Both the position numbers and the translations under genes were made by a program. Source: Flavobacteriales bacterium (GTDB lineage: Bacteria > Bacteroidota > Bacteroidia > Flavobacteriales_F > PHOS-HE28). Taken from it: a DNA stretch of 64,000 nucleotides. The notes beneath the pieces are model-generated. The model saw only the letters and a list, made by a program, of their open reading frames with translations. It had not been told where the DNA came from and did no database searches. The stretch spans positions 37,018 through 101,017 of the forward strand of contig JAEUSU010000004.1 in the NCBI GenBank assembly GCA_016788635.1. The letters are read 5' to 3'. Of this stretch, positions 1 to 64,000 are shown one piece after another. Position 1 is the first letter of the stretch. Each line of letters opens with the position of its first letter.

Positions 1-2
1 CC

Positions 3-2198
3 ATGGCCGATGCATCCAAGCGTGCCGATGAAGCCCGCAAGGCCAAGGAACTGGAAGAGAAATATCAAGTCGTGATCGGGTCGGCGGACGCCCTCTTCAA
101 GAAGCAGCAGTGGGAACAGGCGAAGGCCAAGTACTCGGAAGCGCGCACACTGAAGCCCGATGAGAAGTATCCGGTGGACCAGTTGGCCGCCATTGAGAGC
201 GCATTGGCCGAGGCTGCCCGCGCGGCCGAAGAGGAAAAGCGCCGCAAGGAACTGGACGCGCAGTACGAGAAGGCCATCGCCACGGGAGACAAAGCACATG
301 CGTCAAAGAAGCTGACGGATGCGCTGAACGCTTACAAGGACGCGCTGCGGTTGAAGCCTGAGGAGCGCTATCCCGCCGATAAGGTGGCCGAGATCGAGCG
401 CACCATGGATGCAGAGGCGCGTGACAAGGCGGAGAAGGAGCGGGCCGAGCGCGAGGCGAAGGATGCCCTTGAGCGGTTCAATAGCCTGATGACAGCCGGG
501 GATAAAGCCTTCCAGGCCAAGCAATACGCGGATGCCCGATCGGCCTATACCGATGCCAGCACCATGCGGCCGGAGGAGAAGCGTCCCCGGGAGCGTCTGG
601 CGGAGATCGACCGCATCTTGGATGAGGAACGGCGCCAGGCGGATGAAGCCCGACTGAAGGCCGAACGCGACGCAGCAGAACGTGCCCGCCTGGAGGAGGA
701 GAAGCGCCGCAAGGAGTTGGAGGCCGCGGGGGAGGAAGCGAAGTATCGCGACCTGATCGCCCGGGCGGATGTGGCCTTCAGCAATGAGCGATGGGATCAG
801 GCACGCGAGGGCTACACGGCCGCAGTGGCCATGCGTTCAACCGACCCTTACCCGGTGAAGCAGTTGGGGGAGATCGAGCGGCTTATCGCCGAGCGGGAGC
901 GCCAGCGCCTCGATGCGGAACGCATGGCGGATGAGCACCGGCGATCGGAAGAAGAGCGTCGTCGACAGGCTGAACTGGATGCCGAGGCAGCACGTCTGGC
1001 AGCTGACGATGAACGCCGCAAATTGGAGGAGGAGAAGGCCAGGGAGGCGCAATACCGCCAGGCCGTGCTGCAGGGGGACGAGGCCATGGGTGCGAAAGAG
1101 TACGAGCAGGCACGCGGACATTATGCCATGGCATTGGACATCAAGCCCCACGAGACCTATCCACAGGCCAAGATGGAGCAGATCGACAAGATCCTGGAAG
1201 AGATCGCACGCCGGGAGCGCGAAGCACAGGAGCGGGCCACGGCCCAGCAGCCTGTGGCCACACGCAAGCGCGCAAATACGACCATTGACATGCGTAAGGA
1301 GGAGGAGGCGGAACGCTTCATGCGCGAAGCGCGTGAGCGTGAGGAGGCCGAGAAGTACGAGCGTGTGCGCCAGCAGCGCACGGACCTTGAAGAACAGGAA
1401 GCACAGCGCCAGGCGACGGCCCTGGCGCGCCGTGAACAGTCCCAACAGGACAACACGCGGATGGTGGAGAGTGGACCGGGCCTGTACCGTGGCAGTGACG
1501 ATGGCCGGCTGGCTGGCATTGAAGCTGTGATCGCCCAGAAAGAAGCGTTGGCAATGGCGGAGGAGCAGCGCCGGGATGCTGCGGCAGAGCGCCGTGACCA
1601 TGCGGTGAGCACGGCACAGGCCCAGGTGGGAGCCTCGCAGGATTCACACCGCACCTGGACGGAGCGCCAACAGGAACTGGCCGATGCGGTCCGGCGCGAG
1701 CAGGATGCCCAGGTGGCCAGGCAGGGATCGGTGGCGACATCAGCGGGTGAACGCACGACCGTTGCCAGACAGCAGGTGGAGGCACAGCAGCTGGCTCAGG
1801 AACGGGTCCAGCAAAGAGGGGACTTGCTCGCTGACCGGAACAAGGACGTGGTGGCAGATGAAAAGCAGATGCATGCCAACCGGGAGGCCCAGTTGATGAA
1901 CCGCTCGCAGGACAGGCGCATGTCCGCCCAGGAGCAACTGGCTGGCCTGCCGTCCGCACAGCAGCGCGCCATGGAAGCCCATCCGAACAGTCGTCTGGCC
2001 ACCGAATACCCGCCGGGTGTAACGGAGGAGAGCTACACCGAAGGCAACAAGGTGATCATCCGCCGGGTGGTGGTGCAGGGCAACCGGGCCGATGAGTACA
2101 GCAAGGTGATCGCCCGCTGGGGCACGTTCTATTTCAAGAACGGCCAGAGCATCTCCGAACACATCTGGAACCTGGACACGGACCCCTCACAGTATTGA
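3..2198 (+). CDS. Repeat-rich protein, 731 aa in frame from the window edge and probably 5' truncated. About 9 degenerate ~65-aa repeats (A..Y..A..LKP.E.YP...L.EIE..) precede a Q/R/E-rich low-complexity region and a conserved ~45-aa C-terminal tail.
   Basis: Periodic motif visible in the ORF-track translation; ORF begins at window position 3, so the N-terminus may lie upstream; no enzymatic motif recognised. Confidence 0.55.
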   Translation: MADASKRADEARKAKELEEKYQVVIGSADALFKKQQWEQAKAKYSEARTLKPDEKYPVDQLAAIESALAEAARAAEEEKRRKELDAQYEKAIATGDKAHASKKLTDALNAYKDALRLKPEERYPADKVAEIERTMDAEARDKAEKERAEREAKDALERFNSLMTAGDKAFQAKQYADARSAYTDASTMRPEEKRPRERLAEIDRILDEERRQADEARLKAERDAAERARLEEEKRRKELEAAGEEAKYRDLIARADVAFSNERWDQAREGYTAAVAMRSTDPYPVKQLGEIERLIAERERQRLDAERMADEHRRSEEERRRQAELDAEAARLAADDERRKLEEEKAREAQYRQAVLQGDEAMGAKEYEQARGHYAMALDIKPHETYPQAKMEQIDKILEEIARREREAQERATAQQPVATRKRANTTIDMRKEEEAERFMREAREREEAEKYERVRQQRTDLEEQEAQRQATALARREQSQQDNTRMVESGPGLYRGSDDGRLAGIEAVIAQKEALAMAEEQRRDAAAERRDHAVSTAQAQVGASQDSHRTWTERQQELADAVRREQDAQVARQGSVATSAGERTTVARQQVEAQQLAQERVQQRGDLLADRNKDVVADEKQMHANREAQLMNRSQDRRMSAQEQLAGLPSAQQRAMEAHPNSRLATEYPPGVTEESYTEGNKVIIRRVVVQGNRADEYSKVIARWGTFYFKNGQSISEHIWNLDTDPSQY

Positions 2199-2217
2199 GG
2201 GCCAGTTCTGTTCCTTG

Positions 2218-3705
2218 CTAACGCTTCTTCGCTGCGCGCAACCGCTCGATCAGGTCTGCGGCCTGTTCGGGTGTGATGGACTTGCCCACGATCTTCCGGT
2301 CACCGTCAAGCACAAAGAACTTGGGGGTGCTGTGCACATCCCAGGTATCCATGTAGTTCAGGCTTTCGATGGTGGTGATGGACGGGACGTACTTGCCCGG
2401 GTTCTTCCGGGCGTCCTTGAAGACGTTGGCGGTCAGCCCCACGTTCACCCAGCGCATGTCGTGTTCGCGGATGAACTTCCTCCAATCGGCGAACAAGGTG
2501 CTGTCCGTGGCCTTCGCCACGCTGAACACCTCGATCCCCTTGGGCTTGAGTATCTCCTGGTACTGTTTGTAAATGTCCGGGAGGGTCTTCTTGCAATGTC
2601 CACAATGGGGGTCCCAGAACACCACATATATGTACTCGTTCGGCAGCTTGTGCAGATCGATCCAGCGCTGTTCGGTGGTATCCGGCAGGATGATGTTGCG
2701 GCTCTTTGCACCGATCACGATCGGGGCCATCTTTCTGGCGCGTTCGCACATCTTTTTCAGTTTCTCCTCATCCATCCACACGGCGCGGCTTTTCTGGCCC
2801 GGGGGGGGGCAGTAGTAGGTTTCGGCCATGTGCACGAAAACGGCATCCATGCCCATGATCTCGCTGGTCTCGTACTTGTAGGTGATGTTGTGCACCACGA
2901 ACTTGAAGAGTTCTTCACTGGTGCCCAGCCGGCCAATGAGGTCGTCCGCCAGGCGGTTGATCGTATCGGGTATTTGAGGCACGATCTTGCCGATGTACTC
3001 TTCCAGCTTGTTCTGGAACATGGGCGTGCGCACGATGCGCTCATCCGTCAATGCCGTGTTGTCCCAGAAATGTTGCCGGAAGTTGTAATAGCTCGCCAGG
3101 CTGTCCACTTTGCCATCAGGGGTGGTCAACTCCACCTGCTCTGTAGGTATTCCCATGTTCACGATCACGGAGAACAGGGTGCCCGGGTATTGCTTCACCA
3201 ATTCAGCCTGGTGCTTTCGCACGCCAAGGTCGAGGTCTTCCAGCTGCTGCTTGGCCATGGAGCGCTGCAGCGGGTTCGTGGATGACTCCCGTTTCTCGCG
3301 GATGGCATCACCTTCCTTCTTCTTGTCGTTCAAAAAGCGGATGTAGTCATAGAAAGCCTTGTTCTGGACCGAATTCTTCACCACCATGCGCCCGTTCAGG
3401 TCCTCCCTGTCGGATTCCATCAGCACTTCAGGCTCATCCGCGATGAACTCGAAGTACTTCGGGCCGGGCACCACCACGGCATAAATGCCGGCCTTGTAAC
3501 CGCTGGGTCGGGCGAAGACCACCTCGGCTTTGGCGTTGGCCAGGGCCGTATCGGCGTAGTACAGGCGGTTGCCGTAGTAGTTGGCCAGATAAACCGTATC
3601 CCGGTCCTTCAGGCCGGTGATCTTGAACTCCAGCTTGCGCTTGTCCTGGGCTGAGGTCAACACCGGCAGGCCAAGCAGGAATAGAATGAAAAGGCAGTTA
3701 CGCAT
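2218..3705 (-). CDS. Secreted TlpA-like thiol-disulfide oxidoreductase (thioredoxin fold, CGHC active site) with a large N-terminal domain of unknown function
   Basis: Signal peptide MRNCLFILFLLGLPVLTSAQ; C-terminal WDPHCGHCKK CxxC motif and thioredoxin-like context (FFVLDGDRKIV). Confidence 0.75.
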   Translation of the reverse strand: MRNCLFILFLLGLPVLTSAQDKRKLEFKITGLKDRDTVYLANYYGNRLYYADTALANAKAEVVFARPSGYKAGIYAVVVPGPKYFEFIADEPEVLMESDREDLNGRMVVKNSVQNKAFYDYIRFLNDKKKEGDAIREKRESSTNPLQRSMAKQQLEDLDLGVRKHQAELVKQYPGTLFSVIVNMGIPTEQVELTTPDGKVDSLASYYNFRQHFWDNTALTDERIVRTPMFQNKLEEYIGKIVPQIPDTINRLADDLIGRLGTSEELFKFVVHNITYKYETSEIMGMDAVFVHMAETYYCPPPGQKSRAVWMDEEKLKKMCERARKMAPIVIGAKSRNIILPDTTEQRWIDLHKLPNEYIYVVFWDPHCGHCKKTLPDIYKQYQEILKPKGIEVFSVAKATDSTLFADWRKFIREHDMRWVNVGLTANVFKDARKNPGKYVPSITTIESLNYMDTWDVHSTPKFFVLDGDRKIVGKSITPEQAADLIERLRAAKKR

Positions 3706-3863
3706 GGGGCCGAAAATAGGTGGCGCTCCGGGGTGGGGCAGGCGGCTTTAACTTCTTGTTCACGAACCCGTTGCCAACGATCATGCCAGGGTAAAGGCAA
3801 CGCACGGGCATGGCCATCCGTCTTCCGGACGACTATCTTTACCGCTCATAACACTCTCCGCAC

Positions 3864-4214
3864 ATGTTCCGCACCCTGACCGCCCTTGCCTTTAGCGCCC
3901 TGACCACCTTCGTGGCGGCGCAGGACCGAACGGCCGATACCCCTGAAATGCTGGCAACCGCCACGGAACGCACTGCCGTGGTGGACCGTACAGTGAGCCT
4001 CAATGCCACCCAGAAGGAGGAAGTGAACGCAATGTACGTGGAGGTGGAACGCTACATGGCGGCCATCCGCCAGCGCTATGCCGGCCAACCCCAGGAAGTG
4101 ATCGATGGGGACATGCCCCTGCAGTATGCCAACATGGACCGGTACGTAACGGACCGGCTGGCCACGATCCTCACACCTGAGCAGTACTCCAGGTGGCAGG
4201 AAGCCAACAAATAA
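3864..4214 (+). CDS. Small secreted hypothetical protein (116 aa)
   Basis: N-terminal signal peptide MFRTLTALAFSALTTFVAAQ; no recognised domain. Confidence 0.45.
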   Translation: MFRTLTALAFSALTTFVAAQDRTADTPEMLATATERTAVVDRTVSLNATQKEEVNAMYVEVERYMAAIRQRYAGQPQEVIDGDMPLQYANMDRYVTDRLATILTPEQYSRWQEANK

Positions 4215-4234
4215 GGATCTGCAACAAGCTCGCG

Positions 4235-4263
4235 AAAGGCCGCCCCTCAAGGGTGGCCTTTTT
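4235..4263. terminator. Bidirectional hairpin terminator between the convergent small ORF and prfC
   Basis: GGCCGCCC-ctcaa-GGGTGGCC stem-loop followed by TTTTT on the + strand, immediately after both stop codons. Confidence 0.6.
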
Positions 4264-5867
4264 CATGTTGCCGCGACCGTGCTCAGTTTGAACTCGCTCG
4301 TGGTGTGGAAAGTGATCGCTGGATTCTCCCTGCGCTCCAAGTCCAGCATATAGGCGGAAGGGGCCATGTAAACAGGCGCACCATCCTTGTCATACACGAT
4401 CTGGGTCGTTTTCGCACGGATGAAGCGGTCCAGCGCTTCCTTATCCTCACTGGTAAGCCAGCAGGCCTTGTGCAGGTTCAACGGAGCAAAGGAGCACGCG
4501 GCGTTGTATTCGTGCTCCAGCCGGTAGCGGATCACGTCGAACTGCAGTTCACCCACGGTGCCCACCACTTTCTTGCTGCCCACTACTTGGGTGAACAACT
4601 GGGCCACCCCTTCGTCGGTGAGCTGCCGGATGCCCTTCTCCAGCTGTTTGCTCTTCATGGGGTCGTTATTCACCAGCTCGCGGAAGATCTCCGGCGAAAA
4701 GGTGGGCATGCCACGGAAGAAGAAGTTCGCGCCCTCGGTCAGGGTGTCGCCGATCTTGAAGTTGCCCGTATCGAAGAGCCCCACGACATCACCCGGCCAG
4801 GCTTCCTCCACCAGTGTCTTGTTGGCCGCAAGGAAGGTGGTGGGGTTGGCGAAGCGCAGCGGGCGACTGAGCCGCACGTGGTGGTAGAAGGTGTTGCGTT
4901 GGAAGCGACCGGAGCATACGCGGAGGAAGGCGATCCGGTCGCGGTGGTTGGGGTCCAGGTTCGCGTGGATCTTGAAAACGAAACCGCTGAAGGCAGGTTC
5001 ATCCGGTCGCACCTCACCGTGGTCGGTTGGGCGGGGCCCGGGCTGGGGGGCCAGTTCCGCAAAGGTCTCCAGGAGTTCCTTCACCCCGAAGTTGTTGAAG
5101 GCGCTGCCGAAGAACACAGGTGCCAACAGACCGCTGTGATACGCCGCCACGTCGAACGGGTCATAAACCCCCTGCACCAACTCGACATCCTCGCGCAGTT
5201 TGGCCGCGGCATCCGCACCGATCGTGTTCGCGAGCACGGGGTCACCCAGGTCCGATACAGCCACTTGGCTGTGTTCCACCTTGGTCTTGCCCGCCTCGAA
5301 CAGGCGCAGCCCTCCGCGGTAGAGGTCATATACCCCTTTGAATGTGGCACCGATCCCAATAGGCCAGGAGAGCGGCCTTACATGGATCGCGAGCTTTTGC
5401 TCCAACTCATCCAACAAGTCGAAGGCATCGCGGCCTTCAAGATCCATCTTGTTGATGAAGATCATTACCGGCGTGTGGCGCATGCGGCACACCTCCATGA
5501 GACGTTCGGTCTGGGCCTCCACGCCCTTCACACAATCCACCACCAGCACCACGCTGTCCACGGCGGTCAGGGTCCGGTAGGTGTCCTCGGCAAAATCCTT
5601 GTGTCCCGGGGTATCCAGCAGGTTCAGAAGCCGGTCCTTGTAGGGGAAGGTCATCACCGAGGTGGTCACCGAGATGCCGCGTTGCCGCTCGATCTCCATG
5701 AAGTCGCTGGTGGCCCCGCGCCGGATCTTGTTGCTCTTTACCGCACCGGCCGTCTGGATGGCACCTCCATACAGCAGGAACTTCTCCGTAAGGGTGGTCT
5801 TACCCGCGTCGGGGTGGCTGATGATGGCGAAGGTGCGTCGCCGGGCGATCTCTTCCTGGAGGGACAT
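4263..5867 (-). CDS. prfC: Peptide chain release factor 3 (GTPase)
   Basis: Motifs [24 protein letters not shown] and NKMD, with full-length RF3 collinearity. True start taken at MSLQEE (ATG at 5867), not the longer ORF-track start. Confidence 0.95.
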
Positions 5868-5987
5868 GCTCTTGCACTGCGCGGCTTTCCACGCGAAAGG
5901 CGGCAAAGGTACGGGGCACCAGCGCATGTAAGAGTGGAGAAGAGCGGTCCGCAGATACCTTTGGACTTCAACCTGACACCCGCCCCC

Positions 5988-7610
5988 ATGCGTCGAACAT
6001 TTTTCCTGCTGCTGACCCTTGCTGGCCTTTCCACCCAGGCCCAGAATCCCGTACAGCTCGAGCTGGTGCCTTGGGCGCAGAACATCACCAAGGTGGTGGA
6101 CCTTGCCCATTGCGGCGATAGTCGCTTGTTCGCCGTTCGCCAGGCCGGTGTCATCGTGATCATCACCGATAGCATGACGGTGCTTCCGACCCCCTTTCTT
6201 AACATCACCTCACTCCTGAACACCGGTAGTGAGCGCGGCCTGTTGGGTCTGGCCTTCGATCCGGACTATGCCACCAACGGACATTTTTATGTGTACTACA
6301 CCTTCGGTTCGGGTTCGGGTAGCTGCCGGATCTCGCGCTTCACCGTGAGCGCAGACCCCAACGTGGCCGACCCTGCGAGCCGTGTGGACATGTATGAGTG
6401 GACGCAACCATACAGCAACCACAATGGAGGAGGGCTGCTCTTCGGCCCGGATGGGAACCTGTACCTCGGCTTGGGCGATGGTGGCAGTGCCGGTGATCCA
6501 CAGGACAATGGGCAGGACCTGAGCAACCCCCTGGGCACCATCATCCGCATCCATCCCGAAAGCGATGGCTCATGGACGGTGCCAGCAGACAACCCCTTCG
6601 CTAATGCGGTGTCGGACACCCTGCCCGAAATATGGGCCTTTGGCCTGCGCAACCCCTGGCGCTTTGGTTTTGATGCGCTTACGGGTGATGTATGGATCGG
6701 TGATGTGGGGCAGAACAAATGGGAGGAAGTGGACTTCTGGCCCGGCGGGAACAACGATGGGCCGAACTTCGGCTGGCGCTGCTTCGAGGGGAATGCGGTG
6801 TATAACAATTCCGGCTGCGGCCCATTCAGCGATTACGTGCCCCCTGTTGCGGTGCACAATAACGTGGCCAACGGTGGCCCTTGGTGCTCCGTGATCGGCG
6901 GCAGGGTCTATCGCGGCTCGGTGTTCCCCAGGCTCTATGGCCGCTACATCTACACGGACTACTGCGCCGGCCAGTTCTGGTCCTTGTTACCCAATGGTTC
7001 CGGTGGTTGGGTGAACCAGAACCTGTTGTCAAGTGGACTGGCAGGTTTCGCGAGCATTATTGAAGGGCCTGACGGCGAGTTGTACGCCTGCAACGAATCG
7101 AACAACCGCGTTTACAAGATCAAGGACAAGTGCCCGATGGACCCGCCTGTGATCACAGTGACAGGGAGTGGGTTGGAAAGCTCACCCGCCAGCAGCTATG
7201 TATGGTATGTGGACGGCGTGGCCATTCCGGGTTCCAACAGCCAGACCTGGGTGCCAACCTCACCAGGCAACTACCACGTGGTGGGCAACATGGGGAATGG
7301 CTGTCTGCTTGCCAGCGATACCGTAATGAACGTGATGCCGGGCTTTCTGGAGCGGATGAACGAAGGATTCTCCATGATGCCCAACCCGGCTCGCGATGAA
7401 GTGTGGATCACCATGCCTGTAAATGCCGGCCCCGATGTGCGTGTGGAACTGCTCGACGCATCCGGCCGCGTGGTGCGTGACGCTCGCCCGGGAAGTGATG
7501 GCCGGGTGATGATGCGTACGGCTGACCTGATGCCAGGCACCTATGCCGTGGTGCTGCGCTCCGGTGCGCAGCGGGTGGCGGTCCCGCAACGCTTGGTGGT
7601 GGCCCGTTGA
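5988..7610 (+). CDS. PQQ-type soluble sugar (glucose/sorbosone) dehydrogenase-like beta-propeller protein with T9SS C-terminal sorting domain
   Basis: Signal peptide [19 protein letters not shown]; GSDH-like motifs ([41 protein letters not shown]). The C-terminal ~80 aa are a typical Por-secretion tail. The 5' part of the ORF-track ORF 4305-7610 is antisense to prfC and was discarded. Confidence 0.8.
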
Positions 7611-9223
7611 TCGTGAGCAACGGTTCAGTGAGCGTATCGCGGCGCGTGGCGCTGGATCTCGCGGCCACACACCGGTTCGAGCCCATTGTGCTCGACCACC
7701 TGGCTGATGACCTCTTTTTGAAGGACTTCCGCACCCATCCGTTCGATCGCCAGGGATTGGAAGCCGCCGCCGCTGCGCGTGCGTTCCCGGAGGAACGGCG
7801 GGCCGTGCTCTTCGACGCGTTGGAACGCCAGTATCTGAATAGCGATCCGCATCCCGCCGTCCGTGCCAATCTGGACCTGCTCGCCCGGCCGGGAACATTG
7901 ACCGTGACCACGGGACATCAGCTCTGCCTGTTCACGGGTCCCCTGTACGTACCGTTCAAGATCCTCAATGCAGTCCGCCTTGCCCGTGAGTTGAGTACGG
8001 TGGAAAGGCCGGTGGTTCCGGTTTTCTGGATGGCCACGGAAGATCACGATCGCGCCGAGATCGACCATGCCTGGTTGAACGGCCACAAGGTGCATTGGCC
8101 TGGCGATACAGAAGGTGCGGTGGGGCATTTGTACCTGCATGGAATGGCTGCGGTGCTGGATGCTGCAAGGGCCGCACTGGGCCAAGGGCCGCATGTGCAG
8201 GAAGTTGAGGATGCCCTGAGGAACTGCTACCGCGATGGGGTGACCCTCGCACAAGCCACGCGCGACTTCGTGCACCACCTGTTCGGCCGCTTTGGTGTCG
8301 TGGTCATCGACGGCGATGATGCCGCGCTGAAAGCGCAGTTCGCACCCATCCTGCAGGAGGAGTTGCTCAACAGCATCACCGAACGAACGGTGCGTTACGC
8401 GAATGACAAGCTCAGCGTGCGGTACCATACCCAGGCGCACGTCCGGCCCATCAACGTATTCCATCTCCTTGAAGGGAAACGTGAACGCATCGTGGCTGAG
8501 GATAGCGGTTATCGTGCGCTCGAGGGGCCTTCATGGCCAACGCCGGACACCTTGATGGATGAAGTGGTGGCGCATCCGGAGCGTTTTTCCCCGAATGTGC
8601 TCCTGCGTCCGGTCTATCAGGAGTTCGTATTGCCCAACATCGCCATGGTGGGCGGGGGGGGTGAGATCGCCTACTGGTTGCAGTTGCGCTGGTTGTTCCA
8701 GGCCGTTCAGGTGCCCATGCCGGTGCTGGTGCTGCGCACCTCCGCGTTGCTCCTGGGCGCGCGGGATGCCCATCGCCTGCTTGACCTGGGCCTGGACCTG
8801 TCCGACCTCTTCGCACCGTTGGATGACCTGCGGTCCCGTGTGGCCAAAGACACGGCCTCTTTCCGTACCGATCTCGCCGATGAGCGTTCGCGATTGAACG
8901 AACTGTTCGAGACGCTTGCCCAACGCGTGAAGGATGCGGATCCGACCCTTGAAGCCAGTGTGCGCGGGGAGGCCCAGAAAGCCGCCAAGGGATTGGACCA
9001 TCTGGAACAAAAGCTCATCCGTGCAGCCAAGCGCGAACAGGAGCAGATGCTGCAGCGGCTTGACCGGATCCATGCCCATGCATTTCCCGAAGGAGTGCTT
9101 CAGGAAAGAAGGGAGAACATACTGCCGTGGCTCGTACGCCATGGCACTCCACTGCTGGACCATCTGCTGGCCGGCCTGGACCCGCTGGAGAAGCGGTTCA
9201 GCGTACTTGTGCTCGATCAGTGA
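7607..9223 (+). CDS. bshC: Bacillithiol biosynthesis cysteine-adding enzyme BshC
   Basis: TGHQLCLFTGPLYVPFKILN and VPVFWMATEDHD motifs and ~540 aa length, characteristic of BshC (YllA family). Confidence 0.8.
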   Translation: MIVSNGSVSVSRRVALDLAATHRFEPIVLDHLADDLFLKDFRTHPFDRQGLEAAAAARAFPEERRAVLFDALERQYLNSDPHPAVRANLDLLARPGTLTVTTGHQLCLFTGPLYVPFKILNAVRLARELSTVERPVVPVFWMATEDHDRAEIDHAWLNGHKVHWPGDTEGAVGHLYLHGMAAVLDAARAALGQGPHVQEVEDALRNCYRDGVTLAQATRDFVHHLFGRFGVVVIDGDDAALKAQFAPILQEELLNSITERTVRYANDKLSVRYHTQAHVRPINVFHLLEGKRERIVAEDSGYRALEGPSWPTPDTLMDEVVAHPERFSPNVLLRPVYQEFVLPNIAMVGGGGEIAYWLQLRWLFQAVQVPMPVLVLRTSALLLGARDAHRLLDLGLDLSDLFAPLDDLRSRVAKDTASFRTDLADERSRLNELFETLAQRVKDADPTLEASVRGEAQKAAKGLDHLEQKLIRAAKREQEQMLQRLDRIHAHAFPEGVLQERRENILPWLVRHGTPLLDHLLAGLDPLEKRFSVLVLDQ

Positions 9224-12200
9224 ACGAAGCGCACCGTGCCCATGCGGCCATTGGCCAGCACGCGTATCAAATAGGTCCCGCTGGGAATGTGGAGCAGGTG
9301 CAACACCGTGCGACCCTCCTGTTTGGTGATGTGGGCAGGTATCATGCGGCCCATGGCATCGATCAGGTCCCACTGGGCTTCCATGTCGTGCGCATGCAGC
9401 ACCACCAATGTGCCATCATCAGGCCTTAGAACGACATAGCCGCCCTGCGGTCCGTTGAACTGCACGGCCACCATGGGGCTCACCGCGCTGATGCCATCAT
9501 GGTCGGTCTGCCGCAAGCGGTAGTAATTCGTTCCCGTCTTCGGCTGCGGATCGAAGGTCTGGTAATGCAATTGTGCCTGGCTGTTGCCCGCGCCGGCCAC
9601 TTCTGCAAACGCTGTGAACAGGTCGCCATCCAGCGAGCGTTCCACAGTGAAGAAGGCATTGTTGTGTTCGGTGGCGGTGGACCAGTTCAAGCGCACCTGG
9701 TGGCCATCCGGCGTGGCTGTGAACCAGAGCAGTTCAACCGGCAGTGGGTTCTCGATCGTGTTGGAGGCCAGCGTCCATGGACTGAACTGGGTCTGCTGGG
9801 CGGCTGTCACCACTGTACCCTGCAGCAGGTTCCCCGTGGTGCCGCCATTGCCGCGGTCGCGCCACATGAGGCCGTCCCACCGCGCCACACGCAGGTCAGA
9901 GAGCAGCGTTACGCCTCCGCTGGTGCTTCCCCAGCTCAGGACCACATTGGCATCGGCCGCTCCCGCACTGCGTGCGATGTTCCACCATTCGTTCCCCGAA
10001 ATATGGTGCAGGCTCAGTTCGCGCGCGGTCCCATGGGTCACCTTCGGGTTGTCCAGGTGGTACTCCACAATGAACGCGTCAGTAGGAAGGCCTGTGATAC
10101 CGGTGAGTGCCGCCGGCCGGTGGAAGTTCGCCTTGCCCACCGGGTAGGTGAAGTTCGTGGTGCCCACCTTCTGCACGGGCCCGTGCACAAAGCTCAGGTC
10201 GCTGGCATTGGTTGCCGTGGCACCGGCCGGAATGGTCAGGAGCGTGGTGGCCGTGTTCATGATCCGGCCGTTGAGCAGGTTCAGGTTGTTGTGAATGGTG
10301 ATGGGTGCCAGCAGGGTGAGGTCCCCGGATGGCTTGTCCATGCGCAGGTTGTGGAAGGACTGGTCAAGACCACCTGCGGTGAGCACGGATTGTGCTCCGC
10401 CCCCCATCATGTTCACTGTGGAGAAGGTGTACAGGAATCCATTCACGCCGTCCAGGTTCGCGAAGTTCCCGGCCACGGATAGGGTGCCGCCCAGTGCTGC
10501 ACCGGCCAGGTCCAGAGTGCCGCCACTGGCTATTGTCACCGGTCCATAGATCTGCACGGTGTTGCCCGGGGCTTCATGCACGAACAGCGCACTGCCCGTG
10601 GTGAAACCCTGCAGGGTCAGGCTGTTCGCAGCCAGTGTACCGTTGAGCACCGTGATGCCGATGGGTGTGGCGCTGGCCACGTTGTTCACCAGCGCTGCGC
10701 CACCCACCACCAGGCTGTTGCCGTTCTTAATGGTCAATTGCCGTGCGGTGGAGGTGCTGGTCACCGTTACCGAGGCGCAGTTGGCCGTGGTGGTGGGGAA
10801 ACCCGGTGCCACGGAATTATCCACGTCGCAATGCCGGATCGCGGTCTGGTTGATGAGCACGTCCGTGGTGGTCGAGGGAACTGTGGCATCGTCCCAGTTC
10901 GTGCAATCGAACCAACTGGTGCTCTTCGCTCCGGTCCACAAGCCGGGGGTGAAACCACCGGGGATCACGGGAAGCACGGGGGCCAGAGTATAGTCTGGCA
11001 AGCTGCTGTTGTAGTTGGTGCAATTGCCGTAGGTCGAGGTCCAATTCGCGGGGTCGTCAATCCGAATGATCCATTGCCGTTGGGTGGCAGGGGTGGTGGG
11101 CCCGGTGTATTTGTTGAAGTCCGATACCGCCACCGGTGCCATGCTGAAGCAATCCATTTGTATGGGCAGCCCGCTGTTTTGTGAACTGGCGCATTGCCCG
11201 GCCAGCCATTGCCCGTTGGTGCTGAAACCGTAGAGGATGGACCCGCCCGTGTAGGTGGCATCATTGGCCCCTGCGGGATTGGTCCACACACCACCTTGCA
11301 TGAAGAAGATCTGGTCACCCGAAGCGTTCAAGTTGAAGGTGCTGGTCCCCCCATTGAGCGATGCGCATTTCCAGAACACATCCGGCCCGATGGCCACCAC
11401 GTTATTGGCGCCCGAGGTGTTGCGCGCCCGCCAGGTGATCACCGTGCCGGCGGGGATCGTGGGTCCCGTGCGGGTGAGCCGCACGGTGCCTTCCGTATCG
11501 CCCCACAGCCCCGGGGTACAGCGGCTGTACCCATTGTCCGTGATATCCAGCGTGGTGCCCGGGGTGATGTCCTTGAAGCAGAAAAAGCTGATCTCATCCT
11601 CACCGGTGAAGGTGCTGCATAGCCCGTTGTTCACGTTGATCGCCACGATGGCCAGGTCGCCTGGGCCCAACACGGTCTGGGGTGCATCATCGTCAATGAT
11701 GTTCAACAGCCGGGTGCTCGCCGTGCCGATGGTCAACCCTGGTCCTGTGGCGCTGATCGTCATGGAGAGCGTCTCGTCGGGCTCCACGATGGCATCGTTC
11801 AGGATGTTCACCACCACGCTCACGGACATCGCGTTCGCCGGCACATTGAGCGTCACGATCCCCGCTACGGCGGCGGGTGTGGTGGTGTAGTCCACGCCGG
11901 GGGTGGTGCCCAGGTCGGCCAGCGACACGGTGATCGTTTGCGGCGTGTTCGCAACGGGGGCGATGCTTATGGTGAAGGTGTGGCTTCCGCTGCTCTCCAG
12001 GTCCGTGATGTCGCCGGAGCTGAAGTTCACCGTGGGGGGGATGACGGGACAGGGGTTGGGCACGAACACATTATCGAACCGGGCCAGGTCCGTGGTACTG
12101 GTATTGTGGTTGTACAGCAGGCTCACGTAAGGGAGGTCGGTGAGCGTATGGGTCACGTCCATTGCCGTACCAGCCGATACCACCACGGTCATGGGCGGAA

Positions 12201-12795
12201 CGAATGTTGCTCCGGCCTGCACGAACAACTCCCATTCATTGTTGAAGGGGTTGAAGGTGACACGGACCGAGACGTACTGCTTGTCCGTGATGGGCGCACT
12301 GATGAGCGTGGTGATCCCCGGATTGGTGAGGCCGGTGGCGAAGCGCACCAGCCGCACAGGGTCGGGGCTGCCACTGTTGCCGATCACCACGGCATAGCCG
12401 CTGTTGGTCGCGGCGGTGGGATCCAATGTCGTTCCGCCCAGGATGAAGGCCGCACCATAATTCCCATTGTCAAATCCAGAAGGGGCATCACGGTCCAGTT
12501 GCATGTTAACCCCCCAGGTCAGCCCGCACGTGCTGGTGCCAAAAGTGGTGTTGTACAGCCCGGTGGCGCTGCGCGAGACCCAGTCCTGGCCATTGAGCCC
12601 GGCTGTGTTATTGACCCACAACATATTCCCCGTGATCGCACCGCTGGATGAAGCGCCTCCCTCGGTCCAGCCGTTTCCCACTGCGGTATTGTTCGCGCGG
12701 TTGAAATCGTCCAGCAGGAACTGGGCATGGCTCGACCCGGCCAGGATGATGGACATCACAGCCACAAGGACGACCCGTCTCGATCTTGCCGACAT
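9217..12795 (-). CDS. Very large (1192 aa) cell-surface adhesin-like protein with a Calx-beta-like domain and T9SS C-terminal sorting domain
   Basis: Signal peptide MSARSRRVVLVAVMSIILAGSSHAQ; Calx-beta-like segment (ITVSLADLGTT...VEPDETLSMTI); Thr/Gly/Asn-rich beta-rich repeats; C-terminal CTD (…GTYLIRVLANGRMGTVRFVH). Confidence 0.8.
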   Translation of the reverse strand: MSARSRRVVLVAVMSIILAGSSHAQFLLDDFNRANNTAVGNGWTEGGASSSGAITGNMLWVNNTAGLNGQDWVSRSATGLYNTTFGTSTCGLTWGVNMQLDRDAPSGFDNGNYGAAFILGGTTLDPTAATNSGYAVVIGNSGSPDPVRLVRFATGLTNPGITTLISAPITDKQYVSVRVTFNPFNNEWELFVQAGATFVPPMTVVVSAGTAMDVTHTLTDLPYVSLLYNHNTSTTDLARFDNVFVPNPCPVIPPTVNFSSGDITDLESSGSHTFTISIAPVANTPQTITVSLADLGTTPGVDYTTTPAAVAGIVTLNVPANAMSVSVVVNILNDAIVEPDETLSMTISATGPGLTIGTASTRLLNIIDDDAPQTVLGPGDLAIVAINVNNGLCSTFTGEDEISFFCFKDITPGTTLDITDNGYSRCTPGLWGDTEGTVRLTRTGPTIPAGTVITWRARNTSGANNVVAIGPDVFWKCASLNGGTSTFNLNASGDQIFFMQGGVWTNPAGANDATYTGGSILYGFSTNGQWLAGQCASSQNSGLPIQMDCFSMAPVAVSDFNKYTGPTTPATQRQWIIRIDDPANWTSTYGNCTNYNSSLPDYTLAPVLPVIPGGFTPGLWTGAKSTSWFDCTNWDDATVPSTTTDVLINQTAIRHCDVDNSVAPGFPTTTANCASVTVTSTSTARQLTIKNGNSLVVGGAALVNNVASATPIGITVLNGTLAANSLTLQGFTTGSALFVHEAPGNTVQIYGPVTIASGGTLDLAGAALGGTLSVAGNFANLDGVNGFLYTFSTVNMMGGGAQSVLTAGGLDQSFHNLRMDKPSGDLTLLAPITIHNNLNLLNGRIMNTATTLLTIPAGATATNASDLSFVHGPVQKVGTTNFTYPVGKANFHRPAALTGITGLPTDAFIVEYHLDNPKVTHGTARELSLHHISGNEWWNIARSAGAADANVVLSWGSTSGGVTLLSDLRVARWDGLMWRDRGNGGTTGNLLQGTVVTAAQQTQFSPWTLASNTIENPLPVELLWFTATPDGHQVRLNWSTATEHNNAFFTVERSLDGDLFTAFAEVAGAGNSQAQLHYQTFDPQPKTGTNYYRLRQTDHDGISAVSPMVAVQFNGPQGGYVVLRPDDGTLVVLHAHDMEAQWDLIDAMGRMIPAHITKQEGRTVLHLLHIPSGTYLIRVLANGRMGTVRFVH

Positions 12796-12995
12796 GGGAA
12801 AAGGGTACGCGAAGATCGCATGATCCTGGGAGATATAAAAGCCGGAAGCTCAGAAGGTTGGAAATTATCAAGGGCTTGACATTTACTTCATGCAGGGATC
12901 GGTGTTCATAAACCTGACCAGTGGCTGTCATTCGTCAGGAACACGCCGTCCGGCTTGGGCTATTCTTGCTGGACCCCACGAACGTTCATCACCCT

Positions 12996-13358
12996 ATGAG
13001 AACCTTGACCTTGGTTTTGCTGGCCGCGCTGATGAGCAGCCCGGTGGCTGCTGCCCCTGCGGATGATATTAATGCCGTGTTCTCCTCATATGATGCGCAC
13101 GTGGTCATGCACATCGCGCTGTTCGATGAAGCAGCACTGGAACGGCTTACCCGGGAGGTGGGAAGGTCGAAGGATGTGACCTTGGAATACAGCTGCGTGT
13201 GGTCCGGCATCGTGGTGTTCAAGTGCACGGGTATTCCCGTTGGTGAGCGCGCGGATGTGATCACCTATGTGCGGCGGATCCTCACCTCGGCTGGCATCGA
13301 TCGCGGAGTGGAGTTCCTCAAGGTGCATGTGGAGCCTGCGGGCCCTGGAAAATGCTGA
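12996..13358 (+). CDS. Small secreted hypothetical protein (~120 aa)
   Basis: Signal peptide MRTLTLVLLAALMSSPVAAAP; start chosen at ATG 12996 inside the longer ORF-track ORF. Confidence 0.45.
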   Translation: MRTLTLVLLAALMSSPVAAAPADDINAVFSSYDAHVVMHIALFDEAALERLTREVGRSKDVTLEYSCVWSGIVVFKCTGIPVGERADVITYVRRILTSAGIDRGVEFLKVHVEPAGPGKC

Positions 13359-13438
13359 AGGGCTGACGCTTTACCCCACCCGGTTACCTTTGTGGACGCC
13401 GCACCGGACACATCGGTGCGCTTTCCCATCCGCTCCAG

Positions 13439-14974
13439 GTGCACGACAAGATCCTCATCCTCGACCACGGTTCGCAGTACACCCAGCTCATCGCGCGCCG
13501 CGTCAGGGAACTGAACGTCTATTGCGAGATCCATCCCTTCAGCAAAGCGGCGGCCTTTGCCGATGACCCCACCATCCGCGGTGTCATCCTTTCGGGCAGC
13601 CCCTTCAGTGTGCACGACGAAGGAGCACCCGATACGGATCTCGCCGGGTATCTGGGCCGTGTGCCCGTACTGGCCGTTTGCTATGGTGCGCAGCTCCTGG
13701 CCAAGCGCGCCGGAGCGCCGGTAGTGCGCAGCAAGGTGCGCGAGTATGGCCGTGCCCACCTCACCACCATCGCCGCGCAGGAACATCTGTTCGATGGCAT
13801 CGCTGCGGGCACCCAGGTGTGGATGAGCCATGGCGATACCATCAGTCACCCCACCGAGGCCATGGAGGTCATCGCCTCTACAGAGCATGTATTGGTTGCC
13901 GCCTACCGCCTGGTGGGTCAGGAGGTGTACTCCGTGCAGTTCCATCCAGAGGTGTACCATACCACAGACGGGCTGCAGTTGCTCCACAATTTCGTCATCG
14001 GCATCTGTGCGTGCACAGGCGACTGGACCCCGCGTGGTTTCGTGGAGGACACCGTGGCGCAGCTCACCAAGCAATTGGGTGATGACCAGGTGGTGCTCGC
14101 GCTCAGCGGAGGCGTGGACAGTTCGGTGGCCGCGCTGCTGCTGGACCGTGCCATCGGCGATCGCCTGCACTGCATCTTCGTGGACAACGGGCTGCTGCGC
14201 AAGGATGAGTTCAACAGTGTGCTGGAGAGCTACCGCCATTTGGGTTTGAATATCACCGGTGTGGATGCGCGTGAGCAATTCTATGCAGCATTGCAGGGCC
14301 TGGATGAACCCGAGGCGAAGCGCAAGGCCATCGGCCGCACCTTCATCGAGGTCTTCGACCGCGAGGCCCACCGCATCAAGGATGTGAAATGGCTGGGCCA
14401 GGGCACCATCTATCCGGATGTGATCGAGAGCGTGAGCGTGAACGGCCCCAGCGTCACCATCAAGAGCCACCACAACGTGGGCGGCCTGCCTGAGCGCATG
14501 AAGTTGAAGGTGGTGGAGCCTTTGCGCCTGCTCTTCAAGGACGAGGTGCGCCGCGTGGGGCGCGAGATGGGCCTGGACCCGAACATCCTTGGGCGCCATC
14601 CCTTCCCCGGCCCTGGGCTTGGCATCCGCATCCTGGGCGAGATCACACCCGAAAAAGTCGCCCTCCTGCATGAGGTGGACCACATTTTTATTCAAGGGTT
14701 GAAGGAGGAGGGCTTGTATGACCAGGTCTGGCAGGCGGGCGCTATCCTGCTCCCTGTGCGCAGCGTTGGCGTCATGGGCGATGAGCGCACCTACGAGAAC
14801 GCCGTGGCCTTGCGGGCTGTGACCAGCACCGATGGCATGACGGCGGACTGGTGTCACCTGCCTTATTCCTTCCTGGCACGGATCTCGAACGCCATCATCA
14901 ACCGGGTGAAGGGCGTGAACCGCGTGGTGTACGACATCAGCAGCAAGCCCCCCGCCACGATCGAATGGGAATGA
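13439..14974 (+). CDS. guaA: GMP synthase (glutamine-hydrolysing)
   Basis: N-terminal class-I glutamine amidotransferase ([20 protein letters not shown]), ATP-PPase motif SGGVDSSV, and the conserved C-terminal dimerisation domain. Confidence 0.97.
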
Positions 14975-16725
14975 TGAGGAAGGTACTGGTATTGGTAATG
15001 CTTCTGGCGCTGCCGGCGCTGCGGGCCGTGGCGCAGGAGGTGCGCGTGGTGGACGGCCGCAAGTACATCGTGCACACGGTGGAGCAGGGGCAGACGCTGT
15101 TCGCCATCTCACGCCACTATGCCGTCAGCGTGGAGGACCTTCAGCGCGCCAATCCGGGCGCGGCGCAGGGCATCGCCATCGGGCAGGTGCTGCTGGTGCC
15201 GCAGGAGGGCGTGGCGAAGAAGGAGCTGAAGAGCGCGCCCGCCCTGAAGCGCGGTGAACTGGTACACACCGTTACGAAGAAGGAGACCCTGTTCGGCATC
15301 AGCCGCAAGTACGGGCTGGATGTGAACGACCTGCTCCAACGCAATCCCGAAGCATCGCAAGGACTACGTGAGGGCATGGAACTGGTCATCCCCGTGGCCA
15401 AAGTGGAAGGTGCACGGCCCGAAGTGACGGCCCCCGCTTCGGCCGCCACGGAAAAGCAGCACCTGGTGAAGCCCGGGGAAACGATCTACTCCCTTTCCAA
15501 AGATCACGGTGTGGAGCCGGATGCATTGAAAGCGGCGAACGGTGGCCTGGCCGAAGGCTTGAAGGCGGGCTATTACATTACCATTCCGCAGCCCGCGCCG
15601 GTGGCAGTACCCGTGGATACCGTGGACCGCCGCCGCCGCTACCAGATCGCCTTCCTGCTGCCCTTCAGCCTGGACCGCAACGACAGCCTGCTAGCTGCCG
15701 ATCCACAGGCGCGCATGCCGTTGGAGGTCACCGAGATCGCTGCGCAGTTTTATGGCGGTGCCCGTCTGGCGCTGGATTCCCTAAGCGATCGCGGTCTGCG
15801 CGCGGATGTACTGGTGCGCGATGTGGGCACGGATGCCAAGGTGTGGGGCCCCGTTTTGCGCGATGCCGAACTGCGCCGCAGCGATATCTTCATCGGGCCC
15901 TTCCACCGCGGGGCGATCGAGGAACTTGCCCGGGCCGTGCATGGAAGCCTCATTGTTTGCCCTGTCCCCCAAACGAACAAGATCATTCTGGGGCGTCCGG
16001 ACGTGTGCAAGGTGATCAGCGCGCGCGCCGACCAGGTGCAGACCCTCGCCCGACATGCCGCCCGCACGCATGCACGGGACAATCTGCTTCTGGTGCGGCC
16101 GGATATCTTCTCCGACAAGGAGGTGCAGGATCAGATGAGCGAAGCGCTGCAAGCCGCCTATGCGGGCATGCCCGGCCGTAGCGCGGACAGCTTGCGCACG
16201 GTGGCGCCGGGCCGTCGGGACATTACAGCTGTGATCAATGCCCTGGATGCAGCGCGCATGAATGCACTGGTTGTGCCCAGTGAGGATGTTGAGTTCGTCA
16301 CTACACTCGTCACCAAACTCGCCCTGCTCACCGAGAAATATCGCATCACTGTATATGGCCTTTCGGCCTGGCTGGATTGGGAATCGCTGGACCCAGCGGA
16401 CCTCGACCGCTTGAACACCCATGTACCCCGCAGCACCTTCGTGGACCGAAGCGACCCTCGCGTGATCGCCTTCGCACAGCGCTTCCGCGACCGGTTCGCA
16501 GCGGACGCAGGGCCGTATGCCTACCTTGGCTACGACGTCACCATGCACTTCCTCACGGGACTCATGGACCTGGGTGGCAAATTGCCGGACCGATTGGATC
16601 GTGTGAGCACGCAGCCGCTCCACATGGGCTTCCAGTTGCAGCGCACCGGCCCTGAGAACGGCTTCCGAAACACCAGCAGCGTGGTGGTGAGATTGGCGGG
16701 CCTTGAGTTGCAGCGAGCGCGGTGA
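14971..16725 (+). CDS. Secreted LysM-repeat (x3) protein fused to a periplasmic-binding-protein type I-like domain
   Basis: Signal peptide [22 protein letters not shown]. Three LysM-like segments ([69 protein letters not shown]). Start ATG overlaps the guaA stop by 4 nt. Confidence 0.75.
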
Positions 16726-17077
16726 CCTTGTGAACATTCGGCGAGTTTTCCACCACTTGCGCGAGCCGGGCCCTGAGGACTTACATTCGTACCAGCATCG
16801 TTCATTGCCAATCCGCCTCAGGGCTCAACGCAAGGCCCACGCAGGTAGAGATGTTCGGGGAACCAACAGCATTCCATCAGGGAAAGCACTTCCAATGGGC
16901 AACGGCGGGCCTCATCCACGACCTGGTCGCGGATCCCTTCGGGGACAAGAGGATTACGGACCCCATGCGCGCTTTCCCGCTCATGTGAACCATGGGTTTC
17001 TTTGAACTCGACCCTGCGTGGGCTTTTTTTGTTCCGTGAGCAACACCTCTGCCTTTTCGGCCACAAAGCTTCCGGTG

Positions 17078-17659
17078 ATGGAGCACTTCCATACCGTGCA
17101 AGGCGAAGGGGCCTTCAGCGGGCAGGCCGCCTTTTTCATCCGCCTCGGCGGCTGTGACGTGGGCTGCACCTGGTGCGATGTGAAGGAAAGTTGGGAGATG
17201 GACGAACACCCCCGGCTTGGTGTGGATGCCCTGGTGGCGGAAGCCTTGCAGCGCCCCGCGCGCATCGCGGTGGTAACTGGTGGCGAGCCGCTGATGCATG
17301 ACCTCACCACCCTGACCAACGCCTTGCGCGAGGCCGGTTTTCGCACCCATTTGGAGACCTCAGGCACGCATCCCATCACCGGCACCTGGGACTGGGTCTG
17401 CCTTTCGCCCAAAAAGTTCAAGGCCCCGTTGGAAGGCATGCACCTTGTGGCCCATGAATTGAAAGTGATCGTGTTCAACAAGCACGATCTGCAATGGGCG
17501 GAGGAACACGCGGCACGGATGAAGAAGGGCAGCCTGCTCTTCCTGCAACCGGAATGGGGGAAGCGGGAGGCCATGATGCCCCTGATCGTCGAACACGTGC
17601 AGGGGAACACCCGATGGCGCATTTCGATCCAGACACACAAGTACATGGGCATACCATGA
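17078..17659 (+). CDS. queE: 7-carboxy-7-deazaguanine synthase (radical SAM), queuosine pathway
   Basis: MEHFHTVQGEG N-terminus, CDVGCTWC radical-SAM cysteine triad, ~195 aa length. Confidence 0.85.
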   Translation: MEHFHTVQGEGAFSGQAAFFIRLGGCDVGCTWCDVKESWEMDEHPRLGVDALVAEALQRPARIAVVTGGEPLMHDLTTLTNALREAGFRTHLETSGTHPITGTWDWVCLSPKKFKAPLEGMHLVAHELKVIVFNKHDLQWAEEHAARMKKGSLLFLQPEWGKREAMMPLIVEHVQGNTRWRISIQTHKYMGIP

Positions 17660-17721
17660 GCGGAGAACGATCGAACGCGCGACCTATGATCAATGCCATG
17701 CCCGCATGGAACGCGGAGCGT

Positions 17722-19677
17722 ATGAAGCGGCTCGCATGGATCGCCTTGCTGATCGCCTTGTGCGGTCTGCTGGCCCTTTCCGTTCAGGCCCAGAGCAGGC
17801 GCTACAGCTCGCAGGATGGCAAGGCCATCAAGTTGTACGAACAAGCGCTGGAGAACATGCGCCAGCAGAAGTGGCAGGCGGCGGAGAGCGACCTGAAGCG
17901 CGCCATCGGGCTGGATGAACGCTTTGTGGAGCCGCGTTTCGCACTGGCCGAACTGTATGCCGACCAGGGCCGCTCTGCGCAGGCCATCACCGCCTATCGC
18001 GAAGCCCTGGCCCTTTCCCCACGCTTCTTCCCGAACGCCTACCTGCACCTGGCCGAGCTGGAGTTCAGGGACCAGCAGTACACCGCTGCGGAACAGCACT
18101 ACGGTGAGTTCATGAAGTTGAGCGACGATGCTGTGCGAAGGGCGCGGGCCGAGCTGGGCATGCGCAGTTGCGCGTTCGCGCGCGAGGCCGTGAAGAACCC
18201 CGTACCCTTTGAGCCCCGCAACCTGGGCCCCGGCGTGAACACCAAACAGGGGGAGTACTACCCCTGCGTTACGGCGGACGATCAATTGTTGCTCTTCACC
18301 CGTGATGTGCATGACGGCACACCGCCCTACGGGCACCAGGAGGACTTTTTCATGAGCTACCGCGATGCGCAAGGGCAATGGGGCAAGGCCCTGCCCTGGC
18401 CCTTGAACCTGAAGATGAACGAGGGCGCCGGCACCCTCAGCCCCGATGGGCGCTTCCTCATCTTCACCGCCTGCTCCATGGCGGATGGCACCTATGGCGC
18501 GGGGCGCAAGGGTCTCGGCAGCTGCGACCTCTTCATCAGCCGGCGCGTGGGCGAGCGCTGGAGCCCTCCGGAGAACCTGGGCCCACCGGTGAATTCCCGC
18601 GCCTGGGAAAGTCAGCCTTCGCTGGGCAGCGACGGCCGCACGCTCTATTTCATCCGTGGCATGCAGGCCATGGATGGCATCAAGGGCATGGACATCTTCA
18701 TGAGCCGCCTGCAGGATGATGGCTCATGGAGCAAGCCCGAACGCCTGGGCGAGCACATCAACACGTCCTTTCAGGAGGAGAGCGTGCAGATCCACCCCGA
18801 TGGCCGCACGCTGTTCTTCAGCAGCAACGGGCACCCGGGCATGGGGGGGCTGGACATCTTCGTGAGCCGCATGCAGGATGATGGCACGTGGGGGCAGGCG
18901 GAGAACCTCGGCTATCCCATCAACACCGGTGCGGACGAGAACAGTCTGGTGGTGAGCGCTGACGGCCTGCTGGCCTACTTCGCCAGCGACCGTCCCGGCG
19001 GCCAGGGCGACCTGGACCTGTACAGCTTCGCACTGTACGAGCAGGCGCGGCCCGTGCCCGTGAGCTTTGTGAAGGGCCGCGTGTTCGACAAGGAGAGCCG
19101 CGACCCACTGGAGGCGGACGTGATGCTCTTCGACCTGTCCACCGGAAAGATGGCCACGGCCGCCTACAGCGATCCGCGCAGCGGCGAGTTCCTTGTGTGC
19201 CTGCCCACGGGACGCACCTACGCATTGAACGCGGGCACGGAAGGCTACCTCTTCTTCTCGCAGAACTACGATGTGCAGGGCAGCGGCACGGCGGTGAAGC
19301 CCTTCACGCTGGACGTGCCCATGGAGCCCTTGAAGGCGGGCGCCACCATCGCCTTGCGCAACATCTTCTTCGCCACGGGCAGTGCGGCGCTGTTGCCCAC
19401 CTCCAATGCGGAGCTGGACCAACTCTCGCGTCTTCTCTTCGTGAACCCCACGCTGCGCCTGGAGCTTTCGGGCCACACGGACAATGTGGGTGACGATGCC
19501 AGCAACCAGAAGCTGAGCGATCAGCGGGCGAACGCCGTGCGGGACTATCTGTTGGGTAAGGGCATTGAAGCGGCGCGCCTGGTGGCGAAGGGTTACGGTG
19601 AAAGCCGGCCCATGACCACCAACGACACCGAGGAGGGGCGTGCACTGAACCGCCGCACGGAGATCACTGTGCTTTGA
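17722..19677 (+). CDS. Outer-membrane-associated TPR + WD40-like (TolB-type) beta-propeller + OmpA-domain protein
   Basis: Signal peptide MKRLAWIALLIALCGLLALSVQAQ; TPR segment; repeated PD40-like G..N...E..P..S.DG..L.F blocks; C-terminal OmpA peptidoglycan-binding domain (LSGHTDNVGDDASNQKLSDQRANAV...NRRTEI). Confidence 0.85.
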   Translation: MKRLAWIALLIALCGLLALSVQAQSRRYSSQDGKAIKLYEQALENMRQQKWQAAESDLKRAIGLDERFVEPRFALAELYADQGRSAQAITAYREALALSPRFFPNAYLHLAELEFRDQQYTAAEQHYGEFMKLSDDAVRRARAELGMRSCAFAREAVKNPVPFEPRNLGPGVNTKQGEYYPCVTADDQLLLFTRDVHDGTPPYGHQEDFFMSYRDAQGQWGKALPWPLNLKMNEGAGTLSPDGRFLIFTACSMADGTYGAGRKGLGSCDLFISRRVGERWSPPENLGPPVNSRAWESQPSLGSDGRTLYFIRGMQAMDGIKGMDIFMSRLQDDGSWSKPERLGEHINTSFQEESVQIHPDGRTLFFSSNGHPGMGGLDIFVSRMQDDGTWGQAENLGYPINTGADENSLVVSADGLLAYFASDRPGGQGDLDLYSFALYEQARPVPVSFVKGRVFDKESRDPLEADVMLFDLSTGKMATAAYSDPRSGEFLVCLPTGRTYALNAGTEGYLFFSQNYDVQGSGTAVKPFTLDVPMEPLKAGATIALRNIFFATGSAALLPTSNAELDQLSRLLFVNPTLRLELSGHTDNVGDDASNQKLSDQRANAVRDYLLGKGIEAARLVAKGYGESRPMTTNDTEEGRALNRRTEITVL

Positions 19678-19692
19678 ACCAGTTCCCGGCGC

Positions 19693-20025
19693 TCAAGGTG
19701 TCACCACCTTCAGCCCGATGATGCTGGCGATGAGCGTACCCAGGAAGAGCATACGCCAGAGGTCGGCCGGTTCCCTGAACCATAAGATGCCCACCAGCAC
19801 GGTACCCGCCGCCCCGATGCCCGTCCATACCGCGTAGGCCGTACCGATGGGTAGCGTCCGCGTGGCCTTGTACAGCAGCAGCATGCTCAGGGTAAGGCAC
19901 AGGAGGAATCCCGCCATCCATGCGGTCCACGCCGTGCCGGTGGACTCGCGCGCCCGGCCCAGGCAGGCGGCGAAGCCCGTTTCAAAAAGCCCCGCAAGGA
20001 AGAGTATGAGCCAGGCGTTGTTCAT
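19693..20025 (-). CDS. sugE: SMR-family small multidrug / guanidinium exporter (SugE/Gdx-like)
   Basis: 111 aa, four TM segments, N-terminus MNNAWLILFLAGLFETGFAACL typical of SugE. Start chosen at ATG 20025 inside the longer ORF. Confidence 0.75.
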   Translation of the reverse strand: MNNAWLILFLAGLFETGFAACLGRARESTGTAWTAWMAGFLLCLTLSMLLLYKATRTLPIGTAYAVWTGIGAAGTVLVGILWFREPADLWRMLFLGTLIASIIGLKVVTP

Positions 20026-20035
20026 GGGGCAAAGT

Positions 20036-21343
20036 TCACCAGCCCACGCCAAGCACCACGCCCAATTGCTGCCCGCGTGCCTGCCGCGTGAAGAGGCCGA
20101 TGAGGTCGGTGCTGCGGACATCCAGATAGAGATGTCTGCCAAGTTCAAAGGAGGTTTGCGCACCCACCTGCCAGGTGCCGAAGCCGCCGTAACTCGTGTT
20201 CACACCTATATGGCAGCGACCCACATCCCGGGACGCATAGATCAGCGCGCGTGGCACATAGCCCGGCACCAGGCGCTGGTCCGCGGCCATGGTCCAGTGC
20301 CAGCGCAGGTCTCGGCTCAGCAGGGTCCATGAGGCGCCCACGCGCATGGGCAGCATGCGGTTGAAGGATCCTTCGCTGGGCGCCACCCCCAGGGTGTCCA
20401 GCAGGTCACCCTCGCCGATCAAGGGGTCGGGCAGGTCGAAGAGGTTCTCCACGGCAAGGCCCTGGAAATCGATCACGCTGTCCTTGTGCAACTGTTGCGA
20501 ACGGTTCCGCCAATGCACGAAGCCGAGGTCCTCAACCCAGACCGCCACCGCCATCGGGTGTTCCTTCCACGGCTTCGGGGTGAAGTTCCAGCGCCCGCTC
20601 GCGGCTAGCCCCCAGCCGTTGAAGAATTCGCTCTGGTCGGCACTGGCCCAATAGTCCCCATCCAGATCGGCCACCAGCGCGGTGCCGTTGGTGGCGGTGT
20701 GGAGGTCGGCAGTGCGCAGGCGCGAGGCGCTCAGGAGCTGTCCGTTCACCGCGTCCAGGCGGAAGAATGAGGCGGTGTGCTTGTCCTGCAGGCCGAAGCC
20801 GATGGTCTGGTAGCGCTGTTGCTCGTGCGCGCTCGGGGCCAGGCGTGCGGTGCTGTCCTCGTAGGCGGCATTGCCGAAGAAGGTCACGCGGAAAAGGTCA
20901 CGGGTGAAGCGCAGGCCGGTGATGTCGTGGTGTGCCACGGCCACCATGGGCCGCCAGCGGGAACGGCCCAGCATGCTGTCCGGCCCCACATAGGTGATCC
21001 GGAACAGGAGCTCCTGGCCGAAGCGGTTGTTGTCCCGCAATGCATCCGAGGAGCGCTGCCGCGTGGCCTGGTCCACATAGCCCCCGTCGCGCAGGCCCAG
21101 GATCAGGTCGTTGTAAACGGTGCTGGCATCGAACATTCCACTGGCCTCCACCCGCAATTGGTGCGGCTGCTTCCACATGCGGTCGGGGGGGGTGGTGCCC
21201 ACATGCCCCCGGTATTCGTAGTTCGCCTGGAGTTGCGTGGCACGGGAAGTATCCGCAGGCGAAGGGACGACTGGCTCCTGCGCATGGGCGAAGCCTGCAG
21301 ACAGCAAGAACAGAAGGAAGAGGGACCGCCTACTCGTTGCCAT
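20036..21343 (-). CDS. Hypothetical secreted / outer-membrane protein (435 aa)
   Basis: Signal peptide MATSRRSLFLLFLLSAGFAHAQ; alternating beta-strand-like composition and aromatic C-terminus (…VVLGVGW); in operon with the upstream lipoprotein and downstream sugE. Confidence 0.5.
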   Translation of the reverse strand: MATSRRSLFLLFLLSAGFAHAQEPVVPSPADTSRATQLQANYEYRGHVGTTPPDRMWKQPHQLRVEASGMFDASTVYNDLILGLRDGGYVDQATRQRSSDALRDNNRFGQELLFRITYVGPDSMLGRSRWRPMVAVAHHDITGLRFTRDLFRVTFFGNAAYEDSTARLAPSAHEQQRYQTIGFGLQDKHTASFFRLDAVNGQLLSASRLRTADLHTATNGTALVADLDGDYWASADQSEFFNGWGLAASGRWNFTPKPWKEHPMAVAVWVEDLGFVHWRNRSQQLHKDSVIDFQGLAVENLFDLPDPLIGEGDLLDTLGVAPSEGSFNRMLPMRVGASWTLLSRDLRWHWTMAADQRLVPGYVPRALIYASRDVGRCHIGVNTSYGGFGTWQVGAQTSFELGRHLYLDVRSTDLIGLFTRQARGQQLGVVLGVGW

Positions 21344-22997
21344 TCACCATGTAGCGGGCGCGGGCCGTGAGCTGTACTTCCATCCGGTAACTGTCCAACA
21401 GGCGTAGATGCTGGGTCTGGTCACTGGTGTTCAGCACGGTGCGTACGCGGATTCGGCCACCCACGTAGAGCAGGTCCACCTGTGCCGGGGTGAGCCGCGT
21501 GGTGAGCTTGCTGCGCACCGCGCTTTGCACCAGGCCATCGGCACCCAGAATGCCCGGGGCCACCGCGCCGGTCACCGGAAGCACGGACCAGACAACGCCT
21601 TCATCGTTCACGATCTCCAGCGCCAGGTCGGCAGCGAGCGGAAAGCCGTTGAGCACATGCAGCATCAGTTCGCCTTCCATCAGCGCGTGAGCTTCGGCAC
21701 TGCCCGGTAGTTCGCCGCTGGGCAGGCTCTGCTGCAGGGTGAGCCCTGTGACGATCACGCTCAAGGGCACTTCCAGCTCGGCGCGGGCTTCCAGTTCGCT
21801 GTCATAGTAAAGGAAGTCGTTGCCGTTGCTGATGTTGCCGAGGGGGTTCACCTCCAGGTCCAGCTCGTAGTCGAAAGCGTCGGGCATCAGCTCGATCATC
21901 TGGTCCACGTTGCTGTTGCTTTCGGTGAGCAGGTTCTCGTAGATGGCCGCCTGGAAGCCCCAGCCCAGGTCCAGGGCGCGGTTGATGTTGATGGGGCCGG
22001 TGACGATGGGATGGGCAAGGTCCGCCGAAGCGCCGGTGCTGCTGTTGCGCGCGCGCAGGTAGGCGAGGCGAACGCGCATGTCCGCCCCCACGCCATTGGT
22101 CACCACAATGCGCAGGCCCACCTGCTGCAGGTCGATCGCGCCTGCGATCACGGCGTCGAAGAGGCGGAAGTCCGAGGTTTCCGGCCCGATGTGCACGGTA
22201 CGCTGACCGAAGTAGCCTTTCGCGTATTGTGGAACCAGGCCCTGGTAGGCTACGATGGCGGAGATGGAATCTTGATTGGTGAGCAAGGCACCGCTGCCGT
22301 TGGGGTCCAGTTGCAGGTTCAGCAGGGTGGCCAGCGTGTTATAGGTGTTGAAGGCCGGGCCGGTGAGGTCGAATCGGTAGCCACCGATGTTGCGCTGCAC
22401 AGTGGCCAGGCTTGGACTGCCCGGGGTGCCGGCTAGCACGGTCTGCTGCACGCTGAGCACATTGCCTTGGTAATTGGCGCCGGGCAGGCTGAAGGTGCCG
22501 ATGATCACGCTGTTGATCTGGTTGCGCAGGGTGAGGTCCATCACCCCTTCGCGCAATTCCACCAGACGCAACTGCATGCCGTCCAGCTCGAAGTTGGTGG
22601 CATCGCTGTTGGTGGGCAGGGTGGTGCCGGCCGGCAGGTTCACCGGGCCGAAGGGCCACACATAGTCGTAGGCGATGGCCGTGTCAGGGATCGCCAGCAG
22701 CGTGTCCAGGTCCAGAACGAAAAGGCGGTCCGAGTAGATAAGCGTAATGAAGCCGTCTGGACCCACCTCAAAAAGGCTGTCCGGCGCCAGGTCGCGGATG
22801 GTAAGGGTGCTGCGGAAGATGGGGGCCAGCAGGTCCACGTCCCACTGTGGCTTCGAGTTCTCCTTTCGGCAGGCGGCCAGGGTCAAGGCCATGGCCATGG
22901 TCATCAATAAGGGGCAGGTGCCGTTCCCGATCCGGGCAGACTTCGTATGCGCTCTCCAGCTGGACATGGCGTTGCGGCGGCTCAAGATAGAAGGCAT
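21330..22997 (-). CDS. Hypothetical lipoprotein (~555 aa)
   Basis: Probable lipobox ...MTMAMALTLAAC. Start chosen at ATG 22997 (or 22967); the upstream part of the ORF-track ORF 21330-23567 is His/Gln-rich antisense of a membrane-protein gene and was discarded. Confidence 0.5.
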   Translation of the reverse strand: MPSILSRRNAMSSWRAHTKSARIGNGTCPLLMTMAMALTLAACRKENSKPQWDVDLLAPIFRSTLTIRDLAPDSLFEVGPDGFITLIYSDRLFVLDLDTLLAIPDTAIAYDYVWPFGPVNLPAGTTLPTNSDATNFELDGMQLRLVELREGVMDLTLRNQINSVIIGTFSLPGANYQGNVLSVQQTVLAGTPGSPSLATVQRNIGGYRFDLTGPAFNTYNTLATLLNLQLDPNGSGALLTNQDSISAIVAYQGLVPQYAKGYFGQRTVHIGPETSDFRLFDAVIAGAIDLQQVGLRIVVTNGVGADMRVRLAYLRARNSSTGASADLAHPIVTGPININRALDLGWGFQAAIYENLLTESNSNVDQMIELMPDAFDYELDLEVNPLGNISNGNDFLYYDSELEARAELEVPLSVIVTGLTLQQSLPSGELPGSAEAHALMEGELMLHVLNGFPLAADLALEIVNDEGVVWSVLPVTGAVAPGILGADGLVQSAVRSKLTTRLTPAQVDLLYVGGRIRVRTVLNTSDQTQHLRLLDSYRMEVQLTARARYMVNGNE

Positions 22998-23063
22998 CCT
23001 TTTCGCGGGTGGCACATCCGCGAACGTGCTACATTTCAACCGTCCTTTTCCGCAGTACCCCAC

Positions 23064-23513
23064 ATGTTGCTTTTGAGACGCCGGATCCTGGTGCCCTGGC
23101 TGCTGGCCTCGGTGGTCATGTTCGGCCTGTCCTTTCTGTGGCACGGGGTCTTCCTGCGTGACCTGGTGATGGTGCGCCTGCCCATGGGGCTCTACTTCAC
23201 GTTGGCCGCCCTGGTGTACCTGTTGGTGGGCATGGGCATCACCCTGGCGGTGCATCAGGCCATTGTGCACGAGTGGATCAATCTCAAGCATGCCTTCCCC
23301 TTCATGAGCATGCTGGTGGGTGCCATCGTGGGCTTCATCGTGTTCCTCATCGTCTTCACGCTGGGCTTCAGTTTCACCAAGGACGGTATGGTGCACATGC
23401 TGGTGGACGTGCTCTGGCAGATGTTCGAGCAGGCCATGGGCGGCCTCATGGTCAGCCTCGGCATCATCTACGACCTGCACCGTTCCTTCCTGGAACAGGA
23501 GCGGGCGAAGTGA
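23064..23513 (+). CDS. Hypothetical integral membrane protein (149 aa, ~4 TM)
   Basis: Strongly hydrophobic translation (MLLLRRRILVPWLLASVVMFGLSF...), divergent from the lipoprotein gene. Confidence 0.45.
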   Translation: MLLLRRRILVPWLLASVVMFGLSFLWHGVFLRDLVMVRLPMGLYFTLAALVYLLVGMGITLAVHQAIVHEWINLKHAFPFMSMLVGAIVGFIVFLIVFTLGFSFTKDGMVHMLVDVLWQMFEQAMGGLMVSLGIIYDLHRSFLEQERAK

Positions 23514-23517
23514 TCGG

Positions 23518-24804
23518 TCAGGCTCCATATGGGTAGCGCTTCTTCCAGACCTGTGCGAGCCAGGCACGCCATTCCTTTTCCCGTGGATTGTCGCCGGGCT
23601 CGTACAGCAGCTGGCCGTTTATGGCATCGGGCAGGAACTGCTGATCGCCCACGTGGCCGGGCTGGTCGTGGCTGTATTGGTAGGCCTGGCCGTAGCCCAT
23701 TTCCTTCATGAGCTTGGTGGGGGCGTTGCGCAGGTGTAGCGGTACGGGCAGGTCGCCACTGCGCTGCACCTCGGCCTGCGCCGCTCCGATGGCGGTGTAT
23801 GCACTGTTGCTCTTCGGTGAACAGGCCAGGTAGATGGCGCACTGGCTCAGGATGATGCGGCCCTCCGGCCAGCCGATCATCTGCACGGCCTGCATGGTGG
23901 TGGTGGCCATCAGCAGCGCGTTCGGGTTGGCATTGCCGATGTCCTCGCTGGCCAGGATCACCATGCGGCGCGCAATGAAGAGCGGGTCCTCGCCGCCCTC
24001 CACCATGCGCGCCAGCCAGTACACGGCCGCCTGGGGGTCGCTTCCGCGCATGCTTTTAATGAATGCGCTAATGATGTCGTAGTGCTGCTCACCCTGCTTA
24101 TCGTAACGTGCCGCGTTACCCTGCACCACCTGTTTCACCAGCTCGTCGGTGATCACCACGGGATCGCCGGTGGCGGCCTTCACGCACAGCTCGAAGGTGT
24201 TCAGCAACCGCCGTGCATCGCCGCCGCTGGCGCGCATCAGGGACGTGGTCTCGCGCAGCTCGATGCGGCGTTCATGCAATTCCGCATCCTCGCGCATGGC
24301 GCGGTGCAGCAGGTCCAGCAGTTCTTTTTCGGCGAGCGGGCGCAGGGTGTACACCTGGCAGCGGGAGAGGAGCGCACCGATCACCTCGAAACTGGGGTTC
24401 TCCGTGGTGGCGCCGATCAGGGTGATGGTCCCCTTCTCCACGGCGCCGAGCAATGAATCCTGCTGCGCCTTGCTGAAGCGATGGATCTCGTCGATGAAGA
24501 GCACGGCGCTACGCGCGAAGAGCCCCGCGCCGCCGGCCTTCTCGATCACCTCGCGCACGTCCTTCACACCACTGTTGATCGCGCTGAGCATGTGGAACGG
24601 GCGCTTCAACTCCTCGGCGATCAAACGGGCCAGGGTGGTCTTGCCCACCCCCGGCGGGCCCCACAGGATCATGCTCGGCAGCATGCCGCCGGCCAGCGCC
24701 TTGCGCAGTACGCCATGGGCCCCCACCAAGTGCTCCTGGCCCACCACCTCATCGAGGCTGCGCGGGCGCATGCGTTCGGCCAGGGGGGCGGGGTCGGGGA
24801 GCAT
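23518..24804 (-). CDS. rarA: Replication-associated recombination protein A (AAA+ ATPase)
   Basis: Walker A GPPGVGKTT, DEIHRF, GATTENPSFE and the conserved C-terminal MgsA domain. Start at MLPDPAP (ATG 24804). Confidence 0.9.
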   Translation of the reverse strand: MLPDPAPLAERMRPRSLDEVVGQEHLVGAHGVLRKALAGGMLPSMILWGPPGVGKTTLARLIAEELKRPFHMLSAINSGVKDVREVIEKAGGAGLFARSAVLFIDEIHRFSKAQQDSLLGAVEKGTITLIGATTENPSFEVIGALLSRCQVYTLRPLAEKELLDLLHRAMREDAELHERRIELRETTSLMRASGGDARRLLNTFELCVKAATGDPVVITDELVKQVVQGNAARYDKQGEQHYDIISAFIKSMRGSDPQAAVYWLARMVEGGEDPLFIARRMVILASEDIGNANPNALLMATTTMQAVQMIGWPEGRIILSQCAIYLACSPKSNSAYTAIGAAQAEVQRSGDLPVPLHLRNAPTKLMKEMGYGQAYQYSHDQPGHVGDQQFLPDAINGQLLYEPGDNPREKEWRAWLAQVWKKRYPYGA

Positions 24805-24934
24805 GGGGTGCAAAGGAAAGCAACGTGCGGGGCGGAGTGGGACCACCCGGTTCGGGTTGTTTGCCTACGTATGACTTTTTTACTTTTGCCGTATAAAATG
24901 AAGACTTCGCATTGAGTAACGACCGCTGCCGACC

Positions 24935-25198
24935 ATGGATGCCAAGATCACCCTCAGTTTTGATGCCGGCGTGGCCGAGCGCGCCAAGGCTTTCGCCGAG
25001 GCGAACAACATCAGTCTTTCGCGCCTCATCGAGTTCATGCTCAGCAAGGTGACCGACAAGCGCTACCGCAGCCTGGATGAACTCCCGGTCAGCGATTGGA
25101 TCCACCAGGTGGCGGAAGGGGAGGTGACCTATGTACGCAGGAACGCTGCCGGTCGGAATGTGAAGAAGGACTACCTGGCCAGCCGGAGGAAGCGGTGA
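24935..25198 (+). CDS. Putative type II antitoxin (DUF6364-like small protein)
   Basis: 87 aa; KITLSFDAGVAERAKAFAEANNISLSRLIEFML resembles Bacteroidota antitoxins encoded upstream of PIN toxins; paired with the downstream PIN gene. Confidence 0.55.
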   Translation: MDAKITLSFDAGVAERAKAFAEANNISLSRLIEFMLSKVTDKRYRSLDELPVSDWIHQVAEGEVTYVRRNAAGRNVKKDYLASRRKR

Positions 25199-25296
25199 GG
25201 GTCATTTTGGCGGCTAGGACACGGTGCCATGATCGATGGTCACAGTATGCGCAAATTCGAACGTGGCGTGCCACGCGCCGTAGTGAATAGTCTGCC

Positions 25297-25746
25297 ATGC
25301 CCCCCAAGCGCATCTTTCTCGACGCCAATGTGCTGGTGACGGTGCTCTGCAACGAGTACCCGCGCTTCAGCGCCTGCGCCCGTGTGTTGAGCCTGGCGGA
25401 CGATCCGCGTTTCACGGCCCACACTTCGCCGCTCTGCCTGGCCATCGGGGCCTATTTCGCAGAGAAGAAGAACGGCGGCAAGGTGGCACGCCGCAAGATC
25501 GCTCTGCTTGCCCAGAAGCTGGCCGTTACCACAGTTGGCCCGCATGCCGTGGAACGCACACTGGCCGATGTACGCATAGTGGATATCGAGGACGGTTTCC
25601 AGTACCATTCGGCCATCGATTCCGGCTGTACCTGCATCATCACCCACGACAAACGCAACTGGAAGTTCGCGGAGATCGAGGTGATGGACCCCGAGGCCTT
25701 TTTGCTGAAGTACGTGGTGGGCGAGGGCCGGAGGGGGAAGAAGTGA
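25297..25746 (+). CDS. PIN-domain (VapC-like) type II toxin
   Basis: N-terminal IFLDANVLV with conserved acidic residue, ~150 aa, follows the small antitoxin-like gene. Confidence 0.7.
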   Translation: MPPKRIFLDANVLVTVLCNEYPRFSACARVLSLADDPRFTAHTSPLCLAIGAYFAEKKNGGKVARRKIALLAQKLAVTTVGPHAVERTLADVRIVDIEDGFQYHSAIDSGCTCIITHDKRNWKFAEIEVMDPEAFLLKYVVGEGRRGKK

Positions 25747-25927
25747 CTCCAGCGCGCGAGCCTGTTCAAAACTTTTCCTGACGAAAAACTTGGCGGACCC
25801 GTCTCCGTGATGCTTAATTGTCCGTCGAAAAGTTGACGGAATATCCGTCAGCCGGTGGGGCCGGGCCCACCGACATGGAACGAACAACGAAGCAAACACG
25901 CGCCGGCGGCGCACAACACGAAGCGAA

Positions 25928-26944
25928 ATGGCCACGGAGATCAACAAGGAGAAGCTGAAGGCCCTTCAGCTGACGATGGATAAGATGGAGAAGACCTTCG
26001 GGAAAGGTGCCATCATGAAACTGGGGGATGATGTGGTGGAACAGACGGAGGTGATCCCCACGGGATCCATCGGTGTAGACCTAGCCTTGGGCGTGGGCGG
26101 CTTCCCCAAGGGCCGCGTGGTGGAGATCTATGGACCGGAGTCATCCGGCAAGACCACCCTGGCCATCCATGCCATTGCCGAATGTCAGAAACGCGGGGGC
26201 ATCGCCGCCATCATCGATGCAGAGCATGCCTTCGACCGGTTCTATGCCGAAGCACTGGGAGTGGACACCGAGAACCTGCTGATCAGCCAGCCGGACAACG
26301 GCGAACAGGCGCTGGAGATCGCCGACAACCTGATCCGCTCGGGCGCCATCGACATCCTGGTGATCGACAGTGTGGCGGCGCTTACGCCGCGTGCCGAGAT
26401 CGAGGGCGAGATGGGCGACAGCGCCGTGGGCATGCAGGCCCGCCTGATGAGCAAGGCCTTGCGCAAGCTCACGGGCACCATCAGCAAGACGGGCTGCTGC
26501 TGCATCTTCATCAACCAGCTGCGCGAGAAGATCGGTGTGATGTTCGGTAACCCCGAGACCACCACCGGCGGCAACGCACTGAAGTTCTATGCCAGCATCC
26601 GCATCGACATCCGCCGCACCAATCAGATCAAAGAGGGCGAGAACGTGATCGGCAACCGCACCAAGGTGAAGGTGGTGAAGAACAAGCTGGCCCCGCCCTT
26701 CCGCAAGGCCGAGTTCGACATCCTCTTTGGTAAAGGCGTGAGCAAGTCCGGCGAGATCATCGACATGGGCGTGGAGATGGGCATCATCAAGAAGAGCGGC
26801 AGCTGGTTCGCCTATGCGGACAACAAGCTGGGGCAGGGTCGTGATGCCGTGCGCCAGTTGCTGGAGGACAACCCGGAGCTCAGCGAGGAGCTCGAGAACC
26901 GCATCAAGGAGGTCCTCGGCAAGACAGAGCAACAGCCTGCCTGA
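25928..26944 (+). CDS. recA: Recombinase A
   Basis: [11 protein letters not shown] Walker [10 protein letters not shown]1/L2 loops, ~338 aa. Confidence 0.97.
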
Positions 26945-27078
26945 CCACCCGGGCCACTTTCCGCGGCGATCTCAGGTTGTGTGGAGTGTCGCATTCCGCG
27001 GAACGGCATCACCGGACCAGGCAACGTGCCATGAGGAGGATCCCGGCCGAGTACCTTCGGCCGGGATCTTTCCTTTTC

Positions 27079-28110
27079 ATGCGTCACCTCACCATCCTTC
27101 TGTTCGCGGCCGTGCTGGCCGGCTGTGATCGTCAGCCCAAGACCGCAGCGCCGGCGGAAGCGCCGGTGCTGGATGAGCTCTCCACGGCGCTGCAGGACAT
27201 GGAACAGCGCATCCTGCGCGATCCGCAGAACGCCGCGCTCTATGCCGAGCGGGCCCGCCTCTTCGAGCGCTTTGCCAAGCCCAACGAGGCCATTGCCGAT
27301 TGGAAACGCGCCCTTGCCGTGGACAGTGCGAACGCCGCGTACCACATCGCCTTGGGCGATCTGTACTACCACAGCCTGAAGGTGGATGAGGCGGACGCCG
27401 CCTTCAACAAGGCGCTGGCGTTGGAACCGGGCAACAACGAGGCGCGCTTGAAGGTGGCGGAGATGAAACTGATGCTGCGCCAGTACAAACCCTCGATGGA
27501 CCTGGTGAACGAAGCCTTGCGCAGCGATCCGAACCTGAGCCACGGCTATTTCCTGAAAGGTTGGATCTACATGGAGACGGGCGATACGGGCCGGGCTATT
27601 TCCAGCTACCGCACGGCGGTGGAACAGGAGCCGGACAACTACCGCGCATGGATGGAACTGGCCACCCTGCACGCGCAGCGCAGAGATCCGTTGGCCCTGC
27701 AGTACTACACCACCGCTCTTTCATTACAGCCCAACAGCGTGGAAGCCTGGTATGGCAAAGGCCTGTTCGCACAGGAGAATGGGCGTGACAGCCTGGCCCT
27801 GGCGTGCTACGACAGCATCAAGTACATCGACCCGCGCAATCCTGCGGCGTGGTACAACAGCGGCTATGTGCGGTTGGAGCATCTGAATGATGCGCTGCGC
27901 GCCGTGAAGGACTTCACAGCGGCCACCAAACTGGCGCCCAAGGACGTGAACGCCTGGTACAACCGCGGCCTCGCGTACGAGCGCAAAGGCTCACTGGACA
28001 GTGCCGCAGCGGACTACCGCCATGCGCTGGACCTGGAGCCGCGGTATGAGCCCGCCGCGATGGGCCTGCAGCGGTTGCAGGATGAAGGAGTGAAGGTGAA
28101 GGTGCGCTGA
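27079..28110 (+). CDS. TPR-repeat lipoprotein
   Basis: Lipobox LLFAAVLAGC; multiple TPR units (AYHIALGDLYY..., AWYNRGLAYERKG...). Start at ATG 27079. Confidence 0.7.
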   Translation: MRHLTILLFAAVLAGCDRQPKTAAPAEAPVLDELSTALQDMEQRILRDPQNAALYAERARLFERFAKPNEAIADWKRALAVDSANAAYHIALGDLYYHSLKVDEADAAFNKALALEPGNNEARLKVAEMKLMLRQYKPSMDLVNEALRSDPNLSHGYFLKGWIYMETGDTGRAISSYRTAVEQEPDNYRAWMELATLHAQRRDPLALQYYTTALSLQPNSVEAWYGKGLFAQENGRDSLALACYDSIKYIDPRNPAAWYNSGYVRLEHLNDALRAVKDFTAATKLAPKDVNAWYNRGLAYERKGSLDSAAADYRHALDLEPRYEPAAMGLQRLQDEGVKVKVR

Positions 28111-28166
28111 GCAGGGCCACGGCGTGGAGTGCCTGGTCATCCAATAGGCACGCGGGCAAACATGAA

Positions 28167-28208
28167 GAAGCCCCGTCCCGATGATCCGGGACGGGGCTTC
28201 TTCTTTTG
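28167..28208. terminator. Bidirectional intrinsic terminator between the convergent TPR and universal-stress-protein genes
   Basis: Perfect 14-bp stem GAAGCCCCGTCCCG-atgatc-CGGGACGGGGCTTC followed by TTCTTTTG. Confidence 0.75.
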
Positions 28209-28246
28209 AACCCTTCAAAAGAGTTCGAAGGACCCTGCTCGCGCGG

Positions 28247-29026
28247 TCAAACGCACAGCACGGGGATCCCCGGTTCGTTGGTCAGCAGGCGTTCCTTCTC
28301 GGCATCGGCGATCCAGCGGTACTCATCGCTGGCATGTGCCATGATGGCGATGCAGGCCGCACCGGCCCTGGCAGCATGCGCGATGGTCTGCATGGCAAAG
28401 CCGACGCTGAAACCCTGCATCGGTTCGTTCACCTCTTCATGCCGGATGCCTTCCTCCTGCAAACGATACAGCGCTTTGCGCTTGTTCTCCAGCAACTGGT
28501 CGCTGGGCGACTCGCCGGGCCGCATGATCTGATACACCTGCACGGAATTACCGCCCAGGCGCGCCAACATGCATACCGCATCAAGCAGGGGTGCGGTGTT
28601 GGCATGGCCGGATACGGGCATCACAAGGGGACCGTTGCCGAAGGCGGTAGTTGAATGCTCCTGCACCACCATCGATGGCACGGCGGAACGGCGGATCAGC
28701 TTCAGGATGTCCGCACCGAGCAGCGTTTGCCGCAAACCGCGTGCGCCATGGGTGCCACACACCAGCAGAGCATGCCCGCGTGCGCTCTCCAGGCCGATCT
28801 CCTCCAGGAAGTCGCCGTTGCGCAGCAGGGTGCGCATGGGGGCCTGGCCATTGGTGCGGCTGCGGAAGGCTTCCAGCGCGGCGGCGGCATCCTCGCTTTC
28901 CTCCTTCCGGTCGGTCACGTGCAACAGGGTCACTTCACCACCTGTGCGGCGGGCCAGGTCGCTGGCCAGGTCAGCGGCCACCAGGGCGGCTCCGCTCAGG
29001 TCTACAGGGCACAGCAGGTCGTTCAT
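28247..29026 (-). CDS. Universal stress protein (tandem UspA domains)
   Basis: UspA-like ATP-binding pattern (VMPVSGHANT..., C-terminal GSV/ARAGA... block). Start at MNDLL (ATG 29026). Confidence 0.75.
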   Translation of the reverse strand: MNDLLCPVDLSGAALVAADLASDLARRTGGEVTLLHVTDRKEESEDAAAALEAFRSRTNGQAPMRTLLRNGDFLEEIGLESARGHALLVCGTHGARGLRQTLLGADILKLIRRSAVPSMVVQEHSTTAFGNGPLVMPVSGHANTAPLLDAVCMLARLGGNSVQVYQIMRPGESPSDQLLENKRKALYRLQEEGIRHEEVNEPMQGFSVGFAMQTIAHAARAGAACIAIMAHASDEYRWIADAEKERLLTNEPGIPVLCV

Positions 29027-29174
29027 GAGTGAAGGGTGTGAGGGACAAAAAGAAGCACTGGCCGCGAGACGGCGAAACATGAAGCGGACCACGGTCGTGA
29101 TCCATCGGATCCCCAAAGTCAGGTGGGAGCGGGGAGGGGGGCCTCCCTACCTTGCACGCGTATTCATCCGATCC

Positions 29175-31562
29175 ATGCTCCGAAACGCGCTCCTTATGGC
29201 CGTTGTGGCCGCTTCGTTCCATGCCCATTCCCAGGTCAACATGACCCAGGTGGGCCAGCTCAGCTACCAGGCCTTGCGCAACAGCGACCTGAGCAACCTG
29301 TGGGGCTACACCGATGAGTTCGGGAACGAATACGCCCTGGTGGGCGTGAACGGCCAGAACGGATCACCCAACACCGGCGGCCTTTCGGTCGTGGACCTCA
29401 GCGACCCGGCCAACCCCCAGGAGATCTTCTTCCACGCCGGGCCTAACAGCATCTGGCGCGAAGTGAAGACCTGGGGTGACTATGCTTATGTGACCACGGA
29501 GGCGGATTACGGTCTGCTCATCGTGGACCTTTCGCCCCTGCCCTTCTCCAACGTACTGCCCGTGGTGCTCTTCGAAGGGAACGGGTGGGAGACAAGCCAT
29601 TCGCTGTTCATCGACGAGAACGGCAGGCTATACATCCACGGGGCCAACCGCGGCAACGGCGGCGTGATCATGTATGACCTCACCGCCGACCCCATGAACC
29701 CGGTTGAGGTGGGCGAGTTCGACATGTGGTATTGCCACGACAGCTATGCGCGCGGCGATACGCTGTATGCGGCCCATGTATATGCCGGCTTCTTCACCAT
29801 GGTGGATGTGAGCGATCCCGCAAGCCCCGTGCTTCTTGGCCAGCAGTCCACCCCCAACCAGTTCACCCACAACGTGTGGTTGGATGACTCCGGTGACCAC
29901 CTCTACACCACCGATGAACGGACGAATTCCTACATCGGGTCCTACAACGTGGATGACCCTACGGACATCCAGTTCCAGGACAAGGTCCAGAGCGATCCCG
30001 GTTCCGGTACCGTGCCACACAACACGTATTGGTTGAACAACTACCTGGTCACCTCTTACTACACTTTCGGTGTGGTGATCCATGATGCTTCGCGCCCGGA
30101 CAACCTGGTGGAGGTGGGTCACTTCGACACTTCTCCCAACTTCAGCGGCGACGGCTTCAATGGGGCTTGGGGAGTCTATCCCTTTTTTCAATCGGGCCGG
30201 CTGATCGTGAGCGACATCCAGGAGGGCTTGGTGATACTCGACCCCACCTATGTCCAGGCCTGCTGGCTGGAGGGCACCATCACCGATGCCATTACCGGCC
30301 AGAACCTGGTGAACGCCACGGTTACGCTGGACGGCACCGGCATTTCGGATGTCACGGGGTTCAATGGTCGCTACACCAGTGGCTACCATACGGGTGGCAC
30401 CTTTTCCATCACCGTGCAGCGCTTCGGCTATTTCCCACAAACGGTGGGTGGCATCGTGCTGGCGAATGGCTTGTTGACCATTCAGGATGTGGCGCTCACG
30501 CCGCTGCCCTCCTTCACCTACGAGGCTGATGTGCGCGATGCGGTCACGCTGGCCGGCATACCGGATGCGCAGGTGCAGTTGGAGGCCACCGGTCTGCTCT
30601 TTAATGAACTGACGGATGCGGACGGCAACGTGAGCATCTCCACGGTGTTCGAGGAGACCTATGCCACCACGGTGGGCCGATGGGGCTGGCGTACCACCTG
30701 CCAGGCGCCGCAGCCCATGAACATCGGCTTCCCCGCCCAGAGCTTCCTGCTCGATCCCGTGTATGCGGATGACTTCGCCCTGGACCTCGGCTGGACGAGC
30801 GGCGGTGATGCAGAGTCCGGTGGCTGGGTGCGTGCCATTCCCATCGGAACCAATTTCGGCGGCACCCCAGTGGCACCAGGGGCTGACCTGGCCGGGGATT
30901 GTTTCGGCTATGCCTATGTGACCGGCAATGGCGGTGGTGCAGCAGGTGATGATGATGTGGACGACGGTGAGGTATGGCTCGCGTCCCCCGTCTTCGATGC
31001 CTCGGCCATGCCCGACCCCCACGTGCGGTACAGCCGCTGGTTCTACAACGTTGGCGGTTCCGGCAACCCCAATGACACCCTGCATGTGTACCTCACCAAT
31101 GGCACGGATACCGTGGAGGTGGAGACCGTGACCGTTCTTTCGCCCGGCCTTTCCCAATGGGTGAACCGCCTGCGCAAGGTGTCGGACTTCCTCAGTCCAT
31201 CAGCCACCATGAAGTTCATCATGCGCACGGCGGACCGTTCGCCCGGTCACCTGCTTGAAGCGGGTCTGGACGGTTTTGAGGTGCTGCCCAATGGAACGGT
31301 CGGTGAGAATGAAATGGAGCAAAGCGCCGGAGGCCTGTTGGTGTGGCCGGTACCGGGTGACGACCAGCTCTGGGTGCGCGATGCGCAAGGACGCAACGGC
31401 CTCGCACAAGTGCTTGACCTCGGTGGTCGTGTGGTGCGTGACGGACTGGTGATGCGTGACGGCCTGATGAGCGCAGGCATGACGGTGCCATCCGGTGCCT
31501 ACCTCGTACGCGTGCAGTTCGCGGATGGCAGCGTGGCCACCGTGCGATGGATGCGGCGCTGA
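29175..31562 (+). CDS. Choice-of-anchor-B / LVIVD-repeat beta-propeller protein with T9SS C-terminal sorting domain
   Basis: Signal peptide MLRNALLMAVVAASFHAHSQ; LVIVD-type repeats (GGLSVVDLSDPANP, YGLLIVDLSPLP, GLVILDPTY); C-terminal CTD (…AYLVRVQFADGSVATVRWMRR). Confidence 0.75.
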   Translation: MLRNALLMAVVAASFHAHSQVNMTQVGQLSYQALRNSDLSNLWGYTDEFGNEYALVGVNGQNGSPNTGGLSVVDLSDPANPQEIFFHAGPNSIWREVKTWGDYAYVTTEADYGLLIVDLSPLPFSNVLPVVLFEGNGWETSHSLFIDENGRLYIHGANRGNGGVIMYDLTADPMNPVEVGEFDMWYCHDSYARGDTLYAAHVYAGFFTMVDVSDPASPVLLGQQSTPNQFTHNVWLDDSGDHLYTTDERTNSYIGSYNVDDPTDIQFQDKVQSDPGSGTVPHNTYWLNNYLVTSYYTFGVVIHDASRPDNLVEVGHFDTSPNFSGDGFNGAWGVYPFFQSGRLIVSDIQEGLVILDPTYVQACWLEGTITDAITGQNLVNATVTLDGTGISDVTGFNGRYTSGYHTGGTFSITVQRFGYFPQTVGGIVLANGLLTIQDVALTPLPSFTYEADVRDAVTLAGIPDAQVQLEATGLLFNELTDADGNVSISTVFEETYATTVGRWGWRTTCQAPQPMNIGFPAQSFLLDPVYADDFALDLGWTSGGDAESGGWVRAIPIGTNFGGTPVAPGADLAGDCFGYAYVTGNGGGAAGDDDVDDGEVWLASPVFDASAMPDPHVRYSRWFYNVGGSGNPNDTLHVYLTNGTDTVEVETVTVLSPGLSQWVNRLRKVSDFLSPSATMKFIMRTADRSPGHLLEAGLDGFEVLPNGTVGENEMEQSAGGLLVWPVPGDDQLWVRDAQGRNGLAQVLDLGGRVVRDGLVMRDGLMSAGMTVPSGAYLVRVQFADGSVATVRWMRR

Positions 31563-32510
31563 TCAGCGCCTGGGTGGTGGCACGTTGTTGCAATGCTCCT
31601 TGAGCAGCGCATCCACGCCATCCACCCCGCCGATCATCCGGGCCATGTTCAGGTCCGCACAGGCCTTGTCGCGTTCACCCTTGCGCAGGCGGATGATGCC
31701 CCGCGTACGAAGCGCAAAGGCATTGCCGGGGTAGGCCCGCAGGCTCTTGTCCAGGTCCTTCATCGCTTCGTCATCACGTCCCATCTTCATCAGGCTGTAA
31801 GCCCGGTTGCTCAGGGCCACGGGCTCATCCTTGTCCAGTTTCAGGGCCTGCGTATACATGATGAGCGCCTCCTCATGCCGCTCCAGCATGGCCAGGGTAT
31901 AGCCCCGGTTGGACCAATGCGCCACCTCGCCCGGTTCCAGCACGCATAGTCGCTCGTGAATGACAAGTGCTTCGGAATACTTCCCGATGTTGTTCAGGCA
32001 GCGCGCCAGTTTTTCAAGCGCCTCCACATTGTCCGGGTCGCTGGCCAGGCCCGCCCGAAGGTCCTCGATCGCTTCAGCCTGGTGGCCCAGTTCGGTGCGC
32101 GATTCCCCGCGCAGGAGCAGCGCACGGGAACGCAGCGGATCATAAGCGCCCAGGTCCAGCGCACGGGTGCAATGCAGGTCGGCCCGGCCATAGTCCTGTG
32201 CCCGGTAGGCATAGAGGGCCCGTTGGTAGTGCGCCTCCACGTTCGTGCTGTCCAGCCGCAGGGCACGCTCCACGTCGAGCAGGAAGCTGTCCATGTGTTC
32301 CAGCACATACAGCGCCCGGGCCCTGGCGGAATAGCTGCGGGATACCGGTTCGGCCTGCACGGCCTTGTCGTACCACGCCAGGGCCTTCGCGGCTTTGTCC
32401 AGGCGCAGAAGGCTGTCTCCCTTGGTGATGAAGCCCCCGGCCTGCTGGGCCTGTGTGCCCGAGGGAAGGCAGCAGGCGAACAGCAGGATGAGGAGGAGGG
32501 GCCGGAGCAT
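31563..32510 (-). CDS. Secreted TPR-repeat protein
   Basis: Signal peptide MLRPLLLILLFACCLPSGTQAQQ and ~7 TPR units. Confidence 0.7.
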   Translation of the reverse strand: MLRPLLLILLFACCLPSGTQAQQAGGFITKGDSLLRLDKAAKALAWYDKAVQAEPVSRSYSARARALYVLEHMDSFLLDVERALRLDSTNVEAHYQRALYAYRAQDYGRADLHCTRALDLGAYDPLRSRALLLRGESRTELGHQAEAIEDLRAGLASDPDNVEALEKLARCLNNIGKYSEALVIHERLCVLEPGEVAHWSNRGYTLAMLERHEEALIMYTQALKLDKDEPVALSNRAYSLMKMGRDDEAMKDLDKSLRAYPGNAFALRTRGIIRLRKGERDKACADLNMARMIGGVDGVDALLKEHCNNVPPPRR

Positions 32511-32530
32511 TGCTGCTCAAATGTAGTCGC

Positions 32531-33535
32531 TCACAAGCGCGCACGCGGCAGGTCGGCCGGGGTGGCCAGACGGCCCGCTTCCAATAGGAAGTGTCCGGCC
32601 ATGGCGATCATCGCGGCATTGTCGGTGCAATAGGCTGGCGGGGGTATATGCACCACCCAGCCTTCGCGTTCACCCAGTGCAAGCAGCCGTGCGCGCAGGG
32701 CCGAATTGGCGGACACACCACCGCTGCACCCCACCTCACGCAGGTCATGCTGTCGCATGGCCTGCCGCACACGCGTAAGCAGCACGCGCAGGATGCCTTC
32801 CTGCAGGGATGCACAGAGGTGCGGAAGTTCCGTTGGGAGCTGGTCCGTCGACACGTTCCGCACCACACGTTGGAAGGCCACCTTGATGCCGCTGAAGCTC
32901 ATGTTCAGGCCTTGCACCTCGGGAAAGGGCAGGGGATACTTCGCGGCATCGCCGGTGCGTGCCAGCCGGTCCACCTCGGGCCCGCCGGGGTAGGGCAGCC
33001 CCATCACCTTGGCACCCTTGTCGAAGGCCTCGCCGGCCGCGTCATCCAGGGTTGTGCCGATCACTTCCATGTCCAGCGGTCCGTGCACCAGCACCAACAG
33101 GGTATGCCCGCCGCTCACCGTGAGGTTGAGGAAGGGGAAGGAGGGCGCCGGACGATCTATCTCATCTCGAATGAAGTGGGCCAGCACGTGTGCCTCCATA
33201 TGGTGCACGGCCAGCAGGGGTATGCCCAGCGCCTGGGCCATGGAACGGGCGAAGCTGCCACCCACAAGCAACGCACCGATCAGTCCCGGACCCTGTGTAA
33301 AGGCTATGGCTGACAGGTCGCGCGGGCGGATGCCCGCCTGTTCCAGCGCAGCGTGCACCACGGGCACGATGTTCTCCTGGTGGGCGCGTGAGGCCAGCTC
33401 CGGCACCACGCCACCCCAGGCGCGATGCACGCTTTGGCCCGCCACCACGTTGCTCTTCAGGCGCCCATCCTCCAGCACAGCGGCCGCCGTATCATCACAG
33501 GAGCTCTCGATGCCCAAGATCAGGCGGGGGCGCAT
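32531..33535 (-). CDS. tsaD: tRNA N6-adenosine threonylcarbamoyltransferase
   Basis: LILGIESSCDDTAAAV, HMEAH, GGVSAN motifs; start at MRPRLILG (ATG 33535). Confidence 0.92.
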   Translation of the reverse strand: MRPRLILGIESSCDDTAAAVLEDGRLKSNVVAGQSVHRAWGGVVPELASRAHQENIVPVVHAALEQAGIRPRDLSAIAFTQGPGLIGALLVGGSFARSMAQALGIPLLAVHHMEAHVLAHFIRDEIDRPAPSFPFLNLTVSGGHTLLVLVHGPLDMEVIGTTLDDAAGEAFDKGAKVMGLPYPGGPEVDRLARTGDAAKYPLPFPEVQGLNMSFSGIKVAFQRVVRNVSTDQLPTELPHLCASLQEGILRVLLTRVRQAMRQHDLREVGCSGGVSANSALRARLLALGEREGWVVHIPPPAYCTDNAAMIAMAGHFLLEAGRLATPADLPRARL

Positions 33536-33666
33536 GGGGGACGGGTTAATTTCGCAGCAGGCACGGTGTTCGCACCGCGCGCACAAAACTACCCGCCCTG
33601 GACCGCGCCCGCATCATCCGCATCGCACGCCGCATTCTGCGTTGGTCGGGCCGTCTCACGCTCCTC

Positions 33667-36600
33667 TTGTTCATTCTGGTGCTTGTGGTGGCGGGCCTGC
33701 TGCTGCTGCCCCCAGTTCAAACGTGGACCGCCCATCGGGTGAGCGCCTGGCTGGCGAAGGAACAAGGTGTCACCATCCAGATCGGCCGCATCGCCATCCA
33801 TCCATTCGGCCGCATCGCCCTGCATGAGGTGTACATCGCCGACCTGCATGGCGATACGCTCATCCGTGCCAGCGAGGTCCGCATCGCACGTTTGCGCATT
33901 CACCCGGGCACGCACGTGGTAAAGGCCGGTGAGCTGGTGCTGAATGACGCCCGCTTCAATCTGGCCAAGGACAGCGGCGACCACATCAGCAACCTCACGC
34001 ATTGGCTGGAGAGTTTCGGCGCTGGCGATACAGCGGACGTGGGCGGTGCACCCTGGCGCATGGAAGCGTTGCGTGTGCAGGTGCGGAACCTGCACTTCAC
34101 CTACCATGACGGCAGCGAACCTTTCGATGCCCACGGGGTGGACTTCAGCCACGTGGACACCCGCCTACACCTGTTGGATGCGAGTGGGCTGCGGATCCAT
34201 GGCGATACGGTGAACGTGCACCTCGCCCAGGTGCGCCTGACCGATCAGGGCGGACTTGACCTGCTGGACTTCGGAGGCCTTGCGCATGTGAGCCCCGAGC
34301 GCATCGCGGTGGATGATCTGCGCATCCGCACACCGCGTTCGGATGTCCACGGCGACCTGGCCCTGCTGGCCACGAGCTACGATGACTACGACAACTTCGA
34401 GGAACTCGTCACCATGCGGCTTGACCTGGACAGTTCCTTGCTCTGGAGCGGCGACATCGCACTGTTCGCGAGCGATCTGAAAGGCATGGACCTGCCTGTG
34501 CACGCCAGTGGCCGTTTCCGTGGAACGGTGGCACAGCTGAAGGCGCGGGATATGCGGCTGCACTGGGGTAAGGGTTCGCACCTGCGCGCGGATGCCGAGC
34601 TTGTGGGTTTGCCCGACTTCCGCTCCACCTTCATGCTGGTGGATGTGGAGGAAATGCGCACGGAGAGCACGGACATCGAGGTCATACCGCTGCCACCTTT
34701 TGGCGTGGAGGACCACGTGCGCCTGCCAGAGGAACTGAGAGCCCTCGGCGTGGTGCGCTTCACGGGCAACTTCACCGGCTTTCCGGGGTCCTTTACGGCG
34801 TATGGCCGCACGGCCACCGCACTGGGCACCCTGCGCACGGACATGACCTACACGCGCGACACCCTTTCCGGCGCGTTCCGCCTGGCTGGACAGGTGCGCA
34901 CCGATGGCTTCAACCCGGGTCCTCTGGCGCGCACCAATACCCTGGGCCCCTTGGCTTGCGACCTGCGCGTTCAGGCGGAAGGCCGGAATTTCCGCGAGGC
35001 CAAGGCGGAATTGGATGGCACTGTACCGATGTTCACCTTGAACGGGGCCACGGTCACGAACATCACGGTGAAGGGTTCCCTGGAACGCGACCGTTTCAAT
35101 GGAGCGCTCACCTGCGACGACCCCAACCTGATGCTCGACTTCAAGGGGCTGGCCGATCTGCGCGGGAAGTATCCGCTGGTGGACTTCGTTGCCCGCGTGG
35201 CCCATGCTGACCTGGTGGCTTTGCGACTGGTGGACGGTCCTGGTCCGCACGAGATCATGTGCGAAGTGATGGCCGAGGGCGAACTGGCCATTGACAGTTT
35301 GAAGGGCGAAGCCTTGGTGCGCAACATCGTCTATTGCCATCCGAAGGGCGAGTGCATGTTCGGCAACATGGACGTGCGCAGCCTGCGCGCCGAGGGAAGG
35401 CCGGAGTTGCAGGTGCGCAGCGAAATGTTCGATGCCACCGTGCATGGCCCCTTCCTGCCCACGCGTCTGCCGGAGGCGGTAAGCAGCATCGTGTTCAGCG
35501 TGTTCCCTTCATTGACCAGCGAGGTCACCTACCGCCAGGAGGACCAGGCCTTCAACTTCGCCATCGATATAAAGGACATTTCCCCGATCCTGGGCCTGTT
35601 GCTACCTGAGCTGGACCTGCCCCAAGGTGCCATGGTGGATGGCGCCCTGGACACGCGCACCTTCGATATCTCACTCACGGCCACCGCGCCACGCCTGGTC
35701 TATGGAAGCTTGAAGGCGGATTCCGTGAACATCGTGGTGGACAAAGCCCTTGACGTGCTGGCTTTCCGCGTGATGAGCAGCCGTGGCACCCTGCGGGACA
35801 GCACCCTGTACGGGGGGGCTTACCTCACCGGTACGGCCTATCAGGACGACATCCGTATGGACCTGGGCTGGCAGGATGCGATCGGCGGCACCCGCGCACA
35901 CTTCGCACTGCAAGGCGAGGTGCTGGGCCCGGCAAGTGCCGAACTTCAATTGATGCCATCGGAGATCGCGCTGGGACAGGGGCTCTGGCGCAACACGGAA
36001 CCGGCCGGCATACGGTGGGACAGCTCCGTGGTGCAGGTGCGCGCGCTGGACCTGCACAACGGCCGGCAACGCGTACTGCTGGACGGTGCGCTGGGCACCA
36101 CGCCGGGCCTGTCCATGGCCTTCGAATTGGAGGATGTGGACCTCCATGGCTTCCAGCGCTTCCTCGATGGACCGGACCTCTACGGCCGCATCACGGGAGA
36201 GGGACGTGTGATCGATGTGTTGAAGAAGCCCTACCTGCTCAGCTACATCTGCCTGGACAGCCTGCACGTGGGCCGCGAACCCGTGGGTGACCTGCGCTTC
36301 TCCGCCAACTGGAACGAAGGCTCCCGCGACATCGCGGTGTACGGCCAGCTCCAGCGCAAGACCCTCACGGCGCTCGACTTCGAAGGACGTTTCTCCCCCG
36401 GGACTGAGGATGAACTGGACATTGCCCTGAAGCTGGAGCAGTTCGACCTGCGCTTTGTGGAGCCCTATCTGCCCAAGGAGGACCTGAGCGATCTGCAGGG
36501 CCGGGTCACCGGAACCATCAACCTGAAGGGCACCTTGGGCGATCCGCTGTTCACCGGCGAGGTGCTGCTGGAGGAGGCAGGCATTCGCATCAACTACCTC

Positions 36601-38034
36601 AACACCTTTTACACCTTCACCAGCAAGGCCGGCATACGGCCCAATATGTTCTTTCTGGACAATGTGACCGTGCGGGATGAGGAGGGGCGCACCGCCCGCA
36701 TGGGGGCCACCATCGTGCACAAGGCGTTCAGCAAGTGGAACTACAATATCTGGGGCACCATGGATAACCTGTTGTGCCTGAACACCAGCCCCAACGAGAA
36801 CGAACTCTACTACGGGAAGGCCTACGCCATGGGTGACATTGAGGTGAGTGGTTACGCCGGCAGCCTGGAGATCACCGTGGACGCGCGCACCGGGCCGGGC
36901 ACCACCATCGCCTTTCCCCTGGGCGGAAGCACCGAAGTAGGCGGCATTGACTTTGTCCGGTTCGTGAGCGCCAGTGCGGCGGCGGACACCCTGGAGAAGG
37001 AGATCGACCTCACCGGAGTGAAGCTGAGCCTCGATGTGGATGTCACGCCCGAAGCGAAGTTCGAGCTCATCTTCGACCCCACCGTGGGCGACATCATGTC
37101 CGGCTCAGGCCAGGGCCACATGGAGATGAGCGTTAGCCCGGCGGGTGAATTCAGCATGCGCGGAGGGGTGGAGGTCACCGAGGGCGATTACCTCTTCACG
37201 TTGAAGAGCCTCTTGAACAAACGCTTCAGCCTGCAACCCGGCGGCACCATCACCTGGTACGGCGATCCCTTCAATGCCACGCTGGACCTGAACGCCGTTT
37301 ACCGCCTGCGCACCGGGTTGTATGACATCATGCGCGAGAAGAACGAGGCTTACCGCAAACGCGTGCCGGTGGAGGTGCACATGAGCCTGCGCGACCGCCT
37401 GATGAACCCGGTGATCGGGTTCAATGTGAAGCTGCCCACGGTGGATGACAACGTGCGCACGGAGGTGATGAGCGTGCTGAGCAATGAGACCGAGGTGAAC
37501 CGCCAGGTGTTCGCCCTCATCGTGTTCAACAAATTCCTGCCCCCGCCGGACCAGGCGGCCAGCGCCAGCTCGGGCAACTTTGCCACCACTTCCGGCAGTG
37601 AGCTGCTCAGCAACCAGGTGAGCAACTGGCTGAGCCAGGTGAGCGACAAGGTGGACCTGGGCGTGAACTACCGCCCCGGCGACCAGGTGACGCGTGACGA
37701 GTTCCAGGTGGCGGTGAGCACCCAGATCCTGAACGACCGCCTGCTGGTGAGCACCAATGTGGGCGTGTCCTACGGTGCCGCACAGCAGAGCAACCAGTTC
37801 ATCGGCGATTTCCAGATGGAGTACCTGCTGCCCCCGCGCGGCCGCATGCGCATGAAGGCCTACAGCGTGGCCAACGATCAGAACCTGAACCAGAACGACC
37901 AGGCGCCCACCACACAGGGAGCGGGCATCGGTTACCGCATCGATTTCAACCACTGGAGCGAACTGTTCCGCCGCAAGAAGCCCACCTATTCCGTGCCGCC
38001 ACCCGCGCTGCCGCCGGCCGCGGTGGAACCGTGA
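33667..38034 (+). CDS. tamB: Translocation and assembly module protein TamB (DUF490 family). The start is uncertain: the ORF track opens on TTG 33667 and there is no in-frame ATG upstream.
   Basis: ~1455 aa with N-terminal TM anchor (…RLTLLLFILVLVVAGLLLLPP), a long beta-rich body and the conserved C-terminal DUF490-like region (…YLLPPRGRMRMKAYSV…GAGIGYRIDF). Confidence 0.8.
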   Translation: MFILVLVVAGLLLLPPVQTWTAHRVSAWLAKEQGVTIQIGRIAIHPFGRIALHEVYIADLHGDTLIRASEVRIARLRIHPGTHVVKAGELVLNDARFNLAKDSGDHISNLTHWLESFGAGDTADVGGAPWRMEALRVQVRNLHFTYHDGSEPFDAHGVDFSHVDTRLHLLDASGLRIHGDTVNVHLAQVRLTDQGGLDLLDFGGLAHVSPERIAVDDLRIRTPRSDVHGDLALLATSYDDYDNFEELVTMRLDLDSSLLWSGDIALFASDLKGMDLPVHASGRFRGTVAQLKARDMRLHWGKGSHLRADAELVGLPDFRSTFMLVDVEEMRTESTDIEVIPLPPFGVEDHVRLPEELRALGVVRFTGNFTGFPGSFTAYGRTATALGTLRTDMTYTRDTLSGAFRLAGQVRTDGFNPGPLARTNTLGPLACDLRVQAEGRNFREAKAELDGTVPMFTLNGATVTNITVKGSLERDRFNGALTCDDPNLMLDFKGLADLRGKYPLVDFVARVAHADLVALRLVDGPGPHEIMCEVMAEGELAIDSLKGEALVRNIVYCHPKGECMFGNMDVRSLRAEGRPELQVRSEMFDATVHGPFLPTRLPEAVSSIVFSVFPSLTSEVTYRQEDQAFNFAIDIKDISPILGLLLPELDLPQGAMVDGALDTRTFDISLTATAPRLVYGSLKADSVNIVVDKALDVLAFRVMSSRGTLRDSTLYGGAYLTGTAYQDDIRMDLGWQDAIGGTRAHFALQGEVLGPASAELQLMPSEIALGQGLWRNTEPAGIRWDSSVVQVRALDLHNGRQRVLLDGALGTTPGLSMAFELEDVDLHGFQRFLDGPDLYGRITGEGRVIDVLKKPYLLSYICLDSLHVGREPVGDLRFSANWNEGSRDIAVYGQLQRKTLTALDFEGRFSPGTEDELDIALKLEQFDLRFVEPYLPKEDLSDLQGRVTGTINLKGTLGDPLFTGEVLLEEAGIRINYLNTFYTFTSKAGIRPNMFFLDNVTVRDEEGRTARMGATIVHKAFSKWNYNIWGTMDNLLCLNTSPNENELYYGKAYAMGDIEVSGYAGSLEITVDARTGPGTTIAFPLGGSTEVGGIDFVRFVSASAAADTLEKEIDLTGVKLSLDVDVTPEAKFELIFDPTVGDIMSGSGQGHMEMSVSPAGEFSMRGGVEVTEGDYLFTLKSLLNKRFSLQPGGTITWYGDPFNATLDLNAVYRLRTGLYDIMREKNEAYRKRVPVEVHMSLRDRLMNPVIGFNVKLPTVDDNVRTEVMSVLSNETEVNRQVFALIVFNKFLPPPDQAASASSGNFATTSGSELLSNQVSNWLSQVSDKVDLGVNYRPGDQVTRDEFQVAVSTQILNDRLLVSTNVGVSYGAAQQSNQFIGDFQMEYLLPPRGRMRMKAYSVANDQNLNQNDQAPTTQGAGIGYRIDFNHWSELFRRKKPTYSVPPPALPPAAVEP

Positions 38035-38041
38035 GCGGGCC

Positions 38042-39262
38042 TCAGCCCACGTCGTCCAGTCCCAGGCTGTGGCCGAGCTTCTCCTTCTTGGTACGCAGGT
38101 AGCTGCGGTTGTGTGGGTTGGAAGGCACTTCGATGGGTACGTTCTCCACGATCTCCAGCCCGTAACCCACAAGCCCGGTGCGTTTGCGCGGGTTGTTCGT
38201 CATCAGCCGCATCTTGCGCACGCCCAGGTCGTGCAGGATCTGCGCACCCACGCCATAGTCGCGCGCGTCCATCTCGAAGCCGAGCATCAGGTTCGCCTCC
38301 ACCGTATCGGCGCCCTGCTCCTGCAGTTTGTAGGCCTTTAGCTTGTTCAGCAGGCCGATGCCGCGGCCTTCCTGCTGCATGTACACGATCACCCCCTTCC
38401 CCTCACGCTCCACCATTTCCATGGCCTTATGCAGCTGGGGGCCGCAGTCGCATCGGCAGCTGCCGAAGATATCCCCCGTTACACAGCTGCTGTGCACGCG
38501 CACCAGTACAGGCTCCTTCAGGTCCCAATGTCCCTTGATGAGCGCAATGTGTTCCTCGCCCGTGGTGGTCTGCTGGTAGGCCACCAATTCGAAATTGCCG
38601 TGGGTGGTGGGCAGCTTCACATCCACCTGCCGTTCCACGATGCGCTCGGTGCGCATGCGGTAGGCCACCAGGTCGGCGATGCTCACCAGCTTCAGCCCGA
38701 AACGCCTGGCGATCACACGCAGTTCGGGTAGGCGTGCCATGGAGCCATCCTCGTTGAGGATCTCCACAATGCAGCCGGCCGGCTCAAAACCCGCCAGCCG
38801 CGCCAGGTCCACCGCCGCTTCGGTATGGCCGGTGCGGCGCAGCACCCCGCCGTTGCGGGCCTTCAGGGGGAAGATGTGGCCGGGGCGGGCAAGGTCCTCC
38901 GGCCGCGCAGCCGGGTCGATCAGGGCCATCATCGTCTGGCTGCGGTCGCTGGCGCTGATGCCCGTGGTGGTGCCGCGGCCCTTTACGTCCACACTGACGG
39001 TGAAGGGCGTTTCGTGCAGCGCCGTGTTGTCGCGCACCATCAGTTCCAGGCCCAGTTCCGCACAGCGCGCCTCGGTGAGCGGCGCGCAGATGAGCCCGCG
39101 GCCGTGCAGGGCCATGAAGTTGATCACCTCGGGCGTGGCGTTGCGTGCGGCGGTGAGGAAGTCGCCTTCATTCTCACGGTCCTCGTCGTCCACCACGATC
39201 ACCACCTTGCCCGCGCGGATGTCCGCAATGGCGTCCTCTATCCGGTCCAACGGTTCTTCCAT
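38042..39262 (-). CDS. ribBA: Bifunctional 3,4-dihydroxy-2-butanone-4-phosphate synthase / GTP cyclohydrolase II
   Basis: DRENEGD (DHBP synthase) and CxCxxC..., RGHTEA, NNPRK (GTP cyclohydrolase II) motifs. Confidence 0.95.
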
Positions 39263-39459
39263 GCGTCCGCAAAGGTAGCTGGGGACGTGGGGCCACGCGG
39301 CCGATCAGCCGGTCCACATAGAGGAGGAGGGTCGCCAGGTCCGGTGTATGGTACGGTGGAAGCCGCTTGCTATCTTGCTCCGGTCAGTAATGCCCGTACG
39401 ACGTGCATTTGCGCAAGCCGTACGACCGACAACGAACAACCGACAACTTCCACTCCCGC

Positions 39460-42156
39460 ATGAGGATCCTCGACCTGAAAGCCATGCGCGGCCCGAACCA
39501 CTGGTCCGTGCGCCGCCACAACCTCATCATCATGCGGCTGGACATCGGTGAGTTGGAGGAGCGCCCCACCGACAAGATCCCCGGTTTCCTGGACCGCATG
39601 AAGGCCCTGATGCCCTCCCTGCACAGCCACCGCTGCAGCGAAGGGCACGCCGGCGGTTTTTACGAACGGGTGGAGCGTGGCACCTGGATGGGCCACGTGA
39701 TCGAGCATTTCGCTTTGGAGATCCAGACCCTGGCTGGCATGGAGACCGGTTTCGGGCGCACCCGCAGCACCAGCGAACGCGGTGTGTACAACGTGGTCTT
39801 CAGCTACATCGAGGAGCCCGTGGGCCTCTATGCGGCCAAGGCGGCGGTACGCATAGCCGAATCGCTCATCGAAGGCAGGGAGGTGGATCTGGCAGCGGAC
39901 CTCCAGGCCATGCGCGAACTGCGCGAGGACAGCCGCCTGGGCCCCAGCACCGGCAGCATCGTGCAGGAGGCCGCAGCGCGCGGCATTCCCTACTTGCGCC
40001 TCAACGGCCAGAGCCTCGTGCAACTGGGCCATGGCATACACCAGAAACGCATCCGCGCCACCATCACCAGCCGCACCAGCAACATCGGGGTGGAGATCGC
40101 CTGCGACAAGGAGGAGACCAAGCAGCTGTTGGAGAGTTACGAGATCCCCGTGCCCAAGGGCCGTGTGGTGCGCACCGAGGAAGGGCTCATGGACGCGCTC
40201 AGCGTGGTGGGTTTCCCCTGCGTCATCAAACCCATCGGCGGCAACCATGGGCGCGGCGCCACCATCGGCATCAAAACGAAGGATGAGGCCATTGCGGCCC
40301 TGGCCAAGGCCAAGGAGATCAGCCGCAGCGTGATCGTGGAGCGCTACATCACCGGCCTGGACCACCGCCTGCTCGTCATCGACCACCAGTTCGTGGCCGC
40401 CGCCAAGCGCACCCCCGCCTGCGTGATCGGCGATGGCAAGCGCAGCATCCGCGCGCTCGTGGAGGAGGTGAACACCGACCCCCGCCGTGGTTACGGCCAT
40501 GAAAAGGTCCTCACCCGCATTGACATTGACGACCATACGGAGAAGCTGCTCGCCCGCCGCGACATGACGCCCGACAGCGTGCCGCCGAAGGACGAGGTGG
40601 TGTACCTGAAGGCCACGGCCAACCTCAGCACCGGTGGCACCGCCACCGACGTCACGGAGGTCGTGCACCCCTACAACGTCTTCATGGCCGAGCGCATCTC
40701 GCGCATCATCGACCTGGACATCTGCGGCATCGACATCATGACCGATGACATCACGCAGCCGCTTACCGAGACCGGTGGTGCCGTGCTGGAGGTGAACGCC
40801 GCGCCCGGCTTCCGCATGCACCTGGAGCCCACCGAGGGCATCGGGCGCAACGTGGCCGAACCCGTGGTGGACATGCTCTTCCCGCCCGGCGCGCCCAGCC
40901 GCATCCCCATCATCGCCGTCACCGGCACCAACGGAAAGACGACCACCACGCGCCTCACCGCGCACATCATGCGCAGCGTCAACTTCAAGGTGGGCATGAC
41001 CTGCAGTGATGGTGTGTACATCATGAACCGCATGCTGATGAAGGGCGACTGCACCGGCCCGGCCAGCGCGCAGTTCGTGCTGAAGGACCCGCTTGTGGAC
41101 ATGGCCGTGCTGGAGACCGCACGCGGCGGCATGCTGCGCAGTGGCCTCGGCTTCGAGCATTGCGACGTGGGCATCTGCACCAACGTGGCCGCCGACCACC
41201 TCGGCCTCAAGGACATCAACACCCTGGAGGAACTTGCACATGTGAAGAGCACCGTGCCCCGCAGCGTGCGCAAGGACGGCTACGCCATCCTCAACGCCGA
41301 CGATGACCTGGTTATGGCCATGCGCAAACAGTGCGATTGCAGGATCGCCCTTTTCAGCCTCGACGAGAACAACCGCCTCATCCGCCAGCACTGCAAGCTC
41401 GGCGGCCTCGCGGCCATCTATGAGAATGGCTTCATCACCATCAGCAAGGGCGAGTGGAAGCTGCGCATCGAGAAGGCGGTGAACGTGCCGCTCACTTACG
41501 GAGGCAAAGCGGTTTTCAATATCCAGAACATCCTGCCCGCCGTGCTGGCCGCCTACACCCAGGGTGTGAAGATCGAGGAGCTCCGCCAGGCGCTGATGAC
41601 CTTCGTGCCCTCACCGGCGCAAACGCCCGGCCGCCTCAACCTCTTCCAGTTCCGCAACTTCCAGGTGGTGGTGGACTATGCCCACAACCCGCATGGCTTC
41701 GAGGCCTTGGGCCGTTTCCTCAGCAAGGTTCCCGACACACCCAAGATCGGCGTCATCGCCGGCGTGGGCGACCGCCGCGACGAGGACACCGTGAACCTCG
41801 GCAAGCTCAGTGCCCGCATGTTCGACGAGATCATCATCCGCCAGGATCGCAACCTGCGCGGCAAGACCGACGACGAGATCATCGCGCTGCTGGTGAAGGG
41901 CATCCAGGAGGTGGACCCCAACAAGCCCTTCAAGATCATGAAGAAGGAGGACGAGGCCATCCGCCACGCCATCGGCACCGCGCCGAAAGGTGCCTTTGTG
42001 GTGCTCTGCAGCGATGTGGTGCCCGATGCCTTGGCGCTTGTCCTGAAGTTGAAGGAGGAGGATGAGCAGGTCAGCTTCAACAAGGAGGATATCCCGAATA
42101 GGAATAAGGAGTTGGTGGGAAGGGCAGAAGTGCCGGTGGAAGGGCATGGGCAGTGA
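39460..42156 (+). CDS. cphA: Cyanophycin synthetase
   Basis: N-terminal cyanophycin-synthetase domain (MRILDLKAMRGPNHWS...), central ATP-grasp, C-terminal Mur-ligase-like domain (VTGTNGKTTTT). Start at ATG 39460. Confidence 0.9.
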   Translation: MRILDLKAMRGPNHWSVRRHNLIIMRLDIGELEERPTDKIPGFLDRMKALMPSLHSHRCSEGHAGGFYERVERGTWMGHVIEHFALEIQTLAGMETGFGRTRSTSERGVYNVVFSYIEEPVGLYAAKAAVRIAESLIEGREVDLAADLQAMRELREDSRLGPSTGSIVQEAAARGIPYLRLNGQSLVQLGHGIHQKRIRATITSRTSNIGVEIACDKEETKQLLESYEIPVPKGRVVRTEEGLMDALSVVGFPCVIKPIGGNHGRGATIGIKTKDEAIAALAKAKEISRSVIVERYITGLDHRLLVIDHQFVAAAKRTPACVIGDGKRSIRALVEEVNTDPRRGYGHEKVLTRIDIDDHTEKLLARRDMTPDSVPPKDEVVYLKATANLSTGGTATDVTEVVHPYNVFMAERISRIIDLDICGIDIMTDDITQPLTETGGAVLEVNAAPGFRMHLEPTEGIGRNVAEPVVDMLFPPGAPSRIPIIAVTGTNGKTTTTRLTAHIMRSVNFKVGMTCSDGVYIMNRMLMKGDCTGPASAQFVLKDPLVDMAVLETARGGMLRSGLGFEHCDVGICTNVAADHLGLKDINTLEELAHVKSTVPRSVRKDGYAILNADDDLVMAMRKQCDCRIALFSLDENNRLIRQHCKLGGLAAIYENGFITISKGEWKLRIEKAVNVPLTYGGKAVFNIQNILPAVLAAYTQGVKIEELRQALMTFVPSPAQTPGRLNLFQFRNFQVVVDYAHNPHGFEALGRFLSKVPDTPKIGVIAGVGDRRDEDTVNLGKLSARMFDEIIIRQDRNLRGKTDDEIIALLVKGIQEVDPNKPFKIMKKEDEAIRHAIGTAPKGAFVVLCSDVVPDALALVLKLKEEDEQVSFNKEDIPNRNKELVGRAEVPVEGHGQ

Positions 42157-42197
42157 CCGCATGCTGACCAGTGGTCGAGGCATGCCATGCAGCTTTA

Positions 42198-43055
42198 TCA
42201 GCGTGCGCTACCCATCCACCGGAACCCATCCATCACGGCTTGGTGCATGATGGTCGCATGGTCGAGTTGCGGCAGGTAGCCGAAACCCACACGGATGCGC
42301 TCGTCCTTCCGGAGCATGGCGACAAGGCGACGCGCCTGGCCTTCCATCACGGAACCTTCCCGGCCCACTGCGATGTAGACATGGCTGGGCACCGTGTCGG
42401 AATTCAGGGTGCCTGTGGGATGTCCTTTCAGCAAGGAGCCATTATCCCACCACAGGCTGGGGCTGATGATCAAATAGCGGGTGAATAGCCTGGGCTGTGT
42501 GAACATTGCTTCAATTGCAAGGAGCCCACCGAGCGATTGACCAATGAGCATACGCTCGCCGTCGGTATGGTACATGGAATCGATGTACGGCATCAGTTCA
42601 TCGGACAGAAAATGAAGAAAGGCTGCGGATCCACCGGTGGTGGGGTAGTCTGCCTTGTCCTTGGCTATGGAGGTGGGATAGGTGAAGTCGCGCTTGCGGT
42701 CCACATTCGCGATGCCCACCACGATGCTGGGCGGAAGCCAGCCCACCCACGGCATACTGGCGAACTGCACCAGGCCACCCAGGTGGAAGATGTCCTCGTC
42801 AGCAGCGCCATCGAGCACATAGATCACAGGGTAGCGTGCCGCACTGTCAGGCGAATACCCATCGGGCATCAGAATGTTCAACTTGCGGTCCTCGGCGAGT
42901 ATGGCGGAATGGAGCGTACGCGTCTCACCCCACACGAAGGGGACCGATGCAGGATCCTGTGCAGAAAGCGAGATCGTCAGCAGGGCAGGCAAGAATGGCG
43001 CGCACCACCAGCTTGGATCTTGGAAGGAGTTGATCACAGTAGCTGGGTTCCGCAA
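42198..43055 (-). CDS. Alpha/beta-hydrolase 'putative esterase' family protein
   Basis: GQSLGG nucleophile elbow and esterase-family length; convergent with cphA. Confidence 0.65.
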   Translation of the reverse strand: MRNPATVINSFQDPSWWCAPFLPALLTISLSAQDPASVPFVWGETRTLHSAILAEDRKLNILMPDGYSPDSAARYPVIYVLDGAADEDIFHLGGLVQFASMPWVGWLPPSIVVGIANVDRKRDFTYPTSIAKDKADYPTTGGSAAFLHFLSDELMPYIDSMYHTDGERMLIGQSLGGLLAIEAMFTQPRLFTRYLIISPSLWWDNGSLLKGHPTGTLNSDTVPSHVYIAVGREGSVMEGQARRLVAMLRKDERIRVGFGYLPQLDHATIMHQAVMDGFRWMGSAR

Positions 43056-43092
43056 GCGCTTGATCCTGTTCGCTCCGCAAAATGAAGAAGGA

Positions 43093-43872
43093 TCACTCCC
43101 CCGTGTACACCGGCTTCCGCTTCTCCAGGAACGCCTGCACCCCCTCGTTGTAATCGTGGCTGCGGCCGGCGAGGGTTTGCAGCTCGTTCTCGTGGTCCAA
43201 CTGGGTATCGAGGCTTGTGTTCTGCGCGCGGTTCAACGCCTCCTTGGTGAGGGCGATCGCCTTGGTGGGCATGGTGGCCAGCTTCTTCGCGAGGGCGGTG
43301 GCCTCGTTCATTAGTTCAGCGTCGGGCACGGCCTTCCAGATCATGCCTTGGGCCTCGGCTTCCTTGGCGCTCACCTTCGGGGCCAGGATCATTTGGCCGA
43401 AGGCGCATTGCATGCCTACCAAGCGCGGCAGGGTGTAGGTGCCGCCACTGTCGGGGATCAGGCCGATGTGGATGAAGCTCTGGATGAAGTTGGCGCTCTC
43501 GGCCGCCAGCGTGAGGTCGCAGGCGTAGGCGATGTTGGCCCCGGCCCCGGCCGCCACGCCGTTCACCGCGCACACCACCGGCTTGGGCAGGTTGCGGATG
43601 CGCCGCACGATGGGGTTGTACTGCTTCGTCAGGATCTCCTCGATCTGGGAGCCCGGCGCGATGGCCTCAGCCAGGTCCTGTCCGGCGCTGAAGGCCCGCC
43701 CTTCGCCGGTGAACAGCAAGGCCCGCACGCTGGTGTCGTTCTTCGCCTTGTCCAGCGCATCGATCACTTCCAATGACATCTCGCGGTCGAAGCTGTTCAG
43801 CTTGTCCGGACGGTTCAGGGAAAGGGTGGCCACGCCATCGACGATGGTGAAGAGGATCTTGGTGTAGGGCAT
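43093..43872 (-). CDS. paaG: Enoyl-CoA hydratase/isomerase (crotonase fold); likely PaaG-type isomerase of the phenylacetate pathway
   Basis: Crotonase motifs (FTGEGRAFSAGQDL, NGVAAGAGANIAYACD) and co-orientation at the distal end of the paaABC(D) cluster. Confidence 0.75.
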   Translation of the reverse strand: MPYTKILFTIVDGVATLSLNRPDKLNSFDREMSLEVIDALDKAKNDTSVRALLFTGEGRAFSAGQDLAEAIAPGSQIEEILTKQYNPIVRRIRNLPKPVVCAVNGVAAGAGANIAYACDLTLAAESANFIQSFIHIGLIPDSGGTYTLPRLVGMQCAFGQMILAPKVSAKEAEAQGMIWKAVPDAELMNEATALAKKLATMPTKAIALTKEALNRAQNTSLDTQLDHENELQTLAGRSHDYNEGVQAFLEKRKPVYTGE

Positions 43873-43876
43873 GGGG

Positions 43877-44092
43877 TCAAAGTTCTGTCTTGTCGATACC
43901 GGCTTGCCGAAGGATGCCTATCAGTGTGCCTTTCGGAAGGTCGCCCCTGTGCATGGGTACTACTGTCATTTTGCCGTTCGAACGGTTCTTGAAGATCCGG
44001 TGGGAGCCCTTGGCGCGGACGTACTCAAAGCCGTGTGCCTCCAAGACACGGATCAACTCGGCGGCTGTCATCGTGGGCGACTTCGCCATCAC
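43877..44092 (-). CDS. hicA: HicA-family mRNA-interferase toxin
   Basis: 71 aa; AAELIRVLEAHGFEYVRAKGSHRIF...TVVPMH..DLPKGTLIGILRQAGI matches the YcfA/HicA consensus. Confidence 0.8.
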   Translation of the reverse strand: MMAKSPTMTAAELIRVLEAHGFEYVRAKGSHRIFKNRSNGKMTVVPMHRGDLPKGTLIGILRQAGIDKTEL

Positions 44093-44316
44093 GAAGCGAG
44101 CACAAGGGAATACTCGAAAGTCTTGCTGTCATCCGGGACCGGATCGCCCTCGGCTTCCAAGGTCTCCACGTACAGTTCGATGGCTTCCTTCGCCATGGCC
44201 AGCGCATGGTCGATGTTCTCGCCGTAGGTGATGCATCCCGGAAGCGCCGGGACCATCACAGTAAATCCGCCTTCAGGTTCCTGAGTGAGCAGGATGCGAT
44301 AGGTGCGTTGGGACAT
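44089..44316 (-). CDS. hicB: HicB-family antitoxin
   Basis: 75 aa; RILLTQEPEGGFTVMVPALPGCITYGENIDHALAMAKEAIELYVE (UPF0150/HicB fold); 4-bp overlap with hicA. Start at ATG 44316. Confidence 0.75.
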   Translation of the reverse strand: MSQRTYRILLTQEPEGGFTVMVPALPGCITYGENIDHALAMAKEAIELYVETLEAEGDPVPDDSKTFEYSLVLAS

Positions 44317-44335
44317 GGTTGCAAGATACTGAGCC

Positions 44336-44827
44336 TCACAAGCACTTGAACTGATCGAATGGCTCCAGGCAATCCTGGCACTTCCATAGCGCCTTGCAGG
44401 CCGTGCTGCCGAAGAGTGATAGCAGCACCGTGTTCGTGGAACCGCACTGCGGACAGGCCACCACCGGTTGCTCGCCTTTGAGCGCACGGATATCAGCGGT
44501 CTTCTCCGGCGGGGCGATGCCGTATTGCTTCAGCTTGCGTTTGCCCTCGTCGGTGATCCAATCGGTGGTCCAGGCAGGGGAGAGGCTCAGCCTCACTTCC
44601 ACCGCGGGCACGCCGGCCTCCAGCAGTTCCTTCTTGATGTCGGCCGCCATCACGTCCATGGCCGGGCAGCCGGTGTAGGTGGGGGTGATGGTGACGATGG
44701 CCTTGCCGCTCTCCTCCACCTCCACGCCGCGCACCACGCCAAGCTCCAGCACGTTGATGGCCGGGATCTCCGGGTCCTTAACGTAGTCGAGGAGCTCGAG
44801 AATGCGGTGTTTGGTGGGGGTGGGCAT
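44336..44827 (-). CDS. paaD: Phenylacetate-CoA oxygenase subunit PaaD
   Basis: DUF59/MIP18-like domain (PEIPAINVLELGVVRGVEV…ITPTYTGCPAMD) plus C-terminal Cys-rich finger (CPQCGS…CQDC). Confidence 0.8.
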   Translation of the reverse strand: MPTPTKHRILELLDYVKDPEIPAINVLELGVVRGVEVEESGKAIVTITPTYTGCPAMDVMAADIKKELLEAGVPAVEVRLSLSPAWTTDWITDEGKRKLKQYGIAPPEKTADIRALKGEQPVVACPQCGSTNTVLLSLFGSTACKALWKCQDCLEPFDQFKCL

Positions 44828-44869
44828 CTCGTGGGGTAAGCGAACATAGAGGCCAATGCGCCAACCAGC

Positions 44870-45238
44870 TTAGTAGTCCTCCATCGTTGATTGAAATTCT
44901 GTGGAGCTCAACACCTCGGTCACGCGATTTCCACCTTCCACATAGTTCTCGCGTGATCGGATCGTATCCCCGTTCGCGAGTATCGCTGTCAGGCCGTAGG
45001 TATTCTCACCCGGACTGAGAAACGAGGTGGATGCCTGTCCGTTCGCTTCAATAGGGCCGAAGGACTCCTTCCCACGTTCGTGCGATAAGATCAAGGTGGA
45101 GATGATTTGGTCATTCCGATTGACCACTTTGATGCAGACGTGCTCCAGGGATCGTGGGCACTCAGCGTATGGAGACGAACAACCGACGAATACGGTGCAA
45201 AGCGCAATTACCGTTAGGAGTCTTGTCAATCGCTCCAT
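44870..45238 (-). CDS. Small hypothetical lipoprotein (122 aa), low-GC insert within the paa operon
   Basis: Lipobox TVFVGCSS; GC content (~50%) clearly lower than flanking paa genes (~65%). Confidence 0.5.
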   Translation of the reverse strand: MERLTRLLTVIALCTVFVGCSSPYAECPRSLEHVCIKVVNRNDQIISTLILSHERGKESFGPIEANGQASTSFLSPGENTYGLTAILANGDTIRSRENYVEGGNRVTEVLSSTEFQSTMEDY

Positions 45239-45256
45239 GGATGGATCCGCGTTGCG

Positions 45257-46039
45257 TTACCATTCCACCCCCGGAAACGCCCGTGTCACATGCTGCATCT
45301 CCGCCAGGATGAAACCCATGTGCTCGCTGTGCAGGCCCTTGCGGCCGCCTGTCATCATGAAGGCATCAGCGGGGCGCTTCAACGTGGCTTCGGAAAGCAC
45401 CTGGTCCATGGTCTTGCTCCAGGCTTCCCTGATGGCGGCGATGTCCGGTGCGATGCCCGCCTTGGTCATCTCCTCCAGAACAGCATCGCTCTCGAAGAGC
45501 TCGCCAGTGTATGTCCACAGGTTGTCGAGGGCGGCTTGGGCACGTTGGTGGCTCTCCTCGGTGCCATCGCCGAAGCGGATCAGCCATTCGCTGCTGTGGC
45601 GCAAGTGGTAGGTGGCCTCCTTCACGCTCTTGCCCGCGATGGCGGCCAGTTGTGCATCGCTGCTCTTGGTCAGGGCCTGCATCAGCGGCAGGTGGTAGGC
45701 ATCGAAGAGGAAGCTGCGCACGATGGTGTGGGCGTAGTCGCCGTTGGGCTGCTCCACTAGTTTCACGTTGGTGAACTGCCGCTCCAAGCGCAGGTAGGCC
45801 AGGTCGTCCTCGGAACGCGGGCCCGCCGTAGCCTTGGCGGAGGCGGGGCCTTTCCCTTCCACCTGCCCGGCATAGGTGAGCAGGTTGCGGGCCTCGCCAA
45901 GGTGGTCCAGCGCGCGGTTGGTGAGGGCGATGTCCTCCTCCAGCACGGGGCCGTGGCCGCACCATTCACCCAGGCGTTGGCTCAGGATGAGGAGGTCGTC
46001 CGCCAACCGCAGTGTGTATGTAAAAAGTGCGTTGCTCAT
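45257..46039 (-). CDS. paaC: Phenylacetate-CoA oxygenase subunit PaaC
   Basis: PaaC/PaaI collinearity (MSNALFTYTLRLADDLLILSQRLGEWCGHGP…). Start at ATG 46039. Confidence 0.85.
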   Translation of the reverse strand: MSNALFTYTLRLADDLLILSQRLGEWCGHGPVLEEDIALTNRALDHLGEARNLLTYAGQVEGKGPASAKATAGPRSEDDLAYLRLERQFTNVKLVEQPNGDYAHTIVRSFLFDAYHLPLMQALTKSSDAQLAAIAGKSVKEATYHLRHSSEWLIRFGDGTEESHQRAQAALDNLWTYTGELFESDAVLEEMTKAGIAPDIAAIREAWSKTMDQVLSEATLKRPADAFMMTGGRKGLHSEHMGFILAEMQHVTRAFPGVEW

Positions 46040-46049
46040 TTCAAGCGCA

Positions 46050-46122
46050 GGTTGGGGGTTGGAGGTTGGTGGGTTGGGGGTTGAGGGCCAACCCTCAACC
46101 ATCGTCAACCTTCAACCATCAA
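46050..46122. repeat. Intergenic heptamer tandem repeat (GGTTGGR x5) immediately followed by its inverted copy (CCAACCY x~4), forming a ~73-bp imperfect palindrome between paaB and paaC
   Basis: Read directly: GTTGGGGGTTGGAGGTTGGTGGGTTGGGGGTTGAGGG-CCAA-CCCTCAACCATCGTCAACCTTCAACCATCAA; central perfect 8-bp stem GTTGAGGG/CCCTCAAC. Confidence 0.7.
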
Positions 46123-46125
46123 TGA

Positions 46126-46419
46126 TCAGATGTATTTCGCCCCCTCAGGCATGGTGTAGAACGTTGGGTGCCTGTAGACCTTGTCATCCGCTGGGTCGTA
46201 GAAGCTCTCCGCGTCCTCGGGGCGGCTGGCGTGGATATGCTCGGCCTTTACCACCCAGATGCTGTTGCCTTCCTGGCGGCGGGTGTACACATCACGGGCG
46301 TTCTCGATGGCCATCTCGGCATCGGCGGCGTGCAGGCTGCCCACGTGCTTGTGGTCGAGCCCGCGCTTGCTCTGGATGAACACTTCCCAGAGGGGCCAGT
46401 TGTTGGGGTTGTCGCTCAT
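46126..46419 (-). CDS. paaB: Phenylacetate-CoA oxygenase subunit PaaB
   Basis: 97 aa; conserved PaaB sequence (WPLWEVFIQSKRGL…HVGSLHAAD…). Confidence 0.9.
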   Translation of the reverse strand: MSDNPNNWPLWEVFIQSKRGLDHKHVGSLHAADAEMAIENARDVYTRRQEGNSIWVVKAEHIHASRPEDAESFYDPADDKVYRHPTFYTMPEGAKYI

Positions 46420-46427
46420 TTTCTATT

Positions 46428-46500
46428 GAGTAACGAGTGGCGAGTGTTGAATGTCGAGTGGTGCTGCCGGGGCAGCTCCGCCACTCGTTACTCGCCACTC
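46428..46500. repeat. Intergenic overlapping inverted repeats (15-bp and 12-bp perfect arms plus an inner GCTGCC..GGCAGC hairpin) between paaA and paaB
   Basis: GAGTAACGAGTGGCG (46428-46442) pairs with CGCCACTCGTTACTC (46480-46494); GAGTGGCGAGTG (46435-46446) pairs with CACTCGCCACTC (46489-46500). The two pairings are mutually exclusive. Confidence 0.7.
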
Positions 46501-46504
46501 CGTA

Positions 46505-47455
46505 TCATGCTGCTTGCTTGCGTTTCGCCTTCTTGGCGGCGTAGGCCACGGCTGCTTCGCGCACCCAGGCGCCATTGTTATGCGCCTTGTTGCGTGCTGC
46601 GAGCCGTTCCTTGTTGCAGGGGCCATTGCCGGCCACCACATTGTTGAACTCGGTCCAGTCGATGGTGCCCCAGTCGTAGTGCTTGGTCTCCGCGTTCCAC
46701 TTCAGGTCGGGATCGGGGATCGTGAGGCCGATCACTTCGGCCTGCTGCACGGTGCGGTCGATGAAGGTCTGGCGCAGTTCATCATTGCTCTGGCGCTTGA
46801 TCTTCCACTTCATGCTCTGTGCGCTGTGCGGGCTGTTGGCGTCTGTGGGGCCGAACATCATCAAGCTGGGCCACCACCAGCGGTTCAGGGCGTCCTGCGC
46901 CATTTCCTTCTGCGCGGGACTTCCCTTTGCCAGCACGGCCATGATCTCGTAACCCTGTCGCTGGTGGAAGCTCTCCTCCTTGCAGATGCGCACCATGGCG
47001 CGGGCGTAAGGGCCATAGCTGGTGCGGCACAGCATCACCTGGTTCATGATGGCGGCACCGTCCACCAACCATCCGATGGCACCGATATCCGCCCAGGTGA
47101 GGGTGGGGTAGTTGAAGATGCTGCTGTACTTGGCCTTGCCGCTCAACAGGTCGTCGATGGTCTGTTCCCGGCTGGTGCCCATGGTCTCCACTGCGCTGTA
47201 GAGGTAGAGTCCGTGCCCGGCCTCATCCTGCACTTTGGCCAGCAGGATGGCCTTTCGTTTCAAGCTGGGCGCACGGGTGATCCAGTTGCCCTCGGGCAGC
47301 ATGCCCACCACTTCGCTGTGCGCGTGCTGGCTGATCTGGCGCACCAAGGTCCTGCGGTAGGCGTCCGGCATCCAGTCCTTCGGCTCGATCTTTAGTTCGG
47401 CGTCGATCTTGGCTTGGAAGAGCTCCTCCAGGTTCTTCACGTCGGTCATGGACAT
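46505..47455 (-). CDS. paaA: Phenylacetate-CoA oxygenase catalytic subunit PaaA
   Basis: Di-iron ferritin-like motifs ([10 protein letters not shown]…, EESFHQRQG) and PaaA length. Confidence 0.92.
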
Positions 47456-47609
47456 GGCGGCTTTTGTCGGTTGGCTAAGGTAGGGTGGACGCGCATTGCA
47501 GGACTGATGCCTGTCATTCCAGGAACAAGCAGGCCATTCGGGTGTTCGCCGTTGGAGCCGGGTACCGAGGCCCTCCTACGGTCGATGGTGCCTATTTTCG
47601 CCACCCCCG

Positions 47610-48707
47610 ATGACGACCCCACGCATGGCCCGCTTCCATACCCTCGAGGTTGCCGATGTCACTCCAGAAACGAAGGATGCGATCTCCGTGGGGCTGAAGG
47701 TCCCACCCGCCCTGCGCGAGGAGTTCAAGTTCATCCACGGCCAGTACCTGACACTGAAGTTGAAGGTGAAAGGGGAGGAGCTGCGCCGCAGCTACAGCAT
47801 CTGCAGCAGCCCATTCGAGCCGGAAGTGATCCGCATTGCGGTGAAGCAGGTGCCCGGCGGCCGGGCCAGCACGTTCCTGGTGGAGCATCTCAAACCGGGA
47901 GACCGGCTGGAGGTGATGACGCCCATGGGGAATTTCTACACCCTATGTGACCCCAGTCACGAACGGCACTATGTGGCTTTCGCGGCTGGCAGCGGCATCA
48001 CGCCCATCCTCAGCATTCTGATGACCGTGCTTCGAAGCGAGCCCAAGAGCCGTTTTACGCTGTTCTATGGCAATACGGACACGGACCGCATCATCTTCCG
48101 CAGCAAGCTGGAGGAGTTAAAGGTGCACTATGGTGGCCGGCTGGATGTGATGCACATCCTGAGCCGGGGGAAGGATGAGGACATGCTCTTTAACGGAAGG
48201 ATCACTGCGGAAAAGGCGGTGGAGCTGGTCAAACGCTTCGTGTCCGACCGGAATGACAATGAGTACTTCATCTGTGGCCCGGAACAGATGATGGTGAACG
48301 TGAGCGAAGCTTTGGAGAACCTTGGGGTGGGGAAGAAGCGGATCCATGTGGAACTCTTCACTTCACCGGTGACCAGCGCCGCCCCCAAAGCGGAACAGAC
48401 CACCTCTGCGAACGGCTTCAGTGGCCTTTCCAACGTGATGGTGATCTTGGACGGCCGTGAGTTCGAAATGCAGGTTCCGGGTAAAGGAGATGCCATCCTG
48501 GATGCGGCCATCGAAGCCGGCCTGGACGTGCCTTTCGCCTGCAAGGGGGCGGTGTGCTGCACCTGCAAGGCCCGCATTACCGAGGGCAAGGTGGAGATGG
48601 CCATGAACTATGCCCTGACCGATGAGGAGGTGGCCGATGGCTACGTGCTCACCTGCCAGGCCCACCCACGCACGGACCGTGTTGTGGTGGATTACGACCA
48701 GCATTAA
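47610..48707 (+). CDS. paaE: Phenylacetate-CoA oxygenase reductase subunit PaaE (FNR-like + 2Fe-2S ferredoxin)
   Basis: FAD/NAD-binding RSYSICS and GSGITP motifs; C-terminal CKGAVCCTC…C 2Fe-2S cluster; divergent from paaA (alternative start ATG 47625). Confidence 0.88.
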   Translation: MTTPRMARFHTLEVADVTPETKDAISVGLKVPPALREEFKFIHGQYLTLKLKVKGEELRRSYSICSSPFEPEVIRIAVKQVPGGRASTFLVEHLKPGDRLEVMTPMGNFYTLCDPSHERHYVAFAAGSGITPILSILMTVLRSEPKSRFTLFYGNTDTDRIIFRSKLEELKVHYGGRLDVMHILSRGKDEDMLFNGRITAEKAVELVKRFVSDRNDNEYFICGPEQMMVNVSEALENLGVGKKRIHVELFTSPVTSAAPKAEQTTSANGFSGLSNVMVILDGREFEMQVPGKGDAILDAAIEAGLDVPFACKGAVCCTCKARITEGKVEMAMNYALTDEEVADGYVLTCQAHPRTDRVVVDYDQH

Positions 48708-48712
48708 CGGAT

Positions 48713-48745
48713 GAAGGCGGCCCACCGGACCGCCTTCACGAATTT
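48713..48745. terminator. Probable hairpin terminator after paaE
   Basis: GAAGGCGG-cccaccgga-CCGCCTTC stem-loop followed by a T-containing tract (acgaaTTTg); U-tract is weak. Confidence 0.45.
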
Positions 48746-48760
48746 GAATGCCGCAAGGCC

Positions 48761-49273
48761 TCAGGGCCGTGCCTGAACAAGGCTGCCTTGACGGGCGCGG
48801 ATGTGGGTGGCGTAGACCGGGCTGGGCGCGTGCCCGCCGAATTCGGTGCTGTAGCGAATGATGGCGTTGGGGAAATCCTCGAAGAAGGGGTCTCCACCGG
48901 TGAGCGCGTTCTCCGGCTCCAGGTCCACCTGGCAGGGGAAGGCCGGATAACGGCCCACTTCCACAGGTACGTTGGTATCCACCAGGATGAGCTTGCTCTT
49001 GTAACCCGGTTTGCTGATCAGGAGCGCGTATTGGGTGCCCATATCCAGTTCCACTTGGAACCGGCCCTTTTGAATGGCGAAGGACGTGAGCTCGGTATTG
49101 TCCTTGAACACCTTCACCGTGATGTCGGTGGGCTTGGTGCGGCCATTGTCCACTTTCACCCGGCCATCCACGGGCATCACTGGCTTGGCAGGGCCCTTCT
49201 TGCCCTGTGCGCTAACGGTGGCCAGGAGGGCACCGATGAGGCTGAGGAACAGGAATGTGCGACGGAAGTTCAT
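48761..49273 (-). CDS. Secreted hypothetical protein with a carboxypeptidase-regulatory-like (transthyretin-like) beta-sandwich signature
   Basis: Signal peptide MNFRRTFLFLSLIGALLATVSAQ; DGRVKV…VKVF…GRFQVEL…YALLISKPGYKSK pattern. Confidence 0.45.
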   Translation of the reverse strand: MNFRRTFLFLSLIGALLATVSAQGKKGPAKPVMPVDGRVKVDNGRTKPTDITVKVFKDNTELTSFAIQKGRFQVELDMGTQYALLISKPGYKSKLILVDTNVPVEVGRYPAFPCQVDLEPENALTGGDPFFEDFPNAIIRYSTEFGGHAPSPVYATHIRARQGSLVQARP

Positions 49274-49345
49274 GTGCGTAGGCCGGTGACCGGCGGTTTT
49301 GGTTCGGTGCGTTCGTACGGGGATGTGATGACCGGGGTTTCGGTC

Positions 49346-50875
49346 TCAGGAGGCCATGGGCAACTGCGCGGGCTGGCCCACATCGGGCAGCGTCATGGTG
49401 AAGCTGGCCCCACGCCCGGGTGCGCCTTCCGCAATGATGCTTCCCCCGTGTTTGGTGACGATGCGGTGAACGATGGCCAGGCCCACGCCCGTGCCCTCGA
49501 ACTGGTCCGCCCGGTGCAGCCGCTTGAAGACCCCGAAGATGTGACCACCGCGTTCGGCCTCGAAACCCACTCCGTTGTCCGTGACACGAATGACATGGCC
49601 ATCCGGGCTCCTTTCATGTGCGAGCCGGATCTGCGGTCGCTCCACGGTGCGGCTGTACTTCAACGCATTGCTGAGCAGGTTGCTCAACGCCACCTTCAGC
49701 ATGGCTTGATCACCGCTCACCTGTGTGCCAGGCGCGATGTTCAGTTCAACTTGTGCGCGGCGTTCGGCCGGCACCAGTTCCACCACGAGCTCGTTCACCA
49801 GCGTGTTCAGGTCCACCTGCACATGGTTCACCTCCTTGGCGTTGGTCTGGGAGAAGCGCAAGAGGTCGTCCACCAGTTGCAGCATGCGCTGAGAGCCGTT
49901 GTGGATGCGTTGTGCGATGTCCCTGCATTCCTGGATGTCGGTTGCGGTGGAAGCTGCTCCGGCAAGGTGCTCGCTCATGGCGGCGAGTGTCTTCAGCGGC
50001 GAGCGCAGGTCATGCGCCACCGAATAGGAGAAGGAGCCGAGGTCCTCAAGGGCTTCAAGCAGCTGCCTGGTGCGCACTGCCACGCGCCGGTCCAGGTCGG
50101 CGTTCAAGCGCCTCAACTGCAGCTCCTCCTGCTTGCGGTCCGAAATGTCCTTGATGATGGCTTGGTAGAGCCGGCGTCCCTCTCCGTCCACGCCAAGAGG
50201 GTTGGCGGTGAGAAGGCAATCGATGAGGCGGTCGTTGGTGCTTTTCAGTGTCAGGTCCACGTTCACGAAACCGCTTCCGTCGCGTTTGGCGCGTAGGGAG
50301 CGCAACAGCGCGGCGGGGTCCTCAATGCGGGTGCGCATGTCCGTACCGGCCGCCTGACCGGGGGGCAACCCCAGCAGTTTCTCCGCCGCTGCGTTGGCCT
50401 CCACCAGAACACCGCGGTCGGTAACAATGATGATCGGGTCGCCGCTGTTCTCAAATACCTGATGATAGCGCTGCAGCAGCAGCTCGCGCTCGTCGCGCAG
50501 GTTGTACACCTCAAAGGCCTGCTGCACGCGCAGCCGCAGATCGTTCGGATCCCAGGGTTTGGTGGCGTACGCGTAGATGCCGCCCTTGTTCACCGCCTCC
50601 ACCACAGCCTCCAGGTCGGCATAACCGGTAAGGAGCATGCGCATGATGCGCGGGTGGCGCTCGCGCACCTGGGCCAGCAGTTCGGAACCGGTGGTGCCGG
50701 GCATGCGCTGATCGCTGACCAGCACATGGACCGGATGTTGAGCAAGGATGTCGAGCGCTTCCTGGGCGGAAGAGGCCACGTGCACCTCCCATTCGCGGCG
50801 GTAGGTGGCCTTGAAGGCGGTGAGGTTGCCCGCCTCGTCATCGACGTACAGGACCTTGATGCGTTCGGTGCTCAT
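49346..50875 (-). CDS. Hybrid response-regulator receiver + PAS + histidine kinase (HisKA + HATPase_c)
   Basis: REC (VLYVDDE…SDQRMPGTTG…), PAS-like middle, H-box SVAHDLRSPL, N/G boxes (LLSNALKYS, GTGVGLAIV). Start ATG 50875, 5 nt after the stop of the upstream kinase. Confidence 0.85.
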   Translation of the reverse strand: MSTERIKVLYVDDEAGNLTAFKATYRREWEVHVASSAQEALDILAQHPVHVLVSDQRMPGTTGSELLAQVRERHPRIMRMLLTGYADLEAVVEAVNKGGIYAYATKPWDPNDLRLRVQQAFEVYNLRDERELLLQRYHQVFENSGDPIIIVTDRGVLVEANAAAEKLLGLPPGQAAGTDMRTRIEDPAALLRSLRAKRDGSGFVNVDLTLKSTNDRLIDCLLTANPLGVDGEGRRLYQAIIKDISDRKQEELQLRRLNADLDRRVAVRTRQLLEALEDLGSFSYSVAHDLRSPLKTLAAMSEHLAGAASTATDIQECRDIAQRIHNGSQRMLQLVDDLLRFSQTNAKEVNHVQVDLNTLVNELVVELVPAERRAQVELNIAPGTQVSGDQAMLKVALSNLLSNALKYSRTVERPQIRLAHERSPDGHVIRVTDNGVGFEAERGGHIFGVFKRLHRADQFEGTGVGLAIVHRIVTKHGGSIIAEGAPGRGASFTMTLPDVGQPAQLPMAS

Positions 50876-50880
50876 GGTAT

Positions 50881-53028
50881 TCAAGCGCGTTTGCGGGTCA
50901 TTTCAACGGCACGGATGGGCAGGATCAAACGGAACTCCGTGCCTTCGCCGGGCATGCTGTCCACCTCGATGCGGCCTCCGTGCTTTTCCATGATGCTGTA
51001 GGCGATGGAGAGGCCAAGGCCGGTGCCTTCACCCACGTCCTTGGTGGTGAAGAAGGGTTCGAAAATGCGTTGCTTGACATGCTCGGGCATGCCGGGGCCG
51101 TTGTCCTTGATCGCGATCACCGCGTCATCGCCCTGCGTGCAGGTGCGGATCACCACCCTGCCCTCTCCCGGGTTGGAATGGAACCGGGCGGCGACGGCCT
51201 GCACGGCATTGGTGAGCACGTTCATCACCACCTGGTTAAGCTTGCCTGGGTAGCATTCCACTTCGGGAAGGTCCCCGAAATCCAGTTGGATGTCGGCCCT
51301 GTCCCGCAATTGCGAACCCAGCACGGTGAGCGTGCTCCGGATGCCCTCGTGCAGATCGGCGTGCTTCAGGTCATCCTCATCCAAACGGCTGAAGTTGCGC
51401 AGGCCCCGCACGATGGCCGCCGTACGGCTGGCGCCCTCTTCAATGCTGTTCAGCATTTCCTTGATCTCCGCAATGCACACATCCACATCATACTGGCGCT
51501 CCACTTCGGCAATGGCCTTGATCTCCGGGGCGGTCAGCGTGTCCTGCAGGGACCTGTAGCGCAGCATGAGGTCCAGCATGTCCTCCAGGTTCCGGCGCAG
51601 GGGGGGGATGTTGCTGGAGATGAAGTTCACCGGGTTGTTGATCTCGTGGGCGATTCCGGCGGTGAGCTGACCGAGCGAGGCCATCTTCTCGGCGTTGACC
51701 AGTTGCGATTGGGTGCGCTTCAGGTGATCGTTGCTTTCACGCAGTTCAAGTGTGCGCTCGTTCACTTTCTGTTCCAACACCACGTTCTGTTCCCGGATCA
51801 TCTTCTCGTTCAACTGCGAGGCCAGCAGGGCGGCCGCCTGCGATTCCTCCTTCTCCCTGCGAAGGATGTTGATCTTGTCCGCCAGACCGAAGGAGAGCAG
51901 CACCACTTCCACGGCGGAACCCACGGGCATGGTGTATTTGGTGACGTCGTTGAAGGGGAGCAAGCCCCAGTCCTTGAGGACGAACATGGTGATGCCCACC
52001 AGGAACAAGCTCCACGCGATGAGGAAGAAGATGGCCGGACGGAAGCCCTTCCGCATGGTCTGGTACGCGCCCAACAGGATATAGGTGGCGAACGCTGCGG
52101 AGACCACCTGAACGGTCTTGTAGGCCTCAATGGCGAAACCCCCGAACTGAAGTGCCATGCCCAGGGCGAAGAGGACATAGAACAGCATGCGGGTGTTGTC
52201 GAAGCCGGGCAGGTATTGTGACGTTTGGAGAAAACGCCGCATGAACTCGCTGGCCGCGATGGCGGTCATGGCAGTGAACAGCAGCGATGCATGAGGGGCG
52301 AACCACGAGGCGTTCGGCCACAAATGGATGGGTCCGAAGCCGAGGAAGGTGAGCTGGGCCAGACAGACCAGCGCGATGTAAATGACGTACACCAGGTAGC
52401 TGCGATCACGGATCGAGAGGAACACGAAGAGGTTGTACAGCATCATCACCAGCATGATGCCGATGTATCCTCCGGTGAAGAGGTTCCTCATGTGCTGCCC
52501 CTTCACCAAGTGGGCCTTGGTATGCAGGCTCAGCGGAAGCTGCAGTTGTTTGGCACTGCGCACACGCAGGAAGATGCTGGCGCGTCCTCCGGGGGGTATG
52601 GGAATGCCGTAGGAGAGGTCGCCACCGGAGCGTGCCAGCTGATCGGAGGGGCGCTTGAGCCCCGCACTGGCCAGCTTCAGGCGTATGTCCCCGCTGACCA
52701 GGTGGATGTCCAGTTCATCGATCTCGGGGTTGCCCACGAGCAGGTAAAGCATGTCCTCGCGGCTAAGCTGTTCCACATCCAGGCGCACCCAATGCCAATG
52801 GTCGCTAAGGCCCAGGTTGGGCACCCCCTTGGTAACCTGTTCCCAGCCCGGCGCGCGCAGGACATCCTCCAGTTCCATTGCCCCGGTTGGGTCGGTAAGG
52901 ACGGACAGGTGATGACCGAGCGGTCCGCTGTCCGGTTCCCCTCGGTAGGGGTATGCGCTTCCCTGTAGCGCGCTCGCCTGGGCAAGTGCAAGAAGAATGA
53001 ATGAGGCGGTGACGCGCCAGCGCAACAT
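50881..53028 (-). CDS. 7TMR-DISM sensor histidine kinase (periplasmic 7TMR-DISMED2 + 7TM + HisKA + HATPase_c)
   Basis: Signal peptide; extracytoplasmic domain; seven hydrophobic segments (GGYIGIMLVMMLYNLFVF…); H-box AGIAHEINNPVNF; G-box GEGTGLGLSIAYSI. Confidence 0.85.
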   Translation of the reverse strand: MLRWRVTASFILLALAQASALQGSAYPYRGEPDSGPLGHHLSVLTDPTGAMELEDVLRAPGWEQVTKGVPNLGLSDHWHWVRLDVEQLSREDMLYLLVGNPEIDELDIHLVSGDIRLKLASAGLKRPSDQLARSGGDLSYGIPIPPGGRASIFLRVRSAKQLQLPLSLHTKAHLVKGQHMRNLFTGGYIGIMLVMMLYNLFVFLSIRDRSYLVYVIYIALVCLAQLTFLGFGPIHLWPNASWFAPHASLLFTAMTAIAASEFMRRFLQTSQYLPGFDNTRMLFYVLFALGMALQFGGFAIEAYKTVQVVSAAFATYILLGAYQTMRKGFRPAIFFLIAWSLFLVGITMFVLKDWGLLPFNDVTKYTMPVGSAVEVVLLSFGLADKINILRREKEESQAAALLASQLNEKMIREQNVVLEQKVNERTLELRESNDHLKRTQSQLVNAEKMASLGQLTAGIAHEINNPVNFISSNIPPLRRNLEDMLDLMLRYRSLQDTLTAPEIKAIAEVERQYDVDVCIAEIKEMLNSIEEGASRTAAIVRGLRNFSRLDEDDLKHADLHEGIRSTLTVLGSQLRDRADIQLDFGDLPEVECYPGKLNQVVMNVLTNAVQAVAARFHSNPGEGRVVIRTCTQGDDAVIAIKDNGPGMPEHVKQRIFEPFFTTKDVGEGTGLGLSIAYSIMEKHGGRIEVDSMPGEGTEFRLILPIRAVEMTRKRA

Positions 53029-53071
53029 GCCGGCCTTCTACGACCGGCCCACGGGCATGGTTATGGCCTGC

Positions 53072-53830
53072 TCAGGCGCTGAAAAGCTGGTACTGTTCCT
53101 CCACCGGCCGGTAGTCCTCCAGGTCGATCAGGCTGCCGTGGAATTTCATCCGGTAGGTCACCTCCAGGTTGTGCTTGCCAGGCCGCTCCAAGCGTGTCTG
53201 GTCGGGCCTTAGGCGCAGGCTGTATACGAGGTGCCGCTGGTCCTGTGAAGCGTGTTCAAGCATCAGTGTGTCCGGATTCACCATGGCCACTGCGGTGATC
53301 GAGGGAATGGGATAGATGAAGGTCCCTTTCTCGCCCACGGCATCCAGCACCACGAACCCGTTGCGACTGGGGTGTCGTTGGGTATACGTGGCCACCAGGC
53401 ACACCATTCGCTGCGCACCTACCATGACAGATAGCGCCGTGACCGCCTGGCTCAGCAGGACCGGGACGCCGTGCATGGCGTACCGATTCGCGTTCCACAG
53501 GCCGCAAACCTCGCCATTCCCATAGGGCTCGAGCACCTTGAGGTGGTCGTGGATGCTGGGGTCGAGCTTGCGCAGGGCCAGTTCCATGGGAAGGCCCCTT
53601 CCGGGCCTTGCCATCTCTAATCGGATGCCGCCCACCATGCCCAAGGTCTCGTGCAGCGCAACGATCACATAGGTCCCGGGGTCGCGCGTCCATTCATCGT
53701 TGTTGGTGGTCACATTGGATATACCGTAATCCTCGAGCACTTTACGGTGTTCACGAAGGAACTCGCGGCACAATTCAGGTTCGCGTGGGGCTTGGAACGC
53801 CCTGAGGGTGATCCGGTCGGGTCGTTCCAT
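53072..53830 (-). CDS. Uncharacterised 252-aa protein, translationally coupled to the upstream E1-SagB fusion gene; weak resemblance to GNAT-fold / autoinducer-synthase-like N-acyltransferases
   Basis: No signal peptide. Spacing of conserved blocks (…YVIVALHETLGMVGGIRL…, …GEVCGLWNANRYAMHG…) is loosely like the LuxI/FeeM fold; this is an inference only. Its start lies 4 nt after the stop of the 776-aa gene. Confidence 0.45.
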   Translation of the reverse strand: MERPDRITLRAFQAPREPELCREFLREHRKVLEDYGISNVTTNNDEWTRDPGTYVIVALHETLGMVGGIRLEMARPGRGLPMELALRKLDPSIHDHLKVLEPYGNGEVCGLWNANRYAMHGVPVLLSQAVTALSVMVGAQRMVCLVATYTQRHPSRNGFVVLDAVGEKGTFIYPIPSITAVAMVNPDTLMLEHASQDQRHLVYSLRLRPDQTRLERPGKHNLEVTYRMKFHGSLIDLEDYRPVEEQYQLFSA

Positions 53831-53833
53831 GGG

Positions 53834-56164
53834 TCAGGCGTGAAGGGGTTGGGGCTTGTACACCATATCCTGAAGGGGACGGCGCAGGGCACGGGCGCTG
53901 GGAGGCCCAGCCTGGCTGAGCCGCATCATGAACAAGGGCCTGCCGGGCCGGGTGGAGAGCAGGTGGTCAAAGCGGACCTTCAGGCGCTCCATTTCGAGCA
54001 TGAGCTGCGGCTCCAGATCAGCCACCCAGGGAATGGCATGGAATAGAAAGATCGGTGCGCTGATGGGGTGAACAGCCCAGCCCAGGCGGTTGGCTTCCAT
54101 CCATGCGCGTTGGGCGGCGCGCCCCCCCTGAAGCCGCTGGGCAAGGGAGTCTCCAGCGCCGCAGACCAGCATGACCGCCGCACTGTTCACGATGCCGGAA
54201 TGTGCGAATCGTTCCAAGCCGCGTCCTGCGTCCCAATCGCGCAGCAGGGCCATGGCACGCGCGTCAGACCCCATGCGCAGGGCGGCCGCTGCGGTGGGGG
54301 ATACCTCCATGGTGGCCAGGTCCAGGCCATCCGCGGTACGCGCGGCTTCCTCCGGGGTCCAGCGCACCTCGGCGGCAAAAAACTCGTGATGTCCCACCGG
54401 GTCCAGTACGCGCACACGCTCGGCCCCACCACAGATACCCGCCAACTCGTTCAGGTCGGCTTGGGAAGTAAACATGTGAAGGTGGCAATCCGGCACGGCC
54501 TGCACTGCGCGGTGCAATGCCTCGACCATGTCGGCGGGTAGCGGCGTGCGCGTGGCGACCTTGCGGTTGGTGCAGCGTTGTGTGATCCAGTCTGCCAGCG
54601 GATCAACAGCCGGTGGTTGGCCGGTGGCAGAAGGGACCAGCAGGGCCGTAAGCGCAGGACGGTCGGGCAGGGGATGGTGAACGATGTCCAACGCTACCCC
54701 CATCGCACCCGCTCTCAGGCGCATGTTCTCCAATGCGGTGCCCAAGGCGATCTGCGCGATCAGGTGGTCCGGGTCCCAACGGGAAGCCGAACGGGCCGCA
54801 TCATGGAAGAGCAGCAGCAAGCCCTCGTGCAGCATGAAACGCCAGGGCTGCATGTTGCCTGCGGAAGGGGCCAGCGCGCCGGCTTCGAAAATGCGCATGG
54901 CCTGGGCCGTGTCCAAGTGCGGGTAAGCTTTATGGTGCGCGGTGGCCTCTTGCGCACAGCGTTCCATGAACTCGGTCGTGAGCGGAGGAACGGATCGGTG
55001 TTCTACGGATTTGACCGCCACTTGCTCTTCGCCGAAGTGGTCGTTCAGGTCCACATACCAGCGGCCTGAGGTGCGGAATTGATCCAGGGCGATCCTCCGG
55101 CACACCTCGGCCACCAAGGCGCCGCCCAACATGACCGCACTCCCCAACTGAGGCCATGTGCTTACCGATCGTCCCAATTCAAGCACCGATGCTTTGAGTC
55201 GCGGGCTCAGTGTGTCCGTGCCTACGATGGGCACCATGTAAGGCACCTTTTCCTCACTGGTCATTTTCCGGCCCGCAGCGGCCAGGTCCAGGTGGTCTAT
55301 CCAGCCGTGCAGGATGGGGCGTCCCGGCTCCAGGTCGAAACGCTCCACGTCCACGCACCCGCGATCGCTCATGTCCATCACCACGGGGATGCGCATGGCC
55401 TTGGCCTTCTGCCGCGCGAGGATCTTGATGTCCACACTGTCGCACTCCTCCACCAGCAGGTCAAGCGGACCACCTTCCTCAAAGAACTGGTCCAGGTTGT
55501 GCTGGGTGATGCCTTCCGTGAAGCAGGTCACCTGCAAGTAGGGGTCCAATTCAGCGATCTGCCGCGCACAACTGATGGCTTTGTTCAAACCCAGCTCATG
55601 CACCCCGCCCGCAAGCCGGTTCAGGTTGCTGAGGTCAAGTCCATCGAAGTCAGCAAGGCGCAATTCGGCGAAGCCGCGTTCCAAGGCCAGGGTGATGGCC
55701 GCAGACCGCCCTACCGACAGCCCAATGATGCCGATCCGTAGTTGCCCCAGGCGTTCCTGCTCGGCGCGCGTGATCTTGTTCCTGTTGCGGTCGGTGCGCA
55801 CCCTGGCGAATTCCTCTTCATCGAGGAGATGCACCAACACATTGCGCCAGGGATAATGCACCCATGTGCCGTAGTCCTCCATGGGAACGCCGGCCAGATG
55901 CCGCTGCACCTCCTGGTCCAATTCGGCGGCGGAGAACGTGCGGTCGGGCCGCAGGGAGCGGATCAATTCCTTCAACTGATCATCCAGCGTATCCAGCTGG
56001 GTGATCCCGCGTGCCCTGAGCACGTGCAACGCCTCGCGGTCCGCTTCCAAGCGCGGGCGAAGGATCAGGGGGCGGTGGCCGGTGGTGTTGTTGGGTGGCG
56101 GGTGGAGCGGTCCGCCGGTGGGTCGGGTCATTGTGGGTGCCCCGAATATCATGCAGTTGAGCAA
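53834..56164 (-). CDS. Fusion protein: N-terminal E1-like/ThiF-type adenylyltransferase-fold domain + C-terminal SagB/McbC-type (nitroreductase superfamily, FMN) dehydrogenase domain (Rv1355c-like architecture)
   Basis: ThiF-like region with IGIIGLSVGRS (degenerate Gly-rich loop) and the E1 hallmark LRLADFDGLDLSNLNR; C-terminal nitroreductase-like blocks (SAGNMQPWRF…, …AGICGGAERVRV…). 776 aa; exact start uncertain. Confidence 0.75.
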   Translation of the reverse strand: MLNCMIFGAPTMTRPTGGPLHPPPNNTTGHRPLILRPRLEADREALHVLRARGITQLDTLDDQLKELIRSLRPDRTFSAAELDQEVQRHLAGVPMEDYGTWVHYPWRNVLVHLLDEEEFARVRTDRNRNKITRAEQERLGQLRIGIIGLSVGRSAAITLALERGFAELRLADFDGLDLSNLNRLAGGVHELGLNKAISCARQIAELDPYLQVTCFTEGITQHNLDQFFEEGGPLDLLVEECDSVDIKILARQKAKAMRIPVVMDMSDRGCVDVERFDLEPGRPILHGWIDHLDLAAAGRKMTSEEKVPYMVPIVGTDTLSPRLKASVLELGRSVSTWPQLGSAVMLGGALVAEVCRRIALDQFRTSGRWYVDLNDHFGEEQVAVKSVEHRSVPPLTTEFMERCAQEATAHHKAYPHLDTAQAMRIFEAGALAPSAGNMQPWRFMLHEGLLLLFHDAARSASRWDPDHLIAQIALGTALENMRLRAGAMGVALDIVHHPLPDRPALTALLVPSATGQPPAVDPLADWITQRCTNRKVATRTPLPADMVEALHRAVQAVPDCHLHMFTSQADLNELAGICGGAERVRVLDPVGHHEFFAAEVRWTPEEAARTADGLDLATMEVSPTAAAALRMGSDARAMALLRDWDAGRGLERFAHSGIVNSAAVMLVCGAGDSLAQRLQGGRAAQRAWMEANRLGWAVHPISAPIFLFHAIPWVADLEPQLMLEMERLKVRFDHLLSTRPGRPLFMMRLSQAGPPSARALRRPLQDMVYKPQPLHA

Positions 56165-56266
56165 TACCGGTCAAGTTCCCTGCGCGGTCTTTTGTTAACA
56201 GTCGGCGGCACGAAACCCCAACCATTCGTCCGCGTATGAGGCCGGTAACGCCGCTTTGGCGAACCC

Positions 56267-56752
56267 ATGCACACCATGCTCAGCGCCCCCCGCAACCTGT
56301 TGCCTTGCGTGCTTTTCGTGGACGACGAGCCCACGAACCGCATGACCTTTCGCGCAGCATTCCGACGCCAGTTCCGTGTGTTGCTAGCCGGCACACCCGA
56401 AGAGGCGTTCGATCATTTGAACTCCAGCGAGGTGGATGTGGTGATCAGCGACCAGCGCATGCCCGGCACGGTCGGCAGCGAGTTCCTGGCCCAGGTGAGG
56501 CAGCGCTTCCCCAAGGTGCGCCGCATGTTGGTCACCGCCTACAGTGACCTCCAGGCCTTGGTGGATGCGGTGAACAGGGCCGGTGTCTCACAATACATCC
56601 AGAAGCCCTGGGACGCGGGCCAGCTGGCAGAGGCTGTTCGCCAGGCGCACCAGGACCGTGTTCGCGAAGTGGAGCAGGATGCCCAGGTGACCTACCTGGC
56701 CGAGTTGAACCAGCAGCTTGAGTTCGCCTTGCGGCAGCGCCTGCTTTCCTGA
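56267..56752 (+). CDS. Stand-alone response-regulator receiver (CheY-like) protein
   Basis: VLFVDDE…DVVISDQRMPGTVGSEFL…YIQKPW; paralogous to the REC domain of the hybrid kinase at 49346-50875. Confidence 0.8.
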   Translation: MHTMLSAPRNLLPCVLFVDDEPTNRMTFRAAFRRQFRVLLAGTPEEAFDHLNSSEVDVVISDQRMPGTVGSEFLAQVRQRFPKVRRMLVTAYSDLQALVDAVNRAGVSQYIQKPWDAGQLAEAVRQAHQDRVREVEQDAQVTYLAELNQQLEFALRQRLLS

Positions 56753-56803
56753 TCTTTTTGAGGTTGGCCGCGCGGATCACCCGCTGGCCGGATATTTGCC
56801 CGC

Positions 56804-58633
56804 ATGGCATATCCCATGCGGTTCCGTCTTTTCATCCTGCTCCTGGCCCCGTACTCGACCATTCTTGCGCAATGCGATCGCTGGCAGCAGCGGGTGCGGT
56901 ATGAGATGGATGTGCATCTGGATGTGACCACCCACCGTTACAGTGGCGTGCAGCGGCTGGCATATGTGAACAACAGCCCGGACACGCTCCCCGAGTTGTT
57001 CTTCCATCTTTACTTCAATGCCTTCCAGCCGGTCAGCGAAATGGACGTGCGTTCTCGCACCATCAGCGATCCGGACCCCCGCGTGGCAGACCGCATCGTG
57101 CAACTGAGCCCCGAGGAGCAGGGAAGACTGGCCGTGGAGCGAATGACCATGGATGGGCAGCCCTGCCAGCTGGTCCACCGGCGCACGGTCTTGTGGGTGG
57201 GACTCCCCAAGCCCTTGCTTCCCGGGGCCACAGCCACCTTGGAGCTCGCCTTTGATGGCCAGGTGCCGGTGCAGATCCGCCGCAGCGGGCGCAACAACCG
57301 CGAGGGCATCGCCTATAGCATGACCCAATGGTATCCCAAGGTGGCGGCCTACGATCAGCGGGGATGGCACCCGGACCCCTACGTGGGACGTGAGTTCTAT
57401 GGGCCTTTCGGCGATTGGGAGGTACGCCTGACCCTCGACAGCAGCCATACCGTGGCGGCCACGGGTGAACTGGTGAATGCCGATGCAGTGGGCCATGGCT
57501 ATGCCATCAGGACCTCCGACGCAGCCGCGCGGGGGGGCGAGCTCACCTGGCATTTCAGGGCCGCCAACGTACACGACTTCGCCTGGGCCTCCGACCCGGA
57601 TTATGTGCACGTGATCACGCAGGTGCCGGATGGTCCTTTACTGCGCTTTTTCTACCAGGACAAGCCCGAGGAGAAGGCTGCCTGGAAGAACCTGCCCGGT
57701 CAGATGGTGAAGGCGTTCCAGTACATGAACCAGCGCTTCGGGAAGTACCCATACCCGGTGTATAGCTTCGTGCAGGGAGGCGATGGCGGGATGGAATACC
57801 CCATGCTCACCTTGATCGTGGGGCGCCGCAACCCCGTGGGGGTGAGCGTGCATGAAAGCGTGCACAGCTGGTTCCATGGGGTGCTGGCCAGCAACGAGAA
57901 ACGCTACCCCTGGATGGACGAGGGATTCACCGAATATGCTTCGCACCTGGTCATGCGCGAACTGAACGGGGGGGAAGGCGATCCGCATGCTCCGGCATAC
58001 AAGGGCTACTTTGAATTGGTGCGCTCGGATGCGCATGAGCCCATGAGCCTGCATGCCGATCACTACCGCACCAATTACGGCTACTCCACCACCGCCTACA
58101 ACAAGGGCGAGGTGTTCCTGCATCAGCTCGGATACGTCATCGGTGACAGCACCCTGCAGCGCGGGCTTCGGCGCTATTTCGCCACCTGTCAGTTCAAGCA
58201 CCCGGAACCCCAGGATGTGGAACGCGTCATGGAAAAGGAGAGCGGCCTGGTGCTCGACTGGTACTTCGATGAATGGATCAACACCACCCGCACCGTGGAC
58301 TATGCCGTGGATACCCTTGTGGCCAGCGAAGGCGGCAGCTCCATCGGGCTGCGCAGAAAGGGTGATATGCTGATGCCCATGGATGTGCTGGTGACCACCA
58401 AGGACGGCAAACGGACCTACTACCACATTCCCCTTTCCCTGATGCAAGGGGCCAAGCCGAAAGGGAGTGAGGCCTTCACGTTCGAGGCCCTGGCACCCTG
58501 GCCTTGGACCGACCCGCTCTATTGGATCCAGTTGCCCGTGCCGCCCCGGCAGATCGTGAGTGTGGAAATAGACCCCAGTGAGCGCCTGGCCGATGTGAAT
58601 AGGCTGAATAACATCAAGTCACCAAGACGTTGA
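56804..58633 (+). CDS. Secreted M1-family zinc metallopeptidase (aminopeptidase-N-like)
   Basis: HEXXH-(18)-E gluzincin motif VHESVHSWFHG…WMDEGFTEY; signal peptide MRFRLFILLLAPYSTILAQ (the true start may be the second Met at 56816). Confidence 0.85.
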   Translation: MAYPMRFRLFILLLAPYSTILAQCDRWQQRVRYEMDVHLDVTTHRYSGVQRLAYVNNSPDTLPELFFHLYFNAFQPVSEMDVRSRTISDPDPRVADRIVQLSPEEQGRLAVERMTMDGQPCQLVHRRTVLWVGLPKPLLPGATATLELAFDGQVPVQIRRSGRNNREGIAYSMTQWYPKVAAYDQRGWHPDPYVGREFYGPFGDWEVRLTLDSSHTVAATGELVNADAVGHGYAIRTSDAAARGGELTWHFRAANVHDFAWASDPDYVHVITQVPDGPLLRFFYQDKPEEKAAWKNLPGQMVKAFQYMNQRFGKYPYPVYSFVQGGDGGMEYPMLTLIVGRRNPVGVSVHESVHSWFHGVLASNEKRYPWMDEGFTEYASHLVMRELNGGEGDPHAPAYKGYFELVRSDAHEPMSLHADHYRTNYGYSTTAYNKGEVFLHQLGYVIGDSTLQRGLRRYFATCQFKHPEPQDVERVMEKESGLVLDWYFDEWINTTRTVDYAVDTLVASEGGSSIGLRRKGDMLMPMDVLVTTKDGKRTYYHIPLSLMQGAKPKGSEAFTFEALAPWPWTDPLYWIQLPVPPRQIVSVEIDPSERLADVNRLNNIKSPRR

Positions 58634-58651
58634 TATTCAATTTATTGTGTA

Positions 58652-60445
58652 CTATCTATTAAACTGAAGAGCGAAGGTGCTTCGGTTGCCACGTTCGTCC
58701 GTGACCTCCAGCTTGAATTGGCGCTGTCCGGTCCCCTCGCTGTAGCGGTCGAAGTGGTGGACAAGGGTCTTGTTCTTCGGGTCGTACTCCATCAAGACCC
58801 ACTTCCCATCCAGCGTGGCGGTCCATTTGTCCACCCCGCTCAGGTCATCCGTCACCTTCAGGGTGAATGAACGCCTTCCTTTCATGTCCACACGCAGGTC
58901 CACGTTGGCGATCTTGGGTGCTACGGTATCCACCATCAGGGTGAAGCCGCCGAAAGCCTTGGCCTTGGCCGAGACCCAGCCATTGGCATGGGTGCTGGGC
59001 AGGGCGTTCGGCTTGTTCTTGTGATCGTACCGCACCACCACGGTCTTTCCGATCAGCGCGGCAGACAAGCTATCCGGCCGGATAGATACCTCGCAGGGTA
59101 CGCGGATGGGCACGGAGGTGCTCATGATGCGGTGCAGGGGGGCCACCGCCTTGGGTGGTCGCACTGCCTTTGCATACTGTATCGGCGCATCCTCGAACAG
59201 GGCCCCGGCCGGCACCACGCACTTCACACCCATCTGGCTGAATTGGTTCTCGCGGTCCCAGGCCATGCGGTTGCTGGCGGTGTCCCGCCTGGTCCAGTGC
59301 CGTGCTTTATCCCAAGCCACACCTTTCAGTGTGAAGGCCACCACCGAACGATTGCCGGCCGCATCAATGGCCGTTATGCGGACCTTCCGTTCCGCGCCGG
59401 GGGCCACGGTGATGCGCCCTTGGGCGGGTTCGTTGCCATAGATGCGCAGCTTGTTGTTGGGCAGCTTGTACAAGCGGTGGTAATGCAGGTCGCTGTCCTT
59501 GTGCAGCGCGTAGTCCATGTGAGCGTTCACGTAGCGTTGCAGGTCGAAGTCCACCTCGCTCAGGTCCACGCTGAAGGCTGGTGCGGAATCCACTTCCAGT
59601 TCGATCCGGCGCACGCCGCACGAATTGCTGGAGCCGTCATACCGGTCGATCACGTTCAGGGCAAGGCCGATGGTGCCGAAGACTTCGATAGCACCTTGAT
59701 GTTTCAGGTGGTATCGCCCGCCTGCGCCCTCTGCTCCATACCCCATGGCCTGGCCCGGATAAGGAGCAGTGCGGCTGCTATCGCCCAAAGAATAGGTGCG
59801 GATGCCGCGGATCTCCGGCGGGATGCCGTCGATCAAAGGAAGCCCATGGGCCTGGGGGTCAAGCGCGTGCTGGTCGCGGGTGCGGCGCACTTCGAAATGC
59901 AGGTGGGGAGCGGAAGAGCCACCCGTATTACCGCTCAGGCCGAGTATATCACCGCGCTTTACCGGAACCTCCGCCGGGCCCAGTTCCAGGTCCACTGAAA
60001 AGTCGCGCCGTTTGTACTGGGCATCCAATACCACGTCGGCCAAAGCGCCTTTCAGTTCCTTGAGGTGCGCGTAAACGGTGGTGGTGCCGTCCGGGTGCTG
60101 CACGTACACTGCCTTGCCGTAGCCCCAGGGGCTGATCTTTACGCGGGCCACGAAGCCATCGGCCACCGTGCGCACGGGCAATCCTTCCACACCCTGGGTC
60201 TTGAAGTCGATGCCCGAGTGGAAATGGTCCGACCGAAGCTCCATGAAATTGCCGGACACCAGGAGCGGGATGTCCAATGGCGGCAGCAGGGCGCCGGACG
60301 GCGCTTGTGATCGGGCGCTCAGGCAGAGGAACGATGGGCCGGCGAGCAGGGAAAGAAGGGCATATCTCACGAAGGGCAAACTTGGACGCCCCGGGCTTGG
60401 CGAGGGAACGCGTGGAGCGGAGGGTGTCAACACAGCAGGGTTCAA
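58652..60445 (-). CDS. M23/LytM-family metalloendopeptidase. The probable true start is GTG at 60370, which gives signal peptide MRYALLSLLAGPSFLCLSA.
   Basis: HFHSGIDF and HLHFEV zinc-ligand motifs; long beta-rich C-terminal extension. Confidence 0.8.
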   Translation of the reverse strand: MNPAVLTPSAPRVPSPSPGRPSLPFVRYALLSLLAGPSFLCLSARSQAPSGALLPPLDIPLLVSGNFMELRSDHFHSGIDFKTQGVEGLPVRTVADGFVARVKISPWGYGKAVYVQHPDGTTTVYAHLKELKGALADVVLDAQYKRRDFSVDLELGPAEVPVKRGDILGLSGNTGGSSAPHLHFEVRRTRDQHALDPQAHGLPLIDGIPPEIRGIRTYSLGDSSRTAPYPGQAMGYGAEGAGGRYHLKHQGAIEVFGTIGLALNVIDRYDGSSNSCGVRRIELEVDSAPAFSVDLSEVDFDLQRYVNAHMDYALHKDSDLHYHRLYKLPNNKLRIYGNEPAQGRITVAPGAERKVRITAIDAAGNRSVVAFTLKGVAWDKARHWTRRDTASNRMAWDRENQFSQMGVKCVVPAGALFEDAPIQYAKAVRPPKAVAPLHRIMSTSVPIRVPCEVSIRPDSLSAALIGKTVVVRYDHKNKPNALPSTHANGWVSAKAKAFGGFTLMVDTVAPKIANVDLRVDMKGRRSFTLKVTDDLSGVDKWTATLDGKWVLMEYDPKNKTLVHHFDRYSEGTGQRQFKLEVTDERGNRSTFALQFNR

Positions 60446-60481
60446 ACAAGTACCGGGCCTGAATGAACGGGTGGGTTAACT

Positions 60482-60808
60482 TTGGCGGTGGACTTGGAAC
60501 GGACTGCCGTGAACAGAACCATGGAAACACCCGCACAACGTTTGCGCCAGCTGGCCGGGCGTGTGGAGCAGGTCCTGCGGGAGCGGGACATGCTGCGCGC
60601 CCAGACAGGCCGGATGGAGCAACAGCTGCGCGACGAGCGGCAGACAGCCGCCGTGCTGCGTGCCCGGGTGGAGGAACTGGAGCGGGAGAACGAAGTCCTT
60701 CGCAGTGCCCGGCCATCGACAAGTGGCCCGGGGAATGGTGGAACGATCGCACGCATCGATGACCTGGTGGTCGAGATCGATCGCTGCCTGGCCTTATTGG
60801 AAGCCTGA
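60482..60808 (+). CDS. Coiled-coil protein upstream of zapA (ZapB-like cell-division factor candidate)
   Basis: Heptad-rich (LRERDMLRAQTGRMEQQLRDER…VEELERENEVLR); position immediately upstream of zapA. Start may be ATG 60521. Confidence 0.5.
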   Translation: MAVDLERTAVNRTMETPAQRLRQLAGRVEQVLRERDMLRAQTGRMEQQLRDERQTAAVLRARVEELERENEVLRSARPSTSGPGNGGTIARIDDLVVEIDRCLALLEA

Positions 60809-60819
60809 AGCAACGAACG

Positions 60820-61113
60820 ATGAACGACCACGACGAACTGTCCATCCGTGTGGAGATCGCCGGACGAGCCTATCCGCTCACCGTGGCGCGTCATGAGGAA
60901 CCCCTCGTGCAGCGCACCGCCCAGGAGATCAACGAGAGCATTGCCCGCCTTCGGTCCAACTACCCGTTGACCGACAAGCTGGACCTGCTGGCCATGGCCG
61001 CTTTGGAAGTGGCCTCGCGTGCCAATATCGGGGCGGAGCGCCGCACCGATACCGAACTGCTCGCCGCGTTGGAAGAGCTATCGGCCCTGCTCCCGTCCAC
61101 CGCCGGATCCTGA
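60820..61113 (+). CDS. zapA: Cell division protein ZapA
   Basis: 97 aa; V.I.G..Y.L.…EE…A..…N..…L.…R…D…LAALNLA-type ZapA pattern; followed by rny as in many genomes. Confidence 0.75.
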   Translation: MNDHDELSIRVEIAGRAYPLTVARHEEPLVQRTAQEINESIARLRSNYPLTDKLDLLAMAALEVASRANIGAERRTDTELLAALEELSALLPSTAGS

Positions 61114-61167
61114 TCCCCGGCTGCGAACTTCCCCCGTTCCAAGGCCACGGTTGAACTAAAAAAACAC

Positions 61168-62724
61168 GTGGAAATGGAGACCATTGAACCCATGGGACTG
61201 CTCCTGGGAGCGCTTGCCGGCCTGGTGCTGGGAGGCGGTCTGGTGTATGCCCTGCTGAACAGTCTGTTGAAGAGGCGCCGCGAGAGCGCCCTGCGCGAGG
61301 CAGAGGCCGAAGGAGAGGCCCTGAAAAAGGAGAAACTGGTGCAGGCCAAGGAGAAATTCCTGCAACTGAAGGAAGAGCACGAGAAGGAGGTGCGCGAGCG
61401 AGATCGCAAGATCCAGCAGGGTCAGGAGCGCATCAAACAGCGCGAGCAGCAGCTGGCCCGCCAGCAGCAGGACCTGGCTAACAAGGAGAAGCAGATCGAC
61501 AACCTGAAACGTGACCTGGAGCAGAAACTCGAGGGCATGGAGCGCCGCCGTGAGGAGATGGAGAAGGCGCACCAGAAACAGGTGGGTGTCCTGGAGAAGC
61601 TCAGCGGCCTCAATGCGGAGGATGCCAGGAAACAACTGGTGGAATCGCTGAAGGACGAAGCCCGCACCGCGGCCATGGCCCACATCAAGGAGGCGCAGGA
61701 GGATGCGAAGCTCACGGCCAACAAGGAAGCCAAACGCATCGTCATCCAGACCATCCAGCGGGTGGCCACCGAGCATGCGATCGAGAACGCCGTAAGTGTG
61801 TTCCACATCGAGAACGACGATGTGAAGGGCCGCATCATCGGGCGCGAAGGCCGGAACATCCGCACCCTGGAGGAGGCCACCGGAGTGGAGATCGTGGTGG
61901 ACGACACCCCCGGAGCCATCATCCTGAGCTGCTTCGACCCTGTGCGCCGGGAGATGGCGCGTCTGGCCCTGCACCAGCTGGTGAAGGACGGCCGCATCCA
62001 CCCCGGGCGCATTGAAGAGATCGTGGCCAAGACCAAGCGCCACCTTGAGGAGGAGATCATTGAGACCGGCAAGCGCACCTGCATCGACCTGGGCATCCAC
62101 GGGCTGCACACCGAGCTCATCCGCATGGTGGGCCGCATGAAGTACCGCAGCAGCTATGGGCAGAACCTGCTGCAGCACAGCCGCGAGGTGGCCAACCTCA
62201 GCGCCATCATGGCCGCCGAGCTGGGCCTGAACACCAAGACCGCGAAACGCGCCGGCCTGCTGCACGACATTGGCAAGGTGCCCGATGAAGAGCCCGAACT
62301 GCCGCATGCCCTGCTGGGCATGAAGCTGGCGGAAAAGTTCGGGGAGAAGCCCGATGTGTGCAACGCCATCGGTGCCCACCACGACGAGATCGAGATGACC
62401 ACGCTGCTGAGCCCGATCGTGCAGGCCTGCGATGCGATCAGTGGTGCCCGGCCCGGCGCTCGGCGCGAGGCGGTAGAGGCGTACATCCAGCGCCTGAAGG
62501 ATCTGGAAGGCATGGCCATGAGCTACAACGGTGTCACCAAGGCCTTCGCCATCCAGGCTGGGCGCGAACTGCGCGTGATGGTGGAGAGCGAGAAGATCAC
62601 CGACCAGCAGGCCGATGAGATGAGCATCAGCCTGGCGGAGCGCATCCAGAACGAGATGACCTACCCCGGACAGGTGAAGATCACCGTGATCCGTGAGAAA
62701 CGGTCCGTGGCGGTGGCCAAGTGA
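61168..62724 (+). CDS. rny: Ribonuclease Y
   Basis: N-terminal TM helix, long coiled coil, KH domain ([15 protein letters not shown]), HD domain ([13 protein letters not shown]…LLHDIGK). Confidence 0.95.
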
Positions 62725-62752
62725 TGCATAGGACCTGAATTGGAAAGGGACA

Positions 62753-62780
62753 GGGGCGGCGGTTAGCCGCCCCTTTCTTT
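62753..62780 (+). terminator. Intrinsic terminator after rny
   Basis: GGGGCGGC-ggtta-GCCGCCCC followed by TTTCTTT. Confidence 0.75.
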
Positions 62781-62786
62781 GTGCCC

Positions 62787-63470
62787 ATGCCCCAAACACA
62801 AATGCCTGCTCTGCGCGACGTGTTGCAATGGGAGGTGCGCACCTGGTCGCGCGCATTGCCCCTGTGGGCCCGGGACTTGCCTGCGCAGCGCCCTTTGAAG
62901 GCCTTGGCAGTCGGGGAGCGGGAGGGGGGGCTGGCCCTATGGCTGGCCGCGCAGGGGGTCGATGTCACTTGCACCGACCTGAACCCATTCCCAGCGGCCA
63001 TGCGTGCGCTCCACGAACGCTACAAGCTCTCTGAACGCATCACCTACGCACAGGCGGATGTCACGGCATTGGAGTTCCCCAGCGGGACCTTCGATGTGGT
63101 GGTATTCAAGAGCGTGATCGGTGCCCTGGGTTCGAAAGAGCGCCAGGCCGTGGCGATAAAGGAGACGCAGCGGGTGCTCCGCCCAGGGGGAGTGTTGCTT
63201 TTCGCCGAGAATCTCTCCGGGTCTTCGTTGCATGGCTATTTGAGGAAGCGTTTCGTACGCTGGGCCACCTATTGGCGCTACCTCTGCTGGCCTGAGGATG
63301 CCGACCTGTTCTCGTCCTTTTCCCGCGTGGAAGTGGCACGCACCGGCTTGCTCGCCCCCTTCGGCCGCAGCGAATGGCAGCGTGATCTGCTCGCCCGGCT
63401 GGATCGGCTTCTGGAGCTGGTCACACCCGCCGCTTGGCGGACCGTGCTGTATGGTGTGTGCACCAAGTAG
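62787..63470 (+). CDS. Class I SAM-dependent methyltransferase
   Basis: Methyltransferase motif I-like LAVGEREGGLALWLAAQG and post-I/II spacing (DVVVFKSVIG…LRPGGVLLF). ORF-track start is GTG 62781; ATG 62787 chosen. Confidence 0.7.
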   Translation: MPQTQMPALRDVLQWEVRTWSRALPLWARDLPAQRPLKALAVGEREGGLALWLAAQGVDVTCTDLNPFPAAMRALHERYKLSERITYAQADVTALEFPSGTFDVVVFKSVIGALGSKERQAVAIKETQRVLRPGGVLLFAENLSGSSLHGYLRKRFVRWATYWRYLCWPEDADLFSSFSRVEVARTGLLAPFGRSEWQRDLLARLDRLLELVTPAAWRTVLYGVCTK

Positions 63471-63543
63471 CACCTGTTGATAAGCGCTCCATTCATTGCG
63501 AAGGCGGGGCCATGGCCCCGGTAGTTTTGCCGCGTTCCCACCC

Positions 63544-64000
63544 ATGAGCACGGCCCGTCAGCGCAAGAAGATCCTGGTCACTGGTGGCGCGGGTTTCATC
63601 GGTTCGCATGTGTGTGAGGCATTGACCGATGCGGGCCACACGGTGCACTGCCTGGACAACTTCGCCACGGGGAAGCGCGAGAACATCGCGCATCTCGACG
63701 GGCGGAAGAACTTCCGTTTGGTCCCGGCGGACATCCGTGTGTTCACTGAGGTCCGCAAGGCGGTTGAGGGTATGGACGCCGTGGTGCACCTGGCCGCGCT
63801 GGGGTCGGTGCCGCGCTCCATCGCAGAGCCAATGGCTTCCGAGGCAGCCAACCTCACCGGCTTCCTGCATTTGTTGGAAGCGTGCCGGGCTGCCGGTGTG
63901 CATCGGGTGGTCTATGCCAGCAGCTCCAGTGTGTATGGTGACTCCGCCACTCTCCCGAAGCGGGAAGGCACCGAGGGACGGCCGCTTTCACCTTACGCCG
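63544..64000 (+). CDS. NAD-dependent epimerase/dehydratase (UDP-sugar 4-epimerase-like); 3' end truncated by the window edge
   Basis: ATG 63544 followed by KILVTGGAGFIGSHV Rossmann motif and YASSSSVYGD; no stop before position 64000. Confidence 0.8.
   Translation, partial: MSTARQRKKILVTGGAGFIGSHVCEALTDAGHTVHCLDNFATGKRENIAHLDGRKNFRLVPADIRVFTEVRKAVEGMDAVVHLAALGSVPRSIAEPMASEAANLTGFLHLLEACRAAGVHRVVYASSSSVYGDSATLPKREGTEGRPLSPYA

Follow-up and report, generated by a model that had tools for sequence, protein, structure and literature searches.

Does a toxin-antitoxin pair that lies inside a catabolic operon serve the pathway, or does it merely travel there? This question is raised by a 64-kb stretch of DNA (the window) from a Flavobacteriales bacterium, in which a hicBA pair and a gene for a predicted lipoprotein interrupt the paa genes of phenylacetate catabolism. 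Its lineage, which has not been cultured, is a frequent inhabitant of activated sludge and fresh water.

Two lower-GC inserts interrupt the paa oxygenase operon

All genes of the locus are located on the minus strand, in the order paaA-paaB-paaC-[122-aa lipoprotein]-paaD-[hicB-hicA]-paaG. Pfam profiles identified PaaA (46505..47455), PaaB (46126..46419), PaaC and PaaD, and the profiles TIGR02158, TIGR02159 and TIGR02160 exceeded their cut-offs. [quoted passage not shown] The gene following hicA (43093..43872), with which the block syntenic to relatives closes, codes for a crotonase-family enoyl-CoA isomerase resembling PaaG, whose 336.5 bits against TIGR02280 fall just below the cut-off of 345. 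The lipoprotein ORF (44870..45238) starts 18 nt behind the paaC stop codon and ends 42 nt ahead of the paaD ATG. The hicB gene (44089..44316) starts 19 nt behind the paaD stop codon, and merely 4 nt separate the stop codon of hicA (43877..44089) from the paaG ATG. The gene order, including both interruptions of the paa block, is as first described in a sequence-only reading of this DNA.

With 52.3% GC and a GC3 of 0.62 the lipoprotein ORF represents the minimum among all 369-nt segments of the 64 kb. The GC contents of hicB (57.9%) and hicA (56.8%) fall around the 5th percentile (GC3 of 0.71–0.72), as compared to 61.6–64.5% for the paa genes (GC3 of 0.82–0.91) and 62.3% for the window overall. 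The contrast of ~50% versus ~65% GC given previously was correct in direction and slightly overstated in size, and both inserts indeed are lower-GC accessory DNA in the same orientation as the surrounding oxygenase operon. An assembly artefact could be ruled out as the source of this arrangement, because six sequencing runs of independent samples yielded separate metagenome contigs on which it recurs, with proteins that are 100% identical. Neither tRNA genes nor Rfam families that could act as integration targets were detected in the 64-kb window.

The hicBA pair encodes a predicted HicA toxin and a short HicB

Both small ORFs exceeded the Pfam cut-offs, confirming their initial assignment. 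HicA (70 aa), by family an mRNA-interferase toxin, matched PF07927 with 72.5 bits (E = 3e-20; cut-off 27) over profile positions 2–58 of 58, and its best solved relatives were the HicA structures 1WHZ, 4C26 and 6G26. Its KGSHRIF stretch aligns with GS(H→A)HHFK of Burkholderia HicA (4C26/6G26) and with GGHRLY of 1WHZ, so that the single conserved His following Gly-Ser occupies the catalytic position. The corresponding His is essential in HicA of S. pneumoniae (PMC6159526). HicA is best described as a predicted ribonuclease of the dsRBD fold with an intact catalytic His.

HicB (75 aa) matched PF15919 with 47.1 bits (E = 3e-12; cut-off 27), and this match is confined to profile positions 1–60 of 123. 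The profile covers the N-terminal, partial RNase H-like toxin-binding domain, and the protein aligned only with the N-terminal ~65 residues (~13–66) of the solved HicBs 6G1N, 6U0I, 6HPB and 4P78, which comprise 138–148 aa. As HicB stops at residue 75, no C-terminal RHH/HTH DNA-binding domain was found. This domain is present in characterised HicBs and missing in some family members (PMC2701414); the short HicB thus appears still admissible in the family, but distinguishes the module from the studied systems. A single-domain HicB would block HicA through direct binding, and since the DNA-binding domain is absent, hicBA would be unable to repress its own promoter.

The ATG at 44089 is the hicA start conserved in all four orthologues, whereas an alternative GTG at 44092, which would yield an overlap of 4 nt, is replaced by CTG in relatives L028 and L029. 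The stop codon of hicB and the start codon of hicA therefore most likely overlap by 1 nt (TGATG). Hence, the overlap with the antitoxin gene first holds as previously claimed, but its length of 4 bp had relied on the non-conserved GTG. The pair shows the features of a type II toxin-antitoxin system, namely adjacent, co-oriented and overlapping small genes with a patchy distribution among relatives. No HicA relatives with more than 60% identity were found on sequenced plasmids or phages, and no vector could therefore be identified for hicBA.

Inserts in related genomes cluster at the two paaD junctions

The locus was compared with those of 33 species-level relatives (uncultured high-GC Flavobacteriales, denoted by L numbers), giving 34 genomes together with the window, and inserts were counted when they comprised at least 300 nt. 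Such inserts were present at the paaC-paaD junction in 11 of 32 genomes and at the paaD-paaG junction in 12 of 21, compared to 0 of 57 at paaA-paaB and paaB-paaC (Fisher p = 2e-9 versus the paaD junctions); the relatives are metagenome-assembled genomes, in which a few junctions could be misassembled. At paaC-paaD the cargo consists of MNT+HEPN pairs (six species), KilA-N, OmpA and orphan ORFs, and at paaD-paaG of hicBA (four species), PIN+DUF6364 (three), DUF5063 (four), OmpA-like and orphan ORFs. Every cassette has a lower GC content than the adjoining paaD. Three toxin-antitoxin families, HicBA, MNT-HEPN and PIN-DUF6364, thus share these sites, and 12 of the 34 genomes carry a module at one of them. 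The view that a toxin-antitoxin pair within a catabolic operon is unusual does not hold in this lineage. The paa junctions of more distant Flavobacteriia likewise contain accessory genes, of the families AbiEii, ORF6N, PDDEXK_3 and 23S_rRNA_IVP.

Synteny with the relatives ends at paaG or paaD, which places the hot spot next to a variable region; its existence may owe more to this flexible neighbourhood than to paaD itself. We consider it likely that the paaD-flanking junctions are landing spots at which small accessory genes come, are swapped, get overwritten and vanish. This estimate applies to a joint reading that comprises the hot spots, an old hicBA, a young lipoprotein gene and homology-anchored movement of cassettes.

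The nature of the cargo bears on two other explanations. Cargo rich in defence-system families (HEPN, PIN, AbiEii, HicA, KilA-N/ORF6N), together with a turnover by replacement that is typical of defence islands, could mean that hicBA, MNT-HEPN, PIN-DUF6364 and, in outgroups, AbiEii are retained since they abort phage infection. However, about half of the cargo represents secreted, lipoprotein, OmpA-like or orphan ORFs devoid of a defence signature, the lipoprotein of the window among them, and no further defence genes were found near hicBA within the window, which leaves this explanation unlikely. Alternatively, the modules might penalise loss of the paa operon or of the adjoining variable region, as toxin-antitoxin loci are established to be able to stabilise chromosomal regions, and here they recur beside paaD at the edge of a conserved syntenic block. 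Yet they are themselves easily lost or overwritten, as judged from remnants in L013, L014, L021 and L039, and paaG is missing from the side of paaD in seven relatives regardless of whether a module is present. We give this stabilising role very little credence.

hicBA is an old resident under purifying selection

The hicBA cassette extends from the paaD stop codon to the paaG start (43873..44335, minus strand), as delimited by alignment with filled and empty sites; the empty paaD-paaG spacers measure 13 nt in L031, 30 nt in L026 and 78 nt in L036. Contrary to the suggestion that the insert might be strain-specific, the same module is also located directly downstream of paaD in L018, L028 and L029, with identities of 89–95% for HicB and 74–76% for HicA. 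It is followed by paaG in L018 and L028, while no paaG follows in L029. The leader GTATCTTGCA upstream of hicBA is common to the window, L018 and L028. Shortened hicB remnants occupy the same junction in L013, L014 and L021, where hicA is gone and the truncated hicB is succeeded by a PIN-DUF6364 pair encoded on the other strand. In sum, hicBA is kept at paaD-paaG in 4 of the 34 species, which fall into four different subclades of the PaaABCD tree, and has left remnants in 3.

Compared with the three orthologues, dN/dS ratios amount to 0.01–0.03 for hicB and 0.06–0.11 for hicA. The module is under strong purifying selection; for hicA the ratio speaks to upkeep of the protein only, and toxicity remains a prediction. 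The dS values of hicBA are saturated (~0.9 to >3) as compared to 0.34–0.57 for paaD and paaG, a difference to which the strongly biased GC3 of the paa genes could contribute in part, rather than greater age or lateral exchange. Its presence at this junction in three further species, the remnants and the purifying selection identify hicBA as an old, patchily kept resident. Its GC content is below that of paaD in every carrier, marking it as an old insert that is not native to the paa operon.

The remnants also allow for a more elaborate scenario, in which the flanks of paaD are an arena of competing addiction modules: an incoming PIN-DUF6364 pair overwrites the resident hicA and leaves an antitoxin stump, and hicBA with its short HicB depends on a substrate-induced promoter, making its dosage, and whatever defence or stasis comes with it, conditional on phenylacetate. 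Taken as a whole, we regard this scenario as improbable.

The lipoprotein gene appears to be a recent arrival

The ORF between paaC and paaD encodes a protein with the N-terminus MERLTRLLTVIALCTVFVG followed by CSS, i.e. a charged n-region, a hydrophobic helix (residues 3–16 of the structural model) and a Cys at position 20. The predicted lipoprotein signal peptide ends in FVG ahead of this Cys, and SC or GC is found at the equivalent place in most relatives of the protein. No Pfam or NCBIfam matches were obtained for the protein or its relatives. A word-index search had returned the protein itself only, suggesting a true orphan, but this was overturned by an exhaustive HMMER search, which detected 77 distant relatives of ~120 aa with 24–46% identity; one match reaches 50% identity, limited to a 32-residue repeat. 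The motifs N..SG, GEN.Y and Y.EGGY are conserved across these relatives. The AlphaFold model (pLDDT 89.9) depicts an all-beta sandwich of nine strands, for which Foldseek returned only generic Ig- or transthyretin-like beta-sandwich matches from the PDB (TM ~0.5). The homologues reside on contigs with 29–38% GC in unrelated contexts, and no shared partner gene was found around four of them.

The gene is absent from the paa loci of all 33 related species. In alignments with L007, L009, L010, L015, L016, L024 and L038 homology ends after the paaC stop codon and resumes at about codon 5 of paaD. The cassette (44816..45256, minus strand), which includes a new paaD start (MPTP...) and has no counterpart in relatives with an empty site, hence substitutes the native paaC-paaD spacer of ~97 nt as well as the first ~4 paaD codons. 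The lowest GC content in the window and the absence from 33 species bear out the earlier view of a foreign, low-GC insert. The gene would be a young arrival at paaC-paaD from a low-GC donor, and in arriving would have overwritten the native spacer and the initial codons of paaD.

Footprints in relatives point to recombination anchored in paa genes

Several relatives have retained duplicated paa fragments next to their cargo. Shortened copies of the paaD 5' end, with lengths of ~50, 66, 110 and 120 nt, precede different cargos in L035, L022, L028 and L012. In L011 a copy of the paaD 3' end follows an orphan ORF, in L028 a paaG 5' copy is located immediately after hicA, and in L018 remnants of the paaG 5' and paaD 3' ends precede hicB. 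No duplicated paa fragments were found at the window's own inserts, and flanking repeats around these two inserts were limited to short matches at chance level. The recombination mechanism is consequently deduced from the relatives alone.

As paaD 5' duplicates precede several cassettes, site-specific integration was considered, but the breakpoints of the duplicates vary between cargos, which led us to reject it. This also applies to an integron-like system made of a trans-acting recombinase and a conserved attachment site, which would account for the many cassettes of one or two genes, most of them in the same orientation, that occupy two fixed junctions. Apart from breakpoints that range from ~50 to 120 nt depending on the cargo, neither conserved flanking repeats nor attC-like palindromes surround the window's cassettes, and no integrase was found near the locus in the window or at the relatives' loci examined. 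The locus thus shows neither the boundary recombination site nor the nearby integrase of integron-type cassettes, and we attach next to no probability to such a system.

Duplicates of paaD and paaG with variable breakpoints rather point to homology-facilitated illegitimate recombination, a process described for naturally transformable bacteria. This process, rather than a dedicated integrase, would move the cassettes, which most likely would pass between related genomes via recombination, with the conserved paa genes serving as anchors. A literature search for illegitimate recombination of toxin-antitoxin modules retrieved nothing directly relevant.

Probable co-transcription, but no support for coupling to phenylacetate catabolism

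On the minus strand no terminator-like sites were detected from paaA to the end of paaG, where a terminator-like hairpin is present at the 3' end of the paaG-like gene (43102-43087). In its simplest reading, the inserts are transcribed together with the paa operon, since they leave no room for terminators of their own and just 18–19 nt lie upstream of each insert. Judged from its spacers (19 and 4 nt) and from the stop codon of hicB overlapping the start codon of hicA, hicBA is most probably located on the paa transcript and translationally coupled. An internal promoter within paaC or paaD may also drive the inserts. A sigma-70 promoter scan found none, which is uninformative as the scan does not model Bacteroidota promoters; the same is true of the Bacteroidota -7 motif TAnnTTTG, of which the 42–48 kb interval contains no exact copy, even upstream of paaA.

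Such an arrangement could be taken to mean that hicBA has been domesticated, the phenylacetate-induced operon setting HicA and HicB levels and thereby tying aromatic catabolism to growth arrest or persistence. Tight packing in the orientation of the paa genes, strong purifying selection, and a HicB lacking a DNA-binding domain, which leaves expression probably to the operon promoter, are in line with this idea. A toxin-antitoxin system placed under a host regulon has a reported precedent in the competence-regulated module of Haemophilus influenzae (bioRxiv 10.1101/330480). However, only 4 of the 34 species carry hicBA at this site, and in L029 it follows paaD with no paaG behind it. The sister species fill the same sites with unrelated toxin-antitoxin families or non-toxin genes, or leave an empty spacer of 13–30 nt, which makes a coupling through HicA unlikely. 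Moreover, no paa-specific protein feature was found in HicA or HicB, and literature searches linking HicA to paa genes, or toxin-antitoxin modules to paa or other catabolic operons, retrieved nothing directly relevant. The proposed link from phenylacetate catabolism through HicA to growth arrest found no support, and we consider it highly improbable. Because the paaD sites host many small accessory genes in relatives, the inserts of the window are ordinary selfish or defence cargo and not pathway regulators. The hicBA pair would persist under purifying selection as an addictive, selfish or defence element, outside phenylacetate catabolism.

Discussion

Taken by itself, the HicBA pair is a routine element of a known kind, residing in a mildly interesting hot spot. 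It shares the two overlapping genes with the HicAB/HicBA systems of Burkholderia pseudomallei (4C26/6G26), S. pneumoniae (PMC6159526) and Thermus (TTHA1913, 1WHZ), the antitoxin-first order with the S. pneumoniae module, a size of ~70 aa and the Gly-Ser-His motif with known HicAs, and with studied HicBs the N-terminal domain, i.e. the part that covers the active site of HicA. It differs in that HicB, at 75 aa, lacks the operon-repressing C-terminal RHH/HTH domain, and in its position between genes of a catabolic operon with spacers of 19 and 4 nt, unlike free-standing autoregulated HicAB operons.

The hot spots resemble flexible genomic islets and the toxin-antitoxin cassettes of chromosomal integrons in their fixed position, varied small cassettes and repeated gain, loss and replacement, and as in chromosomal toxin-antitoxin hot spots, modules are over-represented and cassettes have a lower GC content. 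Unlike islets and integrons, they flank a single gene, paaD, within an operon and lack an integrase or attC-like site, and their footprints are duplicates of flanking genes with variable breakpoints. A single anchor (paaD or paaG), an illegitimate join and a truncated anchor duplicate beside the new DNA correspond to homology-facilitated illegitimate recombination, whereas the window's inserts lack such duplicates and the process is only deduced for this clade. Co-orientation inside an operon is also known from Bacteroidota "hitch-hiker" genes (23S rRNA-intervening-sequence four-helix-bundle PF05635, GxxExxY/PDDEXK_3 PF13366, ORF6N PF10543), which occur as single genes at paaB-paaC, paaC-paaD and paaD-paaG of more distant Flavobacteriia. 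Neither the window nor the close clade contains these families, however; the equivalent sites there are filled by toxin-antitoxin pairs and genes for orphan secreted proteins.

The comparative picture, in which three toxin-antitoxin families and orphan secreted proteins have repeatedly been gained, replaced and eroded, is potentially useful. The footprints suggest that cassettes devoid of an integrase spread via recombination anchored in neighbouring core genes. The locus provides a compact natural system for studying expression of toxin-antitoxin modules that lack a repressor of their own, and is also suited for asking whether they exert polar effects on the host operon and by what route one module supplants another. 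For annotators it holds a caution: the operon context of toxin-antitoxin genes should not be read as function.

Gene order and composition of the interrupted paa operon

Gene calls based on an ORF listing, Pfam and NCBIfam place the following genes in this order on the minus strand of the window: paaA (46505-47455), paaB (46126-46419), paaC (45257-46102), a 122-aa ORF (44870-45238), paaD (44336-44827), hicB (44089-44316; 75 aa; PF15919, E 3e-12), hicA (43877-44089; 70 aa; PF07927, E 3e-20) and a PaaG-like crotonase gene (43093-43872; TIGR02280, 336.5 bits, slightly below the cut-off of 345). The paaE gene (47610-48707) is divergent. This confirms the hicB-hicA pair and the ORF placement reported in the sequence-only reading, and both small proteins pass the HicA/HicB profile searches. 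Spacers measure 18 nt (paaC to 122-aa ORF), 42 nt (122-aa ORF to paaD), 19 nt (paaD to hicB) and 4 nt (hicA to paaG). The hicB stop overlaps the hicA start as stated, but not by 4 nt: the GTG at 44092 assumed there is CTG in two of four orthologues, while the ATG at 44089, yielding a 1-nt overlap, is conserved in all four. On the minus strand, the only terminator-like hairpin found from paaA onwards through paaG is at the paaG 3' end (43102-43087). An assembly artefact is ruled out, as contigs of six independent sequencing runs carry the same gene order and identical proteins, and the inserts are present on every contig found that has this PaaC or PaaG. Elsewhere in the window, several ORFs of 100-235 aa had no Pfam match (12921-13358, 13830-14249, 16877-17350, 25240-25947, 28206-28532, 48761-49273, 60442-60894); one of them, the 170-aa ORF at 48761-49273, is kept beside paaE in relatives with 34-40% identity.

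The 122-aa ORF (52.3% GC, GC3 0.62) has the lowest GC among 369-nt stretches of the 64 kb, and hicB and hicA (57.9% and 56.8% GC; GC3 0.71-0.72) lie at about the 5th percentile. The paa genes have 61.6-64.5% GC and a GC3 of 0.82-0.91; the whole window has 62.3% GC. The lower GC proposed for the inserts was thus confirmed in direction and, approximately, in magnitude.

Both junctions of paaD are insertion hot spots

A PaaD scan of species-representative genomes yielded 80 loci (designated L0xx, each with its own coordinates), including a close clade of 33 MAGs of uncultured Flavobacteriales, many of them recovered from activated sludge, whose PaaD proteins are 76-96% identical. Window proteins were mapped onto the clade loci, the DNA between paa genes was annotated, and inserts of at least 300 nt were counted, the window included. 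None was present between paaA and paaB (0/27) or paaB and paaC (0/30), whereas 11 of 32 paaC-paaD and 12 of 21 paaD-paaG junctions were filled (Fisher p = 2e-9).

Cargo at paaC-paaD comprises an MNT-HEPN pair (L012, L013, L026, L027, L030, frameshifted in L022; a stump in L039), a KilA-N protein (L028), and unrelated orphan ORFs (L008, L011, L014, L035 and the window). In L026 a 270-aa OmpA-domain gene (L026:4158-4970) sits beside the MNT-HEPN pair; with 35% GC in a 64% GC genome, it seems to have come very recently from a low-GC donor. The paaD-paaG junction holds hicBA (window, L018, L028, L029), a PIN (VapC-like)-DUF6364 module on the opposite strand (L013:2846-3612, L014:6585-7342, L021:6606-7299), DUF5063 genes (L018, L019, L020, L010), an OmpA-like gene, a three-gene block or orphan ORFs. 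Cassette GC is below that of the adjoining paaD without exception, by 2-8 points for toxin-antitoxin modules and 9-12 points for singleton orphan ORFs. Seemingly empty paaD-paaG spacers of ~90-105 nt (L016:6478-6566, L025:6481-6585) are homologous to the first DUF5063 codons of L018 and L020 (GATCAGATGATCGG... repeats) and appear to be deletion remnants rather than ancestral empty sites; truly short spacers measure 13 nt (L031) and 30 nt (L026, L027).

Truncated duplicates of flanking genes adjoin cassettes, with breakpoints differing from genome to genome. These are paaD 5' fragments of about 120 nt (L012:5132-5290), 110 nt (L028:4986-5090), 66 nt (L022:5138-5281) and 50 nt (L035:~5470-5520), a paaD 3' fragment behind an orphan ORF (L011:6928-6996), a paaG 5' fragment directly after hicA (L028:~6936-6975), and, ahead of hicB, a paaG 5' remnant with a paaD 3' remnant behind it (L018:~3290-3350). 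No such duplicates accompany the inserts of the window, whose boundaries are clean. Variable breakpoints argue against site-specific integration, as do the failure to find repeats at the window's insert boundaries and the failure to find an integrase. Judged from the sequences, the pattern fits a recombination event anchored by homology in a paa gene on one side and joined illegitimately on the other. Synteny with relatives is kept upstream of paaA and ends at paaG or paaD. The hot spot thus borders on a variable part of the chromosome, and this location may add to its activity. Downstream of the window's paaG lie an esterase gene (42198-42935; GC3 reduced, 0.72) and a cyanophycin synthetase gene (39403-42156); none of the 33 related species has a counterpart of either gene next to its paa cluster, and window synteny therefore breaks exactly at the paaG end.

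The predicted lipoprotein gene is absent from related species

The 122-aa ORF, a predicted lipoprotein gene, is a real gene, as indicated by relatives, shared motifs and a confident fold prediction. An exhaustive search detected 77 distant relatives of ~120 aa, which have conserved motifs in common as well as a hydrophobic segment at the N-terminus, usually with Cys at its end. AlphaFold models the protein with confidence as a beta sandwich of nine strands (pLDDT 89.9); Pfam has no model for the family and a fold search returned generic matches only. Three large proteins (P0025, P0030, P0056; 860-2384 aa) match residues ~47-101 of the small lipoprotein 6-7 times in tandem. Its beta-sandwich core thus also recurs as a repeat within giant proteins that are presumably located at the surface. 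Four homologues inspected lie in unrelated gene contexts on contigs of 29-38% GC, which fits a low-GC donor of the window's copy. The gene is absent from the paa loci of all 33 close relatives, and the suggestion of strain-specific inserts holds for this gene only. In an alignment with seven empty-site relatives, homology ends right behind the paaC stop and restarts at about paaD codon 5, indicating that the cassette displaced a native spacer of ~97 nt and gave paaD a new start.

hicBA is an old, patchily retained insert

The hicBA pair recurs in L018, L028 and L029, and partial hicB genes occur in L013, L014 and L021, so it is not strain-specific. Relatives do carry it at the same position, as an ancestral arrangement would predict, but its GC is still lower rather than equal. 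The proposal that hicBA and the lipoprotein gene are acquired inserts is supported. The copies in the window, L018 and L028 have a common upstream leader, GTATCTTGCA, and start a few bases past the paaD stop; the four carriers belong to four subclades of the PaaABCD tree. In L013, L014 and L021 the partial hicB is directly followed by the PIN-DUF6364 module and hicA is missing. In these three species one toxin-antitoxin module appears to have been written over the toxin half of another at a shared junction; an addiction module that decays or is overwritten would be expected to lose its toxin first. Both genes are maintained in the intact copies, as indicated by dN/dS values of 0.01-0.03 (hicB) and 0.06-0.11 (hicA). 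HicB is 89-95% identical at just 75-81% nucleotide identity, a conservation far above that of HicA and the flanking enzymes; the window's HicA is the outlier of the four. dS is saturated for hicBA (about 0.9 to more than 3) as compared to 0.34-0.57 for paaD and paaG. Strong GC3 bias of the paa genes may account for part of this gap, but even so the values argue against recent arrival; they would agree with lineages having exchanged old alleles. Taken together, shared position, scattered carriers, remnants, maintained copies and saturated dS identify hicBA as an old insert, patchily retained.

Association of hicBA with the paa genes

HicA aligns to Thermus 1WHZ and Burkholderia HicA structures, with a Gly-Ser-His motif on the catalytic histidine position; this histidine, with its Gly and Ser neighbours, is the one residue that HicA has been shown to need for its RNase activity (PMC6159526). 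HicB resembles solved HicBs only in their N-terminal toxin-binding domain; those proteins comprise 138-148 aa with an RHH or HTH domain. In contrast, the window's HicB ends at 75 aa and lacks this DNA-binding domain. Domain-only HicBs are known (PMC2701414), and the pair is an ordinary HicBA family member in the short-HicB form. HicA is probably an active mRNA interferase, restrained by stoichiometric binding of single-domain HicB. As HicB has no DNA-binding domain and there is almost no upstream spacer, hicBA would probably rely on read-through from the paa promoter, and the stop-start overlap points to translational coupling, by which the antitoxin-to-toxin ratio would be fixed.

Such read-through would make the proposed coupling of HicA to phenylacetate catabolism mechanically conceivable. 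However, comparison with the relatives weighs against a dedicated role: in sister species the same site holds other toxin-antitoxin families, unrelated genes or an empty 13-30-nt spacer, which argues that the association is positional, not functional. A defence or anti-deletion role is possible as a secondary benefit. Nor is the placement unusual, the same junctions being filled in many relatives. In more distant Flavobacteriia, 23S_rRNA_IVP, PDDEXK_3 and ORF6N genes (L057, L069, L041, L045, L040, L049) and an AbiEii nucleotidyltransferase toxin gene with its upstream partner (L066:4965-6451; paaD-paaG junction of an Aequorivita MAG) occupy the same or neighbouring paa junctions. Small selfish genes in the paa operon are hence a habit of the wider group, and this intra-operon hot spot for accessory genes is of moderate comparative-genomic interest.

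Follow-up and report, generated by a model that had tools for sequence, protein, structure and literature searches.

An inverted heptamer array in the paaB-paaC spacer of a Flavobacteriales genome, with a putative role as an intercistronic hairpin

The 86-nt spacer between paaB and paaC in a Flavobacteriales MAG (positions 46040-46125 of the window, by which we mean the whole 64-kb stretch of DNA that was analysed) consists mostly of heptamers, arranged as an array and its inverted counterpart. We conclude with high confidence that the element is an inverted heptamer repeat formed in place. It is of a known kind, since it belongs to a class of bacterial heptamer repeats that is widespread, already noticed and still unexplained, and it is almost certainly not a mobile element. 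The best overall explanation, to which we assign a probability of about 0.5, is that a pair of arrays generated in place is transcribed within the paaABC mRNA, where the hairpin would couple PaaC to PaaB.

Results

The bounds of the spacer follow from the identification of the flanking open reading frames as PaaB and PaaC by NCBIfam matches. Both are encoded on the minus strand: paaB (46126-46419) specifies 97 residues (TIGR02157, 1.6e-42), and paaC (45257-46039) specifies 260 residues (TIGR02158, 4.4e-88), starting from the ATG at 46039-46037. The paaA gene lies upstream of paaB, at 46505-47455. A promoter and terminator scan of positions 45800-46700 gave no site within or adjoining the paaB-paaC spacer, which makes read-through transcription plausible. 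The short G+C-rich stem and U-run of an intrinsic terminator are absent from the spacer, where CUGCGCUUGAAAUG comes after the stem. The canonical terminators that the window does contain, for example at 28164-28205, differ in appearance. An Rfam scan of the whole window returned no match at the gathering score.

On the mRNA, which corresponds to the minus strand, the 3′ arm of the hairpin (46050-46087) is C/A-rich, free of G and composed of CCAACCN heptamers, which read as GGTTGGN on the plus strand. Tandem Repeats Finder assigns this segment a period of 7, 5.3 copies, 84% matches and the consensus GGTTGGG, in line with the roughly five direct GGTTGGR heptamers noted in a preliminary description of the locus. 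The inverted copies that were said to follow them directly are indeed present at 46088-46122 and form the G/U-rich 5′ arm on the minus-strand mRNA, with heptamers of the GGUUGAN type. Read on the plus strand, this arm comprises CAACCCT, CAACCAT, an interrupting cgt, CAACCTT, CAACCAT and a final CAA, or four to five inverted CAACCNT units. Periodicity at lag 7 is detected on both arms, with the signal of the 5′ arm at 46089-46130. Repeat units cover 73 of the 86 nt, so that the spacer is mostly, and not wholly, made of repeats as had been proposed.

The perfect apex of the hairpin, described as 8 bp, is 9 bp long. An inverted-repeat search places it at 46079-46100 of the minus strand as a GGUUGAGGG/CCCUCAACC stem with a 4-nt loop, the corresponding plus-strand arms being GGTTGAGGG (46079-46087) and CCCTCAACC (46092-46100). 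RNAfold favours the adjacent register, GGGUUG/CAACCC with a 5-nt loop, and such an alternative is expected because the repeats can slip. A short unpaired minus-strand leader, CUGCGCUUGAA (46040-46051), separates the paaC AUG from the stem; in it no Shine-Dalgarno-like sequence is found, as expected for Bacteroidota.

The minus-strand RNA folds with a predicted energy of -35.3 kcal/mol, compared with -22.4 ± 2.9 kcal/mol for shuffled sequences (z = -4.52), and none of 200 shuffles folded as well. The resulting imperfect hairpin of roughly 26 bp spans 46052-46122; it extends from 3 nt past the paaB stop codon (TGA at 46128-46126, minus strand) to about 12 nt short of the paaC start codon. The same stem is retained in both the minimum free energy and the centroid structures of a 291-nt context. 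The view that a long imperfect hairpin separates the paaB stop from the paaC start, and that this is not a simple spacer, is thus upheld both for the isolated element and in transcript context: the structure is highly non-random and built from repeats.

The plus-strand RNA folds even better (-47.3 kcal/mol, z = -4.43), because A·C mismatches in the mRNA turn into G·U pairs in the antisense molecule; all six wobble positions of the element are A·C mismatches in the mRNA. As DNA, the hairpin is predicted at -22 kcal/mol. Among the fold-backs of the paa loci, the antisense fold is the more stable in 10 of 14, and G·U pairs number 32 in the sense and 44 in the antisense strand. We therefore reject optimisation of the hairpin for the sense RNA.

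The window holds a single GGTTGGN array, and two further heptamer arrays use other units. One of these is a second fold-back hairpin in the neighbouring paaA-paaB spacer (46420-46504), located at 46434-46500 on the minus strand (-37.0 kcal/mol), in which GAGUGGC/GAGUAAC units are followed by CCACUCG/UUACUC. Homologous fold-backs with differing copy numbers occur in three relatives (L008, L010 and L011). The GAGTGGC heptamer is kept at this site in four lineages, and copy numbers vary on both arms. Double changes are seen in 4 of 32 pairs of this hairpin, in an alignment that is ambiguous owing to the repeats. The other is a single-arm, C/A-rich array at 39418-39453 on the plus strand (CGACCGA, CAACGAA, CAACCGA and CAAC; Tandem Repeats Finder and a lag-14 scan), which ends 6 nt short of the ATG at 39460. 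Its units are of the type found in the 3′ arm of the paaB-paaC spacer of a relative (L004).

In relatives, the coding sequence flanking the paaB-paaC spacer aligns well, and the spacer itself, at 33-105 nt, is unalignable. Relatives whose flanking proteins are 84-96% identical carry a spacer with other heptamers (AGTTGTC, GTGAATG), a short plain hairpin, or only 9-33 nt. AGTTGTC is the heptamer of L004, TAACTAA-like units are found in L056 and L080, and a plain hairpin of 8-9 bp occupies the spacer in L005, L008 and L014. That closely related organisms have different heptamers or hardly any spacer at this site points to evolution in place and not to a conserved mobile insertion. Since some relatives manage with 9-33 nt, it is also dispensable. 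Four independent assemblies of the same organism have an identical element, which indicates that it is not hypermutable.

The survey covered 1.2 Mb of loci retrieved from many phyla, comprising 352 kb of paa loci and 854 kb from other genomes. Period 7 is the dominant non-triplet period in this collection. In the paa loci, lag 7 accounts for 43 segments, lag 6 for 18 and lag 8 for 24; in the other genomes, lag 7 accounts for 167, lag 8 for 36 and lag 5 for 12. Inverted pairs are almost confined to this period, with 32 at period 7 and 0-4 at other periods in the 854 kb. The G-rich arm comes first in 53 of 57 non-ascertained pairs, and in all 13 pairs from the paa loci and the window. The arms also differ in start codons, which are present in 1 of 41 heptamers of the 3′ arm versus 29 of 45 of the 5′ arm. 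Among 105 evaluable arrays, 35 run cleanly from stop codon through array to start codon between co-directional reading frames, five lie between convergent genes and four between divergent genes. The array begins approximately 0 nt from the stop codon and ends a median of about 5 nt ahead of the start codon.

Genomes from many phyla contain fold-back arrays of the GGTTGNN/NNCAACC type, at no fewer than at least 120 sites in all. None among the matches listed overlaps the window, and among the matches listed, an Acidobacteria genome (Bin_42R) and a Saprospiraceae genome (CTOTU46442) each have three contigs with such fold-backs. The copies in other genomes differ in unit and in copy number, and most heptamers of the sister elements, such as AGTTGTC, GAATTAT and AGTACAA, lack G runs. 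These fold-backs are a class of heptameric simple-sequence repeats rather than a single element family. The paaB-paaC element has the features of this class: at least three copies of a 7-nt unit; a complementary array nearby with which it can pair into a stem-loop, the G-rich arm leading; an intergenic placement with the G-rich side by the stop codon and the C-rich side by the start codon; and units that differ in number and sequence among close relatives at one locus.

The G-first as opposed to C-first polarity is a real asymmetry. It is not a sign of strand-specific selection for a G-rich 5′ arm on the mRNA, since the polarity of an inverted repeat is equal on both strands and is therefore silent on which strand is read. 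Two further accounts were rejected. The 5′ arm, which here offers a TGA every 7 nt, could supply stop codons in three frames; such codons occur in 21 of 45 distinct 5′-arm heptamers, where 20.6 ± 2.6 are expected from composition. Avoidance of Rho is not a general cause of the polarity, since the polarity holds in cyanobacterial loci too and cyanobacteria, to our knowledge, are without Rho.

Discussion

We propose that the arrays arise and evolve in place, with units gained and lost by slippage in steps of 7 nt. The complementarity of the arms may be kept by arm-to-arm copying through template switching, or by selection; it could also be purely mutational in origin. The element would be transcribed within the paaABC mRNA and fold into an intercistronic hairpin. 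Its most likely effect is structural, in that a self-folded 86-nt spacer would hold the stop and start codons adjacent to each other. Only the G-free arm, without start codons or a Shine-Dalgarno-like sequence, would then lie next to the paaC start, and it may be masked until the ribosome that finishes translating paaB, or an RNase acting on double strands, opens the base of the stem. Synthesis of PaaC might thereby be coupled to that of PaaB, as it may be in relatives with a spacer of 0-20 nt. We put forward this coupling or masking role tentatively, as a model that falls somewhat short of even odds.

Several known systems resemble the element in part. The closest likeness is to the GGGAATC arrays of Xanthomonas campestris and citri and the GGGGAYT arrays of Nostoc, which are likewise 7-nt, G-rich tandem arrays of few copies (PMC4692102). 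Xanthomonas genomes contain 70-75 ‘convergent’ inverted pairs each (Rehm et al. 2015, PMC4692102), with the G-rich strand by stop codons and the C-rich strand by start codons, and with lengths that vary between close species (PMC4692102). As in our case, these arrays are mostly intergenic between co-oriented genes, have a plus-strand array followed by a minus-strand array with G-first polarity, and vary in length and sequence among close relatives at one locus. Stem-loops and G-quadruplexes have been discussed as competing structures there too (PMC4692102). In those systems, however, one heptamer dominates a genome (about 180 sites), and its GGG/GGGG runs form G-quadruplexes in vitro. The present unit, GGTTGGN, has mostly GG runs, a different heptamer occupies the neighbouring spacer, and the host is a Flavobacteriales MAG; the copy count, taken from a 64-kb window, is one GGTTGGN array and shows no genome-wide family.

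A second likeness is to heptamers that reportedly were described in cyanobacteria as STRR repeats by Mazel et al. in 1990. Repeats of the TAACTGA type immediately precede start codons in Beggiatoaceae, Cyanobacteria and some Bacteroidetes (MacGregor 2015, PMC4679880); they are present in Flavobacteriia and missing from close relatives with shorter spacers (PMC4679880). Nostoc heptamers have been treated separately (PMC2408588; bioRxiv 10.1101/2022.06.06.494920). In both cases a G-poor array ends a few nucleotides from a start codon in the ‘forward’ orientation, with the reverse orientation just past a stop codon. The AGTTGTC unit of L004 matches Nostoc ttgtcagttgtcag, and the TAACTAA-like units of L056 and L080 are near-identical to TAACTGA/STRR-type units. 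The TAACTGA heptamers, however, form mainly single direct arrays, with one inverted case among 170 in a Beggiatoaceae genome, whereas the arrays here are paired and hairpin-forming.

The only experimentally dissected case that we found in the literature is hmw1 of Haemophilus influenzae, whose transcript carries a heptamer-repeat hairpin that RNase III cleaves and that expression requires (PMC12721329); the hairpin, and not merely the repeat, matters for expression (PMC12721329, 2025). As proposed here, the transcribed array, (ATCTTTC)n in the 5′ untranslated region, supplies one side of a long mRNA hairpin that closely precedes coding sequence. The two differ in that the paaB-paaC element lies between cistrons, that in hmw1 one arm is the repeat and the other a G-rich region, that hmw1 has the reverse polarity, its pyrimidine-rich arm leading, and that hmw1 is hypervariable (phase variation) while the element here is identical in four assemblies.

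The element may be a neutral by-product, that is, a slippage array with its template-switch copy that has piled up harmlessly and has no effect on paa expression. We consider this rather unlikely. It accords with the wholly different spacers of close relatives, some of which have almost none, with the lack of a sense-strand bias in wobble pairs or stability, and with the few compensatory changes (4 of 32 pairs in the paaA-paaB hairpin); heptamer slippage has moreover been put forward as a general mutational bias (Mrazek 2007, as cited in PMC4679880 and PMC4692102). However, neutrality leaves unaccounted for the near-universal polarity with the G-rich arm first (53 of 57), the tie of inverted pairing to period 7, and the filling of gaps from stop to start codon between co-directional genes. 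At minimum, constraint filters the sequence that is tolerated, namely a G-poor leader and a self-folding spacer.

A specific regulatory RNA is improbable. The hairpin would in that case be an RNase III site, or a phased platform for an OB-fold protein (cold-shock protein or S1), that sets the amounts of PaaA and PaaB relative to PaaC. Cold-shock domains contact about 7 nucleotides, a length that would suit a heptamer register. The stem of approximately 26 bp is in principle long enough for RNase III, for which the hmw1 (ATCTTTC)n hairpin is an experimental precedent (PMC12721329). Heptamer arrays that precede start codons have been suggested to bind S1, Csp and CsrA (PMC4679880). Against this, relatives have no conserved sequence or cleavage motif in common, and the heptamers differ even between the two adjacent spacers of the operon, which makes a sequence-specific binder unlikely.

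The preliminary description offered two readings, a REP- or MITE-like element or an mRNA signal; an intra-operon structural role in the mRNA is the most reasonable of them, and the former did not hold up. REP/BIME sequences occur within operons as transcribed intercistronic imperfect palindromes, for example in malE-malF of Escherichia coli, where they are thought to protect the upstream mRNA and to tune subunit ratios. REPs are unique palindromes of 20-40 bp with a GTAG/CGTC head, present in hundreds of near-identical copies and linked to RAYT. The families have been reviewed (PMC3733652). The element is likewise palindromic, intergenic and intra-operon, as in malE-malF, and some genomes have several GGTTGNN fold-backs among the matches listed (Bin_42R and CTOTU46442). 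The size and head of a REP are not seen, however: the structure is 73 nt of tandem units instead of a unique palindrome, neither end has GTAG/CGTC, and the 64-kb window holds one copy. No terminal inverted repeat is found, nor any target duplication flanking 46050-46122; orthologous sites carry unrelated repeats and not an empty site opposed to an insertion, and copies in other genomes differ in unit and number. The suggested census gave one GGTTGGN array in 64 kb and the at least 120 GGTTGNN fold-backs elsewhere in many phyla. Insertion of a mobile or dispersed element between paaB and paaC is very improbable.

Equally hard to credit is a G-quadruplex, and the term ‘strong’ candidate was an overstatement. 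The plus-strand GGTTGG modules resemble the thrombin-binding aptamer. Permitting a 12-nt loop yields one G3+ motif, which falls on the plus (template) strand; GGGAATC and GGGGAYT arrays form G-quadruplexes in vitro (PMC4692102). However, neither strand has a canonical motif (four runs of G3+ with loops of 1-7 nt), the mRNA strand has no G3+ motif of any kind, the G-rich array is on the template strand, and any quadruplex would have to compete with a very stable hairpin (-22 kcal/mol as DNA, -35 to -47 kcal/mol as RNA). Two-tetrad motifs abound across the window, with 345 of them on the plus strand, and most sister heptamers have no G runs.

Finally, we reject as most implausible a coding role for the repeat as an N-terminal extension of PaaC, for although an open frame runs through it from the in-frame ATG 46102 (281 residues, as on Logan contigs; the putative peptide includes MVEGWPSTPNPPTSNPQPALE), this ATG sits within the repeat and lacks homologue support, the NCBI model and P0001 (100% identical, 260 residues) begin with MSNALF, the TIGR02158 match begins at residue 12 of that 260-residue form, PaaC in relatives has 250-252 residues, and the extensions occasionally called in relatives are mutually unrelated in sequence. 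Some gene callers thus extend PaaC wrongly through the repeat, which calls for caution.

Fold-back heptamer arrays were found in Bacteroidota, Acidobacteriota, Chloroflexota, Planctomycetota, Cyanobacteria and Gemmatimonadota. We speculate, as a long shot, that they are a general cross-phylum intercistronic device and not slippage debris alone. It would consist of a spacer that folds on itself and has a fixed polarity, with a G/U-rich arm past the stop codon and a G-free arm before the start codon, and its 7-nt register would fit the footprint of an OB-fold RNA chaperone (a cold-shock protein or S1 domain). If this is true, downstream translation would be coupled to the upstream cistron, or tuned by chaperone level or temperature, and the device would serve lineages in which Shine-Dalgarno pairing plays little part. 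For this locus the meaning is modest: an odd spacer is explained and a mobile element is all but ruled out. More broadly, three regularities, namely inverted pairing that is regular only at period 7, an almost invariable G-first polarity, and the typical stop-to-start filling of co-directional gaps in many phyla, go beyond slippage alone and provide testable handles on the long-open role of bacterial heptamer repeats.

The paaB-paaC spacer is filled by an inverted heptameric repeat

In the host, an uncultured Flavobacteriales bacterium, NCBIfam models identify PaaA (46505-47455), PaaB (46126-46419), PaaC (45257-46039), PaaD (44336-44827) and a PaaG-like isomerase (43093-43872), all on the minus strand. 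A spacer of 86 nt separates the paaB stop codon (TGA, 46128-46126) from the paaC start codon (ATG, 46039-46037). Between 45800 and 46400 the sequence reads as in the preliminary description, with heptamers and their inverted copies between the two genes. Tandem Repeats Finder reports a period-7 array of 5.3 copies at 46050-46087 (84% matches, consensus GGTTGGG), which is adjoined by inverted CAACCNT units at 46088-46122, broken by a 3-nt insertion. The apex stem is perfectly paired, as described, over 9 bp rather than 8 bp in an inverted-repeat search.

Folding of the minus-strand transcript, suggested in the same description, yields a stable hairpin. The predicted energy on the mRNA strand is -35.3 kcal/mol, versus -22.4 ± 2.9 kcal/mol for shuffled sequences (0/200 as good). 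When the fold is extended to a 291-nt context, both the MFE and the centroid structure keep the stem (46052-46122). The observation is thereby confirmed, and a chance fold is ruled out. The base of the stem lies 3 nt past the paaB stop codon and approximately 12 nt ahead of the paaC start codon. The spacer is thus occupied by an inverted heptameric repeat, which forms a stable hairpin. A scan of the spacer found neither an intrinsic terminator nor a promoter, and an Rfam scan returned no family match for the element.

Some gene callers place the PaaC start at an in-frame ATG inside the repeat (46102, minus strand), giving a protein of 281 aa, as on the Logan contigs L001 (1206-2051) and L002 (1245-2090), with the added N-terminus MVEGWPSTPNPPTSNPQPALE. 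The 260-aa form is found in one NCBI MAG, 100% identical to PaaC of the window. The spacer does not encode an N-terminal extension of PaaC: relatives have 250-252 aa, residue 12 of the 260-aa form is where the family profile starts, and extensions called in relatives are occasional and have no common sequence. Spurious, mutually unrelated extensions are found in several relatives (P0012, P0013, P0044 and P0099); stop-free, repeat-filled spacers invite gene mis-annotation.

Other features of the cluster are recorded here. PaaC carries a low-complexity insertion of approximately 10 residues, GKGPASAKATAGPRSEDD, at residues ~62-79 (window ~45800-45860), where most relatives have GKGR(T/A)EDD; in P0002 and P0013 this position is taken by another insertion, HKDRPSTPLRTEDD. 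A 122-aa ORF between paaC and paaD (44870-45238, minus strand), also called on L001, has a GC3 of 0.62, below that of its neighbours, and no Pfam or NCBIfam match. A HicA toxin/HicB-like antitoxin pair (43877-44319, minus strand; Pfam PF07927, 3e-20, and PF15919, 3e-12) lies within the cluster, flanked by paaD and the paaG-like gene, and is present on L001 too.

The repeat turns over in place

We extracted the paaB-paaC spacers from 80 related paa loci taken from metagenomes. The coding flanks align well and the spacers are unalignable, with lengths of 9-105 nt in relatives whose PaaC is 65-89% identical. Several relatives have fold-back heptamer arrays of other units at this site: AGTTGTC.../...GACAACC in L004, GTGAATG/CATTCGC in L009 and L010, GTGAACG-like units in L006, and ATTGAAA/TTTCAAT in L061. 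Only a plain hairpin of 8-9 bp is found in L005, L008 and L014, and other relatives have a spacer of a few nucleotides. Unalignable spacers, other units and near-absent spacers indicate that the element evolves in place and is dispensable. The spacer is identical on three Logan contigs, and identity across four assemblies of the same organism argues against a hypermutable contingency locus. The distant relative L033 (PaaC 57% identical) has, at positions 1-200, GGTTGAA units followed by approximately 15 TTCAACN units up to the paaC start; the CAAC-type unit is as in the window, and may reflect homology or convergence.

Lag-7 periodicity in the window is restricted to three places, of which the paaB-paaC spacer is one. 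The paaA-paaB spacer (46420-46504) holds a second fold-back hairpin, of GAGTGGC/GAGTAAC units and their complements (stem 46434-46500, minus strand, -37.0 kcal/mol). Its homologues in L008, L010 and L011 have other unit numbers on both arms; AGTTGTC units occupy the site in L004 and L013, and TAGTCGY units in L005. The third is a single-arm, C/A-rich array on the plus strand (39418-39453; CGACCGA CAACGAA CAACCGA CAAC), which ends 6 nt ahead of an ATG at 39460 and has the unit type of the 3' arm of the L004 paaB-paaC spacer. Array and ATG fall inside an ORF of 39403-42156, for which ATG 39460 would be a candidate start.

Heptamer fold-backs form a class

Across 352 kb of paa loci, more segments have lag 7 than any other period (43, versus 18 at lag 6, 24 at lag 8, 21 at lag 9 and 25 at lag 12), and many of the lag-7 segments occur as inverted pairs. 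A scan of 185,579 species genomes with the pattern GGTTGNNGGTTG-N(1-31)-CAACCNNCAACC matched at least 120 stretches, compared with about 20-30 expected by chance in a hand estimate for uniform base composition. Among the matches listed, nearly all extend into longer arrays on both arms, the units are genome-specific (GGTTGCA, GGTTGTC, GGTTGAA, GGTTGGT and GGTTGAT), and none comes from the window's own genome. The window itself has one GGTTGGN array.

We tallied phyla by hand from 80 titles (L084-L163) among the matches listed: 27 Bacteroidota, 15 Acidobacteriota, 11 Chloroflexota, 8 Planctomycetota, 6 Cyanobacteria, 4 Gemmatimonadota, 2 Proteobacteria, 1 Firmicutes and 0 Actinobacteria. This suggests a concentration of GGTTGNN fold-backs in the first five phyla, with almost none in Proteobacteria and Firmicutes, a distribution that is only indicative because the order of the sample is unknown. 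Once the ascertained sites are masked, the 854 kb around the listed matches contain 167 lag-7 segments (36 at lag 8, 12 at lag 5, 16 at lag 10) and 32 adjacent inverted pairs at period 7, versus 0-4 at other periods, a lag-14 echo excepted. Heptamer fold-backs are a class, not one sequence family.

Stretches of 8 kb from Chloroflexota, Planctomycetota, Acidobacteriota and Cyanobacteria can hold several arrays: L189 has six fold-back arrays of different units, and L158, L107, L114, L098 and L187, like L189, have four to six, all with the G-rich arm first. Long single-unit arrays of 9-20 copies, in or beside paa clusters and other loci, occur in L056 (2801-2887), L058 (382-465 and 2031-2098), L064 (2406-2488) and L147 (927-1090), with the units (TTAGTTA)n, (CTTCTGT)n, (CCACTGA)n, (AACTCCR)n and (CAACCTT)n.

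Two readings of the preliminary description are not supported. One is a REP- or MITE-like element: the GGTTGGN array is the only one in the 64-kb window, is built from tandem units instead of a unique palindrome, and lacks a GTAG/CGTC head, terminal inverted repeats and a target duplication. The plus strand, proposed as a strong G-quadruplex candidate, is a poor one: neither strand of the element has a G3 motif with loops of up to 7 nt, and the single motif obtained with a 12-nt loop is on the plus (template) strand, and the mRNA strand has none. The window is full of two-tetrad motifs, and the competing hairpin is very stable both as DNA and as RNA.

Polarity, position and tests for selection

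Among fold-back pairs whose order was not imposed by the search pattern, the G-rich arm comes first in 53 of 57; for the window plus the paa loci, the count is 13/13. This polarity is equal on both strands, and is therefore silent on which strand is read. It is a genuine asymmetry: in RNA from either strand, the 5' arm is G/U-rich and the 3' arm C/A-rich. Start codons occur in 1 of 41 distinct 3'-arm units and in 29 of 45 5'-arm units. Among 105 evaluable arrays, 35 run cleanly from stop codon to array to start codon between co-directional ORFs, 5 are convergent, 4 divergent and the others ambiguous; the gap between stop codon and array is approximately 0 nt, and that between array and start codon has a median of ~5 nt. 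The window element obeys all three regularities. Like the rest of this widespread class, it has a fixed polarity and stop-to-start geometry, and it turns over in place.

The complementarity of the arms could have a mutational origin. The 5' arms show no enrichment of stop codons (21 observed, 20.6 expected). Among 14 paa fold-backs the antisense RNA is the more stable in 10, so that the sense RNA is not the better-folded strand (G.U pairs: 32 sense versus 44 antisense), and the alignable paaA-paaB hairpin has few compensatory changes in an ambiguous alignment. These tests give no positive evidence for selection of structure on the mRNA. The main rival explanation is a neutral by-product filtered only by spacer tolerance, which we consider less likely than not and slightly less likely than the coupling role proposed below.

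Relation to known repeats and proposed role

Heptanucleotide repeats are described as the most abundant long simple-sequence repeats of prokaryotes, and a proposal attributes them to polymerase slippage (Mrazek et al. 2007, as cited in PMC4679880 and PMC4692102). Xanthomonas GGGAATC arrays include 70-75 'convergent' plus/minus pairs per genome, with stem-loops possible; stop codons are found 0-50 bp from the G-rich strand, start codons near the C-rich strand, and array length differs between Xcc and Xac at conserved loci (Rehm et al., PMC4692102). In Beggiatoaceae, Cyanobacteria and Bacteroidetes (Flavobacteriia among them), TAACTGA and other heptamers stop a few nucleotides short of start codons; these heptamers are missing from close relatives with shorter spacers, and S1, Csp and CsrA are proposed binders (MacGregor, PMC4679880). 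In Nostoc, ttgtcagttgtcag-type heptamers, the unit of L004, occupy 44 sites (PMC2408588), and heptamer deletion reportedly affects recF and recO expression (preprint 10.1101/2022.06.06.494920). In the H. influenzae hmw1 5'-UTR, one arm of a hairpin consists of a transcribed (ATCTTTC)n array; the hairpin is a substrate of RNase III and is needed for expression and repeat-number change (PMC12721329). It is the sole dissected case that our literature search found. A limited search found no published description of the cross-phylum fold-back form or its general polarity.

We conclude, with a probability of about 0.9, that the element is an inverted heptameric repeat evolving in place, which may have arisen by 7-nt slippage and arm-to-arm copying. 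The host phylum, Bacteroidota, is not known to depend on Shine-Dalgarno pairing, and PaaB and PaaC are subunits of one complex; both make translational coupling plausible. Tentatively, we propose that the element is co-transcribed with paaB and paaC, and that its fold would hold the stop and start codons adjacent. The leader beside the paaC AUG, G-free and devoid of start codons, would be masked until a terminating ribosome or a double-strand RNase opened the base of the stem, so that PaaC synthesis would remain coupled to that of PaaB. The element belongs to a kind already known but poorly understood, and the value of the finding lies mainly in the regularities of the class that surfaced while the spacer was being checked.

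What the first reader, a model, noticed from the sequence alone, without database searches (positions are those of the whole stretch)
49346..56752. The E1-SagB module sits in a dedicated signalling locus: 7TMR-DISM sensor kinase and REC-PAS-kinase hybrid follow in the same orientation, and a divergent orphan REC paralog lies upstream
Four minus-strand genes run with 4-, 43- and 5-nt gaps: the fusion, the 252-aa protein, the 7TMR-DISM histidine kinase and the REC-PAS-HK hybrid. A stand-alone receiver is transcribed divergently about 100 bp upstream. Its sequence (SDQRMPGTVGSEFL…YIQKPW) is clearly paralogous to the hybrid's REC domain (SDQRMPGTTGSELL…YATKPW). Placing a putative modification enzyme pair under, or upstream of, an envelope-sensing phosphorelay suggests either a regulated secondary-metabolite or signal-production locus or a signalling output that is itself enzymatic.
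Basis: partly seen in the sequence, partly recalled or inferred. Interest (0 to 1): 0.6.

Follow-up and report, generated by a model that had tools for sequence, protein, structure and literature searches.

The report
Oxazolone-lipid operon wired to sensor kinases
Two genes that most likely make a small fatty-acyl amino-acid ring compound (an oxazolone, whose biological role is an open question) sit in one operon with a membrane sensor kinase relay, and this pairing holds across many Bacteroidota, which suggests a self-made signal encoded next to its receptor.

Summary
The layout is real: four tightly packed minus-strand genes and a divergent receiver gene. The "E1-SagB" label needs correcting. 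[quoted passage not shown] The 252-aa protein is its N-acyl amino acid synthase partner: it has a FeeM/AHL-synthase fold and is profile-homologous to the actinobacterial TrzA-like family.

In 80 species-level Bacteroidota genomes, every locus with enough flanking DNA has the synthase pair followed by a 7TMR-DISM histidine kinase. A REC-histidine kinase hybrid follows in 59 of 61. A solo receiver is nearly always present. This holds in Pedobacter, Mucilaginibacter, Pelobium and Chitinophagaceae, where the outer flanking genes differ and gene order is sometimes permuted. It also holds in variants whose ThiF lacks the oxidase domain.

The best model is that a self-made N-acyl amino-acid-derived molecule is sensed by the co-transcribed 7TM kinase. 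This is inferred, not shown. The enzymes are known. The conserved kinase coupling did not appear in the literature I could search, and cultured Pedobacter and Thermoflavifilum strains would let the unresolved role of oxazolones be tested.

The parts
53834..56164 (-). Oxazolone synthetase (TrzS/OxzB-type; NCBIfam 'Rv1355c family'). It has an N-terminal conserved extension, a ThiF/E1-like ATP-dependent cyclase (about residues 125-290) and a C-terminal Acg-type tandem nitroreductase-fold flavin-dependent oxidase (about residues 416-705). The likely true start is the ATG at 56131.
   Evidence: NF005901 scores 751 bits against a cut-off of 476, covering residues 26-767. Pfam ThiF 2.5e-18 and Nitroreductase 1.9e-08. 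37% identity end to end with the Nocardia farcinica homologue, E 7e-105. Best solved structures: Acg 2YMV for residues 416-703, UBA5/TcdA for the ThiF part. ATP-site residues (G145, G148, D172, D174, N180, N182, R183, K195, D242) are invariant in 14 homologues.
53072..53830 (-). N-acyl amino acid synthase partner (TrzA/OxzA/TyzA-like; GNAT superfamily, FeeM/AHL-synthase fold). It has no Pfam or NCBIfam hit of its own.
   Evidence: AlphaFold model with pLDDT 90.7. Top Foldseek PDB hits are FeeM 2g0b (E 8.6e-08, TM 0.72-0.77), then the AHL synthases BjaI, EsaI and LasI. Profile-profile match to the actinobacterial TrzA-like family: 98.4%, E 1e-14, 195 columns. 12 of 47 distant family members hit GNAT PF00583.
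50881..53028 (-). 7TMR-DISM sensor histidine kinase: signal peptide, periplasmic DISMED2 domain, seven TM helices, conserved signalling helix, DHp with H461, and the ATPase domain.
   Evidence: Pfam 7TMR-DISM_7TM 6.4e-47, DISMED2 1.9e-21, HisKA, HATPase_c. H461 is invariant in 65/65 orthologues. Present after the synthase pair in 72/72 loci with enough flank.
49346..50884 (-). Cytoplasmic REC-PAS-HisKA-HATPase hybrid kinase (likely ATG start at 50875). In Sphingobacteriales and Chitinophagales the orthologue is a ~365-aa REC-kinase without PAS.
   Evidence: Pfam. D58, K109 and H291 are invariant in 59/59. Present in 59/61 loci with at least 5 kb downstream.
56267..56752 (+). Divergently transcribed single-domain response regulator (REC plus a ~35-aa C-terminal helical tail). 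It is a paralogue of the hybrid's REC and has no DNA-binding output domain.
   Evidence: Pfam Response_reg 3.9e-22. 52% identity to the hybrid's REC. D62 conserved in 80/83 solo RECs. REC tree.
56143..56174 (-). Promoter-like element for the four-gene operon: TTGACC-N18-GATATTCG, resembling a Bacteroidota -33/-7 promoter.
   Evidence: Sigma-70 scan hit. A matching TTG-N17-23-[TG]AnnTT[TC]G element lies on the operon strand in 33 of 68 REC-fusion intergenic regions, against 1 on the other strand and a shuffle mean of 1.3, maximum 5.
48761..49273 (-). 170-aa protein with a hydrophobic, signal-peptide-like N-terminus (read by eye), co-directional, 72 nt downstream of the hybrid kinase. It is a clade-specific accessory or a neighbour, not part of the conserved core.
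   Evidence: Found after the hybrid kinase in most of the Flavobacteriales-labelled loci. Absent from the Pedobacter, Chitinophagaceae and Mucilaginibacter loci. Only a weak CarboxypepD_reg hit.

Best explanation
The locus is one operon that couples synthesis of a small molecule to a sensor-kinase relay.

Step 1 (by homology): the 252-aa GNAT/FeeM-fold enzyme N-acylates an amino acid using an acyl-CoA or acyl-ACP. All characterised relatives use Trp, Tyr or Phe.

Step 2 (by homology): the 776-aa fusion adenylates the carboxylate and cyclises it to a 5(4H)-oxazolone in its ThiF domain. Its flavin oxidase domain then desaturates it with O2. This is the chemistry shown for TrzS and OxzB.

Step 3 (inferred from conserved co-transcription): the product, or its hydrolysed N-acyl dehydro-amino acid, is the ligand of the co-encoded 7TMR-DISM kinase. 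The kinase autophosphorylates on H461 and passes phosphate to the closely related receiver domains of the module: D58 of the REC-PAS-kinase hybrid and D62 of the solo REC. The hybrid adds a second, cytoplasmic PAS-gated input.

Step 4 (unknown): the output. The core has no DNA-binding regulator. In some lineages a sigma-54 activator or rpoN lies next to the module.

The circuit would work like the synthase-plus-membrane-kinase pairs cqsA/cqsS, luxM/luxN, rpfF/rpfC or agrBDCA, i.e. an autoinducer or autocrine loop.
For: Enzyme identities. The chemistry is taken from PMC12856293, PMC10404671 and bioRxiv 10.1101/2020.06.11.147165.

Operon evidence: spacers of 3 nt, 43 nt and a 4-nt overlap or 5-nt gap; no terminator-like site on the minus strand between the genes; a conserved promoter-like element found only upstream of the first gene; the same tight spacing in gene calls of relatives.

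Functional linkage, from 80 species-level genomes. The N-acyltransferase is adjacent in 76/76 loci with flank. The 7TMR-DISM kinase follows in 72/72. The REC-kinase follows in 59/61. A solo REC is present in all but one locus.
- The linkage survives loss of the Flavobacteriales flanking genes (M1 peptidase, PaaE) in Pedobacter, Mucilaginibacter, Pelobium, Chitinophagaceae, Vicingaceae and Bacteroidia loci.
- It survives gene-order permutation (L068, L084, L086).
- It survives replacement of the fusion by a ThiF-only gene in Thermoflavifilum L093 and metagenome locus L095.

All phospho-acceptor residues are conserved.

The 7TM segment of the kinase is better conserved than the periplasmic DISMED2 domain: 40-46% against 24-30% identity, and 31/204 against 7/133 conserved columns. 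L095 keeps the 7TM kinase with no DISMED2 hit on record.

Independent parallel: in Actinomycetota the same enzyme pair abuts c-di-GMP signalling genes. In Nocardia L090 the order is trzA-like, trzS-like, then an overlapping GAF-GGDEF-EAL gene. Two Rhodococcus plasmids have a GGDEF gene one gene away. The authors of PMC12856293 raise a signalling role for Mtb on the same grounds.
Against: No experiment links any oxazolone to any receptor. De Rond et al. saw no phenotype when bacteria were exposed to oxazolones (bioRxiv 10.1101/2020.06.11.147165). In PMC12856293, tryptazolones were mostly cell-associated, while the acyl-tryptophan intermediates accumulated in the supernatant.

From my own knowledge, the stimuli reported for 7TMR-DISM proteins are not lipids: Ca2+ for LadS and glutamate for NicD.

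The output of the relay is unknown. The sample is the 80 best of 383 relatives plus a few metagenome loci, so Bacteroidota copies without kinases could exist unseen. Better conservation of the TM region may only reflect structural constraint.
Confidence: 0.45

Rival explanations
1. A regulated metabolite, not a ligand. The 7TMR-DISM kinase senses an external or envelope cue (cation, glycan, damage) through its periplasmic DISMED2 domain. The relay then controls when the cell makes or uses the oxazolone, which acts as a stress lipid, antimicrobial or membrane component.
For: Oxazolone production in Proteobacteria is induced by sub-inhibitory antibiotics (bioRxiv 10.1101/2020.06.11.147165). N-acyl tyrosine relatives are reported to have antimicrobial activity (cited in PMC12856293). 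From my own knowledge, DISMED2 domains elsewhere are linked to extracellular cues. Two-component genes inside biosynthetic clusters are common. The conserved linkage fits this reading as well as it fits the ligand model.
Against: The conserved core has no DNA-binding response regulator to control transcription. The kinases lie downstream of the enzymes in the same transcript, so they are made together with the pathway they would control. DISMED2 is the least conserved part of the kinase and has no hit in L095.
Confidence: 0.3
2. Membrane homeostasis. The N-acyl amino-acid-derived product is a structural membrane or envelope lipid, and the 7TM kinase monitors bilayer composition in a feedback loop.
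For: Bacteroidota are rich in amino-acid lipids (PMC12479983 introduction; PMC11631085 by title). C12-tyrazolones are thought able to sit in membranes (PMC12856293). The TM region of the kinase is conserved.
Against: Characterised products are minor metabolites and are labile in water, with a half-life of hours at pH 8 (bioRxiv 10.1101/2020.06.11.147165). The pathway is predicted to be non-essential in Mtb (PMC12856293). I saw no lipid-export or flippase gene in the conserved core.
Confidence: 0.12
3. One reading: an E1-like/SagB-like pair that modifies a peptide or protein (TOMM- or RiPP-like, or ubiquitin-like conjugation), controlled by the kinases.
For: ThiF/E1 and nitroreductase-fold domains also occur in microcin and TOMM pathways (PMC12596934 review). 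Pfam alone reports only 'ThiF' and 'Nitroreductase'.
Against: The whole protein passes the curated equivalog cut-off of the Rv1355c family, whose members TrzS and OxzB act on free N-acyl amino acids (PMC12856293). No SagB-type model matched at E<=0.01. [quoted passage not shown] No YcaO, precursor peptide or ubiquitin-like gene is conserved in the module.
Confidence: 0.03
4. Chance or inherited neighbourhood: the kinases and the enzymes are functionally unrelated genes that happen to share an operon.
For: Within the Flavobacteriales-labelled loci the outer flanks (M1 peptidase, PaaE-PaaABCD) are conserved too, so synteny inside that group is not informative on its own.
Against: The core stays together where the flanks are replaced, where gene order is permuted and where the enzyme architecture changes, across at least four orders.
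Confidence: 0.05

Closest known systems
TrzAS of Mycobacterium tuberculosis, M. smegmatis and Rhodococcus jostii (Rv1356c/Rv1355c; N-acyl tryptazolone pathway, Kleetz et al. 2025, PMC12856293)
   Same: The two-gene chemistry module is the same: a FeeM-fold N-acyltransferase plus a ThiF-cyclase/flavin-oxidase fusion. The fusion passes the NCBIfam Rv1355c-family cut-off and aligns end to end with an actinobacterial homologue at 37% identity. The partner is profile-homologous to the gene upstream of that homologue. Both sit next to signalling genes.
   Different: Gene order is reversed here (synthetase first, then acyltransferase). The acyltransferase is too diverged for single-sequence or Pfam detection. 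The adjacent signalling genes are a 7TMR-DISM kinase, a REC-kinase hybrid and a solo REC, not GGDEF/EAL c-di-GMP enzymes. The amino-acid and acyl specificity are unknown.
OxzAB of Pseudoalteromonas rubra (tyrazolone/phenazolone synthetase, de Rond et al.; bioRxiv 10.1101/2020.06.11.147165)
   Same: An N-acyltransferase plus a di-domain ThiF-nitroreductase enzyme making N-acyl oxazolones. The biological role is unknown, and the authors suggest a signal.
   Different: OxzB falls in a different similarity subcluster from Rv1355c (FDO-A8 against A4, PMC10404671). That survey covered 56 proteobacterial proteins and does not mention kinase neighbours or Bacteroidota.
Synthase-plus-membrane-kinase quorum-sensing pairs: CqsA/CqsS, LuxM/LuxN, RpfF/RpfC(-RpfG), AgrBDCA (from my own knowledge)
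   Same: A signal-synthesis gene lies adjacent to, or is co-transcribed with, a polytopic membrane histidine kinase that senses a hydrophobic self-made molecule, with a phosphorelay downstream. The acyltransferase here shares the fold of AHL synthases.
   Different: The relationship is one of logic only. The enzymes, the 7TMR-DISM sensor and the receivers are unrelated to those systems. Ligand binding and density dependence are untested here.
7TMR-DISM receptors (RetS and LadS of Pseudomonas aeruginosa, NicD; Anantharaman & Aravind 2003; from my own knowledge)
   Same: DISMED2 plus 7TM sensor architecture feeding a histidine kinase.
   Different: As far as I know, those proteins are not encoded next to a small-molecule synthase. 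Their reported stimuli (Ca2+, glutamate, possibly glycans) are not self-made lipids. This kinase has no receiver or Hpt domain of its own.

Membership tests
Rv1355c / TrzS / OxzB-type oxazolone synthetase | Full-length match to the curated family model above its cut-off | tested here: met
   NCBIfam NF005901 (equivalog): 751.2 bits against a cut-off of 476. Residues 26-767 match model positions 7-717 of 722.
Rv1355c / TrzS / OxzB-type oxazolone synthetase | ThiF/E1 adenylation domain with an intact ATP site, including the Asp whose loss (D217A in TrzS of M. smegmatis) abolishes cyclisation | tested here: met
   Pfam ThiF 2.5e-18. The Gly-rich loop, DxD, NxNR, K195 and D242 ('ECDSVD') are invariant in 14 homologues, and the motif is conserved in the Nocardia homologue ('EECDSLD'). 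Equating D242 with D217 is inferred from motif position, because I did not have the M. smegmatis sequence.
Rv1355c / TrzS / OxzB-type oxazolone synthetase | C-terminal Acg-like flavin-dependent oxidase with FMN-site residues (R540 and Q651 in TrzS of M. smegmatis) | tested here: inconclusive
   The domain is present: NF047509 Acg family 2.1e-38, and Acg 2YMV is the best solved match for residues 416-703. The motifs 'APSAGNMQPW' and 'RCTNRK' are invariant. The specific residues could not be mapped without the reference sequence.
Rv1355c / TrzS / OxzB-type oxazolone synthetase | Adjacent N-acyltransferase gene in the same operon | tested here: met
   A 3-nt spacer in the window. Adjacent in 76/76 related loci with flank.
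Rv1355c / TrzS / OxzB-type oxazolone synthetase | ATP-dependent cyclisation and O2-dependent desaturation of an N-acyl amino acid | not testable with these tools
   Needs enzyme assays or heterologous expression with LC-MS.
TrzA / OxzA / TyzA N-acyl amino acid synthase (FeeM-like GNAT) | FeeM/AHL-synthase-type GNAT fold | tested here: met
   Model pLDDT 90.7. FeeM 2g0b is the top hit, followed by BjaI, EsaI and LasI. PMC10404671 reports the same two leading structural neighbours for TyzA.
TrzA / OxzA / TyzA N-acyl amino acid synthase (FeeM-like GNAT) | Sequence homology to a bona fide TrzA-type protein | tested here: met
   Profile-profile only: 98.4%, E 1e-14, 195 columns against the family seeded by the Nocardia gene directly upstream of its Rv1355c-family gene. 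A narrower profile against that single Nocardia sequence gave nothing significant, and Pfam and NCBIfam gave nothing. That the Nocardia gene is a TrzA orthologue is inferred from its position and from the description in PMC12856293.
TrzA / OxzA / TyzA N-acyl amino acid synthase (FeeM-like GNAT) | Conserved active-site acid and motif positions | tested here: inconclusive
   E107 is invariant in 47 family members and aligns with invariant E131 of the TrzA-like family. G68/R70 and Y173-P174 also align with invariant positions. A catalytic role is inferred, not shown.
   No SagB-type family among the 20 NCBIfam or 3 Pfam hits at E<=0.01. The hits are the Rv1355c and Acg/Rv3131 families and generic Nitroreductase.
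   The conserved neighbours are the acyltransferase, two kinases and receivers. Clustering of ORFs of at least 100 aa found no other conserved family. Short precursor-size ORFs were not examined.
7TMR-DISM sensor histidine kinase | DISMED2 extracellular domain, 7TMR-DISM_7TM, and a catalytically competent HisKA/HATPase core | tested here: met
   Pfam 1.9e-21, 6.4e-47, 1.7e-07 and 1.6e-27. H461 and the HEINNP box are invariant in 65/65.
Autoinducer synthase / receptor-kinase circuit (functional class, not a sequence family) | Synthase and membrane kinase co-transcribed and co-inherited | tested here: met
   Spacing, the lack of terminators, the promoter-like element and synteny. Transcripts themselves were not observed.
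Autoinducer synthase / receptor-kinase circuit (functional class, not a sequence family) | The product is released, binds the kinase and changes its activity, with density-dependent feedback | not testable with these tools
   Needs metabolite analysis, kinase reconstitution and reporter assays.

The most novel reading that the evidence does not exclude
N-acyl oxazolones, or their N-acyl (dehydro)amino acid forms, are self-made signalling molecules of Bacteroidota, and the co-transcribed 7TMR-DISM histidine kinase is their receptor. This would give oxazolones a physiological role, name the first receptor for them, give the 7TMR-DISM class a lipid-like ligand, and define a native quorum-sensing-like system in a phylum where I know of none that is well established. 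The GAF-GGDEF-EAL proteins next to trzAS in Actinomycetota would then be the equivalent sensors there.
Probability: 0.3. Interest if true: 0.85.

Novelty: new variant of a known kind. Interest (0 to 1): 0.62.

Why it matters
Oxazolone natural products were discovered in 2020-2021, and two pathways were then found in M. tuberculosis. The authors of the 2025 study call their physiological role "a major unresolved question". Their only genomic hint of signalling is that the Mtb genes lie near c-di-GMP genes (PMC12856293).

This locus shows that in another phylum the same chemistry is almost always encoded in one operon with a membrane sensor kinase, a second kinase and receiver proteins. This holds even in variants where the oxidase domain is missing. 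That names a concrete candidate receptor. It also provides cultured hosts in which synthase and kinase knock-outs, metabolite add-back and phosphotransfer assays can test the signalling hypothesis directly: several Pedobacter strains and Thermoflavifilum thermophilum. If the hypothesis holds, it would define a new class of bacterial signal and receptor. If it fails, the module is still a widespread metabolite pathway in Bacteroidota that I did not find described.

Tried and rejected
1. Comparing the narrow 252-aa profile (A1) with single neighbouring genes of plasmid-borne Rv1355c-family genes (Rhodococcus L088, Mycolicibacterium L087, Streptomyces L089) gave nothing. The same profile against the single Nocardia TrzA-like sequence was also insignificant (2.8%). 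Homology appeared only after I built profiles on both sides.

2. Plasmid contexts were mostly orphan copies and said little about the acyltransferase. They did show GGDEF neighbours in two Rhodococcus plasmids.

3. The strict Bacteroidota -7 motif TAnnTTTG has no copy between 49 and 57 kb. A sigma-54 -24/-12 search found nothing in the intergenic regions and fewer window hits than chance. A relaxed -33/-7 pattern was needed to see the conserved element.

4. The sigma-70 and terminator scan is at background level overall. It is used only as negative evidence for internal terminators.

5. Fusion proteins containing the acyltransferase domain:
- The NAS-7TMR-DISM 'fusion' P0290 sits on a 3.8-kb read-assembly contig and may be a frameshift artefact, so it is not used as evidence.
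- The LRR-NAS protein P0331 lies in an unrelated context.
- The context of the TIR-NAS protein P0354 was not looked up.

6. The REC tree resolves solo and hybrid clades only within the Flavobacteriales-labelled loci. Deeper branching is unresolved, so no claim is made about when the duplication happened.

7. Literature searches for oxazolone plus histidine kinase plus ThiF, and for N-acyl amino acids plus quorum sensing plus Bacteroidetes, found nothing relevant. The library excludes many subscription papers, so this is weak evidence of novelty.

Full report
**1. What is in the sequence**

Between 49.3 and 56.8 kb the window carries four co-directional minus-strand ORFs:
- a 776-aa ORF at 53834-56164
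- a 252-aa ORF at 53072-53830
- a 715-aa ORF at 50881-53028
- a 512-aa ORF at 49346-50884

A 161-aa ORF lies on the plus strand at 56267-56752. The spacers between the minus-strand genes are 3 nt, 43 nt, and a 4-nt overlap (or a 5-nt gap if the hybrid starts at the ATG at 50875). The divergent gene starts 102-135 bp from the first gene.

Pfam gives ThiF + Nitroreductase for the 776-aa protein and nothing for the 252-aa protein. The third protein has 7TMR-DISMED2 + 7TMR-DISM_7TM + HisKA + HATPase_c. The fourth has Response_reg + PAS + HisKA + HATPase_c. The divergent gene has Response_reg alone. The two receiver domains share 52% identity over 113 ungapped residues (E 2e-39). No terminator-like site lies on the minus strand between the genes.

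**2. What the enzymes are**

The "E1-SagB" label does not hold. NCBIfam places the whole 776-aa protein in the equivalog family NF005901, "Rv1355c family protein", with 751 bits against a cut-off of 476. Its C-terminal half matches the Acg/Rv3131 FMN-oxidoreductase family. No SagB-type model appears. NCBI already annotates the identical MAG protein as an Rv1355c family protein, from a Flavobacteriales bacterium.

Rv1355c has been characterised as TrzS. [quoted passage not shown] Its partner TrzA (Rv1356c) makes the N-acyl amino acid (PMC12856293). The related systems are OxzAB of Pseudoalteromonas rubra (bioRxiv 10.1101/2020.06.11.147165) and TyzACB of M. tuberculosis (PMC10404671).

The window protein aligns end to end with the Nocardia farcinica homologue at 37% identity (E 7e-105). 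Its best solved-structure matches are Acg 2YMV for residues 416-703, and UBA5 and the oxazolone-forming tRNA dehydratase TcdA for the ThiF part. The ATP-site residues, including D242 in "ECDSVD", are invariant in 14 homologues.

**3. The 252-aa protein**

It has no Pfam or NCBIfam hit, and a word-indexed search found relatives only in uncultured Flavobacteriales and Bacteroidetes MAGs. An exhaustive profile search found 573 cluster representatives.

An AlphaFold model built on 40 homologues is confident (pLDDT 90.7). [quoted passage not shown] These are the same leading neighbours that PMC10404671 reports for TyzA.

To test homology, I took the unannotated 249-aa gene directly upstream of the Nocardia Rv1355c-family gene and collected its family. 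I then compared profiles and obtained 98.4% probability, E 1e-14, over 195 columns. Invariant E107, G68/R70 and Y173-P174 align with invariant positions of the actinobacterial family. Twelve of 47 distant members also hit the GNAT model PF00583. UniRef names the Thermoflavifilum member an "N-acyl-L-homoserine lactone synthetase". The pair is therefore an OxzAB/TrzAS-type N-acyl oxazolone pathway with the gene order reversed.

**4. Is the kinase linkage real?**

Three relatives from the same clade show the same order, but they also share the outer flanks: an M1 peptidase on one side and PaaE-PaaABCD on the other. That alone proves little.

I therefore scanned one genome per species. The scan found 383 relatives and kept the best 80, at 40-56% identity. 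I labelled every ORF in the 80 loci by searching with the window proteins. The results:
- The acyltransferase is adjacent to the fusion in 76 of 76 loci that have flanking DNA.
- The 7TMR-DISM kinase follows in 72 of 72.
- A REC-kinase hybrid follows in 59 of 61 loci with at least 5 kb downstream. The two exceptions are one fragmented assembly and one REC-only gene.
- A solo REC is present in all but one locus with adequate flank.

The core persists in six Pedobacter genomes and in Mucilaginibacter, Pelobium, Chitinophagaceae, Vicingaceae, Cytophagaceae and Bacteroidia loci, where the M1, PaaE and 170-aa flanking genes are absent. It also persists where the order is permuted: in L068, L084 and L086 the acyltransferase comes first, and in L084 and L086 the solo REC lies downstream on the other strand. 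In these lineages the hybrid is a ~365-aa REC-kinase without PAS. Up to three solo RECs occur, two upstream and one downstream.

Loci reached through distant acyltransferase representatives add architectural variants:
- Thermoflavifilum thermophilum has acyltransferase, a ThiF-only protein (no oxidase), the 7TMR-DISM kinase and a REC-kinase, with 4-nt overlaps.
- A metagenome locus has REC, ThiF-only, acyltransferase and a 7TM kinase with no DISMED2 hit and no second kinase.
- Another has the full set plus a sigma-54 activator directly downstream.

Across all variants the constant set is acyltransferase + ThiF + 7TM kinase, and a receiver domain (solo or within the REC-kinase) accompanies it in every variant.

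**5. Operon and signalling competence**

Gene calls in relatives show the same overlaps and short gaps. A relaxed Bacteroidota-type promoter pattern (TTG-N17-23-[TG]AnnTT[TC]G) lies on the operon strand in 33 of 68 REC-fusion intergenic regions. It occurs once on the other strand, and shuffled controls give a mean of 1.3 and a maximum of 5. The window copy at 56174-56143 overlaps the first two candidate start codons, so it favours the ATG at 56131.

The phospho-acceptor residues are conserved: kinase H461 in 65/65, hybrid D58, K109 and H291 in 59/59, and solo REC D62 in 80/83. The module's receivers are close relatives of one another (34-68% identity within a locus) and show lineage-specific duplications. 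In the kinase, the 7TM bundle and the following signalling helix are better conserved than the periplasmic DISMED2 domain.

**6. How it most likely works**

Steps shown by homology: acylation of an amino acid, then adenylation, cyclisation and desaturation to an oxazolone.

Steps inferred from the conserved co-transcription: the product or a derivative is sensed by the 7TM kinase, which phosphorylates the module's receivers. The PAS-containing hybrid integrates a cytoplasmic cue.

The output is unknown, because the core has no DNA-binding regulator. Sigma-54 components lie next to the module in some lineages. This is the logic of cqsA/cqsS, luxM/luxN, rpfF/rpfC and agr (my own knowledge).

An independent parallel exists in Actinomycetota. 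In Nocardia the pair is followed by an overlapping GAF-GGDEF-EAL gene, as described for Mtb (PMC12856293). Two Rhodococcus plasmids carry a GGDEF gene one gene away.

The main rival is that the relay senses something else and merely controls the pathway. I cannot exclude this. The lack of a transcriptional regulator in the core, the position of the kinases downstream of the enzymes and the weak conservation of DISMED2 argue mildly against it.

**7. Comparison with what is known, and novelty**

The enzymes are new, diverged members of a known kind. The conserved fusion of that pathway with a 7TMR-DISM phosphorelay, and its presence in Bacteroidota, did not appear in any paper I could search. 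PMC12479983 lists only Pseudomonadota, Actinomycetota and Planctomycetota as producers of N-acyl tyrosines, the class that includes the related N-acyl dehydrotyrosines. The library lacks many subscription papers, so novelty is provisional. I classify the locus as a new variant of a known kind.

**8. Limits**

All functional statements rest on homology and gene context. The genome sample is the best 80 of 383 hits plus five further loci reached through distant acyltransferase representatives. Most carriers are MAGs, and two contigs labelled Burkholderiales and Agrobacterium (L073, L076) have the same gene order as the Bacteroidia loci and may be mis-binned. Substrate identity, release of the product, ligand binding and the relay's output all need experiments.

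Noticed in passing
window 44336-48707: A phenylacetyl-CoA oxygenase cluster (PaaA, PaaB, PaaC and PaaD on the minus strand; a PaaE-like reductase at 47610-48707 on the plus strand) lies next to the module. It stays next to it throughout the Flavobacteriales-labelled loci but not in other orders. An aromatic acyl-CoA pathway beside an N-acyl aromatic amino-acid pathway may be coincidence or a supply link.
   Followed up: partly
window 48761-49273 (-): A 170-aa protein with a hydrophobic, signal-peptide-like N-terminus (read by eye) and no family assignment (weak CarboxypepD_reg hit). It lies 72 nt downstream of the hybrid kinase and is conserved there in most Flavobacteriales-labelled loci only. 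A GC-rich hairpin (49282-49294) sits in the gap.
   Followed up: partly
L090 4066-8838 (Nocardia farcinica); L088 and L092 (Rhodococcus plasmids): In Nocardia the order is trzA-like, trzS-like, then a GAF-GGDEF-EAL gene whose start overlaps the trzS-like stop by 20 nt. Two Rhodococcus plasmids have a GGDEF gene one gene away from an Rv1355c-family gene. So the oxazolone genes also sit beside c-di-GMP signalling genes in these Actinomycetota loci.
   Followed up: partly
L093 8001-13147 (Thermoflavifilum thermophilum); L095 6378-10752: Module variants in which the ThiF cyclase has no flavin-oxidase domain and no separate oxidase gene is adjacent, yet the 7TM kinase is retained. L095 also has no DISMED2 hit and no second kinase. 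These would stop at a saturated, chemically reactive azlactone or use the adenylate differently.
   Followed up: partly
L067 3977-8832 and 16213-16638 (Pedobacter yulinensis); L096 13386-15221: Sigma-54 components next to the module. In Pedobacter there is rpoN plus an NtrC-type regulator-kinase pair upstream. In L096 a sigma-54 activator without a recognised receiver lies directly downstream of an extra solo REC. This is a possible output route for a relay that otherwise has no DNA-binding protein.
   Followed up: partly
P0354 (570 aa), P0331 (662 aa, locus L097), P0290 (577 aa, locus L094): The acyltransferase domain also occurs fused to a TIR domain, to leucine-rich repeats (in an unrelated gene context) and apparently to a 7TMR-DISM sensor. 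The last is on a short read-assembly contig and may be a frameshift artefact.
   Followed up: partly
window 56143-56174 and the REC-fusion intergenic regions of L007-L086: A conserved AT-rich block (consensus ...TTTGTT[A/G/C]ATAAC...N...CTACATTCG) lies about 50-60 nt upstream of the fusion gene in the Flavobacteriales-labelled loci. I read it as a -33/-7 promoter. The GTTA-N-TAAC core is also palindromic and could be a regulator binding site.
   Followed up: partly
L096 9246-9965: An unannotated 239-aa gene with no Pfam hit is inserted between the acyltransferase and the 7TMR-DISM kinase in one lineage. L064, L072 and L073 also have 2-6 kb inserted between the two kinases.
   Followed up: no
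window 1-2198: The first 2 kb have an unusual base composition (AT skew 0.35, GC skew 0.14). They encode the C-terminal 731 aa of a protein with only a TPR hit near its start.
   Followed up: no
L073, L076: Contigs deposited as 'uncultured Burkholderiales' and 'Agrobacterium sp.' MAGs carry the same module order as the Bacteroidia loci L064 and L072 (L076 is cut within the kinase). They are probably binning errors and not transfer to Proteobacteria.
   Followed up: no
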